Shown here: positions 1 through 64,000 of the stretch, in pieces
How the letters are laid out: each line of letters opens with the position of its first letter
How positions within the stretch are numbered: the first letter of the stretch is position 1
Assembly: GCA_038245295.1 (NCBI GenBank)
Contig: JBBRSP010000016.1
Span: forward strand, 1 to 64,000
DNA length: 64,000 bases
Direction of reading: 5' to 3'
From: Candidatus Binatia bacterium
GTDB lineage: Bacteria > Desulfobacterota > Binatia > HRBIN30
The notes under the pieces: generated by a model
Told to the model about the DNA's origin: nothing
The model's input: only the letters and a program-made list of their open reading frames with translations
Database searches by the model: none
Program-made: the position numbers and the translations under genes

Positions 1-117
1 CACCTTGCCGACGCTGACGTGCAGGCTTTCAGCGATCTGGCGGTTGCGCCGGTCGCCTACCCACTTCAGGTACAGAATCTCTCGAATCTTTCGCATGGAC
101 AGTCTCTCCGTTGCCAT
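1..117 (-). CDS. istA: IS21-family transposase IstA, N-terminus (runs off the window)
   Basis: Minus-strand translation from ATG 117 gives MATERLSMRKIREILYLKWVGDRRNRQIAESLHVSVGKV, the IS21/IS408 IstA HTH N-terminus. GGAGGCGAGG RBS precedes it. Not in the ORF track because it is truncated. Confidence 0.85.
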   Translation of the reverse strand, partial: MATERLSMRKIREILYLKWVGDRRNRQIAESLHVSVGKV

Positions 118-201
118 CCTCGCCTCCCCATCTTTGATGGGTAGGGAGTAACAGCTGGGGTTGCTGTCCAGCGTCGCTGAACTTGACGGCCGACGGCTAC
201 C

Positions 202-349
202 TGATCACGATCCCGGGACCGTTGATCACGATGCCGAAACACGTGATCACGATCCCGAAATGGCTGATCACGATGCCGAAACGCTTGATCACGATGCAGC
301 GAAATCAGTGATCACGATGCCGAAACGGGTGATCACGATGGGCCGAAAC
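202..349. repeat. Seven tandem ~21-bp IS21 terminal repeats (TGATCACGATGCCGAAAC consensus)
   Basis: TGATCACGAT cores at 202, 223, 244, 265, 286, 309 and 330; period 21 bp, with one interval of 23. Confidence 0.9.
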
Positions 350-693
350 GCGCACCCCTATTCGTGATCTGGATGATTCGTGTTGGTTTTGTCGAGAGAT
401 CGGCGACGAAGATTCAAGGGATGTAGTATACCGGGGCATGTCACGAAAGCCAAGTACCTACCCGTTGGTGAAAATTCTAGCGGTGGATCAATCGACGAGG
501 CCGTTAGAGCGATGAAAACCGCCCCGAAAACATCGCTCTAAGGCAAAAAACGAGTCTGGTTTTCGATGATATGCTTATGATTACCGACACGTACCGTGGT
601 CCGACCCGTGGAAAGTGTCTTCGACGATGTGGGGCGTTGTTGGCAGTGAACCGGGGCGGGATTGTTGGTATTGGTTCAATTGGAGGGAATGGC

Positions 694-2121
694 GTGATTC
701 CAAAGGTATTCATCTCGTACAGCTGGAGTTCTCCTCGACATCAGGCACGCGTCCAGCAGTGGGTTGAGCAGCTGCTGGCCAACGGGATCGACGTTGTCTT
801 CGACGTTTACGACCTCAAGGAGGGCAACGACAAGTTCGTATTTATGGAGAGAATGGTCACTGACCCATCGGTAAGCCATGTACTAGTCCTAAGCGATCGG
901 GAGTATACGCATAAAGCCGACAGCAGACAGGCGGGCGTCGGAACCGAATCACAGATTATCTCACAGGAGGTGTACGACAAGGTTAATCAGTCGAAGTTCG
1001 TCCCGATCGTCTGCGAGGTTGACCAAGACGGCAACCCATACTTGCCAGCGTTCCTGAAGTCTCGCATCTGGATCGACTTCTCCACGCCGGAAGCCGCCAA
1101 CAGCAACTGGGAGCGGCTTGTTCGACTCCTTCACGGCCGACCTGCTCAGACGAAACCTGAGAGGAGCCAGCCGCCTGCCTATTTGCGAGATGATTCAGCC
1201 GCACCCGCCAATCCTGCGATTACGAAACTCAACGTCCTTAGGCAAGCGGTTCTTCGGAAAGACGCCCGGTTGACGTTGTATCGTAGCGATTTCTTGGAAG
1301 CGTGCTTCACCTATGCCGATGCCCTGCGGATCCGCGCGGAACCTGCAGCCTTGACATTCGGCCAAAAGGTCCTGGAGGATTGTGCGAGGCTCAAGCCAAT
1401 CCGGAACCAAATCGTCGATTGGGTGCTCCTCGAGTCCGAAGGTCAACACGCCGCCGATTTCAAAGAAGGTCTATTGGATTTTCTCGAGCGCCTGCTCGAA
1501 CTCAAATCGCGACCGGTTGAGGTCACGTCGTGGAACGATGATTGGTTCGAGGCACAATCTGTCTTCGTGTACGAAACGTTCCTCTATGTCGTCGCGGCAC
1601 TCATGAAAACTGGCGCATTCGATATTCTCCACGACGTCCTTACTTCGCATTATCTGATGCCGGAGACGGCCTCGTCTGCGAACGATCGCTTTTCAACATT
1701 TGACATCTTCTGCGGCTACTCCAAGGCTCTTCGGCTGGTTCTCGCCCCACCGGGTCAACGGCTCCACTCTCCTGCTGCGGAACTGCTGAAGCGCCAGGCG
1801 GACCGTACCGACCTGACGTTCAACTCAATCATGGAGGCTGAGCTTCTCATTCTCCTCATGTCATTGATTAGCGCTGAGGTCCGCTGGTTTCCGCAAACGC
1901 TCTACTACGCTGGATACAGCAAGGCATTCCCCTTCTTTGTTCGCGCGGCACGGCATAGGAACTTTCTGAAGATCGCTGAGGTGACCGGGTTGGCACATGC
2001 TGACGACTTGCGAGCAGCGGTCAAGGAAGGGCAGGCGCGGGTAGGGGCCAAAAACTGGCACGATTTCGCCATCAGCATCTGGAGCGCCATGAACATGGAT
2101 AATCTGGACACCCTTCGATAG
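694..2121 (+). CDS. SEFIR/TIR-domain protein, probable anti-phage defence protein
   Basis: PKVFISYSW...LLANGIDVVFDVYDLKEGND...FMERMV...YTHKADSRQAGVGTESQII is a SEFIR/TIR N-terminus with the conserved Glu, followed by a helical C-terminus. GTG 694 follows GGAGGG; the ORF track opens at 571. Confidence 0.8.
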   Translation: MIPKVFISYSWSSPRHQARVQQWVEQLLANGIDVVFDVYDLKEGNDKFVFMERMVTDPSVSHVLVLSDREYTHKADSRQAGVGTESQIISQEVYDKVNQSKFVPIVCEVDQDGNPYLPAFLKSRIWIDFSTPEAANSNWERLVRLLHGRPAQTKPERSQPPAYLRDDSAAPANPAITKLNVLRQAVLRKDARLTLYRSDFLEACFTYADALRIRAEPAALTFGQKVLEDCARLKPIRNQIVDWVLLESEGQHAADFKEGLLDFLERLLELKSRPVEVTSWNDDWFEAQSVFVYETFLYVVAALMKTGAFDILHDVLTSHYLMPETASSANDRFSTFDIFCGYSKALRLVLAPPGQRLHSPAAELLKRQADRTDLTFNSIMEAELLILLMSLISAEVRWFPQTLYYAGYSKAFPFFVRAARHRNFLKIAEVTGLAHADDLRAAVKEGQARVGAKNWHDFAISIWSAMNMDNLDTLR

Positions 2122-2384
2122 GCTCGGCGAGCCTACAGGGGCGATGAATTTGCCTTCGTGTTTCTAGCGGTCCGACGCGTCACCTTCACAAGCTTCACGT
2201 CCCCAATTCGCCGTCCCCAATTCGCCCGCCATACATCGGCGGTGAACAGAAGCGGCGCCATTCATGGGTGCGTGTCCCGCCTGCCACACCGCGGCAGCCC
2301 TGGACGATTCATCCCTCACGTCCTGGGCGTTGCGTTCGAGCAGCGCCTCGTAGGCCTCGTCCCTAGGCCTCGCCAAGCGTTGTG

Positions 2385-5300
2385 TTAACCCAATGCGGAC
2401 TGGTGGTGCTTCATTCCGCAGTCCAACGGAATCACGAAGCATTGCCCCGAAAAGTGCTTAGCGGTTACCTCGGTGACCTTAGCCGTTTCCAGGTTGAGCT
2501 CGAGACGTTGCTTGGCAGCTACTGCGCAGGTGCACTCAACGATCAAGAGATCATTCACGCCGTCCAATTGGTTCAGACCATCCAAGATATAGAAAGCTTG
2601 AGGTATGTCGTTTGGAATTTTCGTGTCCCGAAACAAAACTTCACCGCTGGGTTTTGCGATTTGTGCGACGGATCCATAGAAAAGGCCTTTCCTAGCCCCA
2701 CCGAACGCTTGTCCCTCTTGAATTAGAGTACTGCCGGCGAGCCGAATTGCACAGGCAGCGTCCCACAACACTGCGGGGTCTGCCGCCACCGCAATAAATG
2801 CGTCGTTGCCCGTGTCCTCAAACGATAGTCCCTTGTTGCTGAGTCCCGTGAGAATAGCACGGATCTGGTCCTTCATTGGATTCGTTTGGGATTGGTTGGT
2901 GCCCTTTACAATATCTAGGACAAGAATAAACATGCCGTCGCGGCGAGTCTCGGTGGAACCGTCTTCGAGTCTTCTACTGCGCCCCTCGGGCGCAAAGGGA
3001 TACTCAGTATCATCATACCGGCGGCAGAATGTGCGTAGAGCCGAGCGAAGTTCATCCAGCGCACCTTCGCACTCTTTAAGGCATGATCGAGTCCAGTTGG
3101 TCAGTTCCATGCGGCTCTTCACGGGTTTCTCACTCAATTGCTGCTTGAAGAACGATTTTCCCGGCAATTTGCCGCTGGACTGAAGCTCGTTGAATGCTTT
3201 CGCAGCATCGACCCAATCGGCGCTAATCGCCCACCCGGAATCACTGTCTCCCCTATGCAGCGTTAAGCCTTGCGGAGCGAATGCATCTCGCAAGTCTTGC
3301 TCAGTGCACCAACCGGCTTCTCTCAGAATCGCTATCAGGAAGGTCGTCAGATTGGCCATCTGACTAAGAAGCGGAGTTAAAATCTGGAATCGTGCATCTA
3401 GTCCAGGATCTCGCGAAGGATCCAGTGTAAGTCTAGACTTTGCGAATTTCCACCAACGCAACGCTGGCTTTCCTTGCACTGCGAAGGCGTCGTCTGCACT
3501 CTTTATCAAGCGCGCATAGTCGCGATAGAAGACCCGGTATTTCTTCCGCGCTTCAGTGATGAATTGAATCGACCAGTAGAGCATTGTCGCGATATTCTCC
3601 CTTTCTGTAGGTTCTGGAACAGAAAGGTTTTTCGTAAGACTCAAAACTCCGAAAAAGGATCGCTCTTCGTAACCGCTCCACGCGTGAAGTTCGAATGCAA
3701 ATGCGTTGAACGCCCGACGATGATTGCCGCAACTTGAAAGGACCAGCTTTACTTCGGAGGGCACCTCAACAAAGGACTGAGCCAAGAACTCGAAGCCGTC
3801 GAAAAAATCTCTCTCAAGCCCAGGTGGCCAAGTCAGCTTTACGGGTGAAACAAACTTTTTGCGCGGAACTATAGTCCGCCGACCGCGCTCCAACACCTCC
3901 TCGAACGGTGCGTACTTGCCGTTGGTCATCCAAGCGGAAGACTTGCGACCACCTATCTCACCGGTACTTACATATCCAAATTTCTCTGGACCATTCGTGA
4001 GTGGCAATGACGGGAAAATGTCCCTCAGGACGACGCACAACTTGTGCGCATCGAAAGGCGTGAGGCTTCGACGCCGACGGTTCGAAAGATAGGCTCGATA
4101 CGCTTGATTCAGCGCAAGTTTGAGTTCAAGGGTCGGCTGATCCTCTTCGTCTTCCCCACAGTAGAAAGTACGACACCACGATTGGTTCTCAAACGTGATT
4201 TTTGGCACGGCCAGAGCTCGATCCACCAACATGTCTACTGTGAGACTTACTTGCGCTGGTTCAACGTCAACGCCGAAACCGCCCGCAAGAATGCTTTTAA
4301 TCGCTTCGAAATTGAGACCCACCCCCAGTCGTTCTGAACTGGTATCTTCGCTGCGTTTTTCCGATGAATCTGTAACATGTCTAAGCGCGAGAAAGACGCG
4401 TCCGATCGATTCCCACGGGGGGTCCTCAGAATCAGGGGTATAGGCAGGTTCGCGAGTTAAGAACTCGGTAATTTCAGCTTGTAGTCTCGGATTATTGCCA
4501 ACCTCGGGTGCCTGATTCGCCTCCGGCATATCGGGTGAACCACCAATCGTACCCTCGGCGAATAGTTGTTTGAGGATATCAGCGTTTTCACTGCCAAGAA
4601 CGAATCGCATATCTTCCAAGAGAAACTCGGCTTTAGTGACAGTATATCGAGGAGCCAGGGCATTTCTGCAATTCCGGACAACCGATTGCGCAGCAATCGT
4701 AGAGAGAAAGGCGGTGGCTAGTCGAAACACCGAACGAACAAATTCGCTGGGGGCATGGGCGTTCGGTTGATGCAACCTCAGCCAGGCCGCCTGTAAGGCC
4801 GGGTTCGAAAATACTATGGCCGAGGGATCACTACTACTTGACAGAGATAGCTGGACGATCGGGGTTAAGAAAAGCGCGGACTCCGAAGGTTGTATAATGA
4901 ACCGTACCTTTGAGTAGGGCCGAACCGCCAAGCCAGATCTGTTGTCGGCGACGTTTCCCCAATGCTGGATGAAAGCGGAGCCGCGGAATATCCCCCGGGC
5001 AGTCGACTCCGGCCAAGATATCAAATGCAGTGGCAACAAATCTGGGACGCGGCCTAGGCTTTCAACGACATCGTGAAATGTGTCCGGGTTCAGGCCATCA
5101 ATCCCGAGCCTGATCGTCGGGAAATCCAAATTGTGATGAAGCGTCGAGCCAAGAACGCCCTGTACTAAGTCGGCATGATGGCGTTGGATCGAGTCAGGCC
5201 ACAATTTTTGATAGTATTGTACAGGCAGGGACGAGTGTGGAGATGGCGTTCGCTTGGGATGTTCAGGAAGGGATTCTCCCAAAAAAGTCTCACGGTCGAC

Positions 5301-5603
5301 CACGTATGAAGCACACCGCGAAATTACGCCGCGCGATCTGAGACTTTCGACAACTGCAGAGAGAGTGGATCCAAAGATGACAGAGTCATCGAATACCACG
5401 ACTGGTCTCTCGCTAAGGACGTCAGGGTCGACAAATGGCACGGCGTGTTGAGAAATGAACGTGATGCCGGCCTTCGTCGTCTGCTTACGCAGCTGCAGGA
5501 AACGAATCGCACCGCGGGCGACTGCAACGACTGTGTTTGCATTGGCGTCATCGATGACACCCTGGAACCACTCGTCAAATTGCGCTGGATAATGGTCGGC
5601 CAT
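2385..5603 (-). CDS. Large protein: N-terminal phosphoribosyltransferase-like domain, wHTH-like middle, C-terminal class III nucleotidyl-cyclase-like domain
   Basis: VAVARGA and VVVFDDSVIFGST are type I PRTase loops. The C-terminus has FILVLDIVKGT...TGNDAFIAV...RKGLFYGSV (cyclase-like). Start taken at ATG 5603; the ORF track opens at 5654. Confidence 0.65.
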   Translation of the reverse strand: MADHYPAQFDEWFQGVIDDANANTVVAVARGAIRFLQLRKQTTKAGITFISQHAVPFVDPDVLSERPVVVFDDSVIFGSTLSAVVESLRSRGVISRCASYVVDRETFLGESLPEHPKRTPSPHSSLPVQYYQKLWPDSIQRHHADLVQGVLGSTLHHNLDFPTIRLGIDGLNPDTFHDVVESLGRVPDLLPLHLISWPESTARGIFRGSAFIQHWGNVADNRSGLAVRPYSKVRFIIQPSESALFLTPIVQLSLSSSSDPSAIVFSNPALQAAWLRLHQPNAHAPSEFVRSVFRLATAFLSTIAAQSVVRNCRNALAPRYTVTKAEFLLEDMRFVLGSENADILKQLFAEGTIGGSPDMPEANQAPEVGNNPRLQAEITEFLTREPAYTPDSEDPPWESIGRVFLALRHVTDSSEKRSEDTSSERLGVGLNFEAIKSILAGGFGVDVEPAQVSLTVDMLVDRALAVPKITFENQSWCRTFYCGEDEEDQPTLELKLALNQAYRAYLSNRRRRSLTPFDAHKLCVVLRDIFPSLPLTNGPEKFGYVSTGEIGGRKSSAWMTNGKYAPFEEVLERGRRTIVPRKKFVSPVKLTWPPGLERDFFDGFEFLAQSFVEVPSEVKLVLSSCGNHRRAFNAFAFELHAWSGYEERSFFGVLSLTKNLSVPEPTERENIATMLYWSIQFITEARKKYRVFYRDYARLIKSADDAFAVQGKPALRWWKFAKSRLTLDPSRDPGLDARFQILTPLLSQMANLTTFLIAILREAGWCTEQDLRDAFAPQGLTLHRGDSDSGWAISADWVDAAKAFNELQSSGKLPGKSFFKQQLSEKPVKSRMELTNWTRSCLKECEGALDELRSALRTFCRRYDDTEYPFAPEGRSRRLEDGSTETRRDGMFILVLDIVKGTNQSQTNPMKDQIRAILTGLSNKGLSFEDTGNDAFIAVAADPAVLWDAACAIRLAGSTLIQEGQAFGGARKGLFYGSVAQIAKPSGEVLFRDTKIPNDIPQAFYILDGLNQLDGVNDLLIVECTCAVAAKQRLELNLETAKVTEVTAKHFSGQCFVIPLDCGMKHHQSALG

Positions 5604-5708
5604 GAGCCCCCGTTGGCACACAACTTGACATCGAGCGGGTAAGAATTCAAGCACTCTGGAGACGGGGCTTCGCCGACCCTCCCACCCCTTCGGCGGGGGA
5701 AGGAATTG

Positions 5709-5767
5709 GGGACGTAGAGGTTATTCGGACGATTGTCCGAGAATCGTCCGAATAACCTCTACGTCCC
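5709..5767. repeat. Perfect 26-bp inverted repeat with a 7-nt loop (REP/REPIN-like hairpin)
   Basis: GGGACGTAGAGGTTATTCGGACGATT (5709-5734) is the exact reverse complement of 5742-5767. It overlaps the hsdM stop codon. Confidence 0.9.
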
Positions 5768-7285
5768 TTTTCCAGGCGCCGCCATCCCGCCTCGGCGTGC
5801 CTGCAGATCGCCGAGCACGTCCTCGATTTGCGCCAGCGCGGCGCGTAGGTCTTCAGCGATCTCTTCGGCGAGAACGTCAGGATCGGGTAGGTTCGCCGAG
5901 TCTTCGAGGCTCTCGTCGCGCAGCCAGAACAGATCGAGGCTCACCTTGTCGCGCGCCAGCAGGTCTTCGTAGCTGTACGAGCGCCAGCGCCCTTCGGGGT
6001 GCTTCTCGGTCCACTTCGGCTTGCGCTTCTGCAGTTCGCCGGGGCGGTAGCATTCGACGAACTCGTCGAGGTCGGTGCGCTTGATGGTGCTCTGCTTCAG
6101 TGTGTGGTGCACATTGGTGCGGTAGTCGTAGACCCACAGTTCCTTCGTCCACGGCTTTTCGCTGGCCGGCTTGCGGTTGAAGAAGAGCACGTTGGCCTTC
6201 ACACCCTGGGCGTAGAAGATGCCGGTCGGCAGGCGTAGCAGGGTGTGCACGTCGCAGTCATTCAGCAGTCGCTTGCGGATCTTCTCACCGGCACCGCCTT
6301 CGAAGAGCACGTTGTCGGGCACGACGACTGCCGCGCGTCCGTTTATCTTCAGCAGGTTGACGACATGCTGAAGGAAGTTGAGCTGCTTGTTGGATGTCGT
6401 CGTCCAGAAGTCGGGGCGGTTGTAGGTGAGAGTCTGGCGGTCCTCGTCGCCCTCGGCGTTGATCACCGTGATGCTCGACTTCTTACCGAACGGCGGGTTG
6501 GTCAACACAACGTCGAAGTGCTCGGCAGGCTCACTGCGCAGAGCGTCATCGGTCTTGAGCGGCGGTGGCGTGTGGTCGTCGGTTGGACCGATGCCGTGCA
6601 GGAACAGATTCATCGCGCATAGGCGCGTGACGCTATCGACGAGCTCCACACCGCGCAGGGCGTCGTACCGAAGGTGGTGCTTCTGATCGCGGTCGAGGTC
6701 GTAGTGCTGCGCGACGTATTGGTGGGCGGACAACAAGAACCCGCCCGTGCCACACGCCGGATCGCAGATCTTCTCGTGCGGGTCTGGACGAATGCAATCG
6801 ACAATGCCGTCGATGAGTGGACGCGGCGTAAAGTACTGCCCCGCCCCGCTCTTCGTATCCTCGGCATTCTTGGCGAGGAGCCCTTCGTAGGCGTCGCCCT
6901 TTACGTCGACGGACATCGCCGACCAGTTCTCCTGCCCGATCAGCTCAACGATCAGACGCCGGAGCTTCGCGGGGTCCTGGATGCGGTTCTGCGCTTTGCG
7001 GAAGATCAGCCCGAGCATGCCGCCCTCGGCGCCCAGGGCCTGGAGGACCTGCCGATACTTGCCTTCGAGCCGCTCACCCTCCATCTGTGGATCCGCAAGA
7101 TCAGACCAGCGGCATCCTTTCGGAATGGGCTGCTCCTCGCCACTAAGCGCGGCACGCTCTTCCACCATCTTCAGAAACAACAGACAGGTGAGCTGTTCGA
7201 GGTAGTCGAGATAGGAGAGGCCATCGTCGCGCAGGACGCTGCAATAACTCCACAGCTTCTGGACGATGCGACTGGAATCGCTCAT
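5759..7285 (-). CDS. hsdM: Type I R-M N6-adenine methyltransferase subunit
   Basis: IVQKLWSYCSVLRDDG, GQYFTPR, DPACGTGGFL (motif I), NPPF (motif IV). The ATGA overlap with the hsdS stop sets the start at 7285. Confidence 0.95.
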   Translation of the reverse strand: MSDSSRIVQKLWSYCSVLRDDGLSYLDYLEQLTCLLFLKMVEERAALSGEEQPIPKGCRWSDLADPQMEGERLEGKYRQVLQALGAEGGMLGLIFRKAQNRIQDPAKLRRLIVELIGQENWSAMSVDVKGDAYEGLLAKNAEDTKSGAGQYFTPRPLIDGIVDCIRPDPHEKICDPACGTGGFLLSAHQYVAQHYDLDRDQKHHLRYDALRGVELVDSVTRLCAMNLFLHGIGPTDDHTPPPLKTDDALRSEPAEHFDVVLTNPPFGKKSSITVINAEGDEDRQTLTYNRPDFWTTTSNKQLNFLQHVVNLLKINGRAAVVVPDNVLFEGGAGEKIRKRLLNDCDVHTLLRLPTGIFYAQGVKANVLFFNRKPASEKPWTKELWVYDYRTNVHHTLKQSTIKRTDLDEFVECYRPGELQKRKPKWTEKHPEGRWRSYSYEDLLARDKVSLDLFWLRDESLEDSANLPDPDVLAEEIAEDLRAALAQIEDVLGDLQARRGGMAAPGKGT

Positions 7286-8766
7286 GCGGCCTTCTTCCTC
7301 TTCGAACGAGACTCGCCGCTCTTCGGAGCAGCCGCCTTCGCGCTCTCGCGTTCGGCCCGGATGCGTTCCAGTAGGATCGCCGCGGGTTCGTCGTTCGGGT
7401 CTTGATCGACAAGCTTCCCCTCGAATGCCCATTTCAAGATGCTCTGGCGTAGGCGATCGCATCGGGATTGCTCGCTTGTCAGAACTTTTTCAACCTTGTC
7501 GATGATTGAAGTGCAGGAATCGACGTGAGCGACAATCCGAGACTGCTCGGCTGCGGGCGGGAGCGCGACAATGATCTTGATCATCCGGGTAAGCCCGAGA
7601 TCTTGATTGCCTACACCGTGAGTAAATCGCTGTGCCTGTACGTAGCAAGGAGGTGAGTTTAACGCGTGCTGAACGTAAACCGGCATGACGGACTCAACCA
7701 GCTTGAGCACCGCCACGTGCACCCATACGCTGAATTCCCGGTCGTAGGTGTTGGCGCGCGCGATCCCAGTGGTCCCGCCCTTCGTGTACAGGATATCTCC
7801 CTTTTCAGGTTTGCATCGCCTCGACAGCTCGGCATGCACCTCCGGTGCGATCCTTTTTGCGTTCGCAAAATCTACGCCGTCAGGTCGAACATTTCCTCCT
7901 GTGACGATGGGAATTCCATCCTCGCTGTACTTCGGGCTGTAGTGCGGGCCGTCCTTGACTGACCACGCGAGCTGCCCGACACTCACCCAACACCACCCGT
8001 CCGGGAGCTCCGATAGCTCCATCGTGTCTGGCTCAGCTGATTCCTTGTACTTCGCTTTCCACTTGTCGTCCTTCGGCGGCTTACCCTTCGCCTTCATCGC
8101 GGCGAGCTCGGCCTCCTCCCAGCGACGGCGACGCTCGGCAAGGATGCGCTTCAACAGCTCGGACGCAGGCTCGTAGTCCCGCCCCTCCTGCCGCGCCAGC
8201 TCCGCCTCGGTGGGCACCAACCGTCCTTCGACGGCGGCTTTGAGCACAGAAGCGCGGTACCGCTTGAGGTTCGCTTGCACGCGCTCCAGCGCGGCGACGG
8301 CGGCATCGAGACGAGGGAGTTGGGTCTCGATAGCTTCTACAACGCGCGATTGTTCGGCAAGCGGTGCAATTGGAAAACGGAGCTTCCGCAGTATCGAGAA
8401 GTGGCGTGCGTACCCGCGATTTGGGACTTCCGCCGACTTTAGTGCCCAGTATGCGTACTTGGGCTCGACGCCCACTCTCGACGACAGCACCTTGACACCG
8501 TCAGCTCCCTGAATGAACGGGTACGGGCTGAACTTCACATTCCGCGTGTGGTCTCCGAAGATTACAACGGGAAGCGGGCTCGGATGGACGAGAGACTGGT
8601 CATCCGAGTACCCTCCAACCTCCGCCTCTCCTTGATCGATTACTGGAAAGCGCCCCGAATCTTTGTACTTCCTCTCCGCAAGTTTCAGATCGGAGGTGAC
8701 GTTTTCGAAGACTTGATCAAACTCCGCACTCGTCCATGAGGCTGGGAGAGATTGCATCGCCTTCAT
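7282..8766 (-). CDS. hsdS: Type I R-M specificity subunit
   Basis: Two TRDs, each followed by a conserved PLAEQSRVV/PPAAEQSRIV helix; ASVLKAAVEGRL and QSILKWAFEGKL repeats; TAATG overlap with hsdR. Confidence 0.93.
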   Translation of the reverse strand: MKAMQSLPASWTSAEFDQVFENVTSDLKLAERKYKDSGRFPVIDQGEAEVGGYSDDQSLVHPSPLPVVIFGDHTRNVKFSPYPFIQGADGVKVLSSRVGVEPKYAYWALKSAEVPNRGYARHFSILRKLRFPIAPLAEQSRVVEAIETQLPRLDAAVAALERVQANLKRYRASVLKAAVEGRLVPTEAELARQEGRDYEPASELLKRILAERRRRWEEAELAAMKAKGKPPKDDKWKAKYKESAEPDTMELSELPDGWCWVSVGQLAWSVKDGPHYSPKYSEDGIPIVTGGNVRPDGVDFANAKRIAPEVHAELSRRCKPEKGDILYTKGGTTGIARANTYDREFSVWVHVAVLKLVESVMPVYVQHALNSPPCYVQAQRFTHGVGNQDLGLTRMIKIIVALPPAAEQSRIVAHVDSCTSIIDKVEKVLTSEQSRCDRLRQSILKWAFEGKLVDQDPNDEPAAILLERIRAERESAKAAAPKSGESRSKRKKAA

Positions 8767-11636
8767 TACGCTGCCAGCACTTCGTTTAGTTCGCGCAACA
8801 CCTTACCCAAGTCTCCCCCGAACACTTGTCGGGCTTTCCCTAGCCCACCCTCGGCAGAGAATGGTGTGTAGTCGAGATCATCGAAGCCGATCTCCAAACT
8901 GGTTGCGACGTGGTCGCGCATCATCTCCAGCCAGCGACGCTGCTGGTCGGTGAACTTCCGTCCTTCGTTCTCTTGTTGCGCCATCCAGTTGTCGAATCGC
9001 TCCCGTACTTGATCGGGGAACGGCTTCAGCTCGTTCTCTCGGTGCAAGGCGAAGCGAACGAGAGAGACCATGTCCGTGACCAGGCGTTCGCCCGACGTTT
9101 GCCGCACGCGGTCCTTCTCAACGACCTCGTAGGCTCGCCACAGTTTTTCCGGGGTCCACTGGCGCGGCGGTAGTTTGATCGCAGCAACCAGATCCTTGAT
9201 GTCTTTGAAGCCCAGGCGTCGTCCCGGCGGCTGGTTGTACAGGAACTGGAGCGCGTCGATTTCGTCCTTGTTCTCATCGATGAACTTCTCGAACGACTCG
9301 ATCAAGCCCTTCGCTTTTGTCTTCGCTTCCTCAGAACTGCCCGCGTCCAGGAGTACGTCGGTGCTGATGTCGTCGATGATCTGCTCAAACTTCGTCTTCA
9401 ACTCGATCAGCAGCTTGCGCAGCTTCGGATTCGTCGCCAGCGGCGCGACCGCCGCCTTGCAGAGCTTCTCGGCGACCTGTTTGAGCTGTCCCTCTGTCGG
9501 GTCGGCGTCCTCGGGGATGCTGAACTCCGCCCGGGCGATCTCCTCCTGCTTCTCCGGCGCGATTGCCTTCAAGATGTCTTGCGTGATCGCCCCGAGAGTT
9601 TTTCCTGCGGATGATTGGAGGATTTGCTTGTGCTCGTCGCCTCCGCACTGGCGTTCAAGGCGGGCCAGACGGCTTGCAAGGGATGACAGGTAGTCTTCGT
9701 TGGTGCCGCCCGACGCGACATGCTCCAGCAGGGTCTTGAACCCGACACTCTTGTTGCGCTCCAGCGGCGTTGCCTCGGTCTTTTCCTGCGTACACACGCC
9801 GACGCAGTCGACGATCACGAAGCGGTCCTTGGTGGAGGCGTCCGGCGTGACGGCACGCAGCTCGTTGTTGTCGATAACGCGCACGCCGCGCCCCTTCATC
9901 TGGTCGAACAGCAGGCGACTCTGCACCATGCGCATGAACATGACGATCTCGATGGGCTTGATGTCGGTACCGGTGGCAATCATGTCGACGGTTACGGCAA
10001 TGCGCGGCCAAAAGCTGGTGCGGAAATCCTGAATGAGCTGGCGCGGGTCGGCTCCGGTGGTCTTGTACGTGATCTTCTGGGCGAACTGGTCGCCCCGGCC
10101 GAACTCGTCGCGCACGATCTCGACGATGTCCTCGGCGTGGCTGTCGTCCTTCGCGAAGATCAGCGTCTTCGGCACCTCGGTCCTGCCCGGGAAGATTTCG
10201 GTGAAGAGTCGCTCCTTGAAGGTTCGGACAATCGTTCGGATCTGATCCTTCGCAACCACGTTGTGATCGAGATCGCCCGCCGCGTAGGTGTAATCCTGGT
10301 CGGGCTTCTCCCAGCGCACCTGCCGCGTTGCCTTGTCACGGTGGCCCAAGACAATACCTTCGTCGGCAACCACCGTCGCACCGCTCTTGGTGATCTGGGT
10401 GACGATGTTGTAGACGTCGAAGTCGACGTTGACGCCATCGGCGACGGCTTGCTCGTGCCCGTACTCCATGACGAGGTTCTTGTTGAAGAACCCAAAGGTA
10501 TGTTTCGCGGGTGTCGCGGTCAGGCCGATCAGGAAGGCATCGAAGTACTCCACGACCTCGCGCCATAGGGAGTATATGCTGCGGTGGCACTCGTCGATCC
10601 AGACAACGTCGAAGAACTCCGGCGGGATCGTCGAATTGTAGGTCACGTGAACAGGACGCGCTGGAGACATGACGCCTGTCTCGTAGGCGGAATGCTCTTC
10701 CAGGTCCGGGTCCAGCTCGGGCTCGCCGGACAGCATCGAAAACAGCCGTTGAATGGTAGTGATCACCACCTTCGCCGAATCGCCGATCGTGTTCGAGGTG
10801 AGCCGCTGCACGTTGTAGAGCTCGGTGAACTTGCGATTGACGTCGGGAGCAACGAAGCCTTGGAACTCCTTCTCGGCCTGCTCGCCCAGGTTGGCGCGAT
10901 CGACAAGGAAGAGCACCCGACGCGCGCCGCCGTACTTGATGAGGCGGTACGCCGAGGTGATCGCCAGCTTGGTCTTGCCGCTGCCCGTCGCCATCTGAAT
11001 CAAGGCGCGCGGTTTGTTTTCGTAGAGCGAGCGTTCCAGTCGCTCGATGGCCTCGACCTTATTCTGCCACAGCCCCGGAAGAACAACCTCGGGCATCGCA
11101 CGCAGGCGCGACCGGAATGTGGCCGGACGCTTCATGTCGAGCTTGCGAGCTTCCAACTCGGTGGCCGTGCGCCAGCCGCCAACCCAGTCTGCAAGCGGCT
11201 GCTGCTGGAGCCACTCGGCGACCGTCTCTGGTCGATGGAACGAGACCACGCGGCGACTGCGCGGATCGGGATCAAGATCATTCAAGAAGAGCGTTTCGGT
11301 TCCGGTGCTGGAGTACAGGAAGGGAAGCGGACGGATCGGCGGTGACAGCTCGTCCGGTAGCCCCTCCGAGTACTTCTTCGCCTGCACCTGAACCCCGGAG
11401 AGCGTGTACCCGGCAGGCTTCGCCTCGACGACACCGACGGGGCGCTCGTCGACGAAGAGCAGGTAGTCCGCGAAGCCGTGCTCACTCTTCATCTTGAACT
11501 CGCGCACAGCGACGCCGCGCCGCGCCGCAAGGTTCATGTCGGCGCGGTCCTGCACCTCCCATCCAGCAGCGTCGAGCGCCGCGTCGATCAGCAGACGCGC
11601 CTTGGCTTCAGGATCTGGGCCTTTTGAGGGAGACAT
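8766..11636 (-). CDS. hsdR: Type I R-M restriction subunit (EcoEI/EcoAI-like C-terminus)
   Basis: ADYLLFVD..VVEAK nuclease motif, ATGSGKT Walker A, DECH, LTATP, QMKGRG. Start is uncertain (11636-11657). Confidence 0.93.
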   Translation of the reverse strand: MSPSKGPDPEAKARLLIDAALDAAGWEVQDRADMNLAARRGVAVREFKMKSEHGFADYLLFVDERPVGVVEAKPAGYTLSGVQVQAKKYSEGLPDELSPPIRPLPFLYSSTGTETLFLNDLDPDPRSRRVVSFHRPETVAEWLQQQPLADWVGGWRTATELEARKLDMKRPATFRSRLRAMPEVVLPGLWQNKVEAIERLERSLYENKPRALIQMATGSGKTKLAITSAYRLIKYGGARRVLFLVDRANLGEQAEKEFQGFVAPDVNRKFTELYNVQRLTSNTIGDSAKVVITTIQRLFSMLSGEPELDPDLEEHSAYETGVMSPARPVHVTYNSTIPPEFFDVVWIDECHRSIYSLWREVVEYFDAFLIGLTATPAKHTFGFFNKNLVMEYGHEQAVADGVNVDFDVYNIVTQITKSGATVVADEGIVLGHRDKATRQVRWEKPDQDYTYAAGDLDHNVVAKDQIRTIVRTFKERLFTEIFPGRTEVPKTLIFAKDDSHAEDIVEIVRDEFGRGDQFAQKITYKTTGADPRQLIQDFRTSFWPRIAVTVDMIATGTDIKPIEIVMFMRMVQSRLLFDQMKGRGVRVIDNNELRAVTPDASTKDRFVIVDCVGVCTQEKTEATPLERNKSVGFKTLLEHVASGGTNEDYLSSLASRLARLERQCGGDEHKQILQSSAGKTLGAITQDILKAIAPEKQEEIARAEFSIPEDADPTEGQLKQVAEKLCKAAVAPLATNPKLRKLLIELKTKFEQIIDDISTDVLLDAGSSEEAKTKAKGLIESFEKFIDENKDEIDALQFLYNQPPGRRLGFKDIKDLVAAIKLPPRQWTPEKLWRAYEVVEKDRVRQTSGERLVTDMVSLVRFALHRENELKPFPDQVRERFDNWMAQQENEGRKFTDQQRRWLEMMRDHVATSLEIGFDDLDYTPFSAEGGLGKARQVFGGDLGKVLRELNEVLAA

Positions 11637-12123
11637 CGAACGGTGTGTATGCGGCAAACTTCAACGGGGGTCAAATTGTTCGGTGGCGAAGAAGCGGGGG
11701 CTGGGAAGCAGGCGGGTGTGCGGGGTCGGACCACGGCAACCTGCGGGAATGGTTCAGATCTGAGCCCGCATCGGCCTCGTCTTTCACTTTAGCGTGAGGT
11801 TTCCGGGGCGGATTTCGTGGCTCGAACGAGGCGAGACCGCCTTGAGGAGGCGGTTGCCGATTGTCGTACCACCCCAAAGCGGTTTTGCGGTTAGCGCTTG
11901 GGGACGGTTGACGGGTTAGCAACGACTCGCCGAGGTGATGCGTGACGCACACCTCACGCTGCAACTCGGCGAGCGAATGAGGACGTTTGCCTCAAATGTG
12001 CGCGAGCGTAAAGTACTGCCCGTAGCCCGAGGCTGCAAAGTGGGGGGGGCCCTTTAGCTGCCCTAGTCTTGATCAGCCTCAGGTCGGGTTGAGGTGGGAT
12101 GACGAGTCGGATACTTTGTAGGA

Positions 12124-12387
12124 ATGCAGGGTAAGACAAAGGTTTCGATCACCGTCCGTACGCGGTTGCTCAAAGAGGTTGAACGCGTCGCGGGGGACAC
12201 GAGCCGCAGTGCGATCTTTGATCAAGCTCTTGCTCACTGGCTGCAAGAACGACGACAAGGGCAACTCGAGCAAGACATCGAGAGCTACTACCGGTCTCTG
12301 AGTGCCGGGGAGAACGCCGAAGATGAGACATGGGCACAGGGCGGTGACGACACGGTGAACCGGGTTTGGAGCGAGCCCAAGCGGTGA
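12124..12387 (+). CDS. Ribbon-helix-helix antitoxin (MazE-like)
   Basis: KTKVSITV..LLKEVER...SRSAIFDQAL RHH pattern, acidic C-terminus, GTGA overlap with the toxin. Confidence 0.8.
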   Translation: MQGKTKVSITVRTRLLKEVERVAGDTSRSAIFDQALAHWLQERRQGQLEQDIESYYRSLSAGENAEDETWAQGGDDTVNRVWSEPKR

Positions 12388-12740
12388 CAGGAGAAGATCT
12401 CTACCCTCGTCGTGCCCACATCTATTGGGTCAAGGTCCCCGACGAGCCCGGCGGTAAGCGCCGACCCGCGTTGGTAGTGTCCCCTGACGTTCGGAACCGC
12501 TTGGCCAGTGACGTGATTGTTGTCCCCATCTCGAGCGTGCTGCGCGAGGCGCCGACGCACGTTCGTCTGCGTTCGCGAGAAGGTGGGCTCGCACGTCCAT
12601 CAGTAGCCAAATGCGAACAGATCACGACACTGCGTCGCGACCGATTGCTGCCGCGGCCGCTAAGCGGTGCCCTATCGGCTGCGCGTATGATCGAGGTGGA
12701 AAAGGCGATCCTGCGAGCCATCGGTGTTCCGATCCATTGA
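12384..12740 (+). CDS. mazF: MazF/PemK-family endoribonuclease toxin
   Basis: RAHIYWV...GKRRPALVVSPDVRN...VIVVPIS...CEQITTL. Confidence 0.9.
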   Translation: MTGEDLYPRRAHIYWVKVPDEPGGKRRPALVVSPDVRNRLASDVIVVPISSVLREAPTHVRLRSREGGLARPSVAKCEQITTLRRDRLLPRPLSGALSAARMIEVEKAILRAIGVPIH

Positions 12741-13002
12741 TGGATTCTCTCAAAGAACCGCTTCCGCTTACGAACCGAGTCTTGGTCTCACGCAGAGGCG
12801 CTAACCCGCACAGGGAGAGCGCCGGTAGGGAATTGAACGGGGATGGCCAGAACGAACCGGTCGGAATGCTGTTGTTGCCGTCATCCTGTCTATCCTGTTC
12901 ATCCTGTTGAAGGTCCGGATGCTGCGCCGGTTGACCACCGCCGCTCTGACGCTGGTCCATCGGCACCCAGGAGAGGGGAGGCCCCCGGCGAGGGACGGCG
13001 TC

Positions 13003-15339
13003 TCAGTCCTTGATTCCCAAGCTGCGCAGCAGCCGGGCAAAGTTGCTGCGGGACATTCCCAACAGACGAGCCGCGGCGGCCTGGTTTCCGCCAGCTTGCG
13101 TCAGGGCATCCATCGCACGCCTACGTTTCTCGTCACGTAGGCTTTCGCGAAGCGAAGAGCTTCCTTCGTCGCTCTCGGCCAATCCTGGCAGGTGGATCGG
13201 CTCGATGCGCTCGCCGTCGCAGATCAGCACGGCCCGCTCGACGACGTTCTGCAGCTCGCGGATATTGCCGGGCCACGCGTAGCGTTTCAGGGCGGTCATC
13301 GCCTCCGGGGAGAATCCGGCGATCGACTTGGCGAAGGCGGCGTTGGAGCGTTCGAGGAAGAACGAGGCCAACATTGGAATGTCGTTGCTGCGGGCGCGCA
13401 AGGCGGGCAACTCTATCGGCAGGGCGGCGAGGCGATAGTACAGGTCTTCGCGAAACTTGCCGGCGCGCACTTCGCGCTGCAGGTCCTTGTTGGTGGCGGC
13501 GATGATCCGCACGTCGAGCTTGATGGTCTGGCGGCCGCCGACACGTTGTACTTCGCGCTCCTGGAGGACGCGCAGCAGTTTGGTCTGCACCGCTTGCGGT
13601 AGGTCGGCAACTTCATCGAGAAAGATGCTGCCGCCTTGGGCCAGCTCGAAGCGGCCCGGTTGGCTGTCGACGGCTCCCGTAAACGCGCCACGTTCGCGGC
13701 CGAACAATTCACTCTCGGCGAGGTCGACAGGGATCGCCGGACAGTTCACGGTGATCAGCGGGCCGTCGCGGCGCGGGCTAGCGTCGTGCAAAGCACGGGC
13801 GATCAACTCCTTGCCGGTGCCGGTTTCGCCGGTGATGAGGACGGAGGTGTCGGTCGGCGCCACGCGCTCGACCAGGGCAAGCACCTGTTGCAGCTCCTGG
13901 CTGCTACCGACAATGTCGGAGAAACGCGACGCCGTGCGCACTTCCAAACGCAGGACACGATTCTCAGCGGCCAGGCGTTTCTGCAGCCCTTCGATTTCGG
14001 ACTTCTGCGATTCGATCCGCGTCACATGGTCGATGTTCGACCAGGCGATCCCGAGGCGCGAGGCCAGCAGCGCAAGCAGCGCTTGATCCGCATCGTCGAT
14101 GGCAGCGCCCGAGCGCTTGGCGCCGAGAGCCACGAGGCCGGGCCGATCGGGGTCGGGAATCGTTACGCAATACTCCCACGCATCGAGTCCGACGCTGCTT
14201 GGCAACGGCGTCGGCAGGTTGTCGGCGGTGGGTGGCAGCTGCGGCGGTGCATCCGGAAAGCCCTGTGCATACTCGAGGCGCAGGGGCCCCGCGGCTGGTG
14301 CCTGGCGATAGAGCGCGACACCGGTGACATCAAAACAATGCTGAATCGTCTGCGCGACGCGTCGCCCGACCTCGGCAGCACCGTCGAGCCGCACCACTTC
14401 CGTGGCCAACTCCCAGATCGCCGCACGCGCCGCCCGCCGCGCCGGGAAAAGCGCCCCAACCTGCGCTTCTATGGTAGAACGCCAACGGTTCGCCGCCACC
14501 ACACTCACGGCACCGACAATCAGGATCGGCCCACCACCGAGCAAAGCACTGCTACCAGCCGGTGCCTCGCTCACCCAGATCACCAACACTGTAAAAGGAA
14601 TCGCCACCGCCAGCGCCACCACCACAAACCCCGTGGCGCGGCTCACCAACGTATCGATCGGCAACACCCGGCGGCGAACAATGGCGTAAGAGGAAGTAAC
14701 AACGAAGATCGCCGGCGCCAGACGACCTACCGGAAACATGCCAAAGCCAAGGTTGCCCAGGTAGTTGAGCGCACCCAACGGAAGAAGAGTCGACATCCCA
14801 AGGAGCCAGTACTTCATCCGGAGACGAACGCGAGGTTCTGTGGCAATGACCATGCCTCTAACCGCGAGAGCCACGGCAATCACCGTCGTCAGCATGAAAA
14901 ACGCCACTTGGGGCACAAAGAATGGTCCAGGGCGAGCCATCTTGCCCCAGGGGTAGTCAAGATAACCGTCGACCACCAAATCGTGGAAGTGCAAGAAGCA
15001 GAATCCGAACGCGATCGCATATATTCCGCGGATGAGCCAAAGAACTCCGCGGAGCTCGATGAGACCCGACCAAGACGCAGCGATATGTGGAGCAGCGGTC
15101 GGCACCATGAGGGAGGCATATCGGAGAAGCCAGATTACCCGGTCGTGATTTTCAGGAAACCCTGAGAGCGACATGAGCCCCAAGCTCAATGCCCAGGCTG
15201 CAACACAGACGCCCGCAACAACAAATGATGGCACGAGCGAGCGCTCACGGGCACCAGCAATAACGGCAATCGTTGCTACCAACGACAGCGCGGTGGAAGC
15301 GAGAGGAATTGCGACTGCGAGAAGCTGGGCAGATGACAT
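13003..15339 (-). CDS. Membrane-bound sigma54-dependent activator (7TM sensor, GAF, AAA+, Fis-type HTH)
   Basis: Many TM helices, then GETGTGKE, ESELFG..RGAFTGA, FLDEV, WPGNIRELQN and NQAAAARLLGMSR. No receiver domain. Confidence 0.9.
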   Translation of the reverse strand: MSSAQLLAVAIPLASTALSLVATIAVIAGARERSLVPSFVVAGVCVAAWALSLGLMSLSGFPENHDRVIWLLRYASLMVPTAAPHIAASWSGLIELRGVLWLIRGIYAIAFGFCFLHFHDLVVDGYLDYPWGKMARPGPFFVPQVAFFMLTTVIAVALAVRGMVIATEPRVRLRMKYWLLGMSTLLPLGALNYLGNLGFGMFPVGRLAPAIFVVTSSYAIVRRRVLPIDTLVSRATGFVVVALAVAIPFTVLVIWVSEAPAGSSALLGGGPILIVGAVSVVAANRWRSTIEAQVGALFPARRAARAAIWELATEVVRLDGAAEVGRRVAQTIQHCFDVTGVALYRQAPAAGPLRLEYAQGFPDAPPQLPPTADNLPTPLPSSVGLDAWEYCVTIPDPDRPGLVALGAKRSGAAIDDADQALLALLASRLGIAWSNIDHVTRIESQKSEIEGLQKRLAAENRVLRLEVRTASRFSDIVGSSQELQQVLALVERVAPTDTSVLITGETGTGKELIARALHDASPRRDGPLITVNCPAIPVDLAESELFGRERGAFTGAVDSQPGRFELAQGGSIFLDEVADLPQAVQTKLLRVLQEREVQRVGGRQTIKLDVRIIAATNKDLQREVRAGKFREDLYYRLAALPIELPALRARSNDIPMLASFFLERSNAAFAKSIAGFSPEAMTALKRYAWPGNIRELQNVVERAVLICDGERIEPIHLPGLAESDEGSSSLRESLRDEKRRRAMDALTQAGGNQAAAARLLGMSRSNFARLLRSLGIKD

Positions 15340-15349
15340 CGGCTTTCCG

Positions 15350-17518
15350 TTAGCGCCCGCGTGCCTTACCAGATGAAGCGGCAAGGCGAGCGTCGTGTGG
15401 CTCGACGCTTTCTTTCGGTGTGAATAATGGACTACCCAGAGTCGACGAGGCAAGGTCAATGCTGAACGTAGCACCAACCCCCTCCTGGCTGCTCACCTCA
15501 ATATGACCGCCGTGCTCACTTACCAGCTGATGGACGATCGCCAGGCCCAGTCCGGTGCCTTTTTCCTTCGTAGTGAAGAACGGCACAAATATATGATCAA
15601 GTTGATCGCTCGCGATTCCCACGCCAGTATCGGCGACCTCAAGGCGGGCACAAGGCGCGCCACCTCGCTCGGCACGAGCTGTCCTTATCGAGACAGTCCC
15701 ACCAGCTTTACATGCCTGAATTCCGTTCAGGACGAGATTGATCAATATCTGCTTCATCTGGTCTTCGTCCGCATGGACCAGTGGCGTGTCCGGTGTCAAC
15801 GCTCGCTCGATCACAACCTTATATTTTCGAGCTTCAGGATCGAGTAGCGACACAACTCGTTCGATTAATTCATTCAGATCGAGCGGGCGGGGAGAGCGAG
15901 CGGGGGAACGTGCGAAAGCAAGCAGTTCATTGATGAGATGGGTGATGCGTTTCACCTCATCTGCGGCCATCGCGAGGAAGCTTGTAAAAAACTCCTCGTC
16001 GTGACGCCGGTCAGGGGCTAGCTGGAAGAACGTCTGAATCGAGACGAGAGGGTTACGAACCTCGTGCGCAATACCGGCCGCCAAGGTCCCGAGTGCGGAT
16101 AGGCGGTCCGCGCGTTGGATAATCTCCTGCGACTTCTTGAGTTCCTCATAGAGTCGAGCATTCTCGAGCGCGACGGAGGCTTCTGCGCCAAGGGTATCCA
16201 GCAGATCAAGATCGCCAGACGAGAACGCTTCCATATTTTGTTTCTGCCCCAAGGCAATGAAACCAATTATCGTGGGGCCCGCCGTTAGAGGGATACACGC
16301 TTCCCACCCATTCGCCTCAAAGAGGTCCGATATGCTTGCCACGACAGCGTCTCGATCCCCAGCCAACTCCGCATGAAGCACTGACCGGTGGCGCTCCCGC
16401 AGCATTCCAACAAGCGGGTGATCTGTGGCGAATGTGGTGGGGACTGGAGGGCCACCGACCGCAGCTTGTACCGTCAATTGCCGAATACGCGGCTCAAGGA
16501 GGACTACGACTAGCCGTTCGAGCTTCAGGCTCTGCGTAAGAGTCGACGTGAGCTCTGCGAGCAAACGGTCACGGTCAAGTATCCTTACGATAGAGCGGGC
16601 AAACGAGGAGAGCGCCGATCGATACTCATGGCGTTCTCGGAATAGCGAGCGCTCAATCCGGGACTGGGCGCGTGTCTGGAATGAGGGGAATAAGGCGGCT
16701 ACGCCGAGGAACAACAGGGCAACGGCGATGGAGAAATCGGGATGGATCTGGCCAAACGACTCGTATTGCAGCCACAGAATCAATCCGACAGCAGGCGCGA
16801 TCAACACAAAGACGACGGCTACGTATGCCATCCCCTTGCTAAGGAACAATTCTACGTCAAGCAGGCGGTGCCGAATGATCGCGTACGCAACAATCCCGGC
16901 CCAAATGGCATTAGCGAAGTTCCCCAACGGATAGAACTTGATTCCGTAGGCGGGAAGCAAATTCGTCAATCCGAAGGGTAGAGCCACTGCCGCCCCAAGT
17001 ACCCAAAAGCGAAGCTGCAAACGAATCCGTGGGTCGGTTGCCGTGCGCAGCCGGTAAATCAGAATGGAGGCGATCGCGATAAAATGCCCGATGAGGCTAA
17101 GAGTGAAGAGGTCATAGAACCGCCCGCCAACCGAGTAGTAGCCCCATGCGAACGGTCGCAGATCGGCGACAACCAGATCAAATAGATTTGCAACACTCAG
17201 AAACAGACTGACGGCGTATGAGAGCAAAAGTGGTAGCCGCGGAAGCGGCTTTGACTCGTCCAGTGAGAGAATGAGTTGCAGCAGCGCCGAGGGCAAAATG
17301 CAGGACCCCAACCGAGCCGGCCGGGCCAGCGCGAACGCGAGCGACTCGTCATGAACTTGGTACAGAACAAAAAAATGCAGATTCCACAGCGCCAACACGA
17401 GTGCTGCCCAGAGGAAGGTGCGCCCAATGCGCTCGCCACGGCGTCGAGAGTATACGAGGAGGCCCAAGACGACATCGGAGATTGCAGCCAGGAGAGGGAT
17501 CAGCGGATGGAACGACAT
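15350..17518 (-). CDS. 7TM-GAF sensor histidine kinase
   Basis: HisKA_7TM-like N-terminus, GAF, H-box IAHEVRNPL, N-box QILINLVLNG, DTGVGI, FFTTKEKGTGLGL. TGATG overlap with the upstream acyltransferase. Confidence 0.92.
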   Translation of the reverse strand: MSFHPLIPLLAAISDVVLGLLVYSRRRGERIGRTFLWAALVLALWNLHFFVLYQVHDESLAFALARPARLGSCILPSALLQLILSLDESKPLPRLPLLLSYAVSLFLSVANLFDLVVADLRPFAWGYYSVGGRFYDLFTLSLIGHFIAIASILIYRLRTATDPRIRLQLRFWVLGAAVALPFGLTNLLPAYGIKFYPLGNFANAIWAGIVAYAIIRHRLLDVELFLSKGMAYVAVVFVLIAPAVGLILWLQYESFGQIHPDFSIAVALLFLGVAALFPSFQTRAQSRIERSLFRERHEYRSALSSFARSIVRILDRDRLLAELTSTLTQSLKLERLVVVLLEPRIRQLTVQAAVGGPPVPTTFATDHPLVGMLRERHRSVLHAELAGDRDAVVASISDLFEANGWEACIPLTAGPTIIGFIALGQKQNMEAFSSGDLDLLDTLGAEASVALENARLYEELKKSQEIIQRADRLSALGTLAAGIAHEVRNPLVSIQTFFQLAPDRRHDEEFFTSFLAMAADEVKRITHLINELLAFARSPARSPRPLDLNELIERVVSLLDPEARKYKVVIERALTPDTPLVHADEDQMKQILINLVLNGIQACKAGGTVSIRTARAERGGAPCARLEVADTGVGIASDQLDHIFVPFFTTKEKGTGLGLAIVHQLVSEHGGHIEVSSQEGVGATFSIDLASSTLGSPLFTPKESVEPHDARLAASSGKARGR

Positions 17519-18144
17519 CAGATCCCCGCCCGCGTTCCAGTCCAAAGAAAACGGGCGACTGGGTCTCGACCGTCGATTGAGCGCTGCTTCAATTTGGAGA
17601 AGTCGAGGTGCATTACAAAGACAGTACCCCAATCCGGATGATCGAAGGCGAGGTCGTCGCGAATGCGAAAGGATGCGCGCTCATAAAGACGCTGCAGACG
17701 CTGAACATGCGTGCGCAGAACGTAGTCCGTGATGCCGTGTGAGGTGCCAAACTCGACCGCGTACCGCATCATCGCGAGGGGAAGCATCGCACCTCGCCCC
17801 CGGCGATGCTCCGGGAGCACCCAAAACCCTCCGATTTGCGCAACACAACGTCCAGGTAATTTGATACTCGACAACTCAACGAACTGCTCGATCTCAAGGG
17901 GTGCAGGGTCGGTGGTCAGGATCCGCATGCCGGCGAGAATCTGGCCGGTTTCGTCGAGCGCCACAAGGTGATGGGCACTCTCGTCAAAGCGATCCACACC
18001 GTGAAATCCAAACTCGTGACCATATATCGACCGGCGCGAGTGCAGCACTCGCTCCCGCAACGCCAAGTCCGCCTCAACAAATGTCACGTTCTCGAACAAC
18101 TCACTCCCTTTTCCAACTCTCGCGCCTAGATCACACGCTCGCAT
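17518..18144 (-). CDS. GNAT-fold N-acyltransferase of the FeeM/OlsB/LuxI (acyl-ACP-using) type
   Basis: R..IY..EFG..DRFDESAHHLVA...AGMRI...AQIGGFWVLPEHR...LYERASF. Start is uncertain (ORF track opens at 18192). Confidence 0.7.
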   Translation of the reverse strand: MRACDLGARVGKGSELFENVTFVEADLALRERVLHSRRSIYGHEFGFHGVDRFDESAHHLVALDETGQILAGMRILTTDPAPLEIEQFVELSSIKLPGRCVAQIGGFWVLPEHRRGRGAMLPLAMMRYAVEFGTSHGITDYVLRTHVQRLQRLYERASFRIRDDLAFDHPDWGTVFVMHLDFSKLKQRSIDGRDPVARFLWTGTRAGI

Positions 18145-18239
18145 GGTATCCTTGAATTGCGCACCCAATGCTCGTACTTTCCCCAAACCCACGTAGTTTA
18201 GTCAAGGCTGCGTGGGAAAGTTGGAAGGGGGGAGAGTCT

Positions 18240-18503
18240 GTGGCCGTTCTCCCGTTGCCGAGCCGTTCGCAGGTCGAGGCACAGATCGTCAAGCTCCTGG
18301 GCGACATTGCGGGAATCGATCCTGCGGTGATCACGCCGTCGGCGTCCATCGAGAACGAACTGCAGTTGCAGTCGGTGCAGTTCGTCGAGCTGCAGGTGGC
18401 GTTGGAAGACGAGTACGACATCGAGCTTGATCCGATCGAGATCATCGAGCGCGGGCGCTTCGATTTGATCGTCGACTATGTCTACGCGTGTGCCGTGGCG
18501 TGA
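18240..18503 (+). CDS. Acyl carrier protein with an atypical LQLQSV phosphopantetheine motif
   Basis: Small and acidic; ITPSASIENELQLQSVQFVELQVALEDEYDIEL. GTG 18240 follows GGAGAG. Confidence 0.75.
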   Translation: MAVLPLPSRSQVEAQIVKLLGDIAGIDPAVITPSASIENELQLQSVQFVELQVALEDEYDIELDPIEIIERGRFDLIVDYVYACAVA

Positions 18504-19642
18504 TGCTGTTTTCCGACGCCCATGAGCGCTTTCGCGCCGAGACGCGTGAGATCATCGAACGTGAGCTGACGCCGCATGCCGACGAGTGGGAAGCCGCCGG
18601 CGGGTTTCCGGTCGACCTGATGCCGCGCCTCGGAGCTCTGGGATGGTTTGGCATGAGTTACCCCTGCGACGTCGGTGGGCGCGGGCTCGACTTTGGTTAC
18701 GATGTTGTCCTCGGCGAGGAGCTGCCGCGCTCGAAGATGTTCGGACTCGGGCTCAGCCTGGTGGCGCAGGCGCATTTCGTCACCCCTCTGCTGCTGCGCT
18801 ACGGCACAGCGGAACAGAAACAGCGCTTTGCCGTGCCGACGATTCAGGGGCAAGTCGTCGGCGCCCTCGCCGTCACCGAGCCGAGCGGCGGTTCCGACGT
18901 GGCCGGCGCCGCGCAATGCAGCGCCGTCGACGACGGCGACTCGTGGATCGTCAACGGCGACAAGAAGTTCATCACCAACGCGCCGATCGCCGACTTCGTC
19001 GTCACCCTCGTGCGGACGCGGCCCGAATCGACCAACACTAGCCTCTCCTTGCTCATCATCCCCACCGACACACCCGGCTTCCGACGCCGCGCCACTCTGC
19101 GCAAACTCGGCATGCATACTTCGCCGACCGGTTGGATCGAGTTCGAGGATTGCCGCGTTCCCAAAGACCTGACGCTCGGCAAACCCAACCTGGCGTTCTT
19201 CTACGTCACACAACATCTGCTGCGCGAGCGGCTCATCGCCGCCATCACCTCGGTGTCGTTCGGCGATCTGATCCTCAAGGAGACCATCACCTACGTGCAG
19301 CAACGCGCCGCCTATGGCGGCACGCTGAGCGATCTGCAGTCGCTGCGCCATCGCCTCGCCGAGCTGGCCGCCGATGTGGAAATGGGCCGCCGCTTCGCCC
19401 ACTCGGTCGCCGAACGCTTCCGCGACGGTCACATCGAGGCCAAAGAGATCTGCATGATGAAATTCCGCGTCGTCGAGATGATGCAGCGCCTGGTCGAATC
19501 CTGTCTGCAGATGCACGGCGGTTATGGCTACCTGGAAGAGAACTGGCTAACCCGCGCCTATCGCGACGTGCGGATGCTCACCGTCGGTGGCGGCGCTTCG
19601 GAGTTGATGAAAGACCTGGTGGCGGGTTATCTACGGGTCTAG
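18503..19642 (+). CDS. Acyl-CoA/acyl-ACP dehydrogenase
   Basis: ALAVTEPSGGSDV, NGDKKFITN, KLGMH, QMHGGYGYLEE, RAYRDVR..VGGGASE. TGATG overlap with the ACP. Confidence 0.93.
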   Translation: MLFSDAHERFRAETREIIERELTPHADEWEAAGGFPVDLMPRLGALGWFGMSYPCDVGGRGLDFGYDVVLGEELPRSKMFGLGLSLVAQAHFVTPLLLRYGTAEQKQRFAVPTIQGQVVGALAVTEPSGGSDVAGAAQCSAVDDGDSWIVNGDKKFITNAPIADFVVTLVRTRPESTNTSLSLLIIPTDTPGFRRRATLRKLGMHTSPTGWIEFEDCRVPKDLTLGKPNLAFFYVTQHLLRERLIAAITSVSFGDLILKETITYVQQRAAYGGTLSDLQSLRHRLAELAADVEMGRRFAHSVAERFRDGHIEAKEICMMKFRVVEMMQRLVESCLQMHGGYGYLEENWLTRAYRDVRMLTVGGGASELMKDLVAGYLRV

Positions 19643-19672
19643 CGCAGTCTTGGGGGCAGTTGGGAGGGGTGA

Positions 19673-20917
19673 GTGCGGCGCGTCGGCATCAGCGGCCTTG
19701 GGGTGATTGCCCCTACAGGAGTCGGCATCGATTCGTTCTGGAGCGCCCTCCTCGAGGGCCGCTCGGGCATTCGTGAGATCAGCCGCTTCGATGCCTCCAT
19801 CTATCCCTGCCGCATCGGCGGCGAAGTGCGCGACCTGAGCTACGAGTCGCTCTTCGATGTCCGCAAGCTGAAGACGGCCACCCACGCATCCCAACTCGCC
19901 CTTGGTGCCAGTGAGCTGGCGCTACGCGACGCCCGCCTCGGCAGCACGCAATACGACCCGTTCACCACCGGCGTCATGGTCGGCACGGCACTCGGCGGCT
20001 GGCGCGAGGGCGAACAACAATACGGCATGATCCTGGCGCGCGGCGCGCGCCGCGTGAACCCGTTCCTCGCCAACGGCGCGCCGCATCATAACCCGGGCGT
20101 CGAAATCGCCGCCGCCATCAATGCCCGCGGCGCTCACACGACCTTTTCCGCCGGCTGTGTCTCCGGCCTCCAGGCGATCGGCCACGGCGCGGCGCTGATC
20201 AGCGCCGCGCAGCTCGACGTGTGCATCGCCGGCGGCGTCGAAAGCCCATTGGTCGCGCTGGTCTTCGCCGGCATGGGCCGGACCCACGAGTTGTCGACTC
20301 GTAATGATGCACCCGCCGCCGCCTCGCGGCCGTTCGATCGCGACCACGACGGCATCGTGCTGAGTGAAGGCGCCTGCTTCGTCGTCCTCGAACCGCTCGA
20401 ACGCATCGCGGCGCGCGGCATCACACCCTATGCCGAAGTGCTGGGCTACGGTTCGTCCTGCGACGCCCAGGGTGTCTACTCGTTCGACGAAAGCGGCGAG
20501 ACGGCGGCACGCACGCTGCTCGGACTTCTGACACGTACAAGCACACGGCCCGAGGACATCGACTACGTCTGCGCCCACGCCAACTCGGCAGCGACGTTCG
20601 ATCGCAAGGAGACGATTGTCCTCAAGCGCGCCTTCGGGGAGCTGGCCGGTCGTATCCCGGTGAGCTCGATCAAAGGCGTGCTCGGCCACTCACTCGGCGC
20701 CTCGGGGGCCTTCCAAACGACGGCCGCCTGCCTGGCCATGCGCCACGCGATGATTCCACCGACCCATAACCTCGACGCGCCGGCACCGGAGTGTGATCTC
20801 GATTATGTGCCCAACACGCCACGGGCCGCGGCTCTCAAGACCGTTGTAGTCACCAACTACGGCTACGGCGGCATCAATGCCTATCTGCTGCTGGCTGCAA
20901 AGCGCGATCCGGACTGA
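19673..20917 (+). CDS. FabF-like beta-ketoacyl-ACP synthase (divergent)
   Basis: RRVGISGLG, SAGCVSG (Cys), AHANS (His), KGVLGHSLGASG (His), SRPFD, NYGYGG. Confidence 0.9.
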   Translation: MRRVGISGLGVIAPTGVGIDSFWSALLEGRSGIREISRFDASIYPCRIGGEVRDLSYESLFDVRKLKTATHASQLALGASELALRDARLGSTQYDPFTTGVMVGTALGGWREGEQQYGMILARGARRVNPFLANGAPHHNPGVEIAAAINARGAHTTFSAGCVSGLQAIGHGAALISAAQLDVCIAGGVESPLVALVFAGMGRTHELSTRNDAPAAASRPFDRDHDGIVLSEGACFVVLEPLERIAARGITPYAEVLGYGSSCDAQGVYSFDESGETAARTLLGLLTRTSTRPEDIDYVCAHANSAATFDRKETIVLKRAFGELAGRIPVSSIKGVLGHSLGASGAFQTTAACLAMRHAMIPPTHNLDAPAPECDLDYVPNTPRAAALKTVVVTNYGYGGINAYLLLAAKRDPD

Positions 20918-20967
20918 TCCGGTTCCGCAGGTGGGCGCCGCGGAGCGGCGCGCTCCGGATTAAATCC

Positions 20968-21600
20968 CTAGCCGGGGCGCTTGACCTCGAGCTTGGGGCG
21001 CTTCGGCAGGTGGCGCAGGCCCATCCAGGCCAGCGCGGCGATGTGACTCGCCACTTCCTCGATTGGCGGCTTGCGTGTTTCAGTCCACCACTGGCCGACG
21101 AAGGTCACCATGCCAACCAAGGCATGGGCATAGATCGGCGCCGACTTGGAATCGAAGCCGGCTTTCTTGAAGTTCATGGCGAAGACGTCCGAGACCCGCT
21201 CCGCCACATCATTGAGCAAACTCGACATGCCGCCGCGCGCCAGGTTGAGCGGCGCATCGCGTGAGAGAACGACGAATCCATCCGGCTGGTCGCGCACGTA
21301 GGTGAGGAAGGCGAGCGCCGCGTTCTCCACCCGCGCGCGCGGCGTGCCGCTCGAAATGGCTTCGGAGATGCGCTGAACGACGTATTCCATCTCGCGATCG
21401 ACGAGCACGGCGTAGAGGCCTTCCTTGCCGCCGAAATGTTCATAGATGATCGGCTTCGACACCTTGGCGCGCGCCGCGATCTCTTCGACCGACGTCGCCT
21501 CGAAGCCGTGTTTGGCAAAGACGGCGCGGGCGATCTCAATCAGCTGCGAGCGCCGCGCCGGAGCACTCAAACGCGGCAGCGATCTTTTTTTCGAAATCAT
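20968..21600 (-). CDS. TetR-family transcriptional regulator
   Basis: FAKHGFEATSVEEIAARAKVSKPIIYEHFGGKEGLY HTH. Confidence 0.93.
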   Translation of the reverse strand: MISKKRSLPRLSAPARRSQLIEIARAVFAKHGFEATSVEEIAARAKVSKPIIYEHFGGKEGLYAVLVDREMEYVVQRISEAISSGTPRARVENAALAFLTYVRDQPDGFVVLSRDAPLNLARGGMSSLLNDVAERVSDVFAMNFKKAGFDSKSAPIYAHALVGMVTFVGQWWTETRKPPIEEVASHIAALAWMGLRHLPKRPKLEVKRPG

Positions 21601-21621
21601 GTTGACGCACCTACCGCTCTT

Positions 21622-21670
21622 CCGTATGTTACGCAACCGTAAGTTACGGACACGTAACCGTAGGTTACGG
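21622..21670. promoter_or_regulatory. Three 13-bp palindromic boxes, consensus CCGTANGTTACG(G/C); putative TetR operators
   Basis: ccgtatgttacgc at 21622, ccgtaagttacgg at 21637 and ccgtaggttacgg at 21658, in the divergent tetR/desaturase spacer. Confidence 0.7.
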
Positions 21671-21697
21671 TACCGACGGTAGACACAAGGAGAAGCC

Positions 21698-22765
21698 ATG
21701 GAAACGAGCCCCAGCCTCAACGAAGCCCAGTCGGTCCAGTACTATGCACGCGCCGTGCGACAACACCTGCCCGCCACAACCTTTCAGCGGACGCCGTCGC
21801 GCCTGCTGTGGCTACCGGTGCATCTGGCAATCATCGGCGGCCTCGGCGCCTACATCGTTGTCGCCGCACCACCCTGGTACGTGGCGCTGCTGGGCGCCGT
21901 GATCGCCGGCCACAGTTGGGGCTGCCTTGGTTTCCTGGCGCACGAGGCCCTGCACCATGCGCTGGTGAAGAGTCCGGTGATCGAGAAGATCGTCGGCTAC
22001 TTCGGCTTCGGTCCGTACTTCCTGTCGCCGACGTTATGGACCGCCTGGCACAATCAGGCGCACCACGGCAACACCGGCAAACCGGTGGCCGACCCGGACG
22101 GCTTCGGAACCCTACGGTTCTGGGAAAAGAGCGGCGTCGTGCGCAGCCTCGAGAAGCTCTCGCCAGGATCGGGCTACAAGCGCAGCGGTGCCTTCCTGTT
22201 CGTCTGGTTCTCACTGCACTCGTTTCTGGTTCTCGTCTTCCACAGTCAACGCAACAATTACTACACGCGCGTATCGCGCCGTGTCGTCTACGCCGAGTCG
22301 GCGGCCATGATCGTCTTCTGGGCCCTGGTCTTCGCCCTGGTCGGACCGTGGAACTTCCTGTTCGTCTATGTCGTGCCGGTGCTCATCGCCAACGCCGTGG
22401 TGATGTCGTACATCGCGACGAACCACTTCCTGAACCCGCTCACCGAGATCAACGATCCGCTCGCCAACACGCTTTCGGTCACGGCGCCGCGCTGGCTCGA
22501 GTTTCTGCACCTGCAGTTCGGCTATCACGTCGAACATCATCTGTTTCCGATGATGAGCGGGCGCCATGCTCCGGCGGTACGTGAAGTCATCGTCCGACTC
22601 TACGGCGAGCGTTACCTCAACATGCCGTTGTCGCGCGCTCTGTATCTCCTTTACACACGCCCGAAGGTACACGGTCAGTACGAGACCCTCGTCGACCCGC
22701 GCACCAAGGAAGTGTTCCAGACATTGTTACCTGGCGATTTGTCGATGGCTCCGCTGCACGGCTAA
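21698..22765 (+). CDS. Membrane fatty acid desaturase
   Basis: Three His boxes HEALH, WHNQAHH and HVEHH; TM segments; AAGGAG RBS. Confidence 0.92.
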   Translation: METSPSLNEAQSVQYYARAVRQHLPATTFQRTPSRLLWLPVHLAIIGGLGAYIVVAAPPWYVALLGAVIAGHSWGCLGFLAHEALHHALVKSPVIEKIVGYFGFGPYFLSPTLWTAWHNQAHHGNTGKPVADPDGFGTLRFWEKSGVVRSLEKLSPGSGYKRSGAFLFVWFSLHSFLVLVFHSQRNNYYTRVSRRVVYAESAAMIVFWALVFALVGPWNFLFVYVVPVLIANAVVMSYIATNHFLNPLTEINDPLANTLSVTAPRWLEFLHLQFGYHVEHHLFPMMSGRHAPAVREVIVRLYGERYLNMPLSRALYLLYTRPKVHGQYETLVDPRTKEVFQTLLPGDLSMAPLHG

Positions 22766-22807
22766 AGCAGCTGGACAGATGCTCGCCGCAAGAGGAAGAG
22801 ATTAGCG

Positions 22808-24055
22808 ATGACCAAGCCAACACCACTCGAAGGAGCCGTCGACCTCGCGGCGGCGGCGCTGCGTGGCGGCCTGGCAACGGTCCATCACATGCACCGCGCC
22901 ATCGCCGACAAACCGTTCGCGGCGCTACGCGTCGCGCCGGGCGTCGGCGATGTCTCCGAAGGTGTGCGCCAGGCGCACGATGGCATCACCGAGTTGGTCT
23001 ACGCCGGGCTCCGCACCGCCGTTGCCATCGTTGGGGGCATTGCCCGCGTCGCGGCACGCCAAGTCGAAGTCTCCGAGAAAGAACCCGCTGCGGGTTCCAA
23101 CACGGCGCTGGCGGTGGCTGCACTCAACGGTTTCTCCGGCGAGCGCCTGGTACGAGAGGGTAATCCGCTCGCTGCCTGCATGACGCTGCGTCATCAAGGC
23201 CAAATCGTGCCCATCGAAACCAGCGCGCTGGGAGCGACGTTTCCGCGCGCGACCTCACGCGTCGCGGTCTTCGTTCACGGTCTAGCCTGCAACGAGAGCC
23301 TGTGGCAGCGACACGCCGAGCGCCACTATGGCGATGCCGACACGACCTACGGCGCCCGGCTACAGAACGATCTCGGCTTCACGCCGCTGTACGTGCGTTA
23401 CAACACCGGGCTGCACATTTCCGCCAATGGCCGCAGCTTGGCGGAGTTGCTCGAGGCGCTGACGGCGGCGTGGCCGGTGCCGCTCACCGAGCTCATCTTG
23501 ATCGGCCACAGCATGGGCGGACTGGTGATTCGCAGCGCCCTGCACGCCGACCACAGCCCCAACCATGAATGGGTGCGGCGCTTGCGTCACGCCTTCTACC
23601 TCGGCGCGCCGCACGCCGGGGCGCCGCTCGAGAAGGCGGTGAATATCGCCGCCTGGTTGCTCGACCGCATCGACATCACGCGGCCGCTGGCCCAGGTCAT
23701 CAACGATCGCAGTGTAGGGATCAAAGACCTGCGCTTCGGCGCCGTACACAGCGACGATTGGCGCGATGTCGACCTTGATGGATTCCTGACCAACCGCACC
23801 AACACACCGCCGCTACGCGACGGCATCAAGCATCATTTCGTCAGCGCCTCGATCACCGAAGATGCGGATCACCCGTGGGGCCTGGCGATCGGCGACTACC
23901 TGGTACGCCGAACCAGCGCCACCGGCGGGCGACATCTCGCCGCGCTGCCGGCGACCACGCACCGAACCGAGCGCCACTTCGGCGCCATGGGACACCTGGA
24001 CCTGCTGAACCATCCGGCGGTGTACGACCAGATCCGTCGCTGCCTGGACGCGTAA
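22808..24055 (+). CDS. Alpha/beta hydrolase (PGAP1-like lipase/esterase)
   Basis: FVHGL, GHSMGG nucleophile elbow, LGAPHAGAPLE, GD.LV, GHLDLLNHP. Confidence 0.88.
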   Translation: MTKPTPLEGAVDLAAAALRGGLATVHHMHRAIADKPFAALRVAPGVGDVSEGVRQAHDGITELVYAGLRTAVAIVGGIARVAARQVEVSEKEPAAGSNTALAVAALNGFSGERLVREGNPLAACMTLRHQGQIVPIETSALGATFPRATSRVAVFVHGLACNESLWQRHAERHYGDADTTYGARLQNDLGFTPLYVRYNTGLHISANGRSLAELLEALTAAWPVPLTELILIGHSMGGLVIRSALHADHSPNHEWVRRLRHAFYLGAPHAGAPLEKAVNIAAWLLDRIDITRPLAQVINDRSVGIKDLRFGAVHSDDWRDVDLDGFLTNRTNTPPLRDGIKHHFVSASITEDADHPWGLAIGDYLVRRTSATGGRHLAALPATTHRTERHFGAMGHLDLLNHPAVYDQIRRCLDA

Positions 24056-24100
24056 CAGTCCGTTGAAAAAACCTGATGGGCGATGCCGGGCTGTCGCGGG

Positions 24101-24127
24101 GTAGGCGCAAGCTTTAGCTTGCGGCGG
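24101..24127 (+). repeat. GTAG-family REP-like palindrome, copy 1
   Basis: GTAGGCGCAAGCTTTAGCTTGCGGCGG; 24/27 identical to the reverse complement of 29128-29154. Confidence 0.7.
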
Positions 24128-24195
24128 AATGCCCATGCTGAACCGACGTCCGCGCGTCGCTCGCGTGCATGCGGCGTGTATGGAATAGTCGCGCG

Positions 24196-25761
24196 ATGCG
24201 TTTTCCAGCGGCGTCGCGGCCGCTTCTGACCTTGTTTTTGATCCTCGTGTGCACAGCGGTGTTACGTCTGGGTTTCTTGCACGTGCCGCTTGAGCGCGAC
24301 GAGGGCGAGTACGCCTACATGGGGCAGCTCATCCTGCGCGGCGAGATGCCCTACGTCGCGGCGTACAACATGAAGCTGCCGGGTACCTACTACTCCTATG
24401 CGGCGATTCTCGCGGTATTCGGCGACAGCGTCGAAGGGATCCATGTCGGGCTGCTGCTGATCAGTCTGTTCTCGACATGGCTCGTCTACCGCATCGGGCA
24501 GCGCTGGATCGATACGACCGCCGGACTCGCCGCGGCGGCGGCGTTCGCCTTGCTGTCGATCGCCGAACCAATGCTCGGCTTCACCGCCAACGCCGAACAC
24601 TTCGTCGTCCTCTGCATGCTTGGCGGTGTGGCGACGCTAGCCCACGCCGACGCGATGCGGCGACCATGCCGTCTGGCCGGCGGCGGTTTCCTGCTGGGCC
24701 TGGCGTTTGTGATGAAACAACAAGGCGCCGCTTTCATTGCCTTCGGCGGCTTGGTCGTCCTCCTGAATTCGCCGCGTCTGCCCAAGCTGCTCATCCGCAA
24801 CATGATGGTATTCGCCGGTGCCGCCGTGCTGCCTTTCGCGTTGACGTGCGTTGGTATGTACCTGGCAGGAGCATTCGAGAAGTTCTGGTTCTGGACCTTC
24901 ACCTATGCCGGCCAATACGTGTCGATCATCCCTCTCGCGATCGGGCTGCAGGAGCTGCGCCGTCAGGCGCTGAGCATCTTCGACGGCACCTTCCCGCTGT
25001 GCCTCCTGGCGTTGCTCGGCCTCGTCACGCCGCTGTGGGATTCGCCGACGCGGCGGCACGGCCTCTTGCTGGCACTGTTTGCGGTGTTGTCCTTCGTCGC
25101 CGTCTGCCCCGGGTTACGTTTCAGCGCGCACTATTTCCTGTTGCTCGTTCCGGCAACCAGTCTGCTGATCGGCCAAGCGGCGAGCGGCCTCGAACGCACG
25201 GTGTCGTCTCACAGCGCCGTGGCGGCCATTGTCGGAGCACTGGCGATCACCGCGGTGGCGCAACGCGACTCGCTGTTTCTCCTATCTCCCGACGAGCTTG
25301 TGCGCACCAGCTTCGGCTCGAACCCCTTCAATGAAGCGGTGCCCATCGCCGACTACCTGCGCGAACACACCGATCCGAACGAACGAATCGCCGTGATCGG
25401 TTCGGAGCCACAGATCTATTTCTATGCGCAGCGACGCGCCGCGACGAGCTACATCTACATGTACCCGATGATGGAGCCGCAGCCATTCGCCAAGACGATG
25501 CAGCAGGAGATGATCGCGCAGATCGAGCACGAACGGCCGCGCTACCTGGTATTGGTCAATGTCGACACCACCTGGTCGCGGCGCCCCGACTCATCGACAC
25601 TGATCTTCGACTGGGCCGCGGATACGGCGAATCGCGACTACGAAGCAGTCGGCCGCGCCGAAATGCAACGAGGCCGAGTTACCACATATGTCTGGGGCTC
25701 GGGGGCACAGACCGCGCCGCAAACGCCGTATCACGTGACGGTTTTCAAGCGCCGCTCGTAA
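24196..25761 (+). CDS. GT-C (ArnT/PMT-like) membrane glycosyltransferase
   Basis: PLERDEGEYAY first-loop acidic motif, multiple TMs and a soluble C-terminal domain. Confidence 0.85.
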   Translation: MRFPAASRPLLTLFLILVCTAVLRLGFLHVPLERDEGEYAYMGQLILRGEMPYVAAYNMKLPGTYYSYAAILAVFGDSVEGIHVGLLLISLFSTWLVYRIGQRWIDTTAGLAAAAAFALLSIAEPMLGFTANAEHFVVLCMLGGVATLAHADAMRRPCRLAGGGFLLGLAFVMKQQGAAFIAFGGLVVLLNSPRLPKLLIRNMMVFAGAAVLPFALTCVGMYLAGAFEKFWFWTFTYAGQYVSIIPLAIGLQELRRQALSIFDGTFPLCLLALLGLVTPLWDSPTRRHGLLLALFAVLSFVAVCPGLRFSAHYFLLLVPATSLLIGQAASGLERTVSSHSAVAAIVGALAITAVAQRDSLFLLSPDELVRTSFGSNPFNEAVPIADYLREHTDPNERIAVIGSEPQIYFYAQRRAATSYIYMYPMMEPQPFAKTMQQEMIAQIEHERPRYLVLVNVDTTWSRRPDSSTLIFDWAADTANRDYEAVGRAEMQRGRVTTYVWGSGAQTAPQTPYHVTVFKRRS

Positions 25762-25768
25762 GGCCAAC

Positions 25769-27754
25769 TCAATCGAGCTGCGCCAGGAGTGCCGTCGCAT
25801 CGGCCGCCAACGGCGCGTCCTGCGCCTGTTTGGCAAGATCACGCGCCAACTGAAGTTGGGTCACGGCGCCAGACTTGTTTCCCTGCCCGACCAAGGCTTC
25901 GCCGAGCAGATAGTGCGCGTTGCGGTCCTTGGGTTCGAGACGCACGGCCTCTTCCAACTGTCGTGCCGCATCGGCGTAGCGGCGCTCGCCAAGGAGAACC
26001 AAGCCGAGCTTGCCGCGCAGGTCGCCGGAGGTCGGCAGCAAACGAACGGCCTCTTGCAAGTGCTCGATCGCTTCCACCGACTGGCCGTGCGAATTGAGCA
26101 GGACGGCGAGATTGGCGTGCGCCATGGCGAGGTCAGGCTGCAGCCGCAACGCCTCGCGAAAGCAGCGTTCGGCGTCGTGGCCGTTGCCACGCATGGCGTG
26201 CACGTTGCCAAGGTTCGTCCAGGCGAGCGCCAAGGTCGGGTCGAACTGCAACGCCTTGACGAAGTGGTCCGCCGCTCGATCAATTTCGCCACGCTCGGCG
26301 AAGCTGTTGCCGAGGTTATAGTGCATGGGCGCCCGCTGCGAGCCGGCAGCGATGAGTGGGATGCGGCTGACGACAACGGCCGCGACCACAACCGGCAACA
26401 CCGAGACAAGGGATCGCCACTCGCGCCGCCCCGCCAACGTCACCGCCTCACACACGCCAACCGCGGCGAACAAGCTCAACAGCGGCACCAGCGGATATCG
26501 ATAACGTTCGACAATCATGAACAGGCAGACCGACGCCGAGAAAGCGAGAACGATCGCATAGAAGAGCGTCAGGCGCCGAGCCTCGCCACGGCTCCACCAC
26601 ACGCCCGCCGCGGCGAGAGTCATCAGAACACCAAAGTGGAGCGGGACGCTGAGCAAGCTCAGCACCCACGACTCCTCGGCAAACGTATCTTGGTCTTCGG
26701 TATCCGTCACCGCGCTGTCGTTCCAGAGCAAGAGAAACTTCTTGCCCATCAAGCGCAACCACACGTCCGGACGCTGGCGAATCCAGTCGACGGTTTGTCG
26801 CGTCCAGTACTCCGACACCTCTGAAGGACTCAGCGGTCGTTGCATCGCGGCCTCCGCCAGCTCGAACGCATCACTGCGCTCCACACTCGCGCGGCTGCGC
26901 CCGGCGCGCACCTCCGACGAACGACCGGTGGCGCGAGGTCCATTGCCAAGATAAAGATTCGTGCCGAACTGCGACGTCGTTAGGTGAAACTCGCCACCAA
27001 CCACCGCATTTCGAATCCCGACGGGCAAGAGCACCAGACCGAGGCCGAGGAGCAGCGATACCACCCACCCCGCACGCTGGCTCAAACACGCGTCGCGAAA
27101 AAACCACGGGATCCAGAGAGCCAGGATGGGGATGAGGATCATGGCGTTCTCGCGGGTCAGAGCCAGCAACGCCAACCCCGCGCCGGTGGCGAGCCACAGG
27201 AAGTTTCCTGGTTGGCGGAGCCCGAGAGTCAGCATCAGCAACAACAACGACGTGAAAAAGAAATCGAGCGCCGACTTCTGCATCAGTCCATCGAAGAAGA
27301 GACAGGTCGGATAGAGCGCCACCAACGCACCAGCGACGATTCCAACGCGTAACGAGAAGAGCCGCCGGCCGGCCTCGAACACCAGCCAACAGGCGAGCGA
27401 GCCGAGGATGCTCTGGACGACACGCACCGCAAACGTCGAGCCGCCCAACGCATAGATGACACCTAGAAAGTAAGGATAGAGCGGCGCCTGGTAGAAGACC
27501 TCGTGTCCGAGCCAATCCCCAGCCGCGATGCGATGGGCCCAGGCATCGTAGACCTCGGCGTCACCGAGCAGAAACAAGAACGCATCCGAACGACGCATCT
27601 CGAAGAGATAGACCAGGCGCAGGACGAGTGCGGCGACGAAGATGGCAGCTCCCCAGGCAGCGGCGCGCTCGAGTTGCGGTACCGGCGTCTGAGCAAGCGG
27701 CGCGACCGTCGACCCTGGAACATCCTGACCCGCGCCGCTTCGCTTCTTTGCCAT
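25769..27754 (-). CDS. GT-C membrane glycosyltransferase with C-terminal TPR repeats
   Basis: GDAEVYD..A, QAPLYPYFLG, many TMs, then TPR repeats (HYNLGN, AWTNLGN, AHANLA, AHYLLGE). Confidence 0.85.
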   Translation of the reverse strand: MAKKRSGAGQDVPGSTVAPLAQTPVPQLERAAAWGAAIFVAALVLRLVYLFEMRRSDAFLFLLGDAEVYDAWAHRIAAGDWLGHEVFYQAPLYPYFLGVIYALGGSTFAVRVVQSILGSLACWLVFEAGRRLFSLRVGIVAGALVALYPTCLFFDGLMQKSALDFFFTSLLLLMLTLGLRQPGNFLWLATGAGLALLALTRENAMILIPILALWIPWFFRDACLSQRAGWVVSLLLGLGLVLLPVGIRNAVVGGEFHLTTSQFGTNLYLGNGPRATGRSSEVRAGRSRASVERSDAFELAEAAMQRPLSPSEVSEYWTRQTVDWIRQRPDVWLRLMGKKFLLLWNDSAVTDTEDQDTFAEESWVLSLLSVPLHFGVLMTLAAAGVWWSRGEARRLTLFYAIVLAFSASVCLFMIVERYRYPLVPLLSLFAAVGVCEAVTLAGRREWRSLVSVLPVVVAAVVVSRIPLIAAGSQRAPMHYNLGNSFAERGEIDRAADHFVKALQFDPTLALAWTNLGNVHAMRGNGHDAERCFREALRLQPDLAMAHANLAVLLNSHGQSVEAIEHLQEAVRLLPTSGDLRGKLGLVLLGERRYADAARQLEEAVRLEPKDRNAHYLLGEALVGQGNKSGAVTQLQLARDLAKQAQDAPLAADATALLAQLD

Positions 27755-27933
27755 GGGAAGGTGCGTTCTGTCGCAGCCACGGAGCCCGTGTCAACCGCGC
27801 CCGCCCAGCAATGGCCTGGGATTTCGAAATGGGCCGGGGTCGCCCGCACCCTGCACCCAAAACCCCGTACCCACGAAGTGACAGTCCAACCCCGTTGACG
27901 CCCCTCGTCACACAGCTTAGTGGCCTCTCAAGT

Positions 27934-29088
27934 ATGGATCATGCGACCCAGATCGCGCTGATGCGACGCATCTTTGGATTCCTCGACAGCCGCAGCACCG
28001 AGATGAGCCCCGCGCCCTACATCAATGACGTGTCGACCTACACATCCGCCGACCAACTGCGGCGAGAGCGCGCCCTGCTCTTCCGCCGCGAGCCGCAGTT
28101 TGTCGGCTTGAGCTGTGATGCCGGGGAGCCCGGCGCCTATTTCACCCATGAAGATACGGGGGTGCCGATCCTCGTCGTGCGCGACAAGAGTGGTGAGCTC
28201 AAAGCCTTCCTGGCTTTGTGCCGTCATCGCGGCGCGCAGTTGGTATCGGGCTCGGGAAGGAGCCTCGGGCGTTTCACGTGTCCCTATCACGCGTGGGTCT
28301 ACAACGATGGCGGCGAGTTGATCGGCCTACCGTGTGCCGAAGGGTTCGAGGGCGTCGATGCCGCATCCCTACGGCTGCAGGAACTGGCGGTGACCGAGCA
28401 ATACGGCATGATCTTCGTGCGCCCGTCGGGCAGCGACGTGATCGACATCGAGACCCATCTCGGTGGCGCCGAACGCGAAATCGCCGCCCTGGGCCTGCAC
28501 CACTACGCGCCGTTCGCGCGCCACGAATCGGTGCACGCGATGAATTGGAAGCTCGTCGTCGACACCTTTCTCGAGGCCTACCACGTCCCAAGTTTGCACA
28601 GCAGCACGCTCGGCGGCGCGATTCTGGGAGCGCCGGCAGCCTGGGACGCCTTCGGACGCGGCGGTCGCATGGTGGCGGTGCGGCGCTCGATCATCGAAGC
28701 GCGCGACAAACCCGAGGCGCAGTGGAACCTCCTCAAGAACTCCGTCGTGCTCTATCAGCTTTTCCCCAACACCGTGCTGATCCATCAGATCGACCACGTC
28801 GAGATCGTGCAGGCCTATCCGTGCGACGACACCCCTGATCGAGCCAAGGTCGTCTTCACCCTGTACACGCCGCAGCCGGCGACGGGTGACTCGGCGCGAC
28901 GTCATTTTCAGCGCAACTTCGATCTGCTCATCGGCGTCAGTGAGAAGGAAGATTTCGGCGTCGGGGCGCAGATCCAACGCGGCTTCCATGCGGGCGGACC
29001 GCAGACCATCGTGTACGGGCGCAACGAACCAGCCCTGGCGCATTATCACCGGGCGATCCACGCGGCTCTGGCTCAACCTCGGCCTTAG
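27934..29088 (+). CDS. Rieske non-heme iron oxygenase alpha subunit
   Basis: CRHRG and CPYHAW Rieske motif; NWK..VDTFLEAYHVPSLH mononuclear Fe site; C-terminal ED. Start ATG 27934. Confidence 0.93.
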   Translation: MDHATQIALMRRIFGFLDSRSTEMSPAPYINDVSTYTSADQLRRERALLFRREPQFVGLSCDAGEPGAYFTHEDTGVPILVVRDKSGELKAFLALCRHRGAQLVSGSGRSLGRFTCPYHAWVYNDGGELIGLPCAEGFEGVDAASLRLQELAVTEQYGMIFVRPSGSDVIDIETHLGGAEREIAALGLHHYAPFARHESVHAMNWKLVVDTFLEAYHVPSLHSSTLGGAILGAPAAWDAFGRGGRMVAVRRSIIEARDKPEAQWNLLKNSVVLYQLFPNTVLIHQIDHVEIVQAYPCDDTPDRAKVVFTLYTPQPATGDSARRHFQRNFDLLIGVSEKEDFGVGAQIQRGFHAGGPQTIVYGRNEPALAHYHRAIHAALAQPRP

Positions 29089-29127
29089 TACTGTTCGGCG
29101 CCGGTACGGTGACGTATCCGCAACCGC

Positions 29128-29154
29128 CCGCCGCAGTCTAAAGCCTGCGCCTAC
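29128..29154 (-). repeat. GTAG-family REP-like palindrome, copy 2
   Basis: Reverse complement reads GTAGGCGCAGGCTTTAGACTGCGGCGG; lies between convergent genes. Confidence 0.7.
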
Positions 29155-29163
29155 CGGTCCGCT

Positions 29164-30582
29164 CTAGCTGAGCAATCGTTGCGCCGCGTCCGACCAAAAT
29201 AAACGATCGGGATCAACCCGCCGCTTCACCTCGAGGAAGCGCCGGTGCGACGGATACATCTGCTGAAATACATCCTTCTCCATGTATGGGAACTTCGACA
29301 AGTACACCTTGCCGCCAAACTTCAAGATGATCTCCATCAACCCACGACGATAGAGATCCAACTCGCCCGGGGCGAAACCTACCAGCGAGTACGGCAGGGT
29401 TAGCGACAGGCCATCGCCGGCGAACGAGAGGAAGTAGGAGTCGGCCCGGTGACGTCGCGTGGCACACACTTCGGGAACCCGCCCGTGGCGACGGCAATAG
29501 GCCATCAACGCGTGGAATGCCGCTTCGAACTGCGCCGCGGGAAACAGCGCCTGCACTTCGTTGAAGCCCTCGGGGGCGAACTTGAGATTCCAGTCCGGGA
29601 AGAGCCGGACCATCGGGTACTGATAGTGCGGGTACAACACGCGCCGGCGACGCTCACCGGCGTGGGCGGCCCGACGATACTTCAACGTGCTCAGCAACTG
29701 GAAAACCTTCGCCTCGAGACCGAACGGCTGCAGGATTTTCCAACCGCGGCTGACGACACCCCAAAACACCCGCGGCGGTAGAAACGCGATCGTCGAAGGC
29801 GGCGATAAGTGTCGCCGCAGCTCATCGGCACCCATCGCGGGCTCGCCATCGACGAAGCTGGCGGCTTCGAACACGGCACGACCGGCGCCATTCCCTGTGG
29901 CGTATCCATCTACCCAGGCGTACGCAAAATCCGCCTCGGCCTCCTGCAGGGAGACAAAGCGTTGCGCCAACGAATGGATATCGCCGAGCGGCTGACGGCG
30001 CTCTTCGAGGGTCAACGACGCGACGCGATGCAGACGCAGTGTCACATCGGTAACGACACCCAGCAGGCCAAGCCCGCTGATCACCGCGTTGAACAAGTTG
30101 GCGTCGGTTTGGCGGTCAACATAACGAATCGAGCCATCCGCAAGGGCGATGCGAAACGACAGAACCTGATCACCAAAGGTGCCGACGCGCCACGAGTCCT
30201 TGCCGTTAATGTTGCTCGACAGATCCCCGGCGATCGTGTTGGTAAGTGACCCCGACAAGGCGGGCAGCTGCCAGCCGCAGGGCATCACCAGGGCGATGAC
30301 GTCGCGATCCGGCGTACCGGCCTGCACCGTAATGATTCCCGCCTGCGGATCGAAATCCACGATTCCGTTCAGGTGGCCTATATCGATGCTGGCCTGCTCA
30401 CCCAGCAGGAAGACATCCCCGAAGCTGTTACGGGCACCGACCGGGCAAATCGACCACTGCTTGCGGCGAGCCATCTCGATACACGCCACGACGTCGTCGA
30501 CATTCTCCGGACGCAGACGCCAGGCGGTCACCGAGTGGTCGAGACCGAAACACGTAAGACGATGTACCTCCGGCGGCTGCAT
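29164..30582 (-). CDS. FAD-binding oxidoreductase, DprE1-like (VAO family)
   Basis: GARNSFGD, VQAG, TIAGDLSSNINGKD, SGLGLLGVV, GGKVYLSK, KRRVDP..LFWSD. Confidence 0.85.
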   Translation of the reverse strand: MQPPEVHRLTCFGLDHSVTAWRLRPENVDDVVACIEMARRKQWSICPVGARNSFGDVFLLGEQASIDIGHLNGIVDFDPQAGIITVQAGTPDRDVIALVMPCGWQLPALSGSLTNTIAGDLSSNINGKDSWRVGTFGDQVLSFRIALADGSIRYVDRQTDANLFNAVISGLGLLGVVTDVTLRLHRVASLTLEERRQPLGDIHSLAQRFVSLQEAEADFAYAWVDGYATGNGAGRAVFEAASFVDGEPAMGADELRRHLSPPSTIAFLPPRVFWGVVSRGWKILQPFGLEAKVFQLLSTLKYRRAAHAGERRRRVLYPHYQYPMVRLFPDWNLKFAPEGFNEVQALFPAAQFEAAFHALMAYCRRHGRVPEVCATRRHRADSYFLSFAGDGLSLTLPYSLVGFAPGELDLYRRGLMEIILKFGGKVYLSKFPYMEKDVFQQMYPSHRRFLEVKRRVDPDRLFWSDAAQRLLS

Positions 30583-30586
30583 GACG

Positions 30587-31438
30587 TTACCCGTCCGCCG
30601 GCAGATGAACCAGCTCGGCGCTGACGTTCCACAAGCGCCGCGCCAACGATGCGTCATAGGTCGCGGGCGCCGACGCGGCAGGGCGCTGGCCGGCGAAATA
30701 TTTGCCCGTCACACCGGCAACCTCGGGCGACACGGCGAGATAGGTCAGCGATCGCGCCGCCGTCGCGGGCGACACGCCCATGAGGCAGATCAACGAATGC
30801 AGCGCGCTGTGCAGGAACGTCGCGTGTTTATTGCCGAGGCGCGTCCGCACCAGACCGGGATGCAAGCAGTTCACCGTCACCCGTGTATCGCCCAGGCGGC
30901 GCGCCAATTCATACGTAAACAGCACATTCGCCAGCTTCGACTGCGCATAGGCGGTGAGCACGAAGTAGCGCCGCTCGGCGTTGAGATCGTCGAAGTCGAT
31001 GTTGGCGCGGTAGTGCACGCGCGAGCTCACATTGACGACACGCCCCGCTTCCGCCGCCTTTAGACGCTCGAGCAGCAAGCGCGTCAGCAAGTATCCCCCG
31101 AGATAGTTCGCCGCGAACTGCATCTCGATGCCATCCTCGGAGAGGGTGCGCTGGGAGTACTGCGCCGCCGCGTTGTTGACGAGTGCATCGATGCGATCGA
31201 AGCGCCGGCTGATCTCCTCGGCCGCCTGACGGACCTGACGTTGCGACGTCAGGTCCGCGACGATCAGATCGAAACGATCGCTTCGACTCTCCTTGGTCAG
31301 GGCCTGCAACGCCGCTTCGCCGCGACCACGATCGCGGCACAACAACACGACGTACGCGCCGTTCTGGGCGAGGCCTTTGGCGGCCTCGAAACCGATCCCC
31401 GAGCTGGCGCCGGTGATTACAACGATCGGAGCACTCAC
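30587..31438 (-). CDS. Short-chain dehydrogenase/reductase (retinol-dehydrogenase-like)
   Basis: TGASSGIG, NNAA, NVSS, YAQSK. GTGA overlap with the upstream gene. Confidence 0.93.
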   Translation of the reverse strand: MSAPIVVITGASSGIGFEAAKGLAQNGAYVVLLCRDRGRGEAALQALTKESRSDRFDLIVADLTSQRQVRQAAEEISRRFDRIDALVNNAAAQYSQRTLSEDGIEMQFAANYLGGYLLTRLLLERLKAAEAGRVVNVSSRVHYRANIDFDDLNAERRYFVLTAYAQSKLANVLFTYELARRLGDTRVTVNCLHPGLVRTRLGNKHATFLHSALHSLICLMGVSPATAARSLTYLAVSPEVAGVTGKYFAGQRPAASAPATYDASLARRLWNVSAELVHLPADG

Positions 31439-33975
31439 GGCGTCGGGCTCACCGGGTCGTGATACAGGTAGACCTGGATGCCAAACATCTCGTCATCGGT
31501 GGTCACGCCACCACGCAAGTTGCACGCGTCGCAGACGGATTGCGGACATTGCGCGTCGTCGCCGAAACACGGTTGGCCGATGTTCGGACCATCGAGACAT
31601 TTGCGTTCGCTCGGCGCACAGGGGCCGCCGAGATCGTCGGGCTGAAACGGCAGCGGCGATGTCGACGCCCGTTTGACGTCGGCGCGATTGATGGCGCCGT
31701 TGTCGTAGACGGCGCAGAACTTGATCGTTCTGTCCGCGTCGGAGCCGCTGAACAAGCGCGGCGGCTGCGGTTGATATTGTAAGGGCTCGCTCGGCTCGAA
31801 GTTCTCATAGATCAGATCGCGCGCCTCTCCGGGCAAACAGTTTGGGTCGGTGCTGAGGAAAGCGCCGACGGGCGACGGACCAGCATTACCGCAGGGGGTC
31901 TGTGGCGGCCCCCAAACGCGGAAACGCTTGCCACGTTTGTGGGTGTGCGAACGCAGGCTGAAAACGCGGCTGCCCTCATCAAAGGTATAGGTGGCGCAGT
32001 ATTGGCGCGTCTGGAACGGCGGCACGTCCTGGGTGAAGAGATAGTCCAGAAAGAAGACAAACTGCGCCGGCGAGCGGCGGTCCGGCGCCAAGGTATGATT
32101 CGCCCATGCCTCGAGCCGCGTATCTTGCGAGGTCAAATTGAAGGCGTGGAAATCCCACACGGCGATGCCTTTGAGCGGCATCGTGGCGTAAACACCGGTT
32201 GGGAACGCGGTGCTGGTCACCGGACCGAGACCAAGCCCGAGCAGGTGCAGATCAAAATGCGGTGGTCCGCAAAGACTGGCCCCACCGGGCCCGACGCGGC
32301 TGGCGCAGAGCCCGGCGCCACACGCGCCGGCGGCACTCGGATCACACGAAGCTCCATCATTGGCCCCGCCGGCACACTGCCAGTCGCCCCACAGCGGCGC
32401 CATGAAGTCGGCGTCGCCGGCATAGATCATCTCCCAAAGATGATGCCCTTGCGGATCTTCGACAACCGTCTGGCTGTGATACGGCAGGCACTTCCCGGCA
32501 TTGTTGCCATGATCATTGGTGCCGGGAAAACTTCCCGGACAGTCGACGAGCAGATCCGCCGGCACGGCTCCGGGAGCGCTCAGATCGTAGTATGCCGCCA
32601 GGCACCGCTCGCCTTCCGAGTGCGCCGGTAGAACCCAGGACGGCATTGCCAGCTGCACGCCAACATTGGACGCCGGCACCGGTGGCTGCGGCAACTTCGG
32701 CGGGCTCGCCGCCGGCAAGCAGGCGTTCAGGAGGGCCGCCGTACCTTCGACGACGCCCCTGGCGGAAGCGCCGTTGTGGATCCACAGGCGTACCGCCTCG
32801 AGCTCGTCGGTCGACAACGGCGGCGCACTCAGGGGCATCGGGGAAAGCGGCAGCCTGTCCGGCGAGGGCTCGCCCAACGTCTTTGCCGCCAGCTTCAGAT
32901 ACAGCATGCTGGTGCTCTCGGAGCCCGGAACGATACGCCTGACGTTTGGGTCGGCCTGCGAGCTGTGTCCGACTAGATTGGCCAGCGACTCCGGCGAGCG
33001 TAGATCCAAGCCACCCTGCTGGGCGCTGCCGTGGCAAAGCTGATCGGTGCACTGATGCTTCTCGAAGATCGCCTTCTGCAGTAACGCGAACGTGCTGGCG
33101 AAGGTCTCGCAGGTCGTGCTCGTGCAGTCGTTGCGGCACGAGTCGTCATTGGTGGAATTGCCATCGTCGCATTGCTCGCCGTGTTCTTGCATGCCGTTGC
33201 CGCACACGGGAAGCGGACAGGTGATCTGCGATTGGACATAGACGCCGCCGGCGAAGCAGTCGCTGCGTGACGCAATCATGCCGAGGAAGGAATCGACATC
33301 GCGACCGTACATCGCACGGAACGTGTCGGCCGGGCACGCCGCCTCGATCTGGCGGCGCAGGACGGCGGCCGCATGGGTGATGCGGGTGGTGGCGTGCGCC
33401 ACCAGCTCAATCTTGCGGGACGGCGTCATATCGCGGCTGGCCATGCGATTGAACGCATCGCGTCGGGCGCGCGTCGCGAAACGCAGCAACTGCGATGCGT
33501 GCTGGACGGTGGCGTTGAGGCAAACTCGGGTCGCGGAGCTCACCGCGGTTGCATTTGCACCAGTCAGTACCGCGCCAAAGGTCAGCGAGCTCAGTGCCGG
33601 GACGGCATCACGGCATACGCTACTGACATTCTGTTGCGCATCTTCGAGACCGCCGAATTGCAGAGTCGCCGTGCTCTCCGGTGAGCACGCTTTGGCAACG
33701 AGTGCGCGGGCCTCTTCCTGGGCGGCGTCTAACGCCGCATCACTGGTACAAGTTTGCCCGTCGAGCTGAGCGTTGAGGCACGCTGTGCGAGCCCGGACCG
33801 ACTTCGCCACACAGCGGTCCGCCGCGTGCGCGATGGCGCGCTGGCATTTTGCGACCGTGGGTGGGAAGCCACCGAAGAACGCCAGGGATGGAACGTTGAC
33901 GTGAGCCTGCGCCGTGCCCATCGCGATTGGCATCACGAACGCGATTACCGCAGCGAGTACTCGAGACTGGAACAT
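31435..33975 (-). CDS. Secreted Cys-rich protein: myxococcal CGNG repeat, c-type-heme-like domain, copper type II (PHM/DBH-like) monooxygenase domain
   Basis: Signal peptide; CGNGMQEHGEQCDDGN; CTDQLCH...PMP; GHHL, FHAFN, SHTHKRG, DEMF. Confidence 0.72.
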   Translation of the reverse strand: MFQSRVLAAVIAFVMPIAMGTAQAHVNVPSLAFFGGFPPTVAKCQRAIAHAADRCVAKSVRARTACLNAQLDGQTCTSDAALDAAQEEARALVAKACSPESTATLQFGGLEDAQQNVSSVCRDAVPALSSLTFGAVLTGANATAVSSATRVCLNATVQHASQLLRFATRARRDAFNRMASRDMTPSRKIELVAHATTRITHAAAVLRRQIEAACPADTFRAMYGRDVDSFLGMIASRSDCFAGGVYVQSQITCPLPVCGNGMQEHGEQCDDGNSTNDDSCRNDCTSTTCETFASTFALLQKAIFEKHQCTDQLCHGSAQQGGLDLRSPESLANLVGHSSQADPNVRRIVPGSESTSMLYLKLAAKTLGEPSPDRLPLSPMPLSAPPLSTDELEAVRLWIHNGASARGVVEGTAALLNACLPAASPPKLPQPPVPASNVGVQLAMPSWVLPAHSEGERCLAAYYDLSAPGAVPADLLVDCPGSFPGTNDHGNNAGKCLPYHSQTVVEDPQGHHLWEMIYAGDADFMAPLWGDWQCAGGANDGASCDPSAAGACGAGLCASRVGPGGASLCGPPHFDLHLLGLGLGPVTSTAFPTGVYATMPLKGIAVWDFHAFNLTSQDTRLEAWANHTLAPDRRSPAQFVFFLDYLFTQDVPPFQTRQYCATYTFDEGSRVFSLRSHTHKRGKRFRVWGPPQTPCGNAGPSPVGAFLSTDPNCLPGEARDLIYENFEPSEPLQYQPQPPRLFSGSDADRTIKFCAVYDNGAINRADVKRASTSPLPFQPDDLGGPCAPSERKCLDGPNIGQPCFGDDAQCPQSVCDACNLRGGVTTDDEMFGIQVYLYHDPVSPTP

Positions 33976-34111
33976 TGGATTCTGCCGACCGTGGTAGCTT
34001 GTAATGGATGACACAGCGCTCTCGCAAGGCACAAACGACCGCGGCGCGAGGCCAGTTCTTGCGCGCTGTTGGGTGCTGAGGTAATCGCCACAGCGTCATT
34101 GGACATTCTGG

Positions 34112-35269
34112 ATGGCTGTGAATCGCCCCGACACGCCGGAACGCGTGCCCTTCCTCCGGCCCGAGATGCCTGAGATTGAAGTCATCGTCGAGGACCTGGC
34201 GGCGATCTATCGCTCGCATCAGTTCTCCAACGGTGGCGCCTTCGAGGAAAAATTGGCCGGGGCGCTAGCGACCTACCTGGGTGTTCGCTTCTGCGTTCCC
34301 GTCGCCAATGCGACATTGGGGTTGATGGTCGCCGTCAATGCCGTCCTACGCTGCGGCCGAGCCAACAAGTTCCTGGTTCCGTCGTTCACCTTCGCAGCAT
34401 CGGCCTTGGCGGCGGAATGGCGCGGGCTCGAGCCGGTCTTCTGCGACATCGATCCGCAAACCTGGCAAGCGACGGTCGACGCCGACACACTCTACGCCCG
34501 GCGCGACGAGTTCGCCCTCATCGTCTTGTGCAACACCTTCGGCGCGCCGGCCGACATCGCTTTCTGGAAATCTTTGGCGGCGCGCTGCGACATCCCCATG
34601 ATCATGGATTCCGCCGCCGGGCTCGGTGCGTCTTATGCCGACGGAACGGGGTTCGGGCAGGCTGGGCATCTGGAGGTCTTCTCCATGCACGCCACGAAAG
34701 CCTTTGGGATCGGCGAAGGCGGCGTCGTGGTAACGGATGATCCGGAGATGTACCGGCACTTGCGTGCCCTCAAGGATTTCGGCCTCGACGGCGACCGCAA
34801 CTGTGCGGCGCTCGGCATAAATGCCAAGCTATCGGAATTTCATGCAGCGATCGCCTGCCGGGTCCTGGAACATTACCCCGGCATCCTGTCGAAGCGACGC
34901 GCCATCGCGGCTCACTATCGTGAGCGACTCGAACCACACGGCTTTGTGTTCCAGCGCCACGGCGAGCTCTCCGCCTACCCGTTCGTGTCGGCGCGTGTTC
35001 CGGCTGGCGCCTCGCGCTTGCATCTGCGGCAACAGGCAGAGTGTCATGGCATCGAAATTCGGCAGTACTTCTCGCCGCCGCTGCATCACCAGCCGCGTTA
35101 CCGGGCGTGCGAGAGTCTCGGGGACTTGGCCGTCACCAATGGCGTGGCGAATGCGATCCTGTCGCTGCCGATCAGCAACTCCATGAGCGCCGCCACCGTC
35201 GATCGCATTTGCGACTGCCTTGTCGAGTCCCTGTCGCCGTCGCTGGCGCGTGCGGCGGCCGGCGAGTAA
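34112..35269 (+). CDS. DegT/DnrJ/EryC1/StrS PLP sugar aminotransferase (VioA-like)
   Basis: ANATLGL, VPSFTFAAS, DSAA, FSMHATKAFGIGEGG, NAKLSE. Confidence 0.92.
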   Translation: MAVNRPDTPERVPFLRPEMPEIEVIVEDLAAIYRSHQFSNGGAFEEKLAGALATYLGVRFCVPVANATLGLMVAVNAVLRCGRANKFLVPSFTFAASALAAEWRGLEPVFCDIDPQTWQATVDADTLYARRDEFALIVLCNTFGAPADIAFWKSLAARCDIPMIMDSAAGLGASYADGTGFGQAGHLEVFSMHATKAFGIGEGGVVVTDDPEMYRHLRALKDFGLDGDRNCAALGINAKLSEFHAAIACRVLEHYPGILSKRRAIAAHYRERLEPHGFVFQRHGELSAYPFVSARVPAGASRLHLRQQAECHGIEIRQYFSPPLHHQPRYRACESLGDLAVTNGVANAILSLPISNSMSAATVDRICDCLVESLSPSLARAAAGE

Positions 35270-35279
35270 GCGTGTCGCG

Positions 35280-35936
35280 TCAGCGCTGCAGCTTCTTGGC
35301 CGGGATGCCGACAACCGTAATGTCAGGTTCGTCGATATCCCGCACGACGCAGGCATGGGCGCCGGTGACAACACCGGGTGCGATCGTGACGCCGGGAATA
35401 ATGACCGTGCCGGCCCCCAGAACAACCCGTTCGCCAAGCTTCACGTCGCCCGACACCTTACACCCCGGGTAACAAGTGACGTAGTCGCCAACGATGTCGT
35501 GGTGACCGATGGTCGTATCGAGGACAAGTACGTAGTCACCGAGGGTGGCGTTCGTCGTGAGCTGGGAATGGGCAACGATGAGGCCACCATGCCCAAGGCG
35601 ACAATCCGGACGCACCAGCGTGCGTGGATGGACGATGGTCGGAGCCGGCTGCAGACCGGCCGCAAGCGCTTTCTGCACCATGGCCTGCTTGGCCGGTGGC
35701 TCGGCCACACCGATGACAAACTGTTCGAAGCCGCCATCGGCACGACCGCGGCGGGCCGGCGAAAAATCCCAATCTTTCACCACCGGGACGAGTTTGCCGG
35801 CAAGGTCCATCGCCGTTGCCGGGCTGACATCATCGACAAAGACGATATCGATGCCTGGATACGTATCCTGCACGAACCAATACATCTCACGCGCGCAGCC
35901 GCCGGCGCCGAGGATGACCAGGGACTTCAACATCAT
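35280..35936 (-). CDS. Sugar N/O-acetyltransferase, NeuD/PglD/VioB hexapeptide family
   Basis: ILGAGG.ARE, TIVHP, IGHH, hexapeptide repeats, VVGIPAK. Confidence 0.9.
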   Translation of the reverse strand: MMLKSLVILGAGGCAREMYWFVQDTYPGIDIVFVDDVSPATAMDLAGKLVPVVKDWDFSPARRGRADGGFEQFVIGVAEPPAKQAMVQKALAAGLQPAPTIVHPRTLVRPDCRLGHGGLIVAHSQLTTNATLGDYVLVLDTTIGHHDIVGDYVTCYPGCKVSGDVKLGERVVLGAGTVIIPGVTIAPGVVTGAHACVVRDIDEPDITVVGIPAKKLQR

Positions 35937-36053
35937 TCATACTCCTCTTTCGATCTCGAGCCCCTGGCGCCGATACCGAAGCGCCGCATCACGCGTTGGT
36001 GGCTCGAAGCCGGGAGGGTCATCACATACTCGCCCCGACACGTCGAGTCTTGC

Positions 36054-37037
36054 TTGATTTACGACCGAAGCGATGCGAACGAGCCAGATATCTTGAGAGT
36101 TGGTGAAGACTACGGAGAGTACCCGGTCGAGTTTTCGGCCGTGATCAGCTGCTACTTCGAAGAGGTCACAATCCGTGAGTTCCATCGGCGCCTGCGCGCG
36201 GCGTTGCAAGCGACCGGGCACTCCTTCGAAATCGTCTACGTCAATGACGGCAGCACGGATGGAACCCTAGCGGCCCTTCTGGAGATCTACGAAGCCGACA
36301 CCGCGGTCGGCATCGTCATCGACCTGATGAAAAACTCCGGCTCCGCCGCCGCGGTAGCCGCCGGATGCGTCGAAGCGCGCGGGCGCCACTTCATCTTCCT
36401 CGACAGCGATCTGCAACTCGAACCGGAAGACCTGCCGCGACTGATGCAGGAGTTCGATAAGGGTGCCGATCTGGTCAATGGGCTGCGTCGCACACGCAAC
36501 GACACGTGGATGCGCACGACGGCGTCGCGACTGCTGCAACCCGGGCTGCGATGGCTCTCGGGAGCCCAACTGGCCGATCTGTTCTGCACCTTCAAAGTCG
36601 TACACGGGCAACTGGTACGCGGCCTGGGCCCAGGTCCACGGCGCGTGCTCAACCCGGTGCATTTGGCGGCGGCGGCGCGCGATTGGGCCGACGTGTTGGT
36701 CGAGCACCACCCACGTCCGCACGGGTCGTCCAACTGGACCGTCGCCGGCCTGCTCGGTCTGATCCTCGACACCCTCTTCGGCCTGCCGCGTAATCCCTTC
36801 CGTCTGATCGGCGAGGCGGCGGTGCTCTCGAGCGTATTGCTGGCGCTTTACGTCGCGTTCGGTTCGCTTGCGGGCGAGGCAGCGAAGGCGCTGACGCCCC
36901 CGGTCCTGGCCCTCGGGTTGTCGGTCGTCATTGTCGTGTTGTGGCTGATCGGCGAGTACCTTCTGCAGCTCCATCGCTCCCTGTACGGCGCACCGCGCTA
37001 TATGGTGCGCGCCCTTTGGCGTCGAACGCTGGGATGA
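36054..37037 (+). CDS. GT2 polyprenyl-phosphate glycosyltransferase (ArnC/GtrB-like)
   Basis: SAVISCYFEE, VNDGSTDGT, NSGSAAA, LDSDLQ.EPED, two C-terminal TMs, IGEYL. Start is approximate. Confidence 0.85.
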   Translation: MIYDRSDANEPDILRVGEDYGEYPVEFSAVISCYFEEVTIREFHRRLRAALQATGHSFEIVYVNDGSTDGTLAALLEIYEADTAVGIVIDLMKNSGSAAAVAAGCVEARGRHFIFLDSDLQLEPEDLPRLMQEFDKGADLVNGLRRTRNDTWMRTTASRLLQPGLRWLSGAQLADLFCTFKVVHGQLVRGLGPGPRRVLNPVHLAAAARDWADVLVEHHPRPHGSSNWTVAGLLGLILDTLFGLPRNPFRLIGEAAVLSSVLLALYVAFGSLAGEAAKALTPPVLALGLSVVIVVLWLIGEYLLQLHRSLYGAPRYMVRALWRRTLG

Positions 37038-37111
37038 CGGGCCGATTCCCGCTCTCACCATTGTAAACCCCTCATCTTCTCGGGTACGTTTGCCGATGGA
37101 GGGATGTCCGA

Positions 37112-37747
37112 ATGTTCTACGATACAAAATTCTTCCCCTTCGTCGAAACGATGGAGAAGAATTGGCAGCCGATCCGCAAAGAGCTCGATCAGTTGACGCA
37201 AGAAGATTTCCACACATACCGCAATTTTACCCCGTGGAAGGTGTTCATCTTCCGCAAGGGTTTTGATCCGAAGAACCTCGAGTACAATCGTGAGAATTGT
37301 GAACGCTGCCCGGAAACCATGCGCATTCTCGACTCGATCCCCGGCGTCACCTCGGCGGCCTTCTCGCGCCTGCTGCCCGGAACCCATCTATGGCCGCATC
37401 GTTGCAACAATACGCCGGTACGCTGCCATCTCGGACTGAAAGTCGTCGACGGCTGCGGCATCCGCGTCGGTGGCATGGTGCGCGGCTGGCAAGAAGGCAA
37501 GTGCATGATCTTCAATGCCCGGCATCTACACGAGGCCTGGAACAAGAACACGTTGCCACGCACCGTCCTGCTGTTCGACGTAAACCCCAGCACCCTCAGC
37601 ACACCGCCGGAGCAACACGCCATTCCCAAGACGTTCAGCGAATCTTTGTCAGGCCTATGGCTGTACGCCCGTTACGCGCGACGCAAAAACTGGGAGCGAG
37701 TGCGCGAAGTCGTTGGTATGCCGGTAATCCCGGACCACACGCACTGA
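37112..37747 (+). CDS. Aspartyl/asparaginyl beta-hydroxylase (LpxO/OlsC-type 2OG-Fe(II) oxygenase)
   Basis: FSRLLPGTHLWPH, RCHLGL, WQEGKCMIFN..HLHEAWN..RTVLLFDV; GGAGGG RBS. Confidence 0.88.
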   Translation: MFYDTKFFPFVETMEKNWQPIRKELDQLTQEDFHTYRNFTPWKVFIFRKGFDPKNLEYNRENCERCPETMRILDSIPGVTSAAFSRLLPGTHLWPHRCNNTPVRCHLGLKVVDGCGIRVGGMVRGWQEGKCMIFNARHLHEAWNKNTLPRTVLLFDVNPSTLSTPPEQHAIPKTFSESLSGLWLYARYARRKNWERVREVVGMPVIPDHTH

Positions 37748-37841
37748 GGCGCACAGAGGAGATACCCGTGGCTCAGCGCTGCCGGCATAGATCCCGGAAC
37801 GCCCTTGTCGCCGGCACGCGCTTGAGCCTGATGAATTCGCT

Positions 37842-39029
37842 ATGCATGAAATCCCCCTAGAGGTCTTCGACGAAACCCTGCGCGACGGAGAGCAGCAATC
37901 CGGCTTGTGCTGTTCGTACGAAGCGAAGCTCGAGCTGGCCAAGCTGATCGCCGCCACCGGCGTTCACCAGCTCGACCTGATGCCCGCGATCGATGAAGCA
38001 GAGGCCCAATTGGCGTGCACTCTGGTCCGCCATGGCCTCGGCGACATTCTCACGGCGGCGACGCCGATCGGCAAGTCCTACGTCGACCTGGCGAAGGCGT
38101 GCGGGCTGAAGCGGATTGTTCTCTTCTACGCGACGTCGGATCGACTTCTCGTGCTGCGCGATCCGGAACTGCGCCTCGACGACGCCCTGCAGGGTAAAAC
38201 CATCGACGACGACATCCCGGCCGCTGCCGTGCAGCGAGCCCGTGACGGAATGTTGCAGCGGGTCCTCGAAACCCTGCACTACGCCATCAGCAAAGGCATG
38301 GACCTCAAGGTCGACTTTGCCGCCGAGGACGCCAACCGCGCCGACCCCGACTTCCTGCTGCAATGCATCCGCGAGCTCGCACCGTTCCTCGGTCACTTCC
38401 TTTTGTGTGACACGGTTGGAGCTCTGCAGCCGGAGAGAGCGAGCCGTTGGCTGACCGACCTACGCAAGAGCGCCCCGCATGCCCGCCTGGGAGTCCACTT
38501 CCACAACGATATGGGGCTCGCCCTCGAGAACACGCTGCAAGCGGTGATGGCGGGTGCGACGATGGTGTCGGGAACCTTCGGAGGTATCGGCGAACGTGCC
38601 GGCAACGTCGCGCTCGATCAGGTGCTGAACGGATTGCGACTGCGTTACGACCGCCGCGTCGCGGGTATCGACTATGAGGCGATCGACGCCGTGACGGCGC
38701 GCCTCGACGCCCTCGGACTCCGTCCGGCAGCACCGTACTCCCGGCAGGCACAGCGGCACACATCGGGAATCCACGTACAATCCCTGTTGCAAGATCGACG
38801 CAGCTACACGATCTTCCCGGAGCAGGAGCCCGAGATCTGGTTTGGCAAGATGAGCGGTGCCGCCAACTTTCAGTACCTGTTCGAAAAGCGCCTCGGACGA
38901 CCGCTGGCCAAGGACGAGTACGTCCGTCTCAGCGCCGTCTTGAAGCGCCGCGCCCGCACCGAGCAACGCTGCTACTCGAGCGAGGAAGTCCTGCACTTGC
39001 TGGCGACGGGAGCCCTCGATGGCCAATGA
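37842..39029 (+). CDS. 2-isopropylmalate/homocitrate-synthase-family condensing enzyme (HphA-like), no regulatory domain
   Basis: [36 protein letters not shown]; 395 aa. Confidence 0.88.
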
Positions 39030-40728
39030 AACCCTGGTGCTCGGCGACGACGTCAACACCGACGACATCATTCCGGCACGCCGCTGCACGAGCGCCGACC
39101 CTGATCATCTCAAGCAGTACGCGCTCGAGTACGTCATCGGCGAGGGGATTCTCCTATCGCGCTACGACAAAATCGAGGCCGGACGGAATTTCGGCTGTGG
39201 GTCGAGCCGCGAGCATGCTCCACTGGCTTTGAAGGCGGCCGGCGTGCGCGAGATTCGGGCTCAATCGTTCGGTGAAATTTTCTATCGCAACAGCATCAAC
39301 ATCGGCCTGCCCTTGCGGCACGCGGCGCACGCCGACCACGATCCGGTTGTCGCCGAGATCATCGGTGCAGGCGGCTTATCGGAGTTCAACCTGCGCCGCC
39401 GCGCGGCGCGCACGACGATCCCGAAGAACACGACGACGGCGCGGCCGATGACGTTGGCGGAGAAACTGCTGGCGCGCGCCTCCGGAAATTCTTTCGTGCA
39501 ACCGGGGGAAACCGTATTCGCGCGGGTCGATTTGGCCATGTCCCATGATGCAGTCGCCGGTCCGACGGCCAAGTTGTTTCACGAGCGCTTCGGCGCCGAC
39601 GCGAAGGTCTGGGATGCGTCGAAGATCGCCCTGGTCGCCGATCATTTCATCCAAGTCAACGAGATCCGTAACGATCCGCGGGTTGCCGTGTTGCATGCGC
39701 AGATGACACGGTTTGCCGCCGAACAAGGTTGCCGTCTGTTCGACACCGTGACGCCCGGCAACGCCTTGGGCATCTGTCATGTCCTGCTTCCCGAAGAGGG
39801 CCTCGTCCGACCGGGCATGGTGATCGCCGGCACCGACTCTCATTCGTGCACGTACGGCGCCTTCGGCAGCTTCGCCGTCGGCGTCGGCACGACGGACATG
39901 GCCAACCTGTTCGCCATGGGCGACCTGTGGATCCGTGTGCCGCCAACCCATCTGTTCGAGCTCAACGGCGAGTTGCCGAAACCGTGCTGCGCCAAGGATG
40001 TAATGCTCTTCCTGCTCGGTCAGATCGGCTGCGACGGCGCTCGCGGCGCCATGATGGAGTTCCGCGGTGAAGTCATCGATCGCATGTCGATGGACGAGCG
40101 CATGACCCTGTGCAATATGGCCGTTGAATGCGGCGCCATCGGCGGCCTGATCGTGGCGGACGCGCAAACCAGGGCCTACGTGGAGCAGCGAGGCGGCATG
40201 GCAGGTGACGAAATCCGTGCGGACGCGGCGGCGATGTACGAGCGACACTATGCTTTCGACTTGAGTCGCCTCGAGCCACAAGTGGCGCGACCGCCGAAAC
40301 CCGACCAGGTGACGGGGATTAGCGCCCTCGGGCATGTCGCCATCACCAAGGCGTTCATCGGCTCGTGCACCGGGGGAAAATTGGACGATCTGGCGCAGGC
40401 GGCGGCGGTGCTCAAAGGACGCAAGGTTGCGCCGAGCGTTGCCCTGTTCATCGTGCCGGCGACCCAGCACGTGCGCCGCGAGGCGGAACGCCTCGGCTAC
40501 ATGGAGATCTTCGAACAGGCAGGCGCAACAATTCTCGCTTCGGGCTGTGGCGCCTGCATGAATGCCGGCCGCGGCAATCTCGGCAAAGACGAGGTTGGGC
40601 TCTACGCAATCAACCGCAACTTCACGGGGCGCAGCGGCGATCCGTCGTCCCAGTGCTACCTGGCTTCGCCACACATCGTTGCCACGTCTGCGATACAAGC
40701 GGTCATTACCGACAAGCTCGAAGGCTGA
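39019..40728 (+). CDS. Fused small+large subunit isopropylmalate-isomerase/homoaconitase (HphCD-like)
   Basis: N-terminal LeuD motifs [10 protein letters not shown] and [11 protein letters not shown]; then LeuC motifs MTLAEK, DH, GICH, DSH, GSCT, CGAC, NRNF.GR. Confidence 0.9.
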
Positions 40729-40745
40729 GAGGAACGTACCGCGCC

Positions 40746-42770
40746 ATGCTCCGACTCGTCACACACCCGCATCGAACCAAACTGAGCCGGGTCTTGGGCC
40801 GACGCCTGTTGCTCGCCGCTGTGCTCAGTCTCCCTTGCTTACGGATGGCCGCGGCGTGCACAGGAGATTGCAACGGCGATGGCGAGGTGACGGTCGATGA
40901 GATCCTCGTCGGCGTGAACGTTGCTCTCGACCACACGGCACTCGCGACCTGCCCCAACTTCGACAGCGACGCGAACGGAGCGGTCACCGTCGATGAGCTC
41001 ATCGGCGCGGTGCGATCGGCACTGAACGGTTGTCCTGCCACCGCAACGCCCACCTCCAGCGCCACGGTGACCGCGACACCGACTCCAACCGCCACCACGA
41101 CGCCGACTGGTACGCCGACACCGACGAACACCGAAGTGCCGACCGCAACTCCTACCGCCACGCCGCTGACGCCAACGCCGCTGTTCAGCGATGTGACGGT
41201 CGCCGCCGGCCTCGACTACCTGCAATATGTCCTGCCCAACTTCCCGCCGTTGAGCGAAGCCGACTACTTCAGCGGCGGAGCGGCGGCTGGAGATTACGAC
41301 GGCGACGGCTGGGTCGACCTCTACGTCACCCGTCTCGACGCTCCCGGCATACTCTTTCACAACAAAGGCGACGGCACGTTCGAAGATCGTACCGACGAGG
41401 CTCTCGGAAAACGCGCCAACTGGAACGGTGCGGCGTGGGGCGACGTCGACAACGACGGCGACCTCGATCTGTATGTCACGACGATCCACGACACCCGTTA
41501 CTACTTGTTCATCAACGACGGCACCGGCCACTTCACCGAAGAGGGTCAAGCACGCCACGCCGCCATCGATGAGCCGCAGATCCACGATGGCTTCAGCCCC
41601 GCCTTCGGCGACTTCGATCGCGACGGTTACCTCGACATCTTTGTTGGCGAGTGGCTGTACGGCCGTGACAACACGGAGTTGCACTCGAGCGCTCGCCTAC
41701 TCCACAATCGCGGCAAAGAAGCACCTGGCGTTTTCGAGGATGTCACGATTCCTGCCGGGGTGCGCTTCGATCTAGTGACACCAACCGAGCCGCGCGTGAC
41801 GGGAACGTTTCCGTTCACGCCGCGTTTTGCCGACATGGACGATGATGGTTGGCCCGACCTCGCGGTTGCCGCCGACTTCGGAACGAGCCGGCTGTATTGG
41901 AACAACCACGACGGCACCTTCACCGATGGCACCGTCGCCGCGAATGTCGGCCATGAAGAAAACGGCATGGGTTCGGCGATTGGCGACTATGACGGCGACG
42001 GACATCTCGACTGGTTCGTCACCGCCATTCGCGACCCCGACTACTTTTGCGCCCTGCCCGGCCAGGGTTGCTTCTGGGGCACGAGCGGCAATCGGCTGTA
42101 CCACAACAACGGCAATCGAACGTTTACGGACACCACCGACGCCATGGGCGTGCGCGACGGCTATTGGGGTTGGGGAACAGCCTTTTTCGACTTCGACAAT
42201 GACGCGGACCTCGATCTCGTCATGACCGATGGCCTGCGATTTGGATTCGCCGATCCGGACGACCCGAACCTGTTCGTCATCGGTCGATTCATGAACGACC
42301 CGATGCGTTTATGGCGCAACGACAACGGCAGCATGACGGAGATGGCGGTGGCAGCCGGTCTCACCAATGTCGATTCGGGCAAGGGACTGCTCACCTTCGA
42401 TTACGACAACGACGGTGACCTCGACCTCTTCGTCGTCAACAACACCGGCCATCCGGTGCTTTACCGCAACAACGGAACTGGCAACGGCTGGCTGCGCGTT
42501 CGAACAATCGGCGTCGACTCCAACCGCAACGGAATTGGCACCCGTGTGTGGGTCAAATCGACCGTTGGCGGCCCCTCACAGTTGCGCGAGATCGACGGTG
42601 GCAGTCACTTCCTGTCGCAAAGCGAGTTCACGGCTCACTTCGGCCTCGGGGCCGGGGATGCGCCGCTGGCGGAGGTTCGCATCGAGTGGCCCAAGACCGG
42701 GCGCGTCCAGCGCTTGTTCGATGTGCCGCGCAACACCCTGCTCGTGGTCACAGAACCGCCGGCACCCTGA
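40746..42770 (+). CDS. Secreted CRTAC1-like protein (dockerin-like domain, Thr/Pro linker, FG-GAP propeller, ASPIC/UnbV)
   Basis: CTGDCNGDGEVTVDE, (TP)n linker, repeated D.D.DG..DL motifs, SNRNGIGTRV...HFGLG...IEWP. Confidence 0.88.
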   Translation: MLRLVTHPHRTKLSRVLGRRLLLAAVLSLPCLRMAAACTGDCNGDGEVTVDEILVGVNVALDHTALATCPNFDSDANGAVTVDELIGAVRSALNGCPATATPTSSATVTATPTPTATTTPTGTPTPTNTEVPTATPTATPLTPTPLFSDVTVAAGLDYLQYVLPNFPPLSEADYFSGGAAAGDYDGDGWVDLYVTRLDAPGILFHNKGDGTFEDRTDEALGKRANWNGAAWGDVDNDGDLDLYVTTIHDTRYYLFINDGTGHFTEEGQARHAAIDEPQIHDGFSPAFGDFDRDGYLDIFVGEWLYGRDNTELHSSARLLHNRGKEAPGVFEDVTIPAGVRFDLVTPTEPRVTGTFPFTPRFADMDDDGWPDLAVAADFGTSRLYWNNHDGTFTDGTVAANVGHEENGMGSAIGDYDGDGHLDWFVTAIRDPDYFCALPGQGCFWGTSGNRLYHNNGNRTFTDTTDAMGVRDGYWGWGTAFFDFDNDADLDLVMTDGLRFGFADPDDPNLFVIGRFMNDPMRLWRNDNGSMTEMAVAAGLTNVDSGKGLLTFDYDNDGDLDLFVVNNTGHPVLYRNNGTGNGWLRVRTIGVDSNRNGIGTRVWVKSTVGGPSQLREIDGGSHFLSQSEFTAHFGLGAGDAPLAEVRIEWPKTGRVQRLFDVPRNTLLVVTEPPAP

Positions 42771-42800
42771 ATTGTTGTGCGAAGCCTCGAAGGCGGAACC

Positions 42801-45800
42801 CTACGGTTCGCCCTCGACGATCTCGATACGTTGTCCCGCGGTCAGCGACACCTCGTGAACGGTCCCGCTCGGCCAGGTGATGGTCGCGGTGCCGGTCGTG
42901 GTGTCACCCAGATTGAGCAGCAACCACGCACTATTTTGACTTTGAAAGCCCTGCGCCGAATGCACCGTATAGAAGTGGGTCGCCGAGCCGTGGACCTCGA
43001 TGCGCGCGCCGATCGCATCACGGTTGCTACGCGTACCAACCAGATGAATCGTCGTGGTATTCGCGCGCAGCGCCGGCTGCCGAATATACAGTGCGTTGAA
43101 CTGTCGTTGTTCGATTCCGTCGGGATTCACACCCCCGAGGCCGCCCTTCGGGTGTCCTCCGAGGCTGTAGAACACGTCGGTGTCGCCATCATGGTCAGGG
43201 TCACCGAGGATGATGCCGTGGGTACGCGTTAGACCATGGCCGCTGATGACCGGATCGCTGCAGCGGTGGAACTGCACCGGATGCATCGGGTCACCAACGA
43301 TGCCGTCGTTGCAGAAGATGATATCGACATCGGCGCGGCGCGGACTGCCGGTGCCGATCAAGACGTCGGGAAAACCATCGTCGTTGAGATCACCGACACC
43401 AAGCCCCATCGTGTTCTCTCCAGGGTCGGGATCATTGCGCATACCCAGGCCGACATTGTCGGCAAAGGCGACGAACGTACCGTCGCCCTGGTTGATCATC
43501 ACCAGATCCTGCGTCGACCAGCGGCCTAGGTAGAGATCGGGCAACCCGTCCTGGTTGAAATCAGCGGCGGCGGCCGAGAACACCAGCGAGTAGAGCTCCG
43601 GGCCATACTGGGAAATCAGGTTCTGCGTCACCTCCGTGAAGCCGGCGGCGCCGTCGTTACGATACAAATGATGCTGGTACATGCTCGGGATATACAGATC
43701 CTGATCACCGTCGAGGTCGTAGTCGAACCAAACCGGGTCTTTGCCTTCGATCAGCACGGCGTTGACGCCCAGGGCCGCCGCCACCTCGTCGAAATGGCCG
43801 TCGCCCCGATTGTGGTAGATCAGCGGGCGCCCATCGAGCTGCGTTGCGGCAAAGTCGAGCCAGCCGTCGTTGTCGTAGTCGGCCCAGGAAACGCCCCACC
43901 AAGGTCGCAGTGCGGGGCTAAGCCCGGCCTGCGCGGATACTTTCGTGAAGCGACCCAGCTGGCGCAGATCGTTGCGATACAAGGCCAGGTTCGAGTTGCC
44001 GCTGTAGCCGCCATTGGCGAGAAGGAGGTCGGGATCACCGTCGTTGTCGAAATCGCCAAACGCCTGGCCCCACGCGAGATACAAGTCACCGGCATCTACA
44101 CCGATGTCGACGGGAGAGAAGCGCGCGTGCCCCAGGTTGTGGTAGAGGCGCGACGTCCCATAGCCCGGAACCAAGCGGTCGTCCGTATCCGAAGCCCAGA
44201 TATCATCCCAGCCGTCGCCATCGACGTCGACAAAGGCGGCACCACGACCGTAGGCGCGCCTGTCGTTGAGGCCGGCTGCTTCGGCAAGGTTGCACATCTC
44301 AACCCCAGCCGAGCATACGAGCGGGCAACTCTGCCCGACGTTGCGTAGCGCGGCGACTAGGTCGGCGGCGCTGACCCGCCCCGTGAGCAGGGAGTCGACA
44401 CCACACGAACCGGCATGCGGGGCATCAAAAATAGCGTGGATGGTGGAGTCGATTTCATCGGCACTCACCATCGCATCGGCATTGCAATCGCCGGCGCACG
44501 CAGCCGGGCGCTGGAGCAGACTCATCACCATCGCATGGTTGGCTGCGGAAGCGTTGCCGTTCTGGCCGGTGGCACCGCCCGGAACAATGATCTTACCGCC
44601 GACGACGACTGCCGCCGCGCCCTGGCGATTCGTCAACATGTCGGGTAGCTGTTGCCAGCGATTGCTCTGCGGGGCATACGACTGCGTCTCGCCCAAAACC
44701 TGCGCCGCGGCGCTGCTCGGCGCACCGCCGAAGACGACGAGCGCTCCGTCATACACCGCTCCGGCAAAATCGGCCCGTGGACTGGGCAGATTGGGCAGAT
44801 CGTCACGCCAGGTGTTCTGCCGCGGATCATACGCTTCCAGCACGTCCAGAGGGTGGGCGTCGCGCCCGCCGACAGCATAGAGGATGTTGTCGATCGCGCC
44901 GGCCACGAGTTGCTGGCGGGCCGTGGGCATCGCCGTCAACCCGGTCCACGTGTCCGTGTCGACGTCATACGTGGCAAGATCTGCAACCGCCCTTCCGTCG
45001 CGTTGACCGCCAACGACATAGATCTGGCTACCGATCACCACCGCCGCCGCCGCCCCACGCGCCGTCGGAAGATCGGCGCGCCGTTCCCAGTGATCGGCGT
45101 CCGCATCGTAGGCATAGACCGCGCGCACCGCGGTCGCCCCGGAGCCGCTCAAACCGCCGATGGCATAAAGGCGATCGCCCGCAACAGCCACGGCGACGTG
45201 ATGCAAGGCCTGCGGCAACGACGCGGCGGCGAACCAATTGTTGAGGATCGGATCGTAGGACTCGACGCTATCCAACACCTCGCCGCGGCTACCGCTGCCG
45301 CCGACGACGTAGACTCGGCCGCGCAGCAGCGCCGCGCCTGCTGCCTGCCGTGCCTCCGGCATGGGAATGAGCGATTCCCAATACGGCAACCGCACTGGAC
45401 CCATGGACGGCGTCGGGGAACGAGTCGGCGTCGCGCTTGCCCGCAACGTCGGGGTGGCCGTTCTTGTCGGCACGAGAAGCGATGCCGTCGGCGTCGGGGT
45501 GTCGCCTGCTGCGGTCGGGGTCGGACTTGCCGGCATCCCACCGCACGTCGCCTGCACCGTTCCCAAAGCTACGCCGTCCGGCGAAGGCCCGACCGGGATC
45601 GTTGCCACGACCTGATTTGTGGCCGTGTCGATGACCGACACGCTGTCGGAAAAGAAGTTGCTTACGTAGAGCGTCTGGCCGGACGGATCGAAGGCGAGAT
45701 CCGCAGGACCGTTGCCCACCATGATCGAGTCGACAACCATGTCCGTCGTTGTGTCGAGCACAAGCACGAAATTATTTTCTTGACTGGCAATGTAGGCGAA

Positions 45801-46523
45801 GCGGGCATCCTGGCTCAGCCGGATCGCGACAAAATCACCGTAATCCAAGACGATCGTCCGCTTCACGGCTCGAGTTGTCGTGTCGATGACCGAGATGGAG
45901 TGATCGCCGGCGTTGGCGACGTAGGCCAAGCCACCGACCGGAGTAAACGTCAGCGCCATCGGCGCAACGCCGACGGGTATTGTATCGATCACCGCCTGGC
46001 GCTGCGTATCGATGACAGAGACAGTGTTGTCATTCGCGTTGGTGACGTAGACGAACGCGCCGTCGGGGGTGACGTCGAGTCGGCCCGGACGCCGCCCAAC
46101 ACCGATCACCGTCTTCGCCTCGTTGGTGGCTGTGTCGATGACGGAGACCGAGTCGTCGAGACTATTCGAGACGTACAGGAATGACCCGTCGGGATTCAGT
46201 ACCGCCGCTTTCGATCCGGCGGCGGCGCGTGCATAGGCCACGGCCATGTTGATCCTGGTATCGATGACGGCGACGAAAAACCCACCCTGACCGTTGAATT
46301 GCCCAGGAAACTCGCTGGTAACGTAGACACGTTCGCCGTTCGGGTGCACCACCGGGAAGGCGGGGGCTGGACCGACATCGATGCGCGCCTGCGTCAGGCG
46401 CGTCGTCGTGTCGACGACGGAGAGCGTGCTGTCGCGGCGGTTCGCCACGTAGAGACAGGTGGCGGGCCACACCGGTTCGACCAAGGCGATGAGCACCAAC
46501 GCACAGACCCAAAAGAGCTTCAC
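42801..46523 (-). CDS. Secreted multidomain protein: YVTN propeller, Thr/Pro linker, Kelch propeller, dockerin-like domain, FG-GAP/ASPIC
   Basis: Signal peptide at GTG 46523 (GTGA overlap); YVAN/YVTN repeats; YVVGG Kelch repeats; CAGDCNAD; DFDNDGDPDL; SNRDAIGARI. Confidence 0.88.
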   Translation of the reverse strand: MKLFWVCALVLIALVEPVWPATCLYVANRRDSTLSVVDTTTRLTQARIDVGPAPAFPVVHPNGERVYVTSEFPGQFNGQGGFFVAVIDTRINMAVAYARAAAGSKAAVLNPDGSFLYVSNSLDDSVSVIDTATNEAKTVIGVGRRPGRLDVTPDGAFVYVTNANDNTVSVIDTQRQAVIDTIPVGVAPMALTFTPVGGLAYVANAGDHSISVIDTTTRAVKRTIVLDYGDFVAIRLSQDARFAYIASQENNFVLVLDTTTDMVVDSIMVGNGPADLAFDPSGQTLYVSNFFSDSVSVIDTATNQVVATIPVGPSPDGVALGTVQATCGGMPASPTPTAAGDTPTPTASLLVPTRTATPTLRASATPTRSPTPSMGPVRLPYWESLIPMPEARQAAGAALLRGRVYVVGGSGSRGEVLDSVESYDPILNNWFAAASLPQALHHVAVAVAGDRLYAIGGLSGSGATAVRAVYAYDADADHWERRADLPTARGAAAAVVIGSQIYVVGGQRDGRAVADLATYDVDTDTWTGLTAMPTARQQLVAGAIDNILYAVGGRDAHPLDVLEAYDPRQNTWRDDLPNLPSPRADFAGAVYDGALVVFGGAPSSAAAQVLGETQSYAPQSNRWQQLPDMLTNRQGAAAVVVGGKIIVPGGATGQNGNASAANHAMVMSLLQRPAACAGDCNADAMVSADEIDSTIHAIFDAPHAGSCGVDSLLTGRVSAADLVAALRNVGQSCPLVCSAGVEMCNLAEAAGLNDRRAYGRGAAFVDVDGDGWDDIWASDTDDRLVPGYGTSRLYHNLGHARFSPVDIGVDAGDLYLAWGQAFGDFDNDGDPDLLLANGGYSGNSNLALYRNDLRQLGRFTKVSAQAGLSPALRPWWGVSWADYDNDGWLDFAATQLDGRPLIYHNRGDGHFDEVAAALGVNAVLIEGKDPVWFDYDLDGDQDLYIPSMYQHHLYRNDGAAGFTEVTQNLISQYGPELYSLVFSAAAADFNQDGLPDLYLGRWSTQDLVMINQGDGTFVAFADNVGLGMRNDPDPGENTMGLGVGDLNDDGFPDVLIGTGSPRRADVDIIFCNDGIVGDPMHPVQFHRCSDPVISGHGLTRTHGIILGDPDHDGDTDVFYSLGGHPKGGLGGVNPDGIEQRQFNALYIRQPALRANTTTIHLVGTRSNRDAIGARIEVHGSATHFYTVHSAQGFQSQNSAWLLLNLGDTTTGTATITWPSGTVHEVSLTAGQRIEIVEGEP

Positions 46524-47806
46524 GGTTGAGTCTCCGTTGCAGGCAGACAGCCGTGCAGTTGCAAGTCGGAACCCGGCAAGATCGCGGTCGGGGACGCGCC
46601 GGTGCGAATCCACTGCGCCAACGCATCGAGGGCATCGCGGCTGACGGGCGCGAATCCAAGCGGCATGGGGGTGCCTGGCAAGTCGGCACGGCCGAGGGTT
46701 GCCTTGGCCAGGCGAACCCACAACACGCTGTGCTCTTCATCGCCGGGAGAAATCAGCTTGAACGGGCTCGAGGTCGAGTCGACTCCGACCAGGCGATCGT
46801 AGGAACCGTCGGCACGCAGGTCCAAGCCACCGCTACGCGCCTGCCCGTGGCAGGCACCGCTCGTGCAACCGTGACGCTCGAAAATGGCTCGTTGAATCAG
46901 AGCGTACGTGCTCGGTAGAACCTCGCAGTTCTTGCTGACGCAATCGGAACGGCACTCGTCGTCATTTACCGAGTTGCCGTCGTCGCATTCCTCGCCGGCT
47001 TCCTGCATGCCGTTGCCACACACGGGGGCCGGACACGTGACACCAGTTTGCGCGAACACCGCCCCGGCAAAACAATCGGAACGCTGCCCGATCGCGTCCA
47101 GCAGCGTGCCGGCGCCGGTCGGATAGGTGGTCGAGGTCGAACAAGCGTCTTGCACGTGTTGCTGCAATCGCGCCCGCACGCGCGCCAGGCGCTGTGTCGC
47201 CGCCGCGACAAGTCCCAACTTCGCGCTCGGCCCGTAATAGCGCGCGGCGATACGTCCGAAGGAAACTTCACGGGCGCGCAACCCGGTGCGGATCAGCTTC
47301 TCCGCCGCCCGCGAAACGGCACTCACACACGCATCGGGCGTGGTCGACGCAACGGCCACCGGCGCGCTTGTTTGCATTGGGCCGTACACCGCTGAAACCA
47401 GACTGGTCTCCAAATCGACACAGGTGTTGCGTACATGGTCCTGGGCATCGGCGATGGTACCCAATCCAAGTGCCGCAACTTCTTCGGGGGTGCAGGACGC
47501 TTGCACGGCTTGCGCCGCATGCTGTCGTTCGGCCAGCGAGCGCGCGCTCAAGGTATCCTGGTCGCACTGTGCTGCCGTTTCTTTGCCGGCCAGACAGCTG
47601 CGATGCGCCGTCCAGGTTCGATCGACGCATTGGCGAGCCGCCACGGCAACAGCTCGTTGGCAGCGTGCGGCGGTGCCGTAGTCACCCCAGAACAGCAGAT
47701 CGACGGCGCCATTGTGAGCGGCGGCGCTGCGGCTGATCAGAAGTACGAGACCAAGAACTACCTTATTGGGGATGGCGGTAGAGGAACCCCAGGTGAACCG
47801 AAGCAT
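46520..47806 (-). CDS. Secreted Cys-rich heme-c-like protein; paralog of the N-terminal half of 31435-33975
   Basis: CQRAVAVAARQCV, CGNGMQEAGEECDDGN, STYALIQRAIFERHGCTSGACHG, GGLDLR, PMP, WIRTGA. Confidence 0.75.
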   Translation of the reverse strand: MLRFTWGSSTAIPNKVVLGLVLLISRSAAAHNGAVDLLFWGDYGTAARCQRAVAVAARQCVDRTWTAHRSCLAGKETAAQCDQDTLSARSLAERQHAAQAVQASCTPEEVAALGLGTIADAQDHVRNTCVDLETSLVSAVYGPMQTSAPVAVASTTPDACVSAVSRAAEKLIRTGLRAREVSFGRIAARYYGPSAKLGLVAAATQRLARVRARLQQHVQDACSTSTTYPTGAGTLLDAIGQRSDCFAGAVFAQTGVTCPAPVCGNGMQEAGEECDDGNSVNDDECRSDCVSKNCEVLPSTYALIQRAIFERHGCTSGACHGQARSGGLDLRADGSYDRLVGVDSTSSPFKLISPGDEEHSVLWVRLAKATLGRADLPGTPMPLGFAPVSRDALDALAQWIRTGASPTAILPGSDLQLHGCLPATETQP

Positions 47807-47953
47807 GCTGCGATAGAGGCGGCCAGCACTATCCGCCGCACAGCGGTCTGACAAGACGAATTTCCGCAGACGGTCATTTTGCTGGGCTCAGCGGTCAGTA
47901 GGAGCAATGAACCTGGCGCCCTGCTCTCAATCCGTGATTTGAGGCGACGAGTG

Positions 47954-48757
47954 TTAGGATCGGCGCCGGTCGACAACCCACATCTCGCCGGCAAGATGTT
48001 GCCCGCCGGTGACGTCGAGAGTCGTCCCGGTGGTCCAGGCCGAAGCCGGCGAGGCGAGGAAGACAACCGCCGACGCAACCTCTTCGACGCTGCCGAGTCG
48101 GCCCAGGGGAAGGTCGCCGGCGGCATCGACAACGCTGGCGTCGTAGCGGCTGTCAAAGCCGGAAGCCGCGATCGGTCCCGGCGCGACCGCATTGATACGG
48201 ATGCCATATTCAGCCCACTCCAAGGCCAGGGTCTTGGTCAAGTTCGCCACCCCGGCACGGGCTGCCGACGTATGGGCGTTGCCGGGAATGCCGCGGTAGT
48301 GGTTGGCGATGACATTGACGATGCGCCCACTGCCGGCAGCGATCATGCGGCGGCCGAAGGCCTGCGTCGCGTACCAGGTGCCATTGAGATTGGTGTTGAT
48401 GACGGCGTTCCAGCCGTTGGTCGAGTATTGCTCGGCGCGCTGGGCGAACTGGCCGCCGGCGTTGTTGACCAGGACATCGACGCGACCGTGGTGTTCGACG
48501 ACGAACTCCGCCAGCGCCTCGAGCTGATCTGGCTGCCGAATGTCACACACCTTGCTCAATGGTTTAACGCCGGTGGCCTGCTCAATCGCGGCGACCCCGT
48601 CTTCGAGGTGCGTCGGTTGCCGGCTGGCGATGACGACGCGCGCGCCGCAATCGATCAATGCGGTGGCAATCGCCCGACCGATACCGGTGCCACCGCCGGT
48701 GACCACGACGACATCGTCCTGCATCAGGTCATTGGCAAAGAAGCGCCCAGCACGCAT
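47954..48757 (-). CDS. SDR, 2,4-dienoyl-CoA/trans-2-enoyl-CoA reductase-like
   Basis: TGGGTGIG, NNAGGQF, AHTSAARAGV (no canonical YxxxK), EWAEYGIRINAVAPG. Confidence 0.88.
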   Translation of the reverse strand: MRAGRFFANDLMQDDVVVVTGGGTGIGRAIATALIDCGARVVIASRQPTHLEDGVAAIEQATGVKPLSKVCDIRQPDQLEALAEFVVEHHGRVDVLVNNAGGQFAQRAEQYSTNGWNAVINTNLNGTWYATQAFGRRMIAAGSGRIVNVIANHYRGIPGNAHTSAARAGVANLTKTLALEWAEYGIRINAVAPGPIAASGFDSRYDASVVDAAGDLPLGRLGSVEEVASAVVFLASPASAWTTGTTLDVTGGQHLAGEMWVVDRRRS

Positions 48758-48849
48758 GCGCAGCGAAATAGCCCTCGCCATCTGGAAACACCACAAGCAC
48801 CGGGAGGCGCCCTCCCGATGGAGACTGCCGAGAAACTCGGAGCCACCCC

Positions 48850-49092
48850 GTCATCCCGGCGAAAGAGGGTGTCGATTTACTCGGAAACCATACTTGAAAC
48901 CGAGCAGACCTATCGGTCATACCGGCGACAGCCGGTATCTCGCCAGCTTTCGAGGCTTCCGGCAGGGGGAGATCCCGGTTTTCACCGGGATGACGTTGCT
49001 CCACTTTGGTTTTACGCCCGTCTCGAAAGCCGGGATCTCCTCGGCCGGAATCGCAGAAATGCTGGGGAGATTCCGGCTTTCGCCGGAATGAC
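48850..49092. repeat. Cluster of 26-bp GTCAT(C/T/A)CCGGCGAAAGCCGG(G/A/T)ATCTC REP-like palindromes
   Basis: Full copies at 48916-48941 (+), 48969-48994 (-) and 49067-49092 (-); half copies at 48850-48865 and 49024-49039. Confidence 0.8.
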
Positions 49093-49262
49093 GGAGGCAT
49101 TTGTAGGCCTTCAAACGCGCCATCAGAGACAATCGACAGTCTCCATGGCTTGGATGTCACTTGCGTGAGCCTCGCTGTCGAGTGAAGCTAGGACCGACTC
49201 AAGGGCGGCGGCTGGGCGGCACTGAAACCGGCCGACGCAACCGAACAAGCGGGCTGACAGCA

Positions 49263-50555
49263 ATGCATTTGCAGGACTTTCGGGTGGAGATGATTGGCCA
49301 TGCCACGCTGCGTGCGCATTGCAACGGGCGCACGTTGCTCACCGATCCGTGGTTGATCGATCCGATCGTGCTGAACAGCACGTTTCATTTCCCTCGCCTC
49401 GTGCACGACCCGAAGCAACTCGCTGCCGGCACCGACGCCATCTACATCTCCCACGTCCATCCCGACCATTTACATCCGCCGAGTCTGGATCTGTTCTCCA
49501 GGACAACGCCGATCTTCATCGGCGAACACCGCAAGAAGGGCTTCCGCGACAGCCTGCGAAGCCTCGGTTTCCCGGTAGTCGAGCTGCCGTTCAACCGGGA
49601 GGCCGCCGTCCCCGGCACCGACTTCCGCATCACCATCATCGACCACGACTTCGAAGAGAGTGCGGCCCACGACTCGGCAATGCTTCTACGCACCCCCGAG
49701 TTCAGCTTGTTCAACAACAACGACTGCGTCCTGCACGCGGCAAAATACGAGTGGATACGCCGTCGTGGGAGCATCGACTACGCATTCCTCGGCTACTCGC
49801 CCGCGTCGTTCTTTCCAATCTGCTTCGAGCTCGATGCGCGAGAAAAGGACGCCTTGCTAACGGCCTCGGTAGAACACCGATACGATCGTTTTGTCGAAGC
49901 GGCCCTGACCTTACGCCCGGGACTCACCGTGCCGTTCGCCAGCGGCCTGCGATTTCTGGAGACGCGCGCCCTATGGAAGAATGCCGCCTTCAGCTCGGCT
50001 CCGGAGGCAGCCCGGCGGTTGACGGCCCTCGGCCTGCGCGCCGAAGTGATGGGTCCGGGGGATCGCCTGCGGACCGACGGTAGCATCGAACGTGTCAGCC
50101 CTATCCTGGAGGGCGACGCAGAAACCACAGCCATCGCCGCGTACGCTCGGCAGATTGAAGGATGGGTGGCCGAACTGACGCAACGCGAACCGGCGCCGCA
50201 GCCCGATCTCGTCGATCGGTTCCGCCGCTACGTTCTGCAGCGCTGGGAGCAAACATGCGAACGACTGCCCGGCATCCGCAGCCATGTCATCGCCTACGTA
50301 CTGAGTGGCGCGCAGGAGCACCGATTCTATTTCGATTTTTCAAAGCCACCCGAGAACGTGTTCCACTGGGGTGACCCAGAGTCCTACGACATGCGCTACA
50401 CCTACGACGCCGCCGCGCTGCAGCAGAAACTCGACGGGCAGATCGATTGGGACGAGTTGCATTTCACCGCCACGTCGGTGCACCAGGTGCGTTATGCCCG
50501 CGACTTCTACATCATGCTGCGCAGCGAAACGCTTGATCTGGATCGCTGCGTATGA
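49263..50555 (+). CDS. Metallo-beta-lactamase-fold protein (UlaG/CMP-Neu5Ac-hydroxylase-like, no Rieske domain)
   Basis: IGHA, LTDPW, ISHVHPDHLH, HDSA, FNNNDC, VPFAS. Confidence 0.8.
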   Translation: MHLQDFRVEMIGHATLRAHCNGRTLLTDPWLIDPIVLNSTFHFPRLVHDPKQLAAGTDAIYISHVHPDHLHPPSLDLFSRTTPIFIGEHRKKGFRDSLRSLGFPVVELPFNREAAVPGTDFRITIIDHDFEESAAHDSAMLLRTPEFSLFNNNDCVLHAAKYEWIRRRGSIDYAFLGYSPASFFPICFELDAREKDALLTASVEHRYDRFVEAALTLRPGLTVPFASGLRFLETRALWKNAAFSSAPEAARRLTALGLRAEVMGPGDRLRTDGSIERVSPILEGDAETTAIAAYARQIEGWVAELTQREPAPQPDLVDRFRRYVLQRWEQTCERLPGIRSHVIAYVLSGAQEHRFYFDFSKPPENVFHWGDPESYDMRYTYDAAALQQKLDGQIDWDELHFTATSVHQVRYARDFYIMLRSETLDLDRCV

Positions 50556-50640
50556 ACCGGCGCGAGGTGCGACTGCTCTTGGCCGCACGCGTCGCCATGT
50601 TGAGTCACTACCGGGATGATACTAGAGGGTGCTGCCTGTG

Positions 50641-51975
50641 ATGATGTTGGAGTGCCCTCCCGGCGGCCTACCGCAAGGCCCAGACCTATCGCCCGAAGAG
50701 ACAACGTTTCGCTGGCTCGGGCGGCCCTACGCCTTCCTCGACGACTGTGCGGCCCAATACGGCGACAGCTTCACACTGCACTTCAAGCGCTTCGGCACAC
50801 ACGTGGTGGTAAGCCACCCGGAGGATGTTTTCGCCGTGTTTTCCGGCGATCGGAACGTCCTGCATGCCGGGCGCGGCAATGCTTTGCTCGAGCCGGTGCT
50901 CGGAGCCGGCTCCGTTCTGCTCGCCGATGGCGACGAACACCTGGCGCAGCGGGTGCTCCTGCAACCGGCCTTTCGCAGCGACTCGTTGCCCGCCTATGCG
51001 CGCGCTGTCGTCGAAGCGACGCGACGCTGGACGGCAACGTGGGAGGACGGTGAGCAGGTCAGCATCCAGAACACGGCTCTGGAGATTTCCAAGGAAGTGA
51101 TCCTGCGCATTGTCTTCGGCCTGTCCGGCAGCAGCCTCACCGAGATGAGCAAACTCGTGCACGAGCTCATGATGCTGGTCGCGACCAACGCGACGTTCGA
51201 CGAGCAGAGCACCGAGGCGCGCCTGTTGCAGCGCTTCCGCAGCGCCAAGGCGGCGCTCGACGAACACCTGCAAGATCTCATCGAACGGCGGCGCCGCGAG
51301 ACAACGATCGTGGGCAACGATGTTTTGTCGACTCTCGTCGCGGCGCGGACAACGGGTGGTGGAGAGCTGAGCGACGCCGCGATTCGCGATCAGCTCGTCA
51401 CGATGATCCTCGCCGGCCACGAAACAACCGCCAGCTCGATCACCTGGGCGCTTGTCTGCTTGCACAATGAGACACCGGTGTTGCAACGGCTGACGGCCGA
51501 AATCGATGCTGGCAAACACCTACCCGACGCGCATCTCGGCGAACTTCCGTATTTGCAGGCGGTGGCCTTGGAAACCTTGCGGCTGCGTCCGGTCATCCCA
51601 GTCGTCTCGCGCCAGGTGCAGGCGCCGTTCCGCTTGCGTGACCGCACTTTGGAGCCGGGCGTCTATGTGACGCCGTGCGCCTATCTCGCCCACCGGCGCG
51701 CCGACAGCTTTGCGGATCCACAGGTGTTCCGTCCCGAGCGCTTCCTCGATCGACGCTACGCCCCGTACGTCTATTTCCCGTTCGGCGGTGGCGTCCGCCG
51801 CTGCATGGGCATGTCCTTTGCGTTGCTCGAGATGCAAATCGTCGTCGGCATCTTGCTGCGCACGTTCCGCTTCGCGCCGCTCATCGGCGCCTCCGTGCGT
51901 CCGGTCCGTCGGGCCGTTACCATTGTTGCTTCGGGTGGTGGCAAGATGAAGATTGCCACCCGCGCCGCAGCATAG
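50641..51975 (+). CDS. Cytochrome P450
   Basis: AGHETT, ETLR, FRPERF, FPFGGGVRRCMG heme Cys. Start 50629-50644. Confidence 0.95.
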   Translation: MMLECPPGGLPQGPDLSPEETTFRWLGRPYAFLDDCAAQYGDSFTLHFKRFGTHVVVSHPEDVFAVFSGDRNVLHAGRGNALLEPVLGAGSVLLADGDEHLAQRVLLQPAFRSDSLPAYARAVVEATRRWTATWEDGEQVSIQNTALEISKEVILRIVFGLSGSSLTEMSKLVHELMMLVATNATFDEQSTEARLLQRFRSAKAALDEHLQDLIERRRRETTIVGNDVLSTLVAARTTGGGELSDAAIRDQLVTMILAGHETTASSITWALVCLHNETPVLQRLTAEIDAGKHLPDAHLGELPYLQAVALETLRLRPVIPVVSRQVQAPFRLRDRTLEPGVYVTPCAYLAHRRADSFADPQVFRPERFLDRRYAPYVYFPFGGGVRRCMGMSFALLEMQIVVGILLRTFRFAPLIGASVRPVRRAVTIVASGGGKMKIATRAAA

Positions 51976-51999
51976 GAGTGCCCCGGAACGAGGTTACCC

Positions 52000-52290
52000 A
52001 TGGAGAATGGACACATCAGCCCCGATCGCCCCGCGGTGCTCGCCAAAGTTCGCCACGCGATCGCCGAGGTGCTGGCTGACAACCGCGTCGAGGTGAAGGT
52101 CGCCGATCACCTGGTTGACGACCTTGGCCTCGACTCAACCAGCATCGCCAGCCTGACGATCGCTCTCGAGGACGAGTTCGATGAAGTCTTGCTCCTCAAC
52201 GATTGGATCGCCGAGGCGCATAGCCCGAGTGATCTCACTGTCGATTCGCTGGTCGACTATCTGATGGGTTTGCTAGCGGAGAGTGATTGA
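52000..52290 (+). CDS. Acyl carrier protein
   Basis: LVDDLGLDST phosphopantetheine motif, ALEDEFD, acidic. Confidence 0.9.
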   Translation: MENGHISPDRPAVLAKVRHAIAEVLADNRVEVKVADHLVDDLGLDSTSIASLTIALEDEFDEVLLLNDWIAEAHSPSDLTVDSLVDYLMGLLAESD

Positions 52291-54092
52291 TGCCGTTCGA
52301 CGTCGCCGCACAGGATGGCGTGCTCACACTGACCCTGGATACCCCCGGCTCCCCGATCAACATCTTCAACCACGCCACAGCGCATCAGTTGATCGAAATC
52401 ATGTCGACGGTCACGACGACGACAACACGCGCCGTCGTCTTCCAGACCGCGAAGCCGCATAGCTTCATCAACGGTGTCGGCTTGCTGCTGGCTCATGCGG
52501 CACAAACGTACGCGGACATCGAGCGCGCCAGCACACCGCCATGGCAGGCCTATCGCGCCGTGCGTGAGGCACCGGTGCCCACCATCGCGGTGATCCAGGG
52601 GAATTGTTTCGGTTGCGGCGTCGAGTTTGCGCTCAACTGCGACTACCGCATCGCCAGCGATACGGGCGAGACCCAGTTCTACATGACCGAGCTGAACGAC
52701 TACCTATTCATTCCATTGTTCGGCAGCACCTGGAACCTACCGGCAACCGTCGGGATGGCCGACGCCATTGATCTGCTGTTGTGGGGGGAACGCTGGGACG
52801 CGCGGCGCGCCGGCGAACGTGGTCTGATCGACGCCGTAGCTTCGCACGAAGATCTCACCGATCAGGCAGACCAGCTGGTGGCGCAGGCCATCGAGCGACC
52901 GCGACAGCGCCGCGGCGCCATCGCATGGCATGCCGACGTCGCCGCCGCGGTCGCCAGGGCGCGCCGGCGCATCGCCGAGCTGCCGGCGGAATACCAACCG
53001 GTCTATGAGGATGCCCTGCAACTGCTGATCACCGGGGCTAAGCAAACGGAGAGCTACGACACTCATCAACGCCGCGAGCTGCAGCGCTCCGCGGCCAGCG
53101 CCCTGGCACCCATCGGCAAAGCGGCCTACGCGTTCTTCTATCTGCGACAGATGGCCAGTGAACGTGCCGCTGGGCGGGCGCGCGACGAGGCGCCGGTGAT
53201 CAAGTTGGGCATCGCCGCCCAGGGCGACGCAGCGCGCGACTTCGGCGCCGTGCTGGGCCGGCGACGCCTTCCAGGGGTGACACTGACGCCGCCGGAGAGC
53301 GGCGACTTTCGCCTACATAGCCCGCCGGCCGCAGGCCTCTCCGTCGTCACGCCTGGCGTCGAGTCGGCTGGCGATGTGACGCTGCGCCTCACGGTGGCGG
53401 CTGAGCCGACCACCGACAACGAAATCTATGCACCGGCCTTCCATACGGGCGTCCGCCTGCTCGAGCTCGCCACGCGCCCCCGCGACGGCGCGACCGGCAA
53501 CCCTACTCTGGCACCGCTGGCGCGAACTCTGCAGCGCTTCGGTTTTGTCGTGGCACGTACAACGCCGACAAGCCGCTTCGTCACAACGCGGCTCCTGGTG
53601 GCCTATCTTTCTCCCCTCTTGCGCGAGTTGGCCAATGGTGGCGATGCAGCGATCATCAACCGCAGCCTGCGCGCGGCGGGATTCATTCGATTGCCGGGCA
53701 ACGTGCTCGGCGGAGTCGATCTGGCGGCACTGGCGCAGCAGATCGTCCCCGCGGGCCCTGGAGTCGGGGCCGAGGTTGCCCTGCAAACCCTATGTGACAC
53801 GGCGATCGGTGACCGACAGAACCCGGCGATCATCAATGCGTTGTGCCTCTCCCTTCTGGCGGCGACGCTGTCGACACGTGAGGAGAGAGCCGTGCGCGAT
53901 CCGAGCATCATCGATGTGATTGCTCGCGAGCTGCTCGATTTCCCGCGCCATCTCTGTAGCCTATGCACGTGGCTCAAGCGGGCGCGGGTGGGCGTGGCGC
54001 TGCAAGACCACCGCGCCCTGGAGCTGGTCGACGGAGCAACCTTGGAAATGGCGCGGGCCTTCTTGGCCGAGGGGCGGGAGTTCTATCGATGA
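52290..54092 (+). CDS. Enoyl-CoA hydratase/isomerase fused to a degenerate 3-hydroxyacyl dehydrogenase (FadJ-like)
   Basis: Crotonase motifs AVIQGNCFGCGVEFALNCDYRIA and MTEL. The C-terminus aligns by eye with 3HCDH but lacks GxGxxG. Overlaps the ACP (TGATG) and the FAAL (ATGA). Confidence 0.78.
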   Translation: MPFDVAAQDGVLTLTLDTPGSPINIFNHATAHQLIEIMSTVTTTTTRAVVFQTAKPHSFINGVGLLLAHAAQTYADIERASTPPWQAYRAVREAPVPTIAVIQGNCFGCGVEFALNCDYRIASDTGETQFYMTELNDYLFIPLFGSTWNLPATVGMADAIDLLLWGERWDARRAGERGLIDAVASHEDLTDQADQLVAQAIERPRQRRGAIAWHADVAAAVARARRRIAELPAEYQPVYEDALQLLITGAKQTESYDTHQRRELQRSAASALAPIGKAAYAFFYLRQMASERAAGRARDEAPVIKLGIAAQGDAARDFGAVLGRRRLPGVTLTPPESGDFRLHSPPAAGLSVVTPGVESAGDVTLRLTVAAEPTTDNEIYAPAFHTGVRLLELATRPRDGATGNPTLAPLARTLQRFGFVVARTTPTSRFVTTRLLVAYLSPLLRELANGGDAAIINRSLRAAGFIRLPGNVLGGVDLAALAQQIVPAGPGVGAEVALQTLCDTAIGDRQNPAIINALCLSLLAATLSTREERAVRDPSIIDVIARELLDFPRHLCSLCTWLKRARVGVALQDHRALELVDGATLEMARAFLAEGREFYR

Positions 54093-55942
54093 GCGCCGCG
54101 GCAAAACAACAACGCGTGGCGGAATCGCTGGCGTGTCCCGCCTATCCGTCGCACATCACCAGTCTTCTCGGTGTGCTGCTGCACCAGCAACAGACGCTGG
54201 CGGAGCGTACAGTATGCCATCGTGTCCGTCGCGAGCGCCACGGCATCGTCGCCGAGCCCATGAGTATCGGTACGCTCCTCGAGCGCGCCCAACGTGGCGC
54301 AGCGAAACTACAGGCGGCGGGGGTGCGGCAAGGCGATCGGGTCATCCTGTCGCTGAGTAATCCGCACGACTTTCTCGTCGCGTTCTTTTCGACGCTCGCA
54401 GCCGGAGCCGCCGCGGTACCGCTCCCAACGGTGGCGGAGTCGGGCACACCGCGGTCATTCGCCACACGTGTGCGCGAAGTCAGTCAGGATTGTGGGCCCA
54501 CCGCCGGCATTGTGGAAAGCATCCAACGGTTCAAGGCCGTGGTCGGCGAGCTGCCGACGGACATGGCGCTGATCGAAGTGGCCAACCTTACCGATGCTAC
54601 CGTCGGCGCTGGCCCGCCATTGCGGGACCAGCCCGCGGCGGCGTCGGCGTTCATCCAATACACCTCCGGCAGCACGGGCAAGCCGAAGGGCGTCGTCATC
54701 ACCCACGGCAACATCCTGGCCAATTGCAGCGCCATCCGCGATGCCACGGAGTATTCGCGCGCCGACCGCATGGTGTCGTGGCTGCCGTTGCACCACGACA
54801 TGGGTTTGGTGGGTGGTCTGTTGACGAGCATCTACTGCGCCGCCGAAACCTGGCTCATGTCGCCACTCGCGTTTCTCGGACGACCCGTCACCTGGCTCGA
54901 GGCCATCACGGCTTTCTCGGCAACGCTGACCGTCGGACCGACGTTCGCGTACAGCCTCTGCGCCCGCAAAATTCCCGACAAGCAGCTTACCGGAATTGAT
55001 CTATCGAGCCTGCGCCTCGCCTATATCGGTGCCGAGCCCATCGACCCGGCAACTCTCCGCGCCTTCAGCGATCGCTATGTCGACTACGGATTGTCGCGGC
55101 TGGCTCTCTACCCAGTCTACGGTCTTGCCGAGGCAACCCTTGCTGTAAGCTTCCCGAAGGCCGGCACACCCCTGCGTTACGACACGGTCGACCGCCACCG
55201 CCTGGCAGCCGACCACACGGCAGTACCGGCAACAGCGGACGGGCCGAATGCCGTCACCTTCGTCTCCGTCGGACACCCCTTGCCGCGCCATCACGTGACG
55301 ATTGTCGCTACACGCACGGGCCAAGCGGTAAGTGAACGTCAGGTCGGTGAGCTTATCGTCGGCGGCGCTTCCATCTCGCCGCGATACTTCTCGGACAAAC
55401 CTGATGTGGAATGTACCGAACTGCATACGGGGGATCTCGCGTACTTCGCGAACGACCATCTGTACATCGTCGATCGCATCAAAGATCTGGTCATCATCGC
55501 CGGACAGAATTACGCGCCGTCCGATATCGAAAATGCGGTGGCTCAGGTGGAAGGTATCCGCCGTGGACGCGTCGTGGCTTTTTCGCGTTCCGGCAGCATG
55601 GGCACCGAGGAGTTGCACATCGTCGCCGAGGTAACGCCGGATTCGTGGCGCGCACCGAGCGAACTGGAGAAGGACGTCGCGCGGAAGGTTCGTGAAGAGA
55701 TCGGCTTGACACCGGCAACCGTAACGATGGTCGTGGCCGGGAGTCTCGAGCGCACGTCGAGCGGGAAAATCAAGCGTTCCGCCTGCGCCGCCGCGCATCA
55801 AGCCGGGACACTGACGACGCTGGGCAGCCGTTCACAAATGGTGGGTTCCAAGCTGGCACGGCAACGCGCCCTGCTCTGGCATCGAACGACGCAGGTCGTC
55901 GACGGCCTGCGTCGGCGCCTCGGCCTCACTCGTACCGATTGA
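54089..55942 (+). CDS. Fatty acyl-AMP ligase (FAAL)
   Basis: FIQYTSGSTGKPKG, SWLPLHHDMGLVG, GAEPI, YGLAEATL, TGDL, RIKDLVIIAGQNY.P.DIE, TSSGKIKR. Confidence 0.92.
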   Translation: MSAAAKQQRVAESLACPAYPSHITSLLGVLLHQQQTLAERTVCHRVRRERHGIVAEPMSIGTLLERAQRGAAKLQAAGVRQGDRVILSLSNPHDFLVAFFSTLAAGAAAVPLPTVAESGTPRSFATRVREVSQDCGPTAGIVESIQRFKAVVGELPTDMALIEVANLTDATVGAGPPLRDQPAAASAFIQYTSGSTGKPKGVVITHGNILANCSAIRDATEYSRADRMVSWLPLHHDMGLVGGLLTSIYCAAETWLMSPLAFLGRPVTWLEAITAFSATLTVGPTFAYSLCARKIPDKQLTGIDLSSLRLAYIGAEPIDPATLRAFSDRYVDYGLSRLALYPVYGLAEATLAVSFPKAGTPLRYDTVDRHRLAADHTAVPATADGPNAVTFVSVGHPLPRHHVTIVATRTGQAVSERQVGELIVGGASISPRYFSDKPDVECTELHTGDLAYFANDHLYIVDRIKDLVIIAGQNYAPSDIENAVAQVEGIRRGRVVAFSRSGSMGTEELHIVAEVTPDSWRAPSELEKDVARKVREEIGLTPATVTMVVAGSLERTSSGKIKRSACAAAHQAGTLTTLGSRSQMVGSKLARQRALLWHRTTQVVDGLRRRLGLTRTD

Positions 55943-55950
55943 CACCCGCG

Positions 55951-58725
55951 TCAACGGACTTCCAACGTCGCCAACCGCTGCGACGCGTAGGTCTGTATGT
56001 CGGCGCGCCCGGCGCGGCGCGCCAGTTCGAGGGCGCTGCCATACTCACGCATTGCCTCGGCAGTTTGCCCTTGCTGCACCAACACATCGGCAAGCCCAAG
56101 ATGAGCTTCCGGCATGCCTGGATTGGCGCTGACGGCGTGGCGCAGGTGAATCAACGCTTCGATCAGCTCGCCACGTCCGGCCAGCACCGCCCCGAGGTTC
56201 AACAATCCACGCGGATCGTCGGGACTAATGTGCACCGCTTCGCGATAGTGTTCGAGCGCCTCATCCAGACGACCCTTGCCTTCCAAGGCGATCGCCAGAT
56301 TGTTGTGCGCCGGCGCCAGCCGCGGGTCGAGTCGAATTGCCTCCTGGTACTCGGCAATCGCCGCATCGAGATCATGCTGGGCGGCAAGCATCTGACCAAG
56401 GCCGTTGTGCGCAACCGGCCGGGCAGGATCGAGCCGAACAGCTTCGGAATAGCTTGCCCGTGCCTCGGCAAGCTTACCCTCGTCGGCCAGCTTCTGGGCC
56501 ATCGCTTCGTGCCCTGAGGCTCGCAGCGGCGCGCATGACGGGGCCGTCGTCAAGCGATCGCGGCATGACGATTCGGCCCACTGCGAAGGAGGTAAGGTTG
56601 GGCTCCACGGTTCGCCCTGCAGACGTGCGCCGAAGGCACGCGACAAGCCGGCGGCGTCGTGAAACAGATAGAGCGTCGCGTCGGGCCAGCAGCGGCAGAT
56701 CTGAGTCTGCACCGACTCCTGTTCTTCCAGCGAAGGACTCCAGAAGAGCAACCGAGCGATCGGTACGTCGCCATCAAGCGCCGCCAGCAGCGAGCCGCCA
56801 TTTTCGTAAGCCCGAGTCCGCAGAGGATCGGCCGGGAGGAAGTGGCCGATCTCGGCGATATGAAGCCAATCATTAGGCGGGTTGCCGGGTTCGAGGAGCA
56901 TGATGGACGAGCTCGGTGTTTCCGCCAAGGCGGGCAACGTCAGTCCCAACCAGGTCCGCGCCACGATGCGCGGGTTGACGATGTCGAAGAGGATGCTGCC
57001 GCTGAGCACGACGACCGCTGCCACCGAAACCGACACCCAATCCGACAACATCCGCCAACCCAGCAAGCGGGCAATACGACTGACACCAACAACCGAAAAC
57101 AAAGGCAACAGGAGCGGCAACACCATGGCCCGATTGAGGGAGGCACGGTCCGTAGCGGAGGCAATAGCGGCGGGGAAAACAGCAACGAGCCAGCAGAGCA
57201 GGAGCGCCTGGGTCGTTCGCTGCCGTCGCCCGTAGATGCAAGCAACCAACCCGACCGCGGCCAGTGCGGCTGAGATGGGCTCGAAGTAGACATCGCCGCA
57301 CAAACGGACGGGGGTGCGCGGCACGGCGAACGGTTGCAACACGGCGGCAAGCGGAACGTCGGCGACGCCACGCTCGCCCGAGCGCCACAGCTCGCTCACC
57401 TCGCGGTGCGTGTAGTGCTTCTGCCCCATGACAAGCTGCAAAAGTGGCTCGCCGGCGCCGCGACGCTCCGCATACGTCTCGCTGATTGCCGGCAGGTTGA
57501 ACAAGATGGGGACCACCGGAGTCACGGCAGCGATGCCGACGACGACGGCGATCACCCAGTCCAGCAGCGACGGCCGGCGACGCCACAGACGCGGCAAAAT
57601 CGCCAAACCAGCAACCCCAGCCCACAACGTCAGGTGAAGAAACGTCGACGACAGACCCGCCATGGCGCCGAAGGCGACGATATCACTCGAGCGCGCCTCG
57701 ATCGGCGCGGCATAGATGCGGCATACGACGATCAACAGGCCGGCGGCGAAAGCAACCAGCAGCGCGAAGGGCGTCGGACTGAGCGCCATCGACAACATGA
57801 ACGGCGAGAATAGGAAAGCGGCGACGGCAATCGGCATGGCTTGTAAGCCAACGAGGCGACGAGTCAGGGCGGCGACTCCAAGTGCCGCCAACACAGCCCA
57901 AGCGCCATGTATGGTTTGCACAAAGGCAAAGCTGGCCTCGAGCCGGCCCGGTCCCACGAACGGCAGGCCGATGAGCAACAAATACGTGTTGGCGAAGCCG
58001 ACTTCGTAGGCCTGGGCGAGATCGTCGTGCGGCCGATTGGCGGCATCGAGGAAGAAATCGAAATTCTTCCACATGTCCACCATGTCGGCGGCACGCGCAT
58101 CGTGGTGTGCGGCGACGACGCGCCAAACAAACCACACGCCAATCAGCAGCACCGCGATACCCCACCACACCAGTGTCGTAGCGGGAACCGCGGCGCGTGG
58201 CGTCGGGTCGGCGCGGGATTCCGAGAAACGCAGGATGGCTGCCGGTAAGGCGAGCATGAGGATCATGCTAAGTTGCGCGACATGTGGAAAGGCGGCGGAC
58301 GTTGCCGTCAGAGGAATCAGCACGAGGGCAATCGCCAACGCTGCCCACTGGTAGGTACTCGACGGCCGAGGCAGTGCCGGGAGCGTCTCTGTCGCAGCCA
58401 CGCCTGGCGCCTGCGAGGCAACCGACTCGCCGTAGCCGAGGAGCGCCGCGGCCGCGGCCAGAGCCATCAGCCGCCAAGCCACCCACCAACCCGGCGCGTT
58501 CGGGAAAATCCGCGTCCAGGTTCCGGTCGCCGGTGTGATCACCGCGGTCACCGTCGCGGGTGGTGCAAAGAGCGGCACCACATAGAGGCCGAGAAGGAAA
58601 ACTCCCGCGAACGCGAGCAGTTGCTGCCGCCGCGCATCGTCGGCCCGGGTACGCTGCATTGGGACAAAACTCGCATGGCATTCCGTGCAAGACAACAAGG
58701 CGCTCAGGGCGCGATCGATATTCAT
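55951..58725 (-). CDS. Polytopic membrane protein (GT-C-like) with C-terminal TPR repeats
   Basis: Many TMs, then AHNGLG, AHNNLA, LLNLG and AHLGLA TPR repeats. Start may be near 58659. Confidence 0.7.
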   Translation of the reverse strand: MNIDRALSALLSCTECHASFVPMQRTRADDARRQQLLAFAGVFLLGLYVVPLFAPPATVTAVITPATGTWTRIFPNAPGWWVAWRLMALAAAAALLGYGESVASQAPGVAATETLPALPRPSSTYQWAALAIALVLIPLTATSAAFPHVAQLSMILMLALPAAILRFSESRADPTPRAAVPATTLVWWGIAVLLIGVWFVWRVVAAHHDARAADMVDMWKNFDFFLDAANRPHDDLAQAYEVGFANTYLLLIGLPFVGPGRLEASFAFVQTIHGAWAVLAALGVAALTRRLVGLQAMPIAVAAFLFSPFMLSMALSPTPFALLVAFAAGLLIVVCRIYAAPIEARSSDIVAFGAMAGLSSTFLHLTLWAGVAGLAILPRLWRRRPSLLDWVIAVVVGIAAVTPVVPILFNLPAISETYAERRGAGEPLLQLVMGQKHYTHREVSELWRSGERGVADVPLAAVLQPFAVPRTPVRLCGDVYFEPISAALAAVGLVACIYGRRQRTTQALLLCWLVAVFPAAIASATDRASLNRAMVLPLLLPLFSVVGVSRIARLLGWRMLSDWVSVSVAAVVVLSGSILFDIVNPRIVARTWLGLTLPALAETPSSSIMLLEPGNPPNDWLHIAEIGHFLPADPLRTRAYENGGSLLAALDGDVPIARLLFWSPSLEEQESVQTQICRCWPDATLYLFHDAAGLSRAFGARLQGEPWSPTLPPSQWAESSCRDRLTTAPSCAPLRASGHEAMAQKLADEGKLAEARASYSEAVRLDPARPVAHNGLGQMLAAQHDLDAAIAEYQEAIRLDPRLAPAHNNLAIALEGKGRLDEALEHYREAVHISPDDPRGLLNLGAVLAGRGELIEALIHLRHAVSANPGMPEAHLGLADVLVQQGQTAEAMREYGSALELARRAGRADIQTYASQRLATLEVR

Positions 58726-58933
58726 TGCAACCCGCGAGGATGGCAGGTTACAACGCCAGCGACGGCAACGGACGCAGTCCCGCTCGGTTCAATGTCGCGT
58801 ACGCGGCCAAGGCAGAGGGCCTGAGGAACAATTCCTTGCAATCCAAAACATCGCCAGTATACAACCAGCCGAATGTGGGCGACCGATGTGTGTACGTTGG
58901 AATTCCGCCCGAGGAAAGGTCGCGCAAGTCAAC

Positions 58934-59743
58934 ATGGTAGCCACGACAGTCAACGATCTTCCCAGCGATGAGAAGGCGGCGGTGCCGTCCCGCCCGCAGG
59001 GCGGTGCCGTGGAGCAACCCTACTACCGCACGGATGGCCGTTACGAAGGTAGCGCCCCTTTCTTTTACGAAATTGGTCGCTTCCCCTGGGCTCGCCAGGT
59101 GGAGGAATCTTGGAAGACCATCCGCACGGAATACGAGGCCAACCTGCGGCAAGGGAAGAGCCAGGTGGTCGACGTGTTCAATCCCGTCGGACCGACGATT
59201 CCTGGTTGGAAGTCTGTAAACCTGCAAACCTATCGATGGCGGTACCATCCGGCCTACAATTCGTTTCCCAAGACGGCGGCGCTTCTGAGCACCATTCCCG
59301 GGCTGACCTCCGCCTTCATCAACGTTCTGGAACCCAATTCCAAGATCCCGCCGCACCAGGGTGATTCGAACACCATCGTTCGATTCCATCTTGGGCTTGA
59401 TGTGCCGAACGGCGACTGCGGTGTGCAGGTCGGTCCGGAGACCCGCCGGTGCCAGAACGGCACCATGATCGCGTTTTGCGACGCCCATTGGCACTCCTCC
59501 TGGAATGCCACGCCGGAGAGCCGTCTCGTGATGGTTTTCGACGTCATGCGTCCGGAGTATCTGGGGCAGCAACGGCGGATCTCGGCCAATGTCCTCGGGG
59601 CCACCGTGGTGCTCTGGCTCGAGACAAAGCTGCGCTTGCGATCCCCGCTACCGCGGCCCCTGCGATCCCTCCTGCGTTCCGCCATCGGCGTCGCGTTCTT
59701 GCTCGTCACACCAATACAAAGGCGACTGCATCATGCGGCGTAG
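58934..59743 (+). CDS. Second aspartyl/asparaginyl beta-hydroxylase (LpxO/OlsC-type) with a C-terminal hydrophobic anchor
   Basis: LEPNSKIPPHQGD, RFHLGL, AFCDAHWHSSWN..RLVMVFDV. Confidence 0.85.
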   Translation: MVATTVNDLPSDEKAAVPSRPQGGAVEQPYYRTDGRYEGSAPFFYEIGRFPWARQVEESWKTIRTEYEANLRQGKSQVVDVFNPVGPTIPGWKSVNLQTYRWRYHPAYNSFPKTAALLSTIPGLTSAFINVLEPNSKIPPHQGDSNTIVRFHLGLDVPNGDCGVQVGPETRRCQNGTMIAFCDAHWHSSWNATPESRLVMVFDVMRPEYLGQQRRISANVLGATVVLWLETKLRLRSPLPRPLRSLLRSAIGVAFLLVTPIQRRLHHAA

Positions 59744-59758
59744 CGATTGGTACGAGTC

Positions 59759-61579
59759 ATGACGCGTGTTTTGCGGACGGTGATGGTTGCGGCGTCGCGC
59801 TACAGCGGGCGTGATGTCGCGTTGTTTCGTCTCGGCATGGGGCCAAATGGTGCTTTGGGCGCACTTGCCGGCATGGCCGAGGATTACAACGACCGGCATA
59901 AGGGCCACGAGCGCATCGATTACGAGTTCTTTGACGAATACGTTCGCGAAGCCATTACTCCGGAAGTACTGAGATCGTGGCGAGACGCGGCCGCCGCGGA
60001 TGGCCAGCCGTTTGTCCTGATGATTTGCGGCGTTCAGACCGCCATGTATCCGCGCGCCCGCGATATCGCGCTCATGGCGCGGCGCGAGGGAATTGAAGTG
60101 CTGGCCGGAGGGGTTCACCTGTCGGCGCACGCGCCCTCCGTGCAGTTTTTCCTCTCCTGCGGCGTACATGTCGCGATTGGCGAAGTCGAACCCATCTGGG
60201 ACCGGATCATCGAGGACTGCATCGAAGGCAACCTGCAACCCTCCTATCGCATCACCACGGAGCAGGGAGTGCGCGTAAAAACCGTAACTTCCTACATCGC
60301 CGCGCCAGACGTGTCGCGAGTACCCTTCCCGCACATCCCGAAGGCGGCACGACAGCGCTACGTGCACCCGTCGCAGTTGTTCGTCGATAGCTCGCGTGGC
60401 TGTCCATTCCTGTGCACCTTCTGCGTCGTCAAGAACGTCTTCGGGCGCACGGTGCGTGGTCGCGACCCCGAACGGCTGGTTGCCTGGATCGTCGACCGCG
60501 TGCGCAACGACAAGGCCGCCAGTTTCTGGTTCACCGACGACAACTTCGTTCGCAATGCCGGCCACCGCGAGTTGCTCGAAAGACTCGCGGCAGCGCGAGC
60601 GGCCGGCAATAAGTTTTCACTGTCCTTGACCCTCGACGTCGAATCCACCTGCTACGCGCGCGACGATTCACCGCGTGGCGAGCAAACACGTGAATTCCTG
60701 CGACTCTGCCAAGCCGCAGGCGTGGCTCATGTCTTCATGGGTTTGGAGAGCACCAACGACGCGGCGTTGCAGGAAATGCGCAAGGGTGTGAACCGTGACC
60801 GTACCGATGTGCACGCCACCGGAAGCGGCGTCGACGGGGCGGCAGCGGCACGCGCGCGGTTAGTCGAGCGCTACAAGACGGCCGTGAGCGCGTGGCACGA
60901 GATCGGCGCGTCGGTCGAGTGCGGGTATCTCATCGGGTTCGAAGCGGATGGGCCCGGCGTTGGCCTGCAAGCGGCTCGCGATATCGTTGCGATCGGGGTC
61001 GACATTGCGACGTTCTACCTGGTGTCGCCGCTCCCTGGGTCGGAAGACTACGCCACGGCGTTCGAGAAGGGCACCCTCCTCGAGCCGGACTTCAACGAGT
61101 ACTTTCGCGACACGGCGATGATTGCTCATCCGACGATGTCAGCCAGCGACATGGAGGCCGAATTGCGAGCGGCGATTCGGGCCACATGGACGTGGCGCAA
61201 CGTGGTTCGTCGCTTGGCGCGACGTGTCCTCGGGCTCAGTGGCAAACGTGTCGTTACACCGTGGCGCTACATCAAACGTCAAGTTGGCACCAAGCTGATC
61301 ATCAGCACCGGCATGTTGACGTATGCGCAAGGCGGTTTGTTGCGCCGTCATGATGCGGGGCGCAATCTGCGCCTGGCGATCTCCGATGAAGAGGCTCGGC
61401 TTGTCTACCTTGGGGAGGCGAGCCCCAGCCCGAGCGCCAGGCAGACCGTCGAGCCCAGCATGCTTTCTTTGCCAGTATACCTCGACACGCCGGTGAGCGC
61501 CCCGGCCGGCCGTGACACCGACGTGCCAAAGCCGGCAGCTGTGCCACGCGAGGTGTGGACAACCGGGACCGTCGCATGA
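59759..61579 (+). CDS. Cobalamin-binding-domain radical SAM enzyme
   Basis: VLAGGVHLS..GEVE B12-type domain; SSRGCPFLCTFC; FTDDNF; FMGLES; PLPGS. Confidence 0.88.
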   Translation: MTRVLRTVMVAASRYSGRDVALFRLGMGPNGALGALAGMAEDYNDRHKGHERIDYEFFDEYVREAITPEVLRSWRDAAAADGQPFVLMICGVQTAMYPRARDIALMARREGIEVLAGGVHLSAHAPSVQFFLSCGVHVAIGEVEPIWDRIIEDCIEGNLQPSYRITTEQGVRVKTVTSYIAAPDVSRVPFPHIPKAARQRYVHPSQLFVDSSRGCPFLCTFCVVKNVFGRTVRGRDPERLVAWIVDRVRNDKAASFWFTDDNFVRNAGHRELLERLAAARAAGNKFSLSLTLDVESTCYARDDSPRGEQTREFLRLCQAAGVAHVFMGLESTNDAALQEMRKGVNRDRTDVHATGSGVDGAAAARARLVERYKTAVSAWHEIGASVECGYLIGFEADGPGVGLQAARDIVAIGVDIATFYLVSPLPGSEDYATAFEKGTLLEPDFNEYFRDTAMIAHPTMSASDMEAELRAAIRATWTWRNVVRRLARRVLGLSGKRVVTPWRYIKRQVGTKLIISTGMLTYAQGGLLRRHDAGRNLRLAISDEEARLVYLGEASPSPSARQTVEPSMLSLPVYLDTPVSAPAGRDTDVPKPAAVPREVWTTGTVA

Positions 61580-62376
61580 CCAGCGGCGCGTTATTGGGCT
61601 CGCCCCTCTACGTTTACCTCACCTATTGCCTGGAGTTCGGACTGCGCTACTTCGCACTGGCCGGTGGGGCGTACTGGCTGCTGCACGTGGCCTTTCGAGG
61701 CCGCTTTCTCACCTATCGCATCCAGGAGAAGTTCCCCGAGTCGACGGAGATTCGGCATGAGATTCGCTGGTCGATGTCGAACATGTGTTGCACCGGATTC
61801 TCAACCGTTCTCACCTACGAGCTGACCCACAACGGGTACAGTAATCTGTACTACGGCGTGCTCGATCATGGTGTCCTCTGGCTCGCTCTGTCTGCCGTCT
61901 TGTGCGTGGTTGGTTACGATACCTGGCTCTACTGGGAGCATCGGCTCCTCCACACGGATTGGCTGTTCCAGCATGCGCATCGGGTGCATCACCGCGTCGG
62001 CAACCCGACACCGTTGGCAACCTTCGCCCATCATCCAATCGAAACACTGATGGGTAACGTCTACTTTGTCCTATTCGCCGTGCTGGTCCCCGTACACCCC
62101 TTGGCTCTGGCTGCGGCGGGTCTTTACATGTTTCTCTTTGGCATCGTCGGTCACCTGGGCTACGAGTTCTACCCGCGATGGTTCTCACGAACCGTTCTCT
62201 TCAAGATCCTGAATACGGCCACCTACCACAACATCCACCACCGGCAGGTCCGCTGTAACTACGGTGCCTATTTCATCTTCTGGGACCACTGGATGGGCAC
62301 AGCCAACCCGTCGTACGAAGAGACATTCGACGTCGTAACGGCGCGCCGTTCCGACGCTACGCTGACGGCTCTCTGA
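61576..62376 (+). CDS. Sterol desaturase/fatty acid hydroxylase superfamily di-iron enzyme
   Basis: YWEHRLLH, HRVHH, FAHHPIE, GHLG, HNIHH, NYG..WD. ATGA overlap with the radical SAM gene. Confidence 0.9.
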   Translation: MTSGALLGSPLYVYLTYCLEFGLRYFALAGGAYWLLHVAFRGRFLTYRIQEKFPESTEIRHEIRWSMSNMCCTGFSTVLTYELTHNGYSNLYYGVLDHGVLWLALSAVLCVVGYDTWLYWEHRLLHTDWLFQHAHRVHHRVGNPTPLATFAHHPIETLMGNVYFVLFAVLVPVHPLALAAAGLYMFLFGIVGHLGYEFYPRWFSRTVLFKILNTATYHNIHHRQVRCNYGAYFIFWDHWMGTANPSYEETFDVVTARRSDATLTAL

Positions 62377-62448
62377 CGCAGCGTCAACCTTTCCGGGCAG
62401 AGACTGTCGAGCCTTCCGCAAACCTAGGCAGGCAGTACCGCGCGTAGT

Positions 62449-63369
62449 ATGGGGCCACTGGAGCGACTTACGTTGAATGCCATCGACTTGTCCGTCGTAA
62501 CACCCGTTTACAACAACGCCGCGACGCTCGACGAGCTGCTCGACCGCATCATCAAGGTGGTTGAGCCGATTACCGCTGATTTCGAAATCATCCTGGTCGA
62601 CGACGGCTCGCGCGATGAGAGCTTGTCGATTCTACGACGACGCGCTGCCGCCGACCCACGGATTCGACCACTGTCGCTGGTACGCAACTTCGGCAGCCAG
62701 GCCGCCGCCTGCGCCGGGTTGGACCATGTGCGCGGACGGCGCATGGTTTCGATCGACGCCGACCTGGAGAATTGTCCGGAGGACATCCCGGCGTTACTCG
62801 AGCCGCTCGACCGCGGCTACGATCTAGTGTGTGGCTATCGTGAAACACGCGACGCCCCCTGGCTTCGACGCAAGCTCCCTTCCTTGATCATGAACGCCTA
62901 CATCCGATACCAGCTTGGCACCCGCGTACGAGACCTGGGCTGCGGGATGCGGGCCATGCACTCGTGGGTCATCCGTGATCTCGAGTCCGAAGGTGAAAAC
63001 CGCCGACTGCTGACACCGATCATTCTACGCCGCGTTCGTAAGGTCGCGGAAGTTCCGATTCGCCCCGGCATCCAACGTACCTCGAGCGCCCACTCCTTCC
63101 TCACTCTGCTCGGCATGGCCATGGATTACTACTTGCTCTCGGCGCGGCGCCCATTCCTGATCAGCGGCCTCACTTCTGTTCTCGTCGTGGGGGTGGGAAG
63201 CACGCTGCTGCTCTTTGGTCCGAGATTGGCGGGGCTCGTATTGTTCGCGTCGGGGTGGCTTGGCGCCCTGATGTCTCTTCTCGGCGAATACCTGCAGCGC
63301 AGCTACCAACTGGCTCAACGCGTGCCCTTCTACAAACTCAGGCAGCCGGACGAACCAGGCAATCCCTGA
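62449..63369 (+). CDS. GT2 polyprenyl-phosphate glycosyltransferase (ArnC/GtrB-like)
   Basis: LSVVTPVYN, VDDGSRD, RNFGSQAA, IDADLEN.PED, two C-terminal TMs, LGEYL. Confidence 0.9.
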   Translation: MGPLERLTLNAIDLSVVTPVYNNAATLDELLDRIIKVVEPITADFEIILVDDGSRDESLSILRRRAAADPRIRPLSLVRNFGSQAAACAGLDHVRGRRMVSIDADLENCPEDIPALLEPLDRGYDLVCGYRETRDAPWLRRKLPSLIMNAYIRYQLGTRVRDLGCGMRAMHSWVIRDLESEGENRRLLTPIILRRVRKVAEVPIRPGIQRTSSAHSFLTLLGMAMDYYLLSARRPFLISGLTSVLVVGVGSTLLLFGPRLAGLVLFASGWLGALMSLLGEYLQRSYQLAQRVPFYKLRQPDEPGNP

Positions 63370-63430
63370 TCCTCCGCTACGGACTAGATTCGGCGACAGC
63401 GGCACCCGATGGCACGCGATGGTTCGCGCA

Positions 63431-64000
63431 TCATTTCCAGCCTTCAACGAGCAGCAACGGCAGATTCTCCCAGGCGTTGATCGGTCCAACATCCGGAAGG
63501 GGCACCTTCAGGCGGTCTCGGCCGTGGGCGGCGATCAGGCTACCGAACTGCAGTTCCCAGTTTTGGAGGTAGATGCCGGCGGACACGCGGCCAATCTCTC
63601 GCGGCAGCGGGTCCAGCGGCTGGCCCGCCACCGGTACTTCCGGGACTCCGACGATCCACACCTTCCCCCCACGCCGAAGAGTAGCCTCCACACGTGCCAG
63701 GTCGGGCTCGACAGCCGCCTCTCCCGCCTTCATCTTCTCCGCCACCAGATGATGTCGATGAAACTTGTGCTCTTCAAAATCCGGGATCGTGATCCACGCA
63801 GCTCGTCCACGATAGTAGCGCTGGAAGGTGATCCCACAGTACCAGGGGAAGACCACGATAAGATCATCGGGCCGCGCGCTCACGTTCAGCTCGGCGGCAA
63901 TCACATCAAGGTTGGTAAGGCGCACGTTCAGCGTCTCCCAAACGGCCGGTATTGCCATCAGCAAACCTAGAACCACCAACCCGACGCGGCCGTGTTCCCC
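63431..64000 (-). CDS. C-terminal part of a membrane protein, probably a GT-C glycosyltransferase (partial)
   Basis: Last TM helix, then a ..PDDLIVVFPW..FQRYY..KVWIVG extracytoplasmic domain; open at the window edge. Confidence 0.55.
   Translation of the reverse strand, partial: GEHGRVGLVVLGLLMAIPAVWETLNVRLTNLDVIAAELNVSARPDDLIVVFPWYCGITFQRYYRGRAAWITIPDFEEHKFHRHHLVAEKMKAGEAAVEPDLARVEATLRRGGKVWIVGVPEVPVAGQPLDPLPREIGRVSAGIYLQNWELQFGSLIAAHGRDRLKVPLPDVGPINAWENLPLLLVEGWK

Follow-up and report, generated by a model that had tools for sequence, protein, structure and literature searches.

What does a protein that joins a type I PRTase to a class III nucleotidyl-cyclase fold do for a bacterium that carries it among defence genes? 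The question is raised by one gene in the 64,000-nt stretch of DNA analysed here (the window), and it was put by an earlier note, which read the gene from its sequence as a candidate nucleotide-signalling immune protein.

Gene and local context

The gene and its surroundings are as follows.

571..2121, plus strand: bSEFIR defence gene, convergent with the P0001 gene (Pfam SEFIR/TIR_2; PADLOC bSEFIR, E 9.8e-91)
2190..2222, unstranded: two copies of the upstream REP-like repeat, inverted relative to it, downstream of the P0001 gene (repeat pairing)
2385..5603, minus strand: P0001 gene, with PRTase, alpha/beta, wHTH, wHTH-like, helical-bundle and class III cyclase-fold domains (AF2 model, VIA)
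5703..5767, unstranded: REP-like repeat plus a 29-bp near-perfect hairpin, upstream of the P0001 gene (repeat comparison)
5759..11657, minus strand: type I R-M operon hsdR, hsdS, hsdM, co-directional with and upstream of the P0001 gene (profile matches)

The ORF of about 1070 aa described in the earlier note is real: P0001 has 1072 aa and is encoded at 2385-5603 on the minus strand, with an ATG at 5603 and a stop ending at 2385. There is a GTG in frame 17 codons upstream, and the N-termini of homologues favour the ATG. Profile matches to bSEFIR and to hsdR/S/M bear out its reported place between a SEFIR/TIR gene and a type I R-M system, and the lower GC content that had been noticed is also borne out, at 52.5% (GC3 55%) for the gene versus 63.0% for positions 13001-64000 of the window. 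The end of hsdM and the ATG are 155 nt apart. A functional tie to bSEFIR or to the type I R-M system was rejected because homologues of neither recur beside relatives of P0001. The repeats on both sides of the gene, which we take to be REP-like, include an upstream copy with related copies on four other contigs; no such flanks were found beside P0001 relatives. A consensus promoter scan for the gene returned nothing.

Domain architecture

P0001 matched 0 families in a profile search of each of Pfam, PADLOC and NCBIfam, and a PDB sequence search gave weak PRTase matches only (best E 0.02, profile). BFVD yielded only single-domain cyclase or PRTase rows, and ESM Atlas held nothing at ≥0.9 (0.79 for the whole protein; 0.82 for aa 1-590). 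The AF2 model is confident (pLDDT 92.1, pTM 0.89) and divides the chain into six parts.

5154..5603, minus strand: type I PRTase domain, aa 1-150 (VIA fold match and conserved loops)
4548..5141, minus strand: alpha/beta plus helical domain, aa 155-352 (weak COR/KA1-like rows only, Z about 6)
4140..4490, minus strand: winged helix 1, aa 372-488 (VIA Z 6-7.2 to Crp/NsrR/PadR-type wHTHs)
3828..4139, minus strand: second winged-helix-like domain, aa 489-592 (secondary-structure pattern; weak rows, Z 5.7-5.8)
2994..3827, minus strand: long helical bundle, aa 593-870, joining the core to the C-terminal module (DSSP)
2415..2963, minus strand: class III nucleotidyl-cyclase fold, aa 881-1063 (fold match, residue counts)

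Residues 1-150 are predicted to fold as a type I PRTase with a PPi loop (A29-R30-G31-A32-x-R34) and an acidic PRPP loop (D72-D73-S74-x-I76-x-G78-S79-T80); in the AF2 model, VIA aligns residues 1-146 with HPRT 5esw at Z 11.1 and an rmsd of 2.9 over 129. Several of the HPRT alignments run on into residues 461-498, where R478, Y481, G483 and E484 may cap the PRTase site. The earlier note thus had the fold and both loops right, but it had set VAVARGA within 5360-5405; the motif is residues 26-32 (5508-5528), and VVVFDDSVIFGST is residues 68-80 (5364-5402). R30, D72, D73, S74, G78 and S79 are kept in all 31 close relatives, R30, R34, D72, D73 and G78 are invariant in 27 diverse family members, and the Pribosyltran profile scores above its cut-off in the relatives P0042 and P0127.

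The domain at aa 155-352, in which K232 and R234 are invariant, had no Foldseek match at E≤0.001 and only weak COR/KA1-like rows in VIA (Z about 6), and ShosT and retron structures were missing among the matches listed. The proposed wHTH-like segment is supported by VIA matches at about 391-492, whose Z of 6-7 is middling; winged helices over this same stretch make up most of the 50 rows, and R425, D457, D461, P467, R478, G483 and E484 are invariant in this domain. Several relatives of 590-640 aa terminate at the end of the second winged-helix-like domain, and comparison of the two domains detected no duplication. Matches of the helical bundle are non-specific four-helix bundles (Z 9.5-10.4).

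Cyclase fold and altered active site

The C-terminal domain is predicted to adopt a class III cyclase fold, as the earlier note had proposed, on the agreement of AF2, Foldseek and VIA. Residues 885-1063 of the model superpose on Rv1900c (1ybt) at Z 17.1, with an rmsd of 2.5 Å and 155 residues aligned, and Foldseek returned 38 matches at E≤0.001, all cyclases among the matches listed. The hallmarks that had been named are present, namely D897 in LDIVKGT, D934 in GNDA, and RKGLFYG, which holds R971; what had been overlooked is that the alpha-4 Asn/Arg pair is not conserved in this subfamily. Class III cyclases use this transition-state Asn and Arg on alpha-4, according to the available text of PMC4886424. 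Both are replaced in P0001, by P1001 and Y1005; among the 31 close relatives, P1001 occurs in 29 and position 1005 is S, Y or G. The catalytic Arg is kept only in the distant clade (8/8 aligned members).

The metal aspartates and the phosphate-binding Arg/Lys are retained in the P0001 subfamily. D897 and D934 are each found in 30/31 close relatives, with Glu in each exception, while R971, K972 and D993 occur in all 31 and K1049 and H1050 in 30; the site of P0001 also contains E929. N/H998 (24/31), K972 and H1050 may stand in for the alpha-4 pair. The residue register comes from sequence alignment, and because hhalign matched the near-clade cyclase only weakly with 14 genome cyclases (E 0.018), motifs and the distant clade form part of its basis.

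A homodimer model of the cyclase domain is symmetric and scores 0.92 versus 0.00 for the best of 3 controls, although this score may reflect known structures because class III dimers have been solved many times. The mark for such scores is attained by 20 of the 30 solved pairs, and by one single chain of 23. At least 94% of the contacts are common to its runs, with pLDDT ≥93, and residues 998 and 1050 contact the partner's P-loop in the model.

Distribution and tail variants of the family

The family is rare and patchy. Among the matches listed, none from 400 other genomes of the phylum was full-length, and searches of plasmids, phages and IMG/VR gave no match. A count of 143 of 401 phylum genomes as carriers was discarded: among the matches listed, P0001 itself excepted, only the PRTase stretch of other PRTases was covered (profile positions about 26-148). 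The fusion is common to 41 of the 49 relatives of 1000+ aa. In a tree of 60 protein cores, the cyclase occurs in both main clades, so the fusion is old, and it has been lost, decayed or replaced at no fewer than four separate places. The residues of the PPi and PRPP loops and of winged helix 1 do not vary among 27 diverse members, a set that includes six without the C-terminal half. The PRTase/wHTH core is constant, while members of the wider family can do without the cyclase.

Several outcomes are seen at the C-terminus. A decayed cyclase fold is followed by a TIR domain in P0046 and P0051 (TIR_2 E 6e-22 in P0051) and stands without any other tail in P0042 and P0044, whereas P0137 and P0140 carry a dCMP deaminase plus EAD7 tail. 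At three independent loci (L004, L012/L014 and L022), a tail-less form is followed downstream by a conserved membrane-protein gene. By-eye assignments of an NDT-like tail in P0127 and a nitrilase-like tail in P0137 were dropped, as Pfam, NCBIfam and PDB did not support them. Two further relatives have HTH-like tails: P0122, with a weak ArlR match (E 0.43), and P0047, judged by eye.

Defence-gene neighbourhoods

The family is enriched near defence genes, in line with the expectation of the earlier note. At PADLOC E≤1e-30, 18 of 129 neighbour ORFs of relatives matched versus 9 of 281 control ORFs, and a defence gene was present at 7/10 long loci versus 1/16 control windows (Fisher p 0.0013), with a rough control that may understate the defence background because its windows came from long contigs of one phylum. 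Two of the seven positive loci depend on a single weak gene each: a lone MTase at L007, and a PIN-type gene about 9 kb away at L026. The remaining three long loci (L005, L008, L016) have no defence neighbour; these and L003 have mostly housekeeping neighbours, and recombinases or integrases are present at L004, L007 and L012.

A cNMP-binding domain was absent from 120 neighbour ORFs and from the scanned neighbours in the window, many loci having short flanks. The same 120 ORFs contained no RVT match, and L002-L027 contained no RT motif. Cyclase-bearing members lacked a conserved partner gene, and a conserved metabolic partner was likewise absent.

Comparison with known systems

The claim that no described system joins a PRTase to a cyclase held: PADLOC gave no match for P0001 and only weak PRTase-loop matches for 27 members, and this architecture is undescribed in the literature searched. 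With a C-terminus that models as a class III cyclase and homologues enriched near defence genes, none of the three outcomes named in the earlier note as refutations was seen. The closest parallel is the retron III-A3 effector (Retron-Eco11; Pfam PRTase-CE group), which, in the accessible parts of PMC12746101, is a PRTase plus wHTH that depletes PRPP, sharing with P0001 an N-terminal type I PRTase with a winged helix, an HPRT/XGPRT-like fold and an anti-phage context. P0001 is about 1070 rather than about 400 aa long, with additional alpha/beta, second wHTH-like, helical and cyclase domains; no RT adjoins it or its relatives among the neighbours scanned, and the retron Gx14PNNxP motif is in none of the family proteins examined. 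PRTase-CE and PRTase_III-A match a few relatives, weakly (PRTase-CE below its cut-off, best E 4e-4).

ShosT and OpnC are also defence PRTases with a DD-type PRPP loop; the portions available describe loss of toxicity in a ShosT DD mutant (PMC11961720) and a need for OpnC in Ophion defence (10.1101/2025.09.30.679545). Joined to the ShosT PRTase is another enzyme that handles nucleotides, a PPase according to these portions, where P0001 has a cyclase fold. Their domain order and partner domains differ from those of P0001, and no DprA-like antitoxin, rSAM or PHP gene recurs as a conserved partner beside its relatives. Seven of 27 family members match ShosT weakly (best E 5.5e-4); otherwise only weak PRTase_III-A matches were found, at the PRTase loops.

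The Pycsar/Pucsar cyclases PycC and PucC share the class III fold (Z 13.5 against 7r65, 14.2 against 8jsz) and the two metal Asp, but Rv1900c and ordinary AC/GCs, at Z 16-17, resemble the P0001 fold more closely than PycC does. Unlike these enzymes, it is fused to an 870-aa PRTase-wHTH body, and the alpha-4 Arg is missing in its subfamily. E929 is reminiscent of E118, which reads guanine in PucC according to the accessible part of 10.64898/2026.08.12.744502; their equivalence is presumed from an alignment offset by one residue. Pycsar models in PADLOC matched neither P0001 nor any of 27 family members, and no CNBD-TIR or CNBD-TM effector gene lies nearby; with no cNMP-receptor gene among the neighbour ORFs scanned, P0001 is not Pycsar. 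VMAP/vWA-MoxR ternary conflict systems (Kaur et al. 2020; PMC7159879, as far as its text was available) share a constant core with interchangeable cNMP-cyclase and TIR-fold modules, inactive cyclases and EAD7. The P0001 family has a PRTase core and lacks MoxR, vWA and VMAP, and "PRTase" and "phosphoribosyl" do not occur in the available main text of that paper.

Proposed function

P0001 probably belongs to the anti-phage (conflict) proteins that spread horizontally, usually as a single gene, and represents a candidate new one-gene defence family, as the defence-rich neighbourhoods, patchy spread and low GC3 suggest. PurR-type regulators are likewise laid out as PRTase plus wHTH, and this layout, together with the housekeeping neighbours at four loci, the recombinases or integrases at three and the HTH-like tails, would suit a metabolic enzyme, or a regulator responsive to nucleotides, that senses through its PRTase, binds DNA through its wHTH, puts out cNMP and is carried into islands by mobile elements. 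We consider this improbable given the defence enrichment, the TIR, deaminase and EAD7 tails, the very patchy spread and the missing metabolic partner.

We assign a probability of roughly 0.4 to our preferred reading, which likens the PRTase-wHTH core to the PRTases of retron III-A3 and ShosT: it would act as an abortive effector by using up PRPP, under the control of an exchangeable nucleotide module at the C-terminus. We infer that effector activity lies in the PRTase-alpha/beta-wHTH core, which on release would consume PRPP or phosphoribosylate an unusual acceptor, stalling nucleotide metabolism (abortive infection). The cyclase fold would be a swappable control module: it would hold two chains together as a dimer and take up metal-NTP where they meet, with or without release of cNMP; the bound nucleotide would be a purine, with G slightly favoured by E929. 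Its nucleotide state would travel through the helical bundle to the core, and phage DNA or protein would most likely be sensed by the winged helices. The invariant PRTase and wHTH1 residues, kept even in the six members without a C-terminal half, and the repeated loss, decay or replacement of the cyclase argue for this arrangement, as do the need for the PRTase in Eco11, ShosT and OpnC defence and the interchange of cNMP cyclases with TIR-fold domains in VMAP systems, both according to the partial texts cited above (PMC7159879 for the latter). Against it, the single PRTase-CE protein compared aligned to the core at the PRPP loop only, the retron PNNxP motif is missing, and the cyclase site is so strongly selected in the near clade that it may be more than a switch. 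Nor can a conserved PRPP loop tell an enzyme from a ligand sensor of the PyrR/PurR type.

The roles could be reversed, which we regard as possible but rather less probable: the PRTase-wHTH would only bind PRPP, ppGpp, a nucleotide (as PyrR and PurR do) or phage DNA and switch on a C-terminal killer, be it the cyclase (by NTP drain or cNMP), a TIR NADase, a deaminase or the neighbouring membrane protein. The TIR_2 and dCMP deaminase plus EAD7 tails fit this equally well, both being classic effectors, and so do the tail-less variants beside a membrane protein at three independent loci and the conserved cyclase pocket with its catalytic Arg in the distant clade. It sits less easily with P0042 and P0044, whose cyclase fold has decayed with no other tail in its place, with the loss of the Asn/Arg pair in the near clade and with the known defence PRTases Eco11, ShosT and OpnC, which the available portions of their sources present as effectors or required enzymes. 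The earlier note had suggested that the protein builds an unusual nucleotide from PRPP and cyclises it. The two active-site folds do occur together in 41/49 long relatives, their fusion is old, and an uncommon substrate might lie behind the unusual E929/D993/K972/H1050 set; yet class III cyclases take NTPs and the PRTase product is an NMP, so host kinases would have to supply two phosphorylation steps between the domains before a cyclic signal could reach a separate effector. With the PRTase intact where the cyclase is lost, no cNMP-binding protein in the 120 neighbour ORFs and no conserved partner for cyclase-bearing members, this suggestion did not hold up well and is the least probable of those considered. 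The other suggestion of the earlier note, that the protein senses a nucleotide, may yet hold.

It is also conceivable, if doubtful, that an entire second-messenger immune circuit resides in one polypeptide: the winged helices would detect phage, and a rebuilt cyclase, with Lys972/His1050 for Asn/Arg, would make cGMP or a non-canonical nucleotide, to which a PRTase effector under a wHTH "hood" would respond in cis. Were this true, TIR and deaminase tails would take the cyclase's place in making the signal for the same PRTase receiver, and PRTase folds would form a new class of nucleotide receptor in immunity.

The PRTase defence enzymes described recently, Eco11, ShosT and OpnC, all depend on partner genes, and the class III cyclases known from immunity make a signal as free-standing proteins, a separate one receiving it. 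Here, a one-gene family wires a PRTase to a cyclase, and its variants drop, split off or replace the cyclase, forming a ready-made dissection series. The family makes testable both the reception of nucleotide signals by PRTase folds and the working of a class III cyclase without the canonical Asn/Arg.

Predicted folds and conserved sites

The P0001 reading frame extends on the minus strand from an ATG at 5603 to a stop ending at 2385 and encodes 1072 aa. Profile searches with Pfam, PADLOC and NCBIfam gave zero matches at E<=1; the PADLOC check suggested in the earlier note left the architecture unmatched. Every motif named in that note was found in P0001, with VAVARGA at 5508-5528, outside the range given there, and the DD loop at 5364-5402. 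AlphaFold2, given an alignment of 61 rows, produced a confident model (pLDDT 92.1, pTM 0.89). Against 48,161 solved chains, the model's top 23 rows are class III cyclases over residues about 881-1063 (best 1ybt, Rv1900c; Z 17.1, rmsd 2.5 Å, 155 aligned), and the next are type I PRTases over residues 1-150 (5esw; Z 11.1, rmsd 2.9, 129 aligned). Both folds had been proposed from the sequence and are borne out here, the cyclase by further structure comparisons as well. Modelled separately, residues 150-590 match winged helices over about 391-492 (Z 6-7.2), in agreement with the proposed wHTH-like segment, and give weak rows only for 155-352.

Across 27 diverse members, R30, R34, D72, D73, G78, R234, R425, D461, P467, G483 and E484 are invariant, and the PRTase loops and first wHTH are therefore the constant part of the family. 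In the cyclase domain of 31 close relatives, R971, K972 and D993 occur in all, D897, D934, K1049 and H1050 in 30 each, and E929 in 24. The alpha-4 Asn/Arg, described in PMC4886424 as stabilising the transition state of class III cyclases, are replaced in close relatives by Pro1001 (29/31) and Ser/Tyr/Gly at 1005, in a register set from sequence motifs; the distant clade retains the Arg in 8/8. In profile alignment with 14 ordinary cyclases that the host genome encodes, the near clade matches weakly (E 0.018) and the distant clade better (E 7e-6). Modelled as a symmetric dimer, the domain scored 0.92 against 0.00 for the best of three controls, which may reflect memory of solved cyclase dimers; the score mark is reached by 20/30 solved pairs and 1/23 single chains. 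This model (contact agreement at least 94%, pLDDT at least 93) predicts that residues 998, 1001 and 1050 contact the partner's 902-903 loop. We read the domain as a selected, possibly rebuilt metal-NTP site whose catalysis is uncertain. By analogy with PucC E118, the comparison residue for guanine reading in 10.64898/2026.08.12.744502, E929 hints at guanine. The host genome has ordinary class III cyclase matches at 18 places (L028-L042), and a cNMP made by P0001 could therefore reach host receptors in trans.

Genomic context

As the earlier note described, the gene lies between a bSEFIR gene, convergent with it, and a type I R-M operon that runs in the same direction (Pfam, PADLOC), in DNA of lower GC: 52.5% for the gene versus 63.0% for window positions 13001-64000, and GC3 of 55% versus about 80% for hsdM/hsdR.

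Features around the P0001 gene in the window
1-347: contig opening, in a minus-strand frame resembling an IS21-family transposase N-terminus, with the tandem repeats of the next line
199-347: 21-nt tandem repeats, five or more copies, preceding that frame
2190-2222 and 5703-5767: REP-like repeats flanking the gene as inverted copies
12366-12740: PemK/MazF-like toxin gene just past hsdR, the far edge of the island

Repeats related to the 199-347 array also occur on contigs C67 and C10, and at the contig start the assembly was probably broken by the end of an IS. The core motif of the flanking REP-like repeats has about 10 copies in the genome, one beside a RAYT-like frame on contig C34; these repeats are absent from the relatives' loci compared.

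The proposed neighbourhood enrichment was assessed in 22 of 26 loci, excluding P0001's own locus and four duplicates (L014, L018, L020, L023). These 22 loci supplied 129 ORFs no shorter than 120 aa. PADLOC matched 18 of these ORFs at E<=1e-30, or 15 without three generic matches. The control set held 343 ORFs in 20 arbitrary 20-kb windows, from long contigs of one phylum; the scan covered 281 of these ORFs, from 16 complete windows and part of one more, and nine matched, four being Csm genes of one window and the others generic or RecD. Fisher p was 1e-4 for all matches and 2e-5 for the curated ones, with ORFs within a locus not independent. By locus, a defence gene is present in 7/10 loci whose flanks span 8 kb or more versus 1/16 control windows (p 0.0013), two of the seven resting on a single weak gene each; L005, L008 and L016 have no defence neighbour. 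The neighbours vary by locus: type I R-M/DrmD, Old with PbeAC, SoFic/DruA, BglII R-M with AbiEi, TIR-TM and HNH. Comparison of the relatives' loci revealed no conserved partner gene for cyclase-bearing members, and 120 neighbours included no cNMP-binding or RT domain.

Family variation

A complete HMMER search returned 138 representatives at E<=0.001. Of the 49 proteins compared that reach 1000 aa or more, 41 have the cyclase and its aspartates (31 close, 2 intermediate, 8 distant); the other eight deviate in the tail.

Tail variants
P0042, P0044: decayed cyclase-like region
P0046: decayed cyclase-like region and TIR
P0047: decayed cyclase-like region and HTH-like tail, by eye
P0122: OmpR-like HTH tail, weak match
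P0127: tail of no assigned family
P0137, P0140: deaminase-EAD7 tail
P0051, in addition to these eight: N-terminally partial; TIR at the C-terminal end (E 6e-22)

In a quickly computed, midpoint-rooted tree based on 60 sequences of the core, the cyclase occurs in both main clades and is lost or swapped in at least four places. Forms of 919-950 aa at L004, L012/L014 and L022 terminate past the helical bundle. In every case the next gene encodes a probable membrane protein of 270-310 aa, homologous between the loci (35-55% identity, hydrophobic ends by eye). This unannotated, probable two-TM family, a candidate partner or effector, lies directly downstream of cyclase-less variants only.

Probable two-TM genes
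L004:3491-4429
L012:4484-5299
L022:3250-4149

Six relatives of 590-640 aa stop past the second wHTH-like domain, and two family proteins begin at the helical bundle. Pairing by equal-sized contigs suggests that P0083 with P0136 and P0099 with P0106 are two-gene forms; in one such pair, P0129 with P0153, nothing else differs from the fused P0152, and at least one of the splits is therefore a simple break. The hosts that carry a name come from Syntrophales, Planctomycetota, Victivallales, Pyrinomonadaceae, Thermodesulfovibrionales and Chitinophagales. Searches of 400 further genomes from the host's phylum, and of plasmid, phage and IMG/VR sets, gave no match over the full length.

A variant at L013:3057-5306 and L026:9446-11486 has an N-terminal barstar domain (E 3e-23) and an internal loss that takes out the two wHTHs and the greater part of the bundle, so that PRTase-alpha/beta-cyclase remains; the variant may be either natural or an assembly artefact. 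At L008:9926-11428, a remnant gene keeps only the N-terminal PRTase and C-terminal cyclase parts, which do not share a frame, and a PyrE-like PRTase gene comes next. A PRTase-CE protein at L093 (contig C4 of another genome, G027), related to this family in the PRPP loop only, precedes sequence that looks NADAR-like and DNA-methylase-like by eye.

Proposed function

The analysis establishes the folds, the conserved residues, the modular nature of the tail, the single-gene arrangement and the defence-rich surroundings. We infer that the family acts in defence or conflict, with a probability of about 0.8; a regulator outside defence is improbable. Within defence, we tentatively favour an arrangement in which the PRTase-wHTH core would act as the effector and the C-terminal tail would exert nucleotide-dependent control, because the core is constant and the defence PRTases compared are effectors or required enzymes (PMC12746101, PMC11961720, 10.1101/2025.09.30.679545). 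PMC7159879 describes cyclase and TIR-fold domains that replace one another as signal modules.

The earlier note had envisaged a serial pathway, the PRTase product then being cyclised, which would require missing kinase steps and a receptor, and we give it little credence. The mirror arrangement, with the core as sensor and the tail as killer, comes close behind the core as effector, though we consider it rather unlikely; it likens the core to ligand sensors or regulators of the PyrR/PurR kind.

The family belongs neither to Pycsar nor to the retron effectors or ShosTA. As the earlier note had supposed, no PRTase-class III cyclase fusion is described in the literature searched; the search was mostly without subscription papers, and absence from print is unproven. 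It included PMC13092281, PMC13712802, PMC12191111 and 10.64898/2025.12.03.692087. In the text of the immune cNMP cyclase survey 10.64898/2026.08.12.744502, "PRTase" and "phosphoribosyl" are absent; its Figure 1A and Table S1 could show the architecture. The family is real, rare and apparently undescribed, and would work most like a defence PRTase carrying a built-in, exchangeable nucleotide module.

Follow-up and report, generated by a model that had tools for sequence, protein, structure and literature searches.

Gene content of the locus

The window, a 64,000-nucleotide stretch of DNA from Candidatus Binatia bacterium (genome 96.6% complete), contains a locus of six confirmed open reading frames (ORFs), with a GNAT acyltransferase, a histidine kinase and a sigma54 activator coded on the minus strand, and an acyl carrier protein (ACP), an acyl-CoA/ACP dehydrogenase (ACAD) and a ketosynthase (KS) on the plus strand:

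13003..15339, minus strand: sigma54 activator, 778 aa, with a HisKA_7TM-like domain, shortened GAF, AAA+ and Fis HTH; accessory paralogue of the kinase sensor
15350..17518, minus strand: HisKA_7TM-GAF histidine kinase, 722 aa; likely cognate receptor
17518..18144, minus strand: FeeM/LuxI-fold GNAT acyltransferase, 208 aa; likely signal synthase
18152..18205, both strands: overlapping divergent sigma70-like pair of putative promoters
18240..18503, plus strand: ACP, 87 aa; Ser45 invariant in a (Q/E/N)SV context
18503..19642, plus strand: ACAD, long-chain type, 379 aa; optional tailoring enzyme
19673..20917, plus strand: FabF-like KS, 414 aa; Cys162/His302/His339 intact, family-specific HANS motif

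The original prediction placed the GNAT gene in overlap with a 7TM-GAF kinase gene, a 7TM-GAF sigma54 activator 10 bp further on, and a divergent ACP, ACAD and KS operon within ~100 bp. This arrangement holds: the GNAT stop and kinase start overlap as TGATG, a tight translational coupling, the kinase-activator gap is 10 bp, and the divergent GNAT-ACP gap is 95 bp; the activator GAF is a shortened homologue (hhalign 96%, E 1.4e-9) with no Pfam GAF match by itself. A second TGATG joins ACP and ACAD. An AAGGA ribosome site serves the GNAT start at ATG 18144, which yields the 208-aa database protein P0001, and an alternative longer start, GTG 18192, sits within the conserved promoter. The predicted lack of LuxR is borne out at genome scale, a profile search finding no autoinducer-binding domain (PF03472) with a positive E. 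coli control, and none of the ORFs scanned in the vicinity is a receiver (response regulator) gene.

The promoter pair consists of a minus-strand element, TTGACT-18-GAAAGT, overlapping a plus-strand element, TTGAAT-17-TACTTT. A consensus promoter scan returned no sites, and the pair emerged only through comparison of relatives: the full pattern occurs in 15 of 26 intergenic regions, in none of 1000 shuffles, and at one site in the genome, and a looser pattern is absent from 15 loci of other orders. The conserved pair looks constitutive. Sigma54 promoter patterns are missing from the window, with four scattered matches among relatives, and the only element conserved in the compared intergenic regions is the sigma70-like pair; no sigma54 promoter and no activator site is conserved there, and autoregulation by the activator is unsupported.

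Conservation of the acyltransferase-kinase unit

The kinase gene lies directly behind the GNAT gene in 33 of 34 homologous loci, a shared order which argues that the adjacency is not due to chance and upholds the idea that acyltransferase and receptor are conserved as a unit, accompanied by an acyl-chain operon. The sole exception seen for strong sensor matches with upstream DNA is a second kinase in locus L047, which lies behind its own KS. The predicted synteny extended to the activator, and here it fails, since the 7TM sigma54 activator is present in just 12 of the 52 genomes of the order. The GNAT-kinase unit is itself patchy (33/52 genomes). In the host's own order the two genes are in tandem, whereas GNAT homologues of other orders are transcribed away from the kinase, and three genomes of another order (two sharing a genus label) have two GNAT-kinase pairs in tandem.

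Outside Binatia, sensor relatives lie directly behind a lipid or small-molecule enzyme in 34 of 64 loci; as a control, only one of 64 kinases in the host genome does so, and it is the locus kinase itself. A pattern scan for relatives was made with the sensor alignment, the GNAT alignment being too diverse, and covers the best 80 of 402 confirmed matches. The upstream enzyme is missing in the other 30 of the 64 non-Binatia loci, 14 of which are one Acidobacteria orthologue group. The low GC3 of the GNAT and kinase genes was considered as evidence for recent transfer and rejected, as relatives are alike (medians 0.64 and 0.69, against 0.76 for KS and ACAD). The block has been relocated in the host genome.

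The acyltransferase

The GNAT structure model (pLDDT 91) has FeeM as its best structural match (PDB 2g0b; Z 17.9, rmsd 2.8, 173 residues aligned, 9% identity), and its ESM Atlas neighbours are mostly FeeM clusters. The original prediction named FeeM, Autoind_synth and Acetyltransf_5 as the profiles to compare; the FeeM-like fold stands, and Acetyltransf_5 (PF13444) is the best Pfam family for 83 of 121 GNAT homologues, but the GNAT itself misses the cut-offs of both FeeM (PF21926; 25.9-26.1 bits, cut-off 27) and Autoind_synth (16.2 bits, cut-off 24). At E 0.001 the FeeM profile matches 73 of the 121 homologues and Autoind_synth eight, and one other-order homologue (locus L132) exceeds the PF21926 cut-off at 40.1 bits.

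The residues conserved in LuxI are R, F, W, E, D, D and R, with an E-x-S-R motif. Aligned to TofI, the GNAT keeps R37, Y41, D51, D54 and R74. The position of the LuxI/FeeM E-x-S/T-R motif reads Q103-I-G-G106, with Gln103 for Glu and Gly106 for Arg. FeeM carries its catalytic Glu on beta4; Gln103 was placed as the equivalent through the TofI alignment, not from FeeM itself. Glu occupies this position in 11 of 32 own-order homologues versus 38 of 43 from other orders. A CoA-binding motif-A-like pattern is found in just 4 of 121 homologues, which, like the adjoining ACP gene, speaks indirectly for acyl-ACP as the donor. PKS-type GNAT decarboxylases have His at the motif-B position, and this assignment was dropped for the present family, where the position is Tyr in 120 of 121 homologues.

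The kinase sensor and its paralogue

The kinase matches HisKA_7TM (PF16927; 32.6 bits, cut-off 28.6), GAF, HisKA and HATPase_c, and has the catalytic boxes H, N, D/G1, F and G2; PF16927 is present in 28 of 30 ESM Atlas matches. In the structure model, residues 1-222 (17518-16853) form a GPCR-like bundle of seven helices with two further helices behind it; the membrane region as a whole thus models as 7 + 2 helices, a small correction to the predicted 7TM. Inside the bundle are the polar residues N46, R69, N111, Y135, T185 and N186. The 50 best structural matches listed for the sensor are GPCRs, a designed GPCR-like fold, AdipoR2, ceramidase and one unnamed membrane protein; CqsS, LuxN and AgrC are not among them, which excludes nothing. 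Foldseek gave no sensor match at E 0.001.

The membrane regions of kinase and activator are paralogous as predicted (26% identity over 261 aa, E 3e-21), although the activator copy has no PF16927 match. The activator has Walker A/B, GAFTGA and HTH_8, and an RpoN-box ORF lies on contig C3. When metagenomes were scanned with the full activator, 80 generic activators came up (41-52% identity), none matching in the membrane part. The proposal that two receptors read the signal is not supported: besides its rarity, the activator lacks the conserved intramembrane polar residues of the kinase, and across eight loci its co-variation with the GNAT is rho 0.25, versus 0.74 for the kinase sensor. The membrane part of the activator is a later duplicate of the kinase sensor, and its input is probably a different or broader one.

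Joint divergence of acyltransferase and sensor

Across 26 loci, which as kin are not independent, GNAT divergence follows that of kinase TM1-7 (rho 0.81; partial rho 0.75 given the GAF and core of the same kinase), and given TM it follows neither the core (partial rho 0.05) nor the GAF (0.02). One clear case comes from two genomes of a single genus, G029 and G026 (loci L019 and L042), whose flanks have 92% DNA identity. Here ACAD, ACP, GNAT and sensor differ within near-identical flanks: identity is 96% for KS, 50% for ACP and 31% for GNAT, and the divergent tract tails off along the kinase gene, where identity rises from 43% in TM1-7 through 72% in GAF to 98% in the core. GNAT and sensor trees have 7 of 23 splits in common, and each rejects the other in an AU test whose 5000 replicates were flagged as insufficient; for the sensor, the tree of 98 rows is a quick tree only.

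Species appear to have exchanged the GNAT and the sensor part jointly, which makes a signal-receptor pair likely. We regard them as a likely, undescribed fatty-acyl signal-and-receptor pair with species-specific dialects.

The acyl-chain operon and a candidate exporter

Divergent ACP and KS genes are usual at homologous loci, and an acidic ACP adjoins the GNAT in 30 of 33 (31 counting a contig-end fragment). The suggestion of a custom unsaturated chain fares less evenly: ACAD is present in 18 of the 28 loci having KS, but it is optional, and ACP-ACAD is apart from, or without, GNAT in four genomes. In two of these (G040 and G007) ACP-ACAD(-KS) is located away from the GNAT, and in the other two (G036, 100% complete, and G011, 83%) GNAT and kinase were not detected. 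The host genome has three ACPS-family PPTase genes and, on contig C5, an MMPL transporter. Of 36 other-order regions, 23 have an MMPL gene adjoining the GNAT, and in 13 of 28 own-order loci one lies at most two genes from KS.

Proposed mechanism and alternatives

Its sequence features make the locus a probable signalling module that works without LuxR, and we lean toward a model in which the GNAT produces an N-acyl amide that is exported and sensed by the kinase. A PPTase of the genome would load the ACP, KS would extend the chain, and ACAD would optionally desaturate it. The GNAT would then take the fatty acyl chain off the ACP encoded next to it and attach it to an amine, with an amino acid or amine a more likely acceptor than homoserine lactone. 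The N-acyl amide would be exported by the MMPL transporter and would bind within the seven-helix bundle, in its pocket of polar residues (N46, R69, N111, Y135, T185, N186), and the kinase would signal to an unlinked receiver, for which a REC-sigma54 activator at 50059-51489 of contig C29 is the best candidate. Swapped GNAT-sensor blocks would give strain-specific dialects. A broader proposal, which we advance tentatively, is that HisKA_7TM domains are cross-phylum lipid-signal receptors, pairing a GPCR-like fold with swappable synthases, that Binatia use them for N-acyl amide quorum sensing with agr-like dialects, and that in some lineages copying of the receptor onto a sigma54 activator made a one-component membrane receptor.

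The product of the enzymes might instead be an amino-lipid of the membrane or a secreted metabolite, such as a surfactant or an antibacterial N-acyl amino acid, which the kinase would monitor in the membrane of its own cell; we consider this unlikely. The predominance of Acetyltransf_5, a family that includes lipid N-acyltransferases, is in keeping with such self-sensing, as are the constitutive look of the promoters and the resemblance of the MMPL protein to lipid exporters. N-acyl amino acids have been reported to act as antimicrobials, and in the accessible part of that report a signalling role is a matter of speculation (PMC7293339). A structural lipid, however, would not need a hypervariable synthase-sensor block exchanged between congeners, and the patchy occurrence of the unit also speaks against this role.

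Even less probable is that the own-order GNAT serves mainly as a binding partner, engaging acyl-ACP or the cytoplasmic face of the receptor and controlling the kinase directly, from which GNAT-kinase co-evolution would also be expected. In its favour, 21 of the 32 own-order homologues have lost the equivalent of the catalytic Glu, translational coupling is tight, and there is a precedent in CqsA, which binds and inhibits CqsS according to the accessible text of PMC13729885. Yet the GNAT tracks the membrane bundle and not the cytoplasmic GAF or core, R37, D51, D54, R74, E86, R114 and Y154 remain conserved, and the homologues of other orders keep Glu while being transcribed away from the kinase.

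That the GNAT is a divergent LuxI, its acyl-homoserine lactone being read by a non-LuxR membrane receptor, seems to us more improbable again. The GNAT family profile does match TofI (E 6.6e-7) ahead of FeeM (0.048), and the alignment retains R, DxxD and R from the N-terminal motif of LuxI, but neither the Trp and Glu preceding DxxD nor the E-x-S-R motif is conserved, Autoind_synth falls short for the GNAT and nearly all homologues, and FeeM outscores TofI and LasI by more than 2 Z units as a structural match. Finally, a mobile neighbourhood with no ligand-receptor relation is very hard to credit: as GNAT and sensor are adjacent, a single recombination tract carries both along regardless of what they do, and the block's relocation and the four genomes with split acyl operons suit such hitch-hiking, but the pairing persists across orders even though the layout changes from tandem to divergent, it is duplicated pairwise, and the L019/L042 tract fades within the kinase gene.

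If the kinase does sense an exported N-acyl amide, the preferred reading, the uncultured class Binatia would gain its first cell-cell signalling system, and an acyl amide would be read by a bacterial domain of GPCR-like fold. Sensors of the HisKA_7TM/PrsK type are widespread, and this locus offers a candidate ligand-making enzyme; the accessible portions of two papers name no ligand for them (PMC1569441, PMC5847659). G029 and G026 form a natural allele pair, with flanking proteins 96-98% identical and synthase and sensor different, so that together with the candidate enzyme they open both the ligand and its specificity to tests in E. coli, with no need to culture Binatia. We found no description of this system in the literature covered, chiefly the main text of papers available without subscription, and the words 'quorum', 'signal' and 'histidine kinase' never occur in the main text of the Binatota survey.

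Comparison with known systems

The enzyme is closest to the N-acyl amino acid synthases typified by FeeM, which it resembles in fold, in the profile matches of its homologues and in adjoining an ACP, and from which it differs in its 9% identity, its score below the FeeM cut-off, and Gln at the catalytic Glu equivalent. FeeM is not known to be coupled to a co-varying membrane receptor, as the GNAT is here. PEP-CTERM/exosortase systems are similar in that an N-acyl synthase (ExoAT) co-occurs with a HisKA_7TM-GAF kinase (PrsK), a link drawn in the accessible part of PMC11072679; the PrsK stimulus is described as unknown in that of PMC1569441. However, the locus kinase, aligning to PrsK (TIGR02916) over nearly its full length, scores 179.9 bits against a cut-off of 300, and no PrsR lies beside it, none of 24 genome matches to TIGR02915 being over the cut-off. 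The window GNAT has no NCBIfam match to TIGR03694 (ExoAT), and six of eight homologues scanned match it at 21-40 bits (cut-off 112). Three partial exosortase matches (PF09721) exceed the cut-off on other contigs of the host genome.

CqsA/CqsS and LuxM/LuxN of Vibrio also work without LuxR, with an acyl-derived signal read in the membrane domain of a histidine kinase, as in LuxN. CqsA is PLP-dependent and differs in fold from the GNAT. CqsS reads its signal inside the kinase membrane domain (PMC13729885, accessible text). Unlike CqsS and LuxN, the locus kinase has a GAF and no receiver domain (a profile search found no Response_reg in its 722 aa), and the listed matches of its sensor are GPCR-type folds.

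The N-acyl-cyclolysine (ACL) system of Bacteroidota (Linares-Otoya 2025), a recent non-AHL N-acyl signal family, comes from a phylum without the LuxI/R paradigm, according to the accessible text of PMC13419125. We set the locus, which has no ATP-dependent cyclase, apart from it by description, not by sequence. The ACL system reportedly needs such a cyclase and has its signal read by a transcription factor.

In staphylococcal agr, a variable block of signal-making and sensor-domain genes is exchanged within conserved flanks, as is the synthase and sensor block of L019/L042; the agr signal is a peptide, whereas lipid chemistry is predicted here, and the proteins are unrelated.

Gene layout and conservation of the cassette

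The cassette is a real feature: a FeeM/LuxI-fold acyltransferase (GNAT) and a histidine kinase lie divergent from genes for an acyl carrier protein (ACP), an acyl-CoA/ACP dehydrogenase (ACAD) and a ketosynthase (KS). ORF and Pfam analyses bear out the six-gene set and arrangement of the original prediction, which includes a membrane-bound sigma54 activator (7TM activator):

18144-17518, minus strand: GNAT, 208 aa, overlapping the kinase gene as TGATG
17518-15350, minus strand: HisKA_7TM-GAF-HisKA-HATPase kinase, 722 aa, in the TGATG overlap with GNAT
15339-13003, minus strand: membrane-bound sigma54 activator, 778 aa, 10 bp past the kinase
18240-18503, plus strand: ACP, starting 95 bp from the GNAT start
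18503-19642, plus strand: ACAD
19673-20917, plus strand: KS

No receiver gene is present among the 14 ORFs of the locus region scanned with Pfam, and a search of the host genome found no LuxR autoinducer-binding domain. The nearest named loci are mostly from Candidatus Binatia (among the best 80 of 402 sensor matches), with Binatota as the tree label.

Of 61 relatives, 34 have a GNAT homologue, as do 33 of 52 genomes in the host's own order; we compared 34 of the 35 non-self matches, from 33 genomes (L035 and L036 share one). The kinase lies immediately behind GNAT in 33 of these 34 loci, the exception being a weak match (E 8e-4) in another order; ACP adjoins in 30 of the 33 and KS in 28, with most absences at contig ends. 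Strong sensor matches in GNAT-negative genomes proved on reverse checking to be at contig ends, frameshifted, or beside a divergent GNAT. Of the 28 loci with KS, 18 have ACAD between KS and ACP; among the ten lacking ACAD, one has a desaturase behind KS, three have a B12 radical-SAM gene behind the kinase, and two carry an AMP-binding ligase. ACP-ACAD(-KS) operons sited away from GNAT (genomes G040 and G007), or present without a detected GNAT or kinase (G036 and G011), count against strict dedication of the acyl operon to GNAT.

The pattern TTGACT-N17/18-xAxxxT-A-N16/18-xxTCAA occurs in 15 of 26 GNAT-ACP intergenic regions (excluding L031, with an inserted gene, and L033, for its layout), has no match in 1000 shuffles, and has a single site in the host's 6.6-Mb genome, at 18152-18205, which we read as two overlapping divergent sigma70 promoters, predicted from sequence. 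There is no conserved sigma54 site in the intergenic regions compared, and therefore no sign of autoinduction via the 7TM activator.

Several neighboring features were also seen. Right behind KS (20968-22765) are a TetR gene (minus strand) and a fatty-acid desaturase (plus strand, 21698-22765); the latter may be a second tailoring enzyme, as it is 49% identical to the KS-overlapping desaturase of L046, which lacks ACAD. Beside the cassette, at 7282-12740, are type I restriction genes and a toxin-antitoxin pair resembling MazF/PemK. A second acyl cluster (49161-55942) encodes an ACP (52000-52290), an AMP-binding ligase (53963-55942) that could load ACPs, and ORFs labeled by eye as metallo-beta-lactamase-like, P450-like and crotonase-like. 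L047 carries a second sensor kinase (11719-15149) with its own KS ahead in tandem and no GNAT, a layout as in Syntrophaceae. Frameshifts or stops interrupt the kinase or GNAT in L031, L040 and L134, mostly few-contig assemblies, through sequencing error or decay.

The kinase's membrane sensor

We think it fairly probable that ACP and KS would supply an acyl chain, with tailoring optional, that GNAT would make from it an N-acyl amide exported by an MMPL transporter, and that the kinase's seven-helix pocket would read this amide, in exchangeable dialects; all of this chemistry we infer. Self-sensing, in which the kinase would monitor a lipid or metabolite of its own cell, is an unlikely reading. 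The kinase membrane region is modeled as nine helices (pLDDT 94), and residues 1-222 match GPCR-type seven-helix folds (Z 13-15.8, rmsd 3.4-4.2, 6-19% identity), a moderate match for helical bundles, and a common fold says nothing of function. Intramembrane polar residues are kept in most of 32 kinase sensors: N46 in 30, R69 in 29, and N111, Y135, T185 and N186 in 31 each.

Among the best 80 of 402 sensor matches, 67 loci lie beyond Binatia, 64 of them with upstream DNA (three without). A lipid or small-molecule enzyme is directly upstream of the kinase in 34 of the 64: ketosynthase operons, CER1-like reductases, Methyltransf_20, a LuxD-methyltransferase fusion, diiron enzymes, and GMC or flavin oxidoreductases, some typed through clusters with a Pfam-annotated member. 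In a host-genome control covering those same families, one of 64 kinase-like ORFs lies behind such a gene, and it is the cassette kinase itself. A quick tree shows sensor clades tending toward a common upstream enzyme type across phyla. No such enzyme precedes the other 30, 14 of them from one Acidobacteria group.

Some of these pairings recur. A CER1-like/acyl-ACP-reductase-like gene is directly ahead of one HisKA_7TM kinase clade (L067, L071, L073, L080, L083, L093, L098) in Bdellovibrionales, Gammaproteobacteria, Bacteroidetes and Patescibacteria, with a FadL channel ahead of it in L071. A Methyltransf_20-type gene holds that place in L079, L084, L086, L088, L090, L091, L092, L095, L106 and L126, several from Patescibacteria. 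In Nitrospirota (L074, L078, L079, L089), kinases carry two HisKA_7TM domains in tandem and follow a heme-oxygenase-like diiron enzyme (PilZ-fused in L089), an HMG-CoA reductase or a PilZ-methyltransferase-like gene.

Joint divergence of GNAT and sensor

Across the 26 loci with all parts, pairwise GNAT identity follows that of the seven-helix sensor part, TM1-7 (rho 0.81), compared with 0.46 for the same kinase's GAF domain, 0.48 for its core, 0.39 for ACP and 0.30 for KS. The partial correlation with TM1-7 given GAF and core is 0.75, reached in 0 of 1000 permutations, with the caveat that related loci are not independent. KS and the kinase core, which flank the block on either side, also correlate (rho 0.72). 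The GNAT, TM, cytoplasmic-part and KS trees agree in part: GNAT and TM share 7 of 23 splits, cytoplasmic part and KS 8, and GNAT and cytoplasmic part 3. Each alignment rejects every foreign tree, and a clade of L041, L042, L045, L047 and L048 that cuts across families is supported by both GNAT and TM trees.

L019 (genome G029) and L042 (G026) come from one genus, with flanking DNA 92% identical. Their KS are 96% identical, ACP 50%, GNAT 31%, TM1-7 43%, TM8-9 65%, GAF 72% and core 98%; ACAD is present in L042 only, and each has a much closer GNAT/sensor in another family (54/62% and 60/67%). L020 and L047 follow the same trend (KS 73, GNAT 25, TM 41, core 83). Because GNAT also diverges fast in other congeneric pairs (34% for L029/L034), only the L019/L042 swap is unambiguous. 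Adjacency on the DNA can by itself move GNAT and sensor together. Of the alternative readings, GNAT as the kinase's direct binding partner is quite improbable, and mere hitch-hiking of neighboring genes is hardly credible.

The enzymes

The GNAT, a candidate N-acyl amide synthase, reaches 29.6 bits on Acetyltransf_5 (cut-off 22.4), 25.9 on FeeM (under the cut-off of 27) and 16.2 on Autoind_synth (under 24); at E 0.001 these families match 83, 73 and 8 of 121 homologues. Its structure model (pLDDT 91) best matches FeeM (Z 17.9, versus 15.6 for TofI and 15.1 for LasI) and its sequence profile is nearer TofI than FeeM, so it lies between the FeeM and LuxI-type groups. Only 4 of 121 rows show a pattern resembling CoA-binding motif A. 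Gln103 occupies the position of Glu in the LuxI/FeeM E-x-S/T-R motif; among own-order rows 11 of 32 have Glu there, as do 38 of 43 from other orders, which include distant, possibly unrelated GNATs. A divergent AHL synthase is a highly improbable identity for this protein.

Ser45 of ACP is invariant, and the FabF-like KS has Cys162, His302 and His339. Top ACAD matches include human long-chain ACAD, with which the ERL motif, presumably catalytic, aligns.

Other orders, exporter and regulators

A GNAT profile search of the class found 64 of 251 genomes positive; we sampled 36 regions, covering 41 of 49 matches in other orders. An MMPL gene adjoins GNAT in 23 of these regions; 13 have a close sensor kinase, mostly divergent, and the ten weakest regions have none. 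Two tandem GNAT-kinase pairs are present in each of three genomes and seem to stem from a single duplication. Within the host's own order, 13 of 28 loci have the same MMPL no more than two genes from KS. The cassette of relatives adjoins MMPL-CarD-IspD, often also sucA/sucB/lpd, and appears relocated in the host, whose MMPL locus sits on contig C5, apart from the cassette. A REC-sigma54 activator beside an other-order kinase has its best host match on contig C29 (50059-51489, 50-53%), a weak lead to a candidate for the kinase's missing partner.

The 7TM activator is an accessory duplicate. Of 33 loci, 7 have it behind the kinase; counting four more genomes and the host, it is present in 12 of 52 genomes. 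Its membrane domains group together on a long branch within the Binatia sensors and lack N46, R69, N111 and Y135; identity to the window copy is about 30% there, versus 55-71% in AAA+ and 61-77% in HTH. Over eight loci its membrane domain correlates with GNAT at rho 0.25, versus 0.74 for the kinase sensor. The proposal of a second receptor reading the same signal is thus not borne out, given this patchiness, the missing polar residues and the low correlation.

Soluble GAF-sigma54 activators without a membrane domain (host contig C30, 56392-57834; L043, L045, L128) have AAA+ 64-69% identical to that of the window 7TM activator and similar HTH; in three relatives one is directly behind the 7TM activator. 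A more distant, unlinked 7TM-sigma54 class (L138, 6553-9246; L147, 7023-9608) occurs in genera without an adjacent copy. GAFTDA replaces GAFTGA in five 7TM activators (L026, L036, L045, L130, L131).

Comparison with known systems

We found no description of a GNAT-HisKA_7TM kinase system in the literature searched. The cassette does not have the tested membership features of CqsS, LuxI/LuxR or ExoAT/PrsK/PrsR, and GNAT shares with FeeM the fold only. In operation, the GNAT-kinase pair would work as CqsA/CqsS and LuxM/LuxN do, and its swap pattern resembles the staphylococcal agr specificity groups, the comparison for swapped synthase-sensor blocks.
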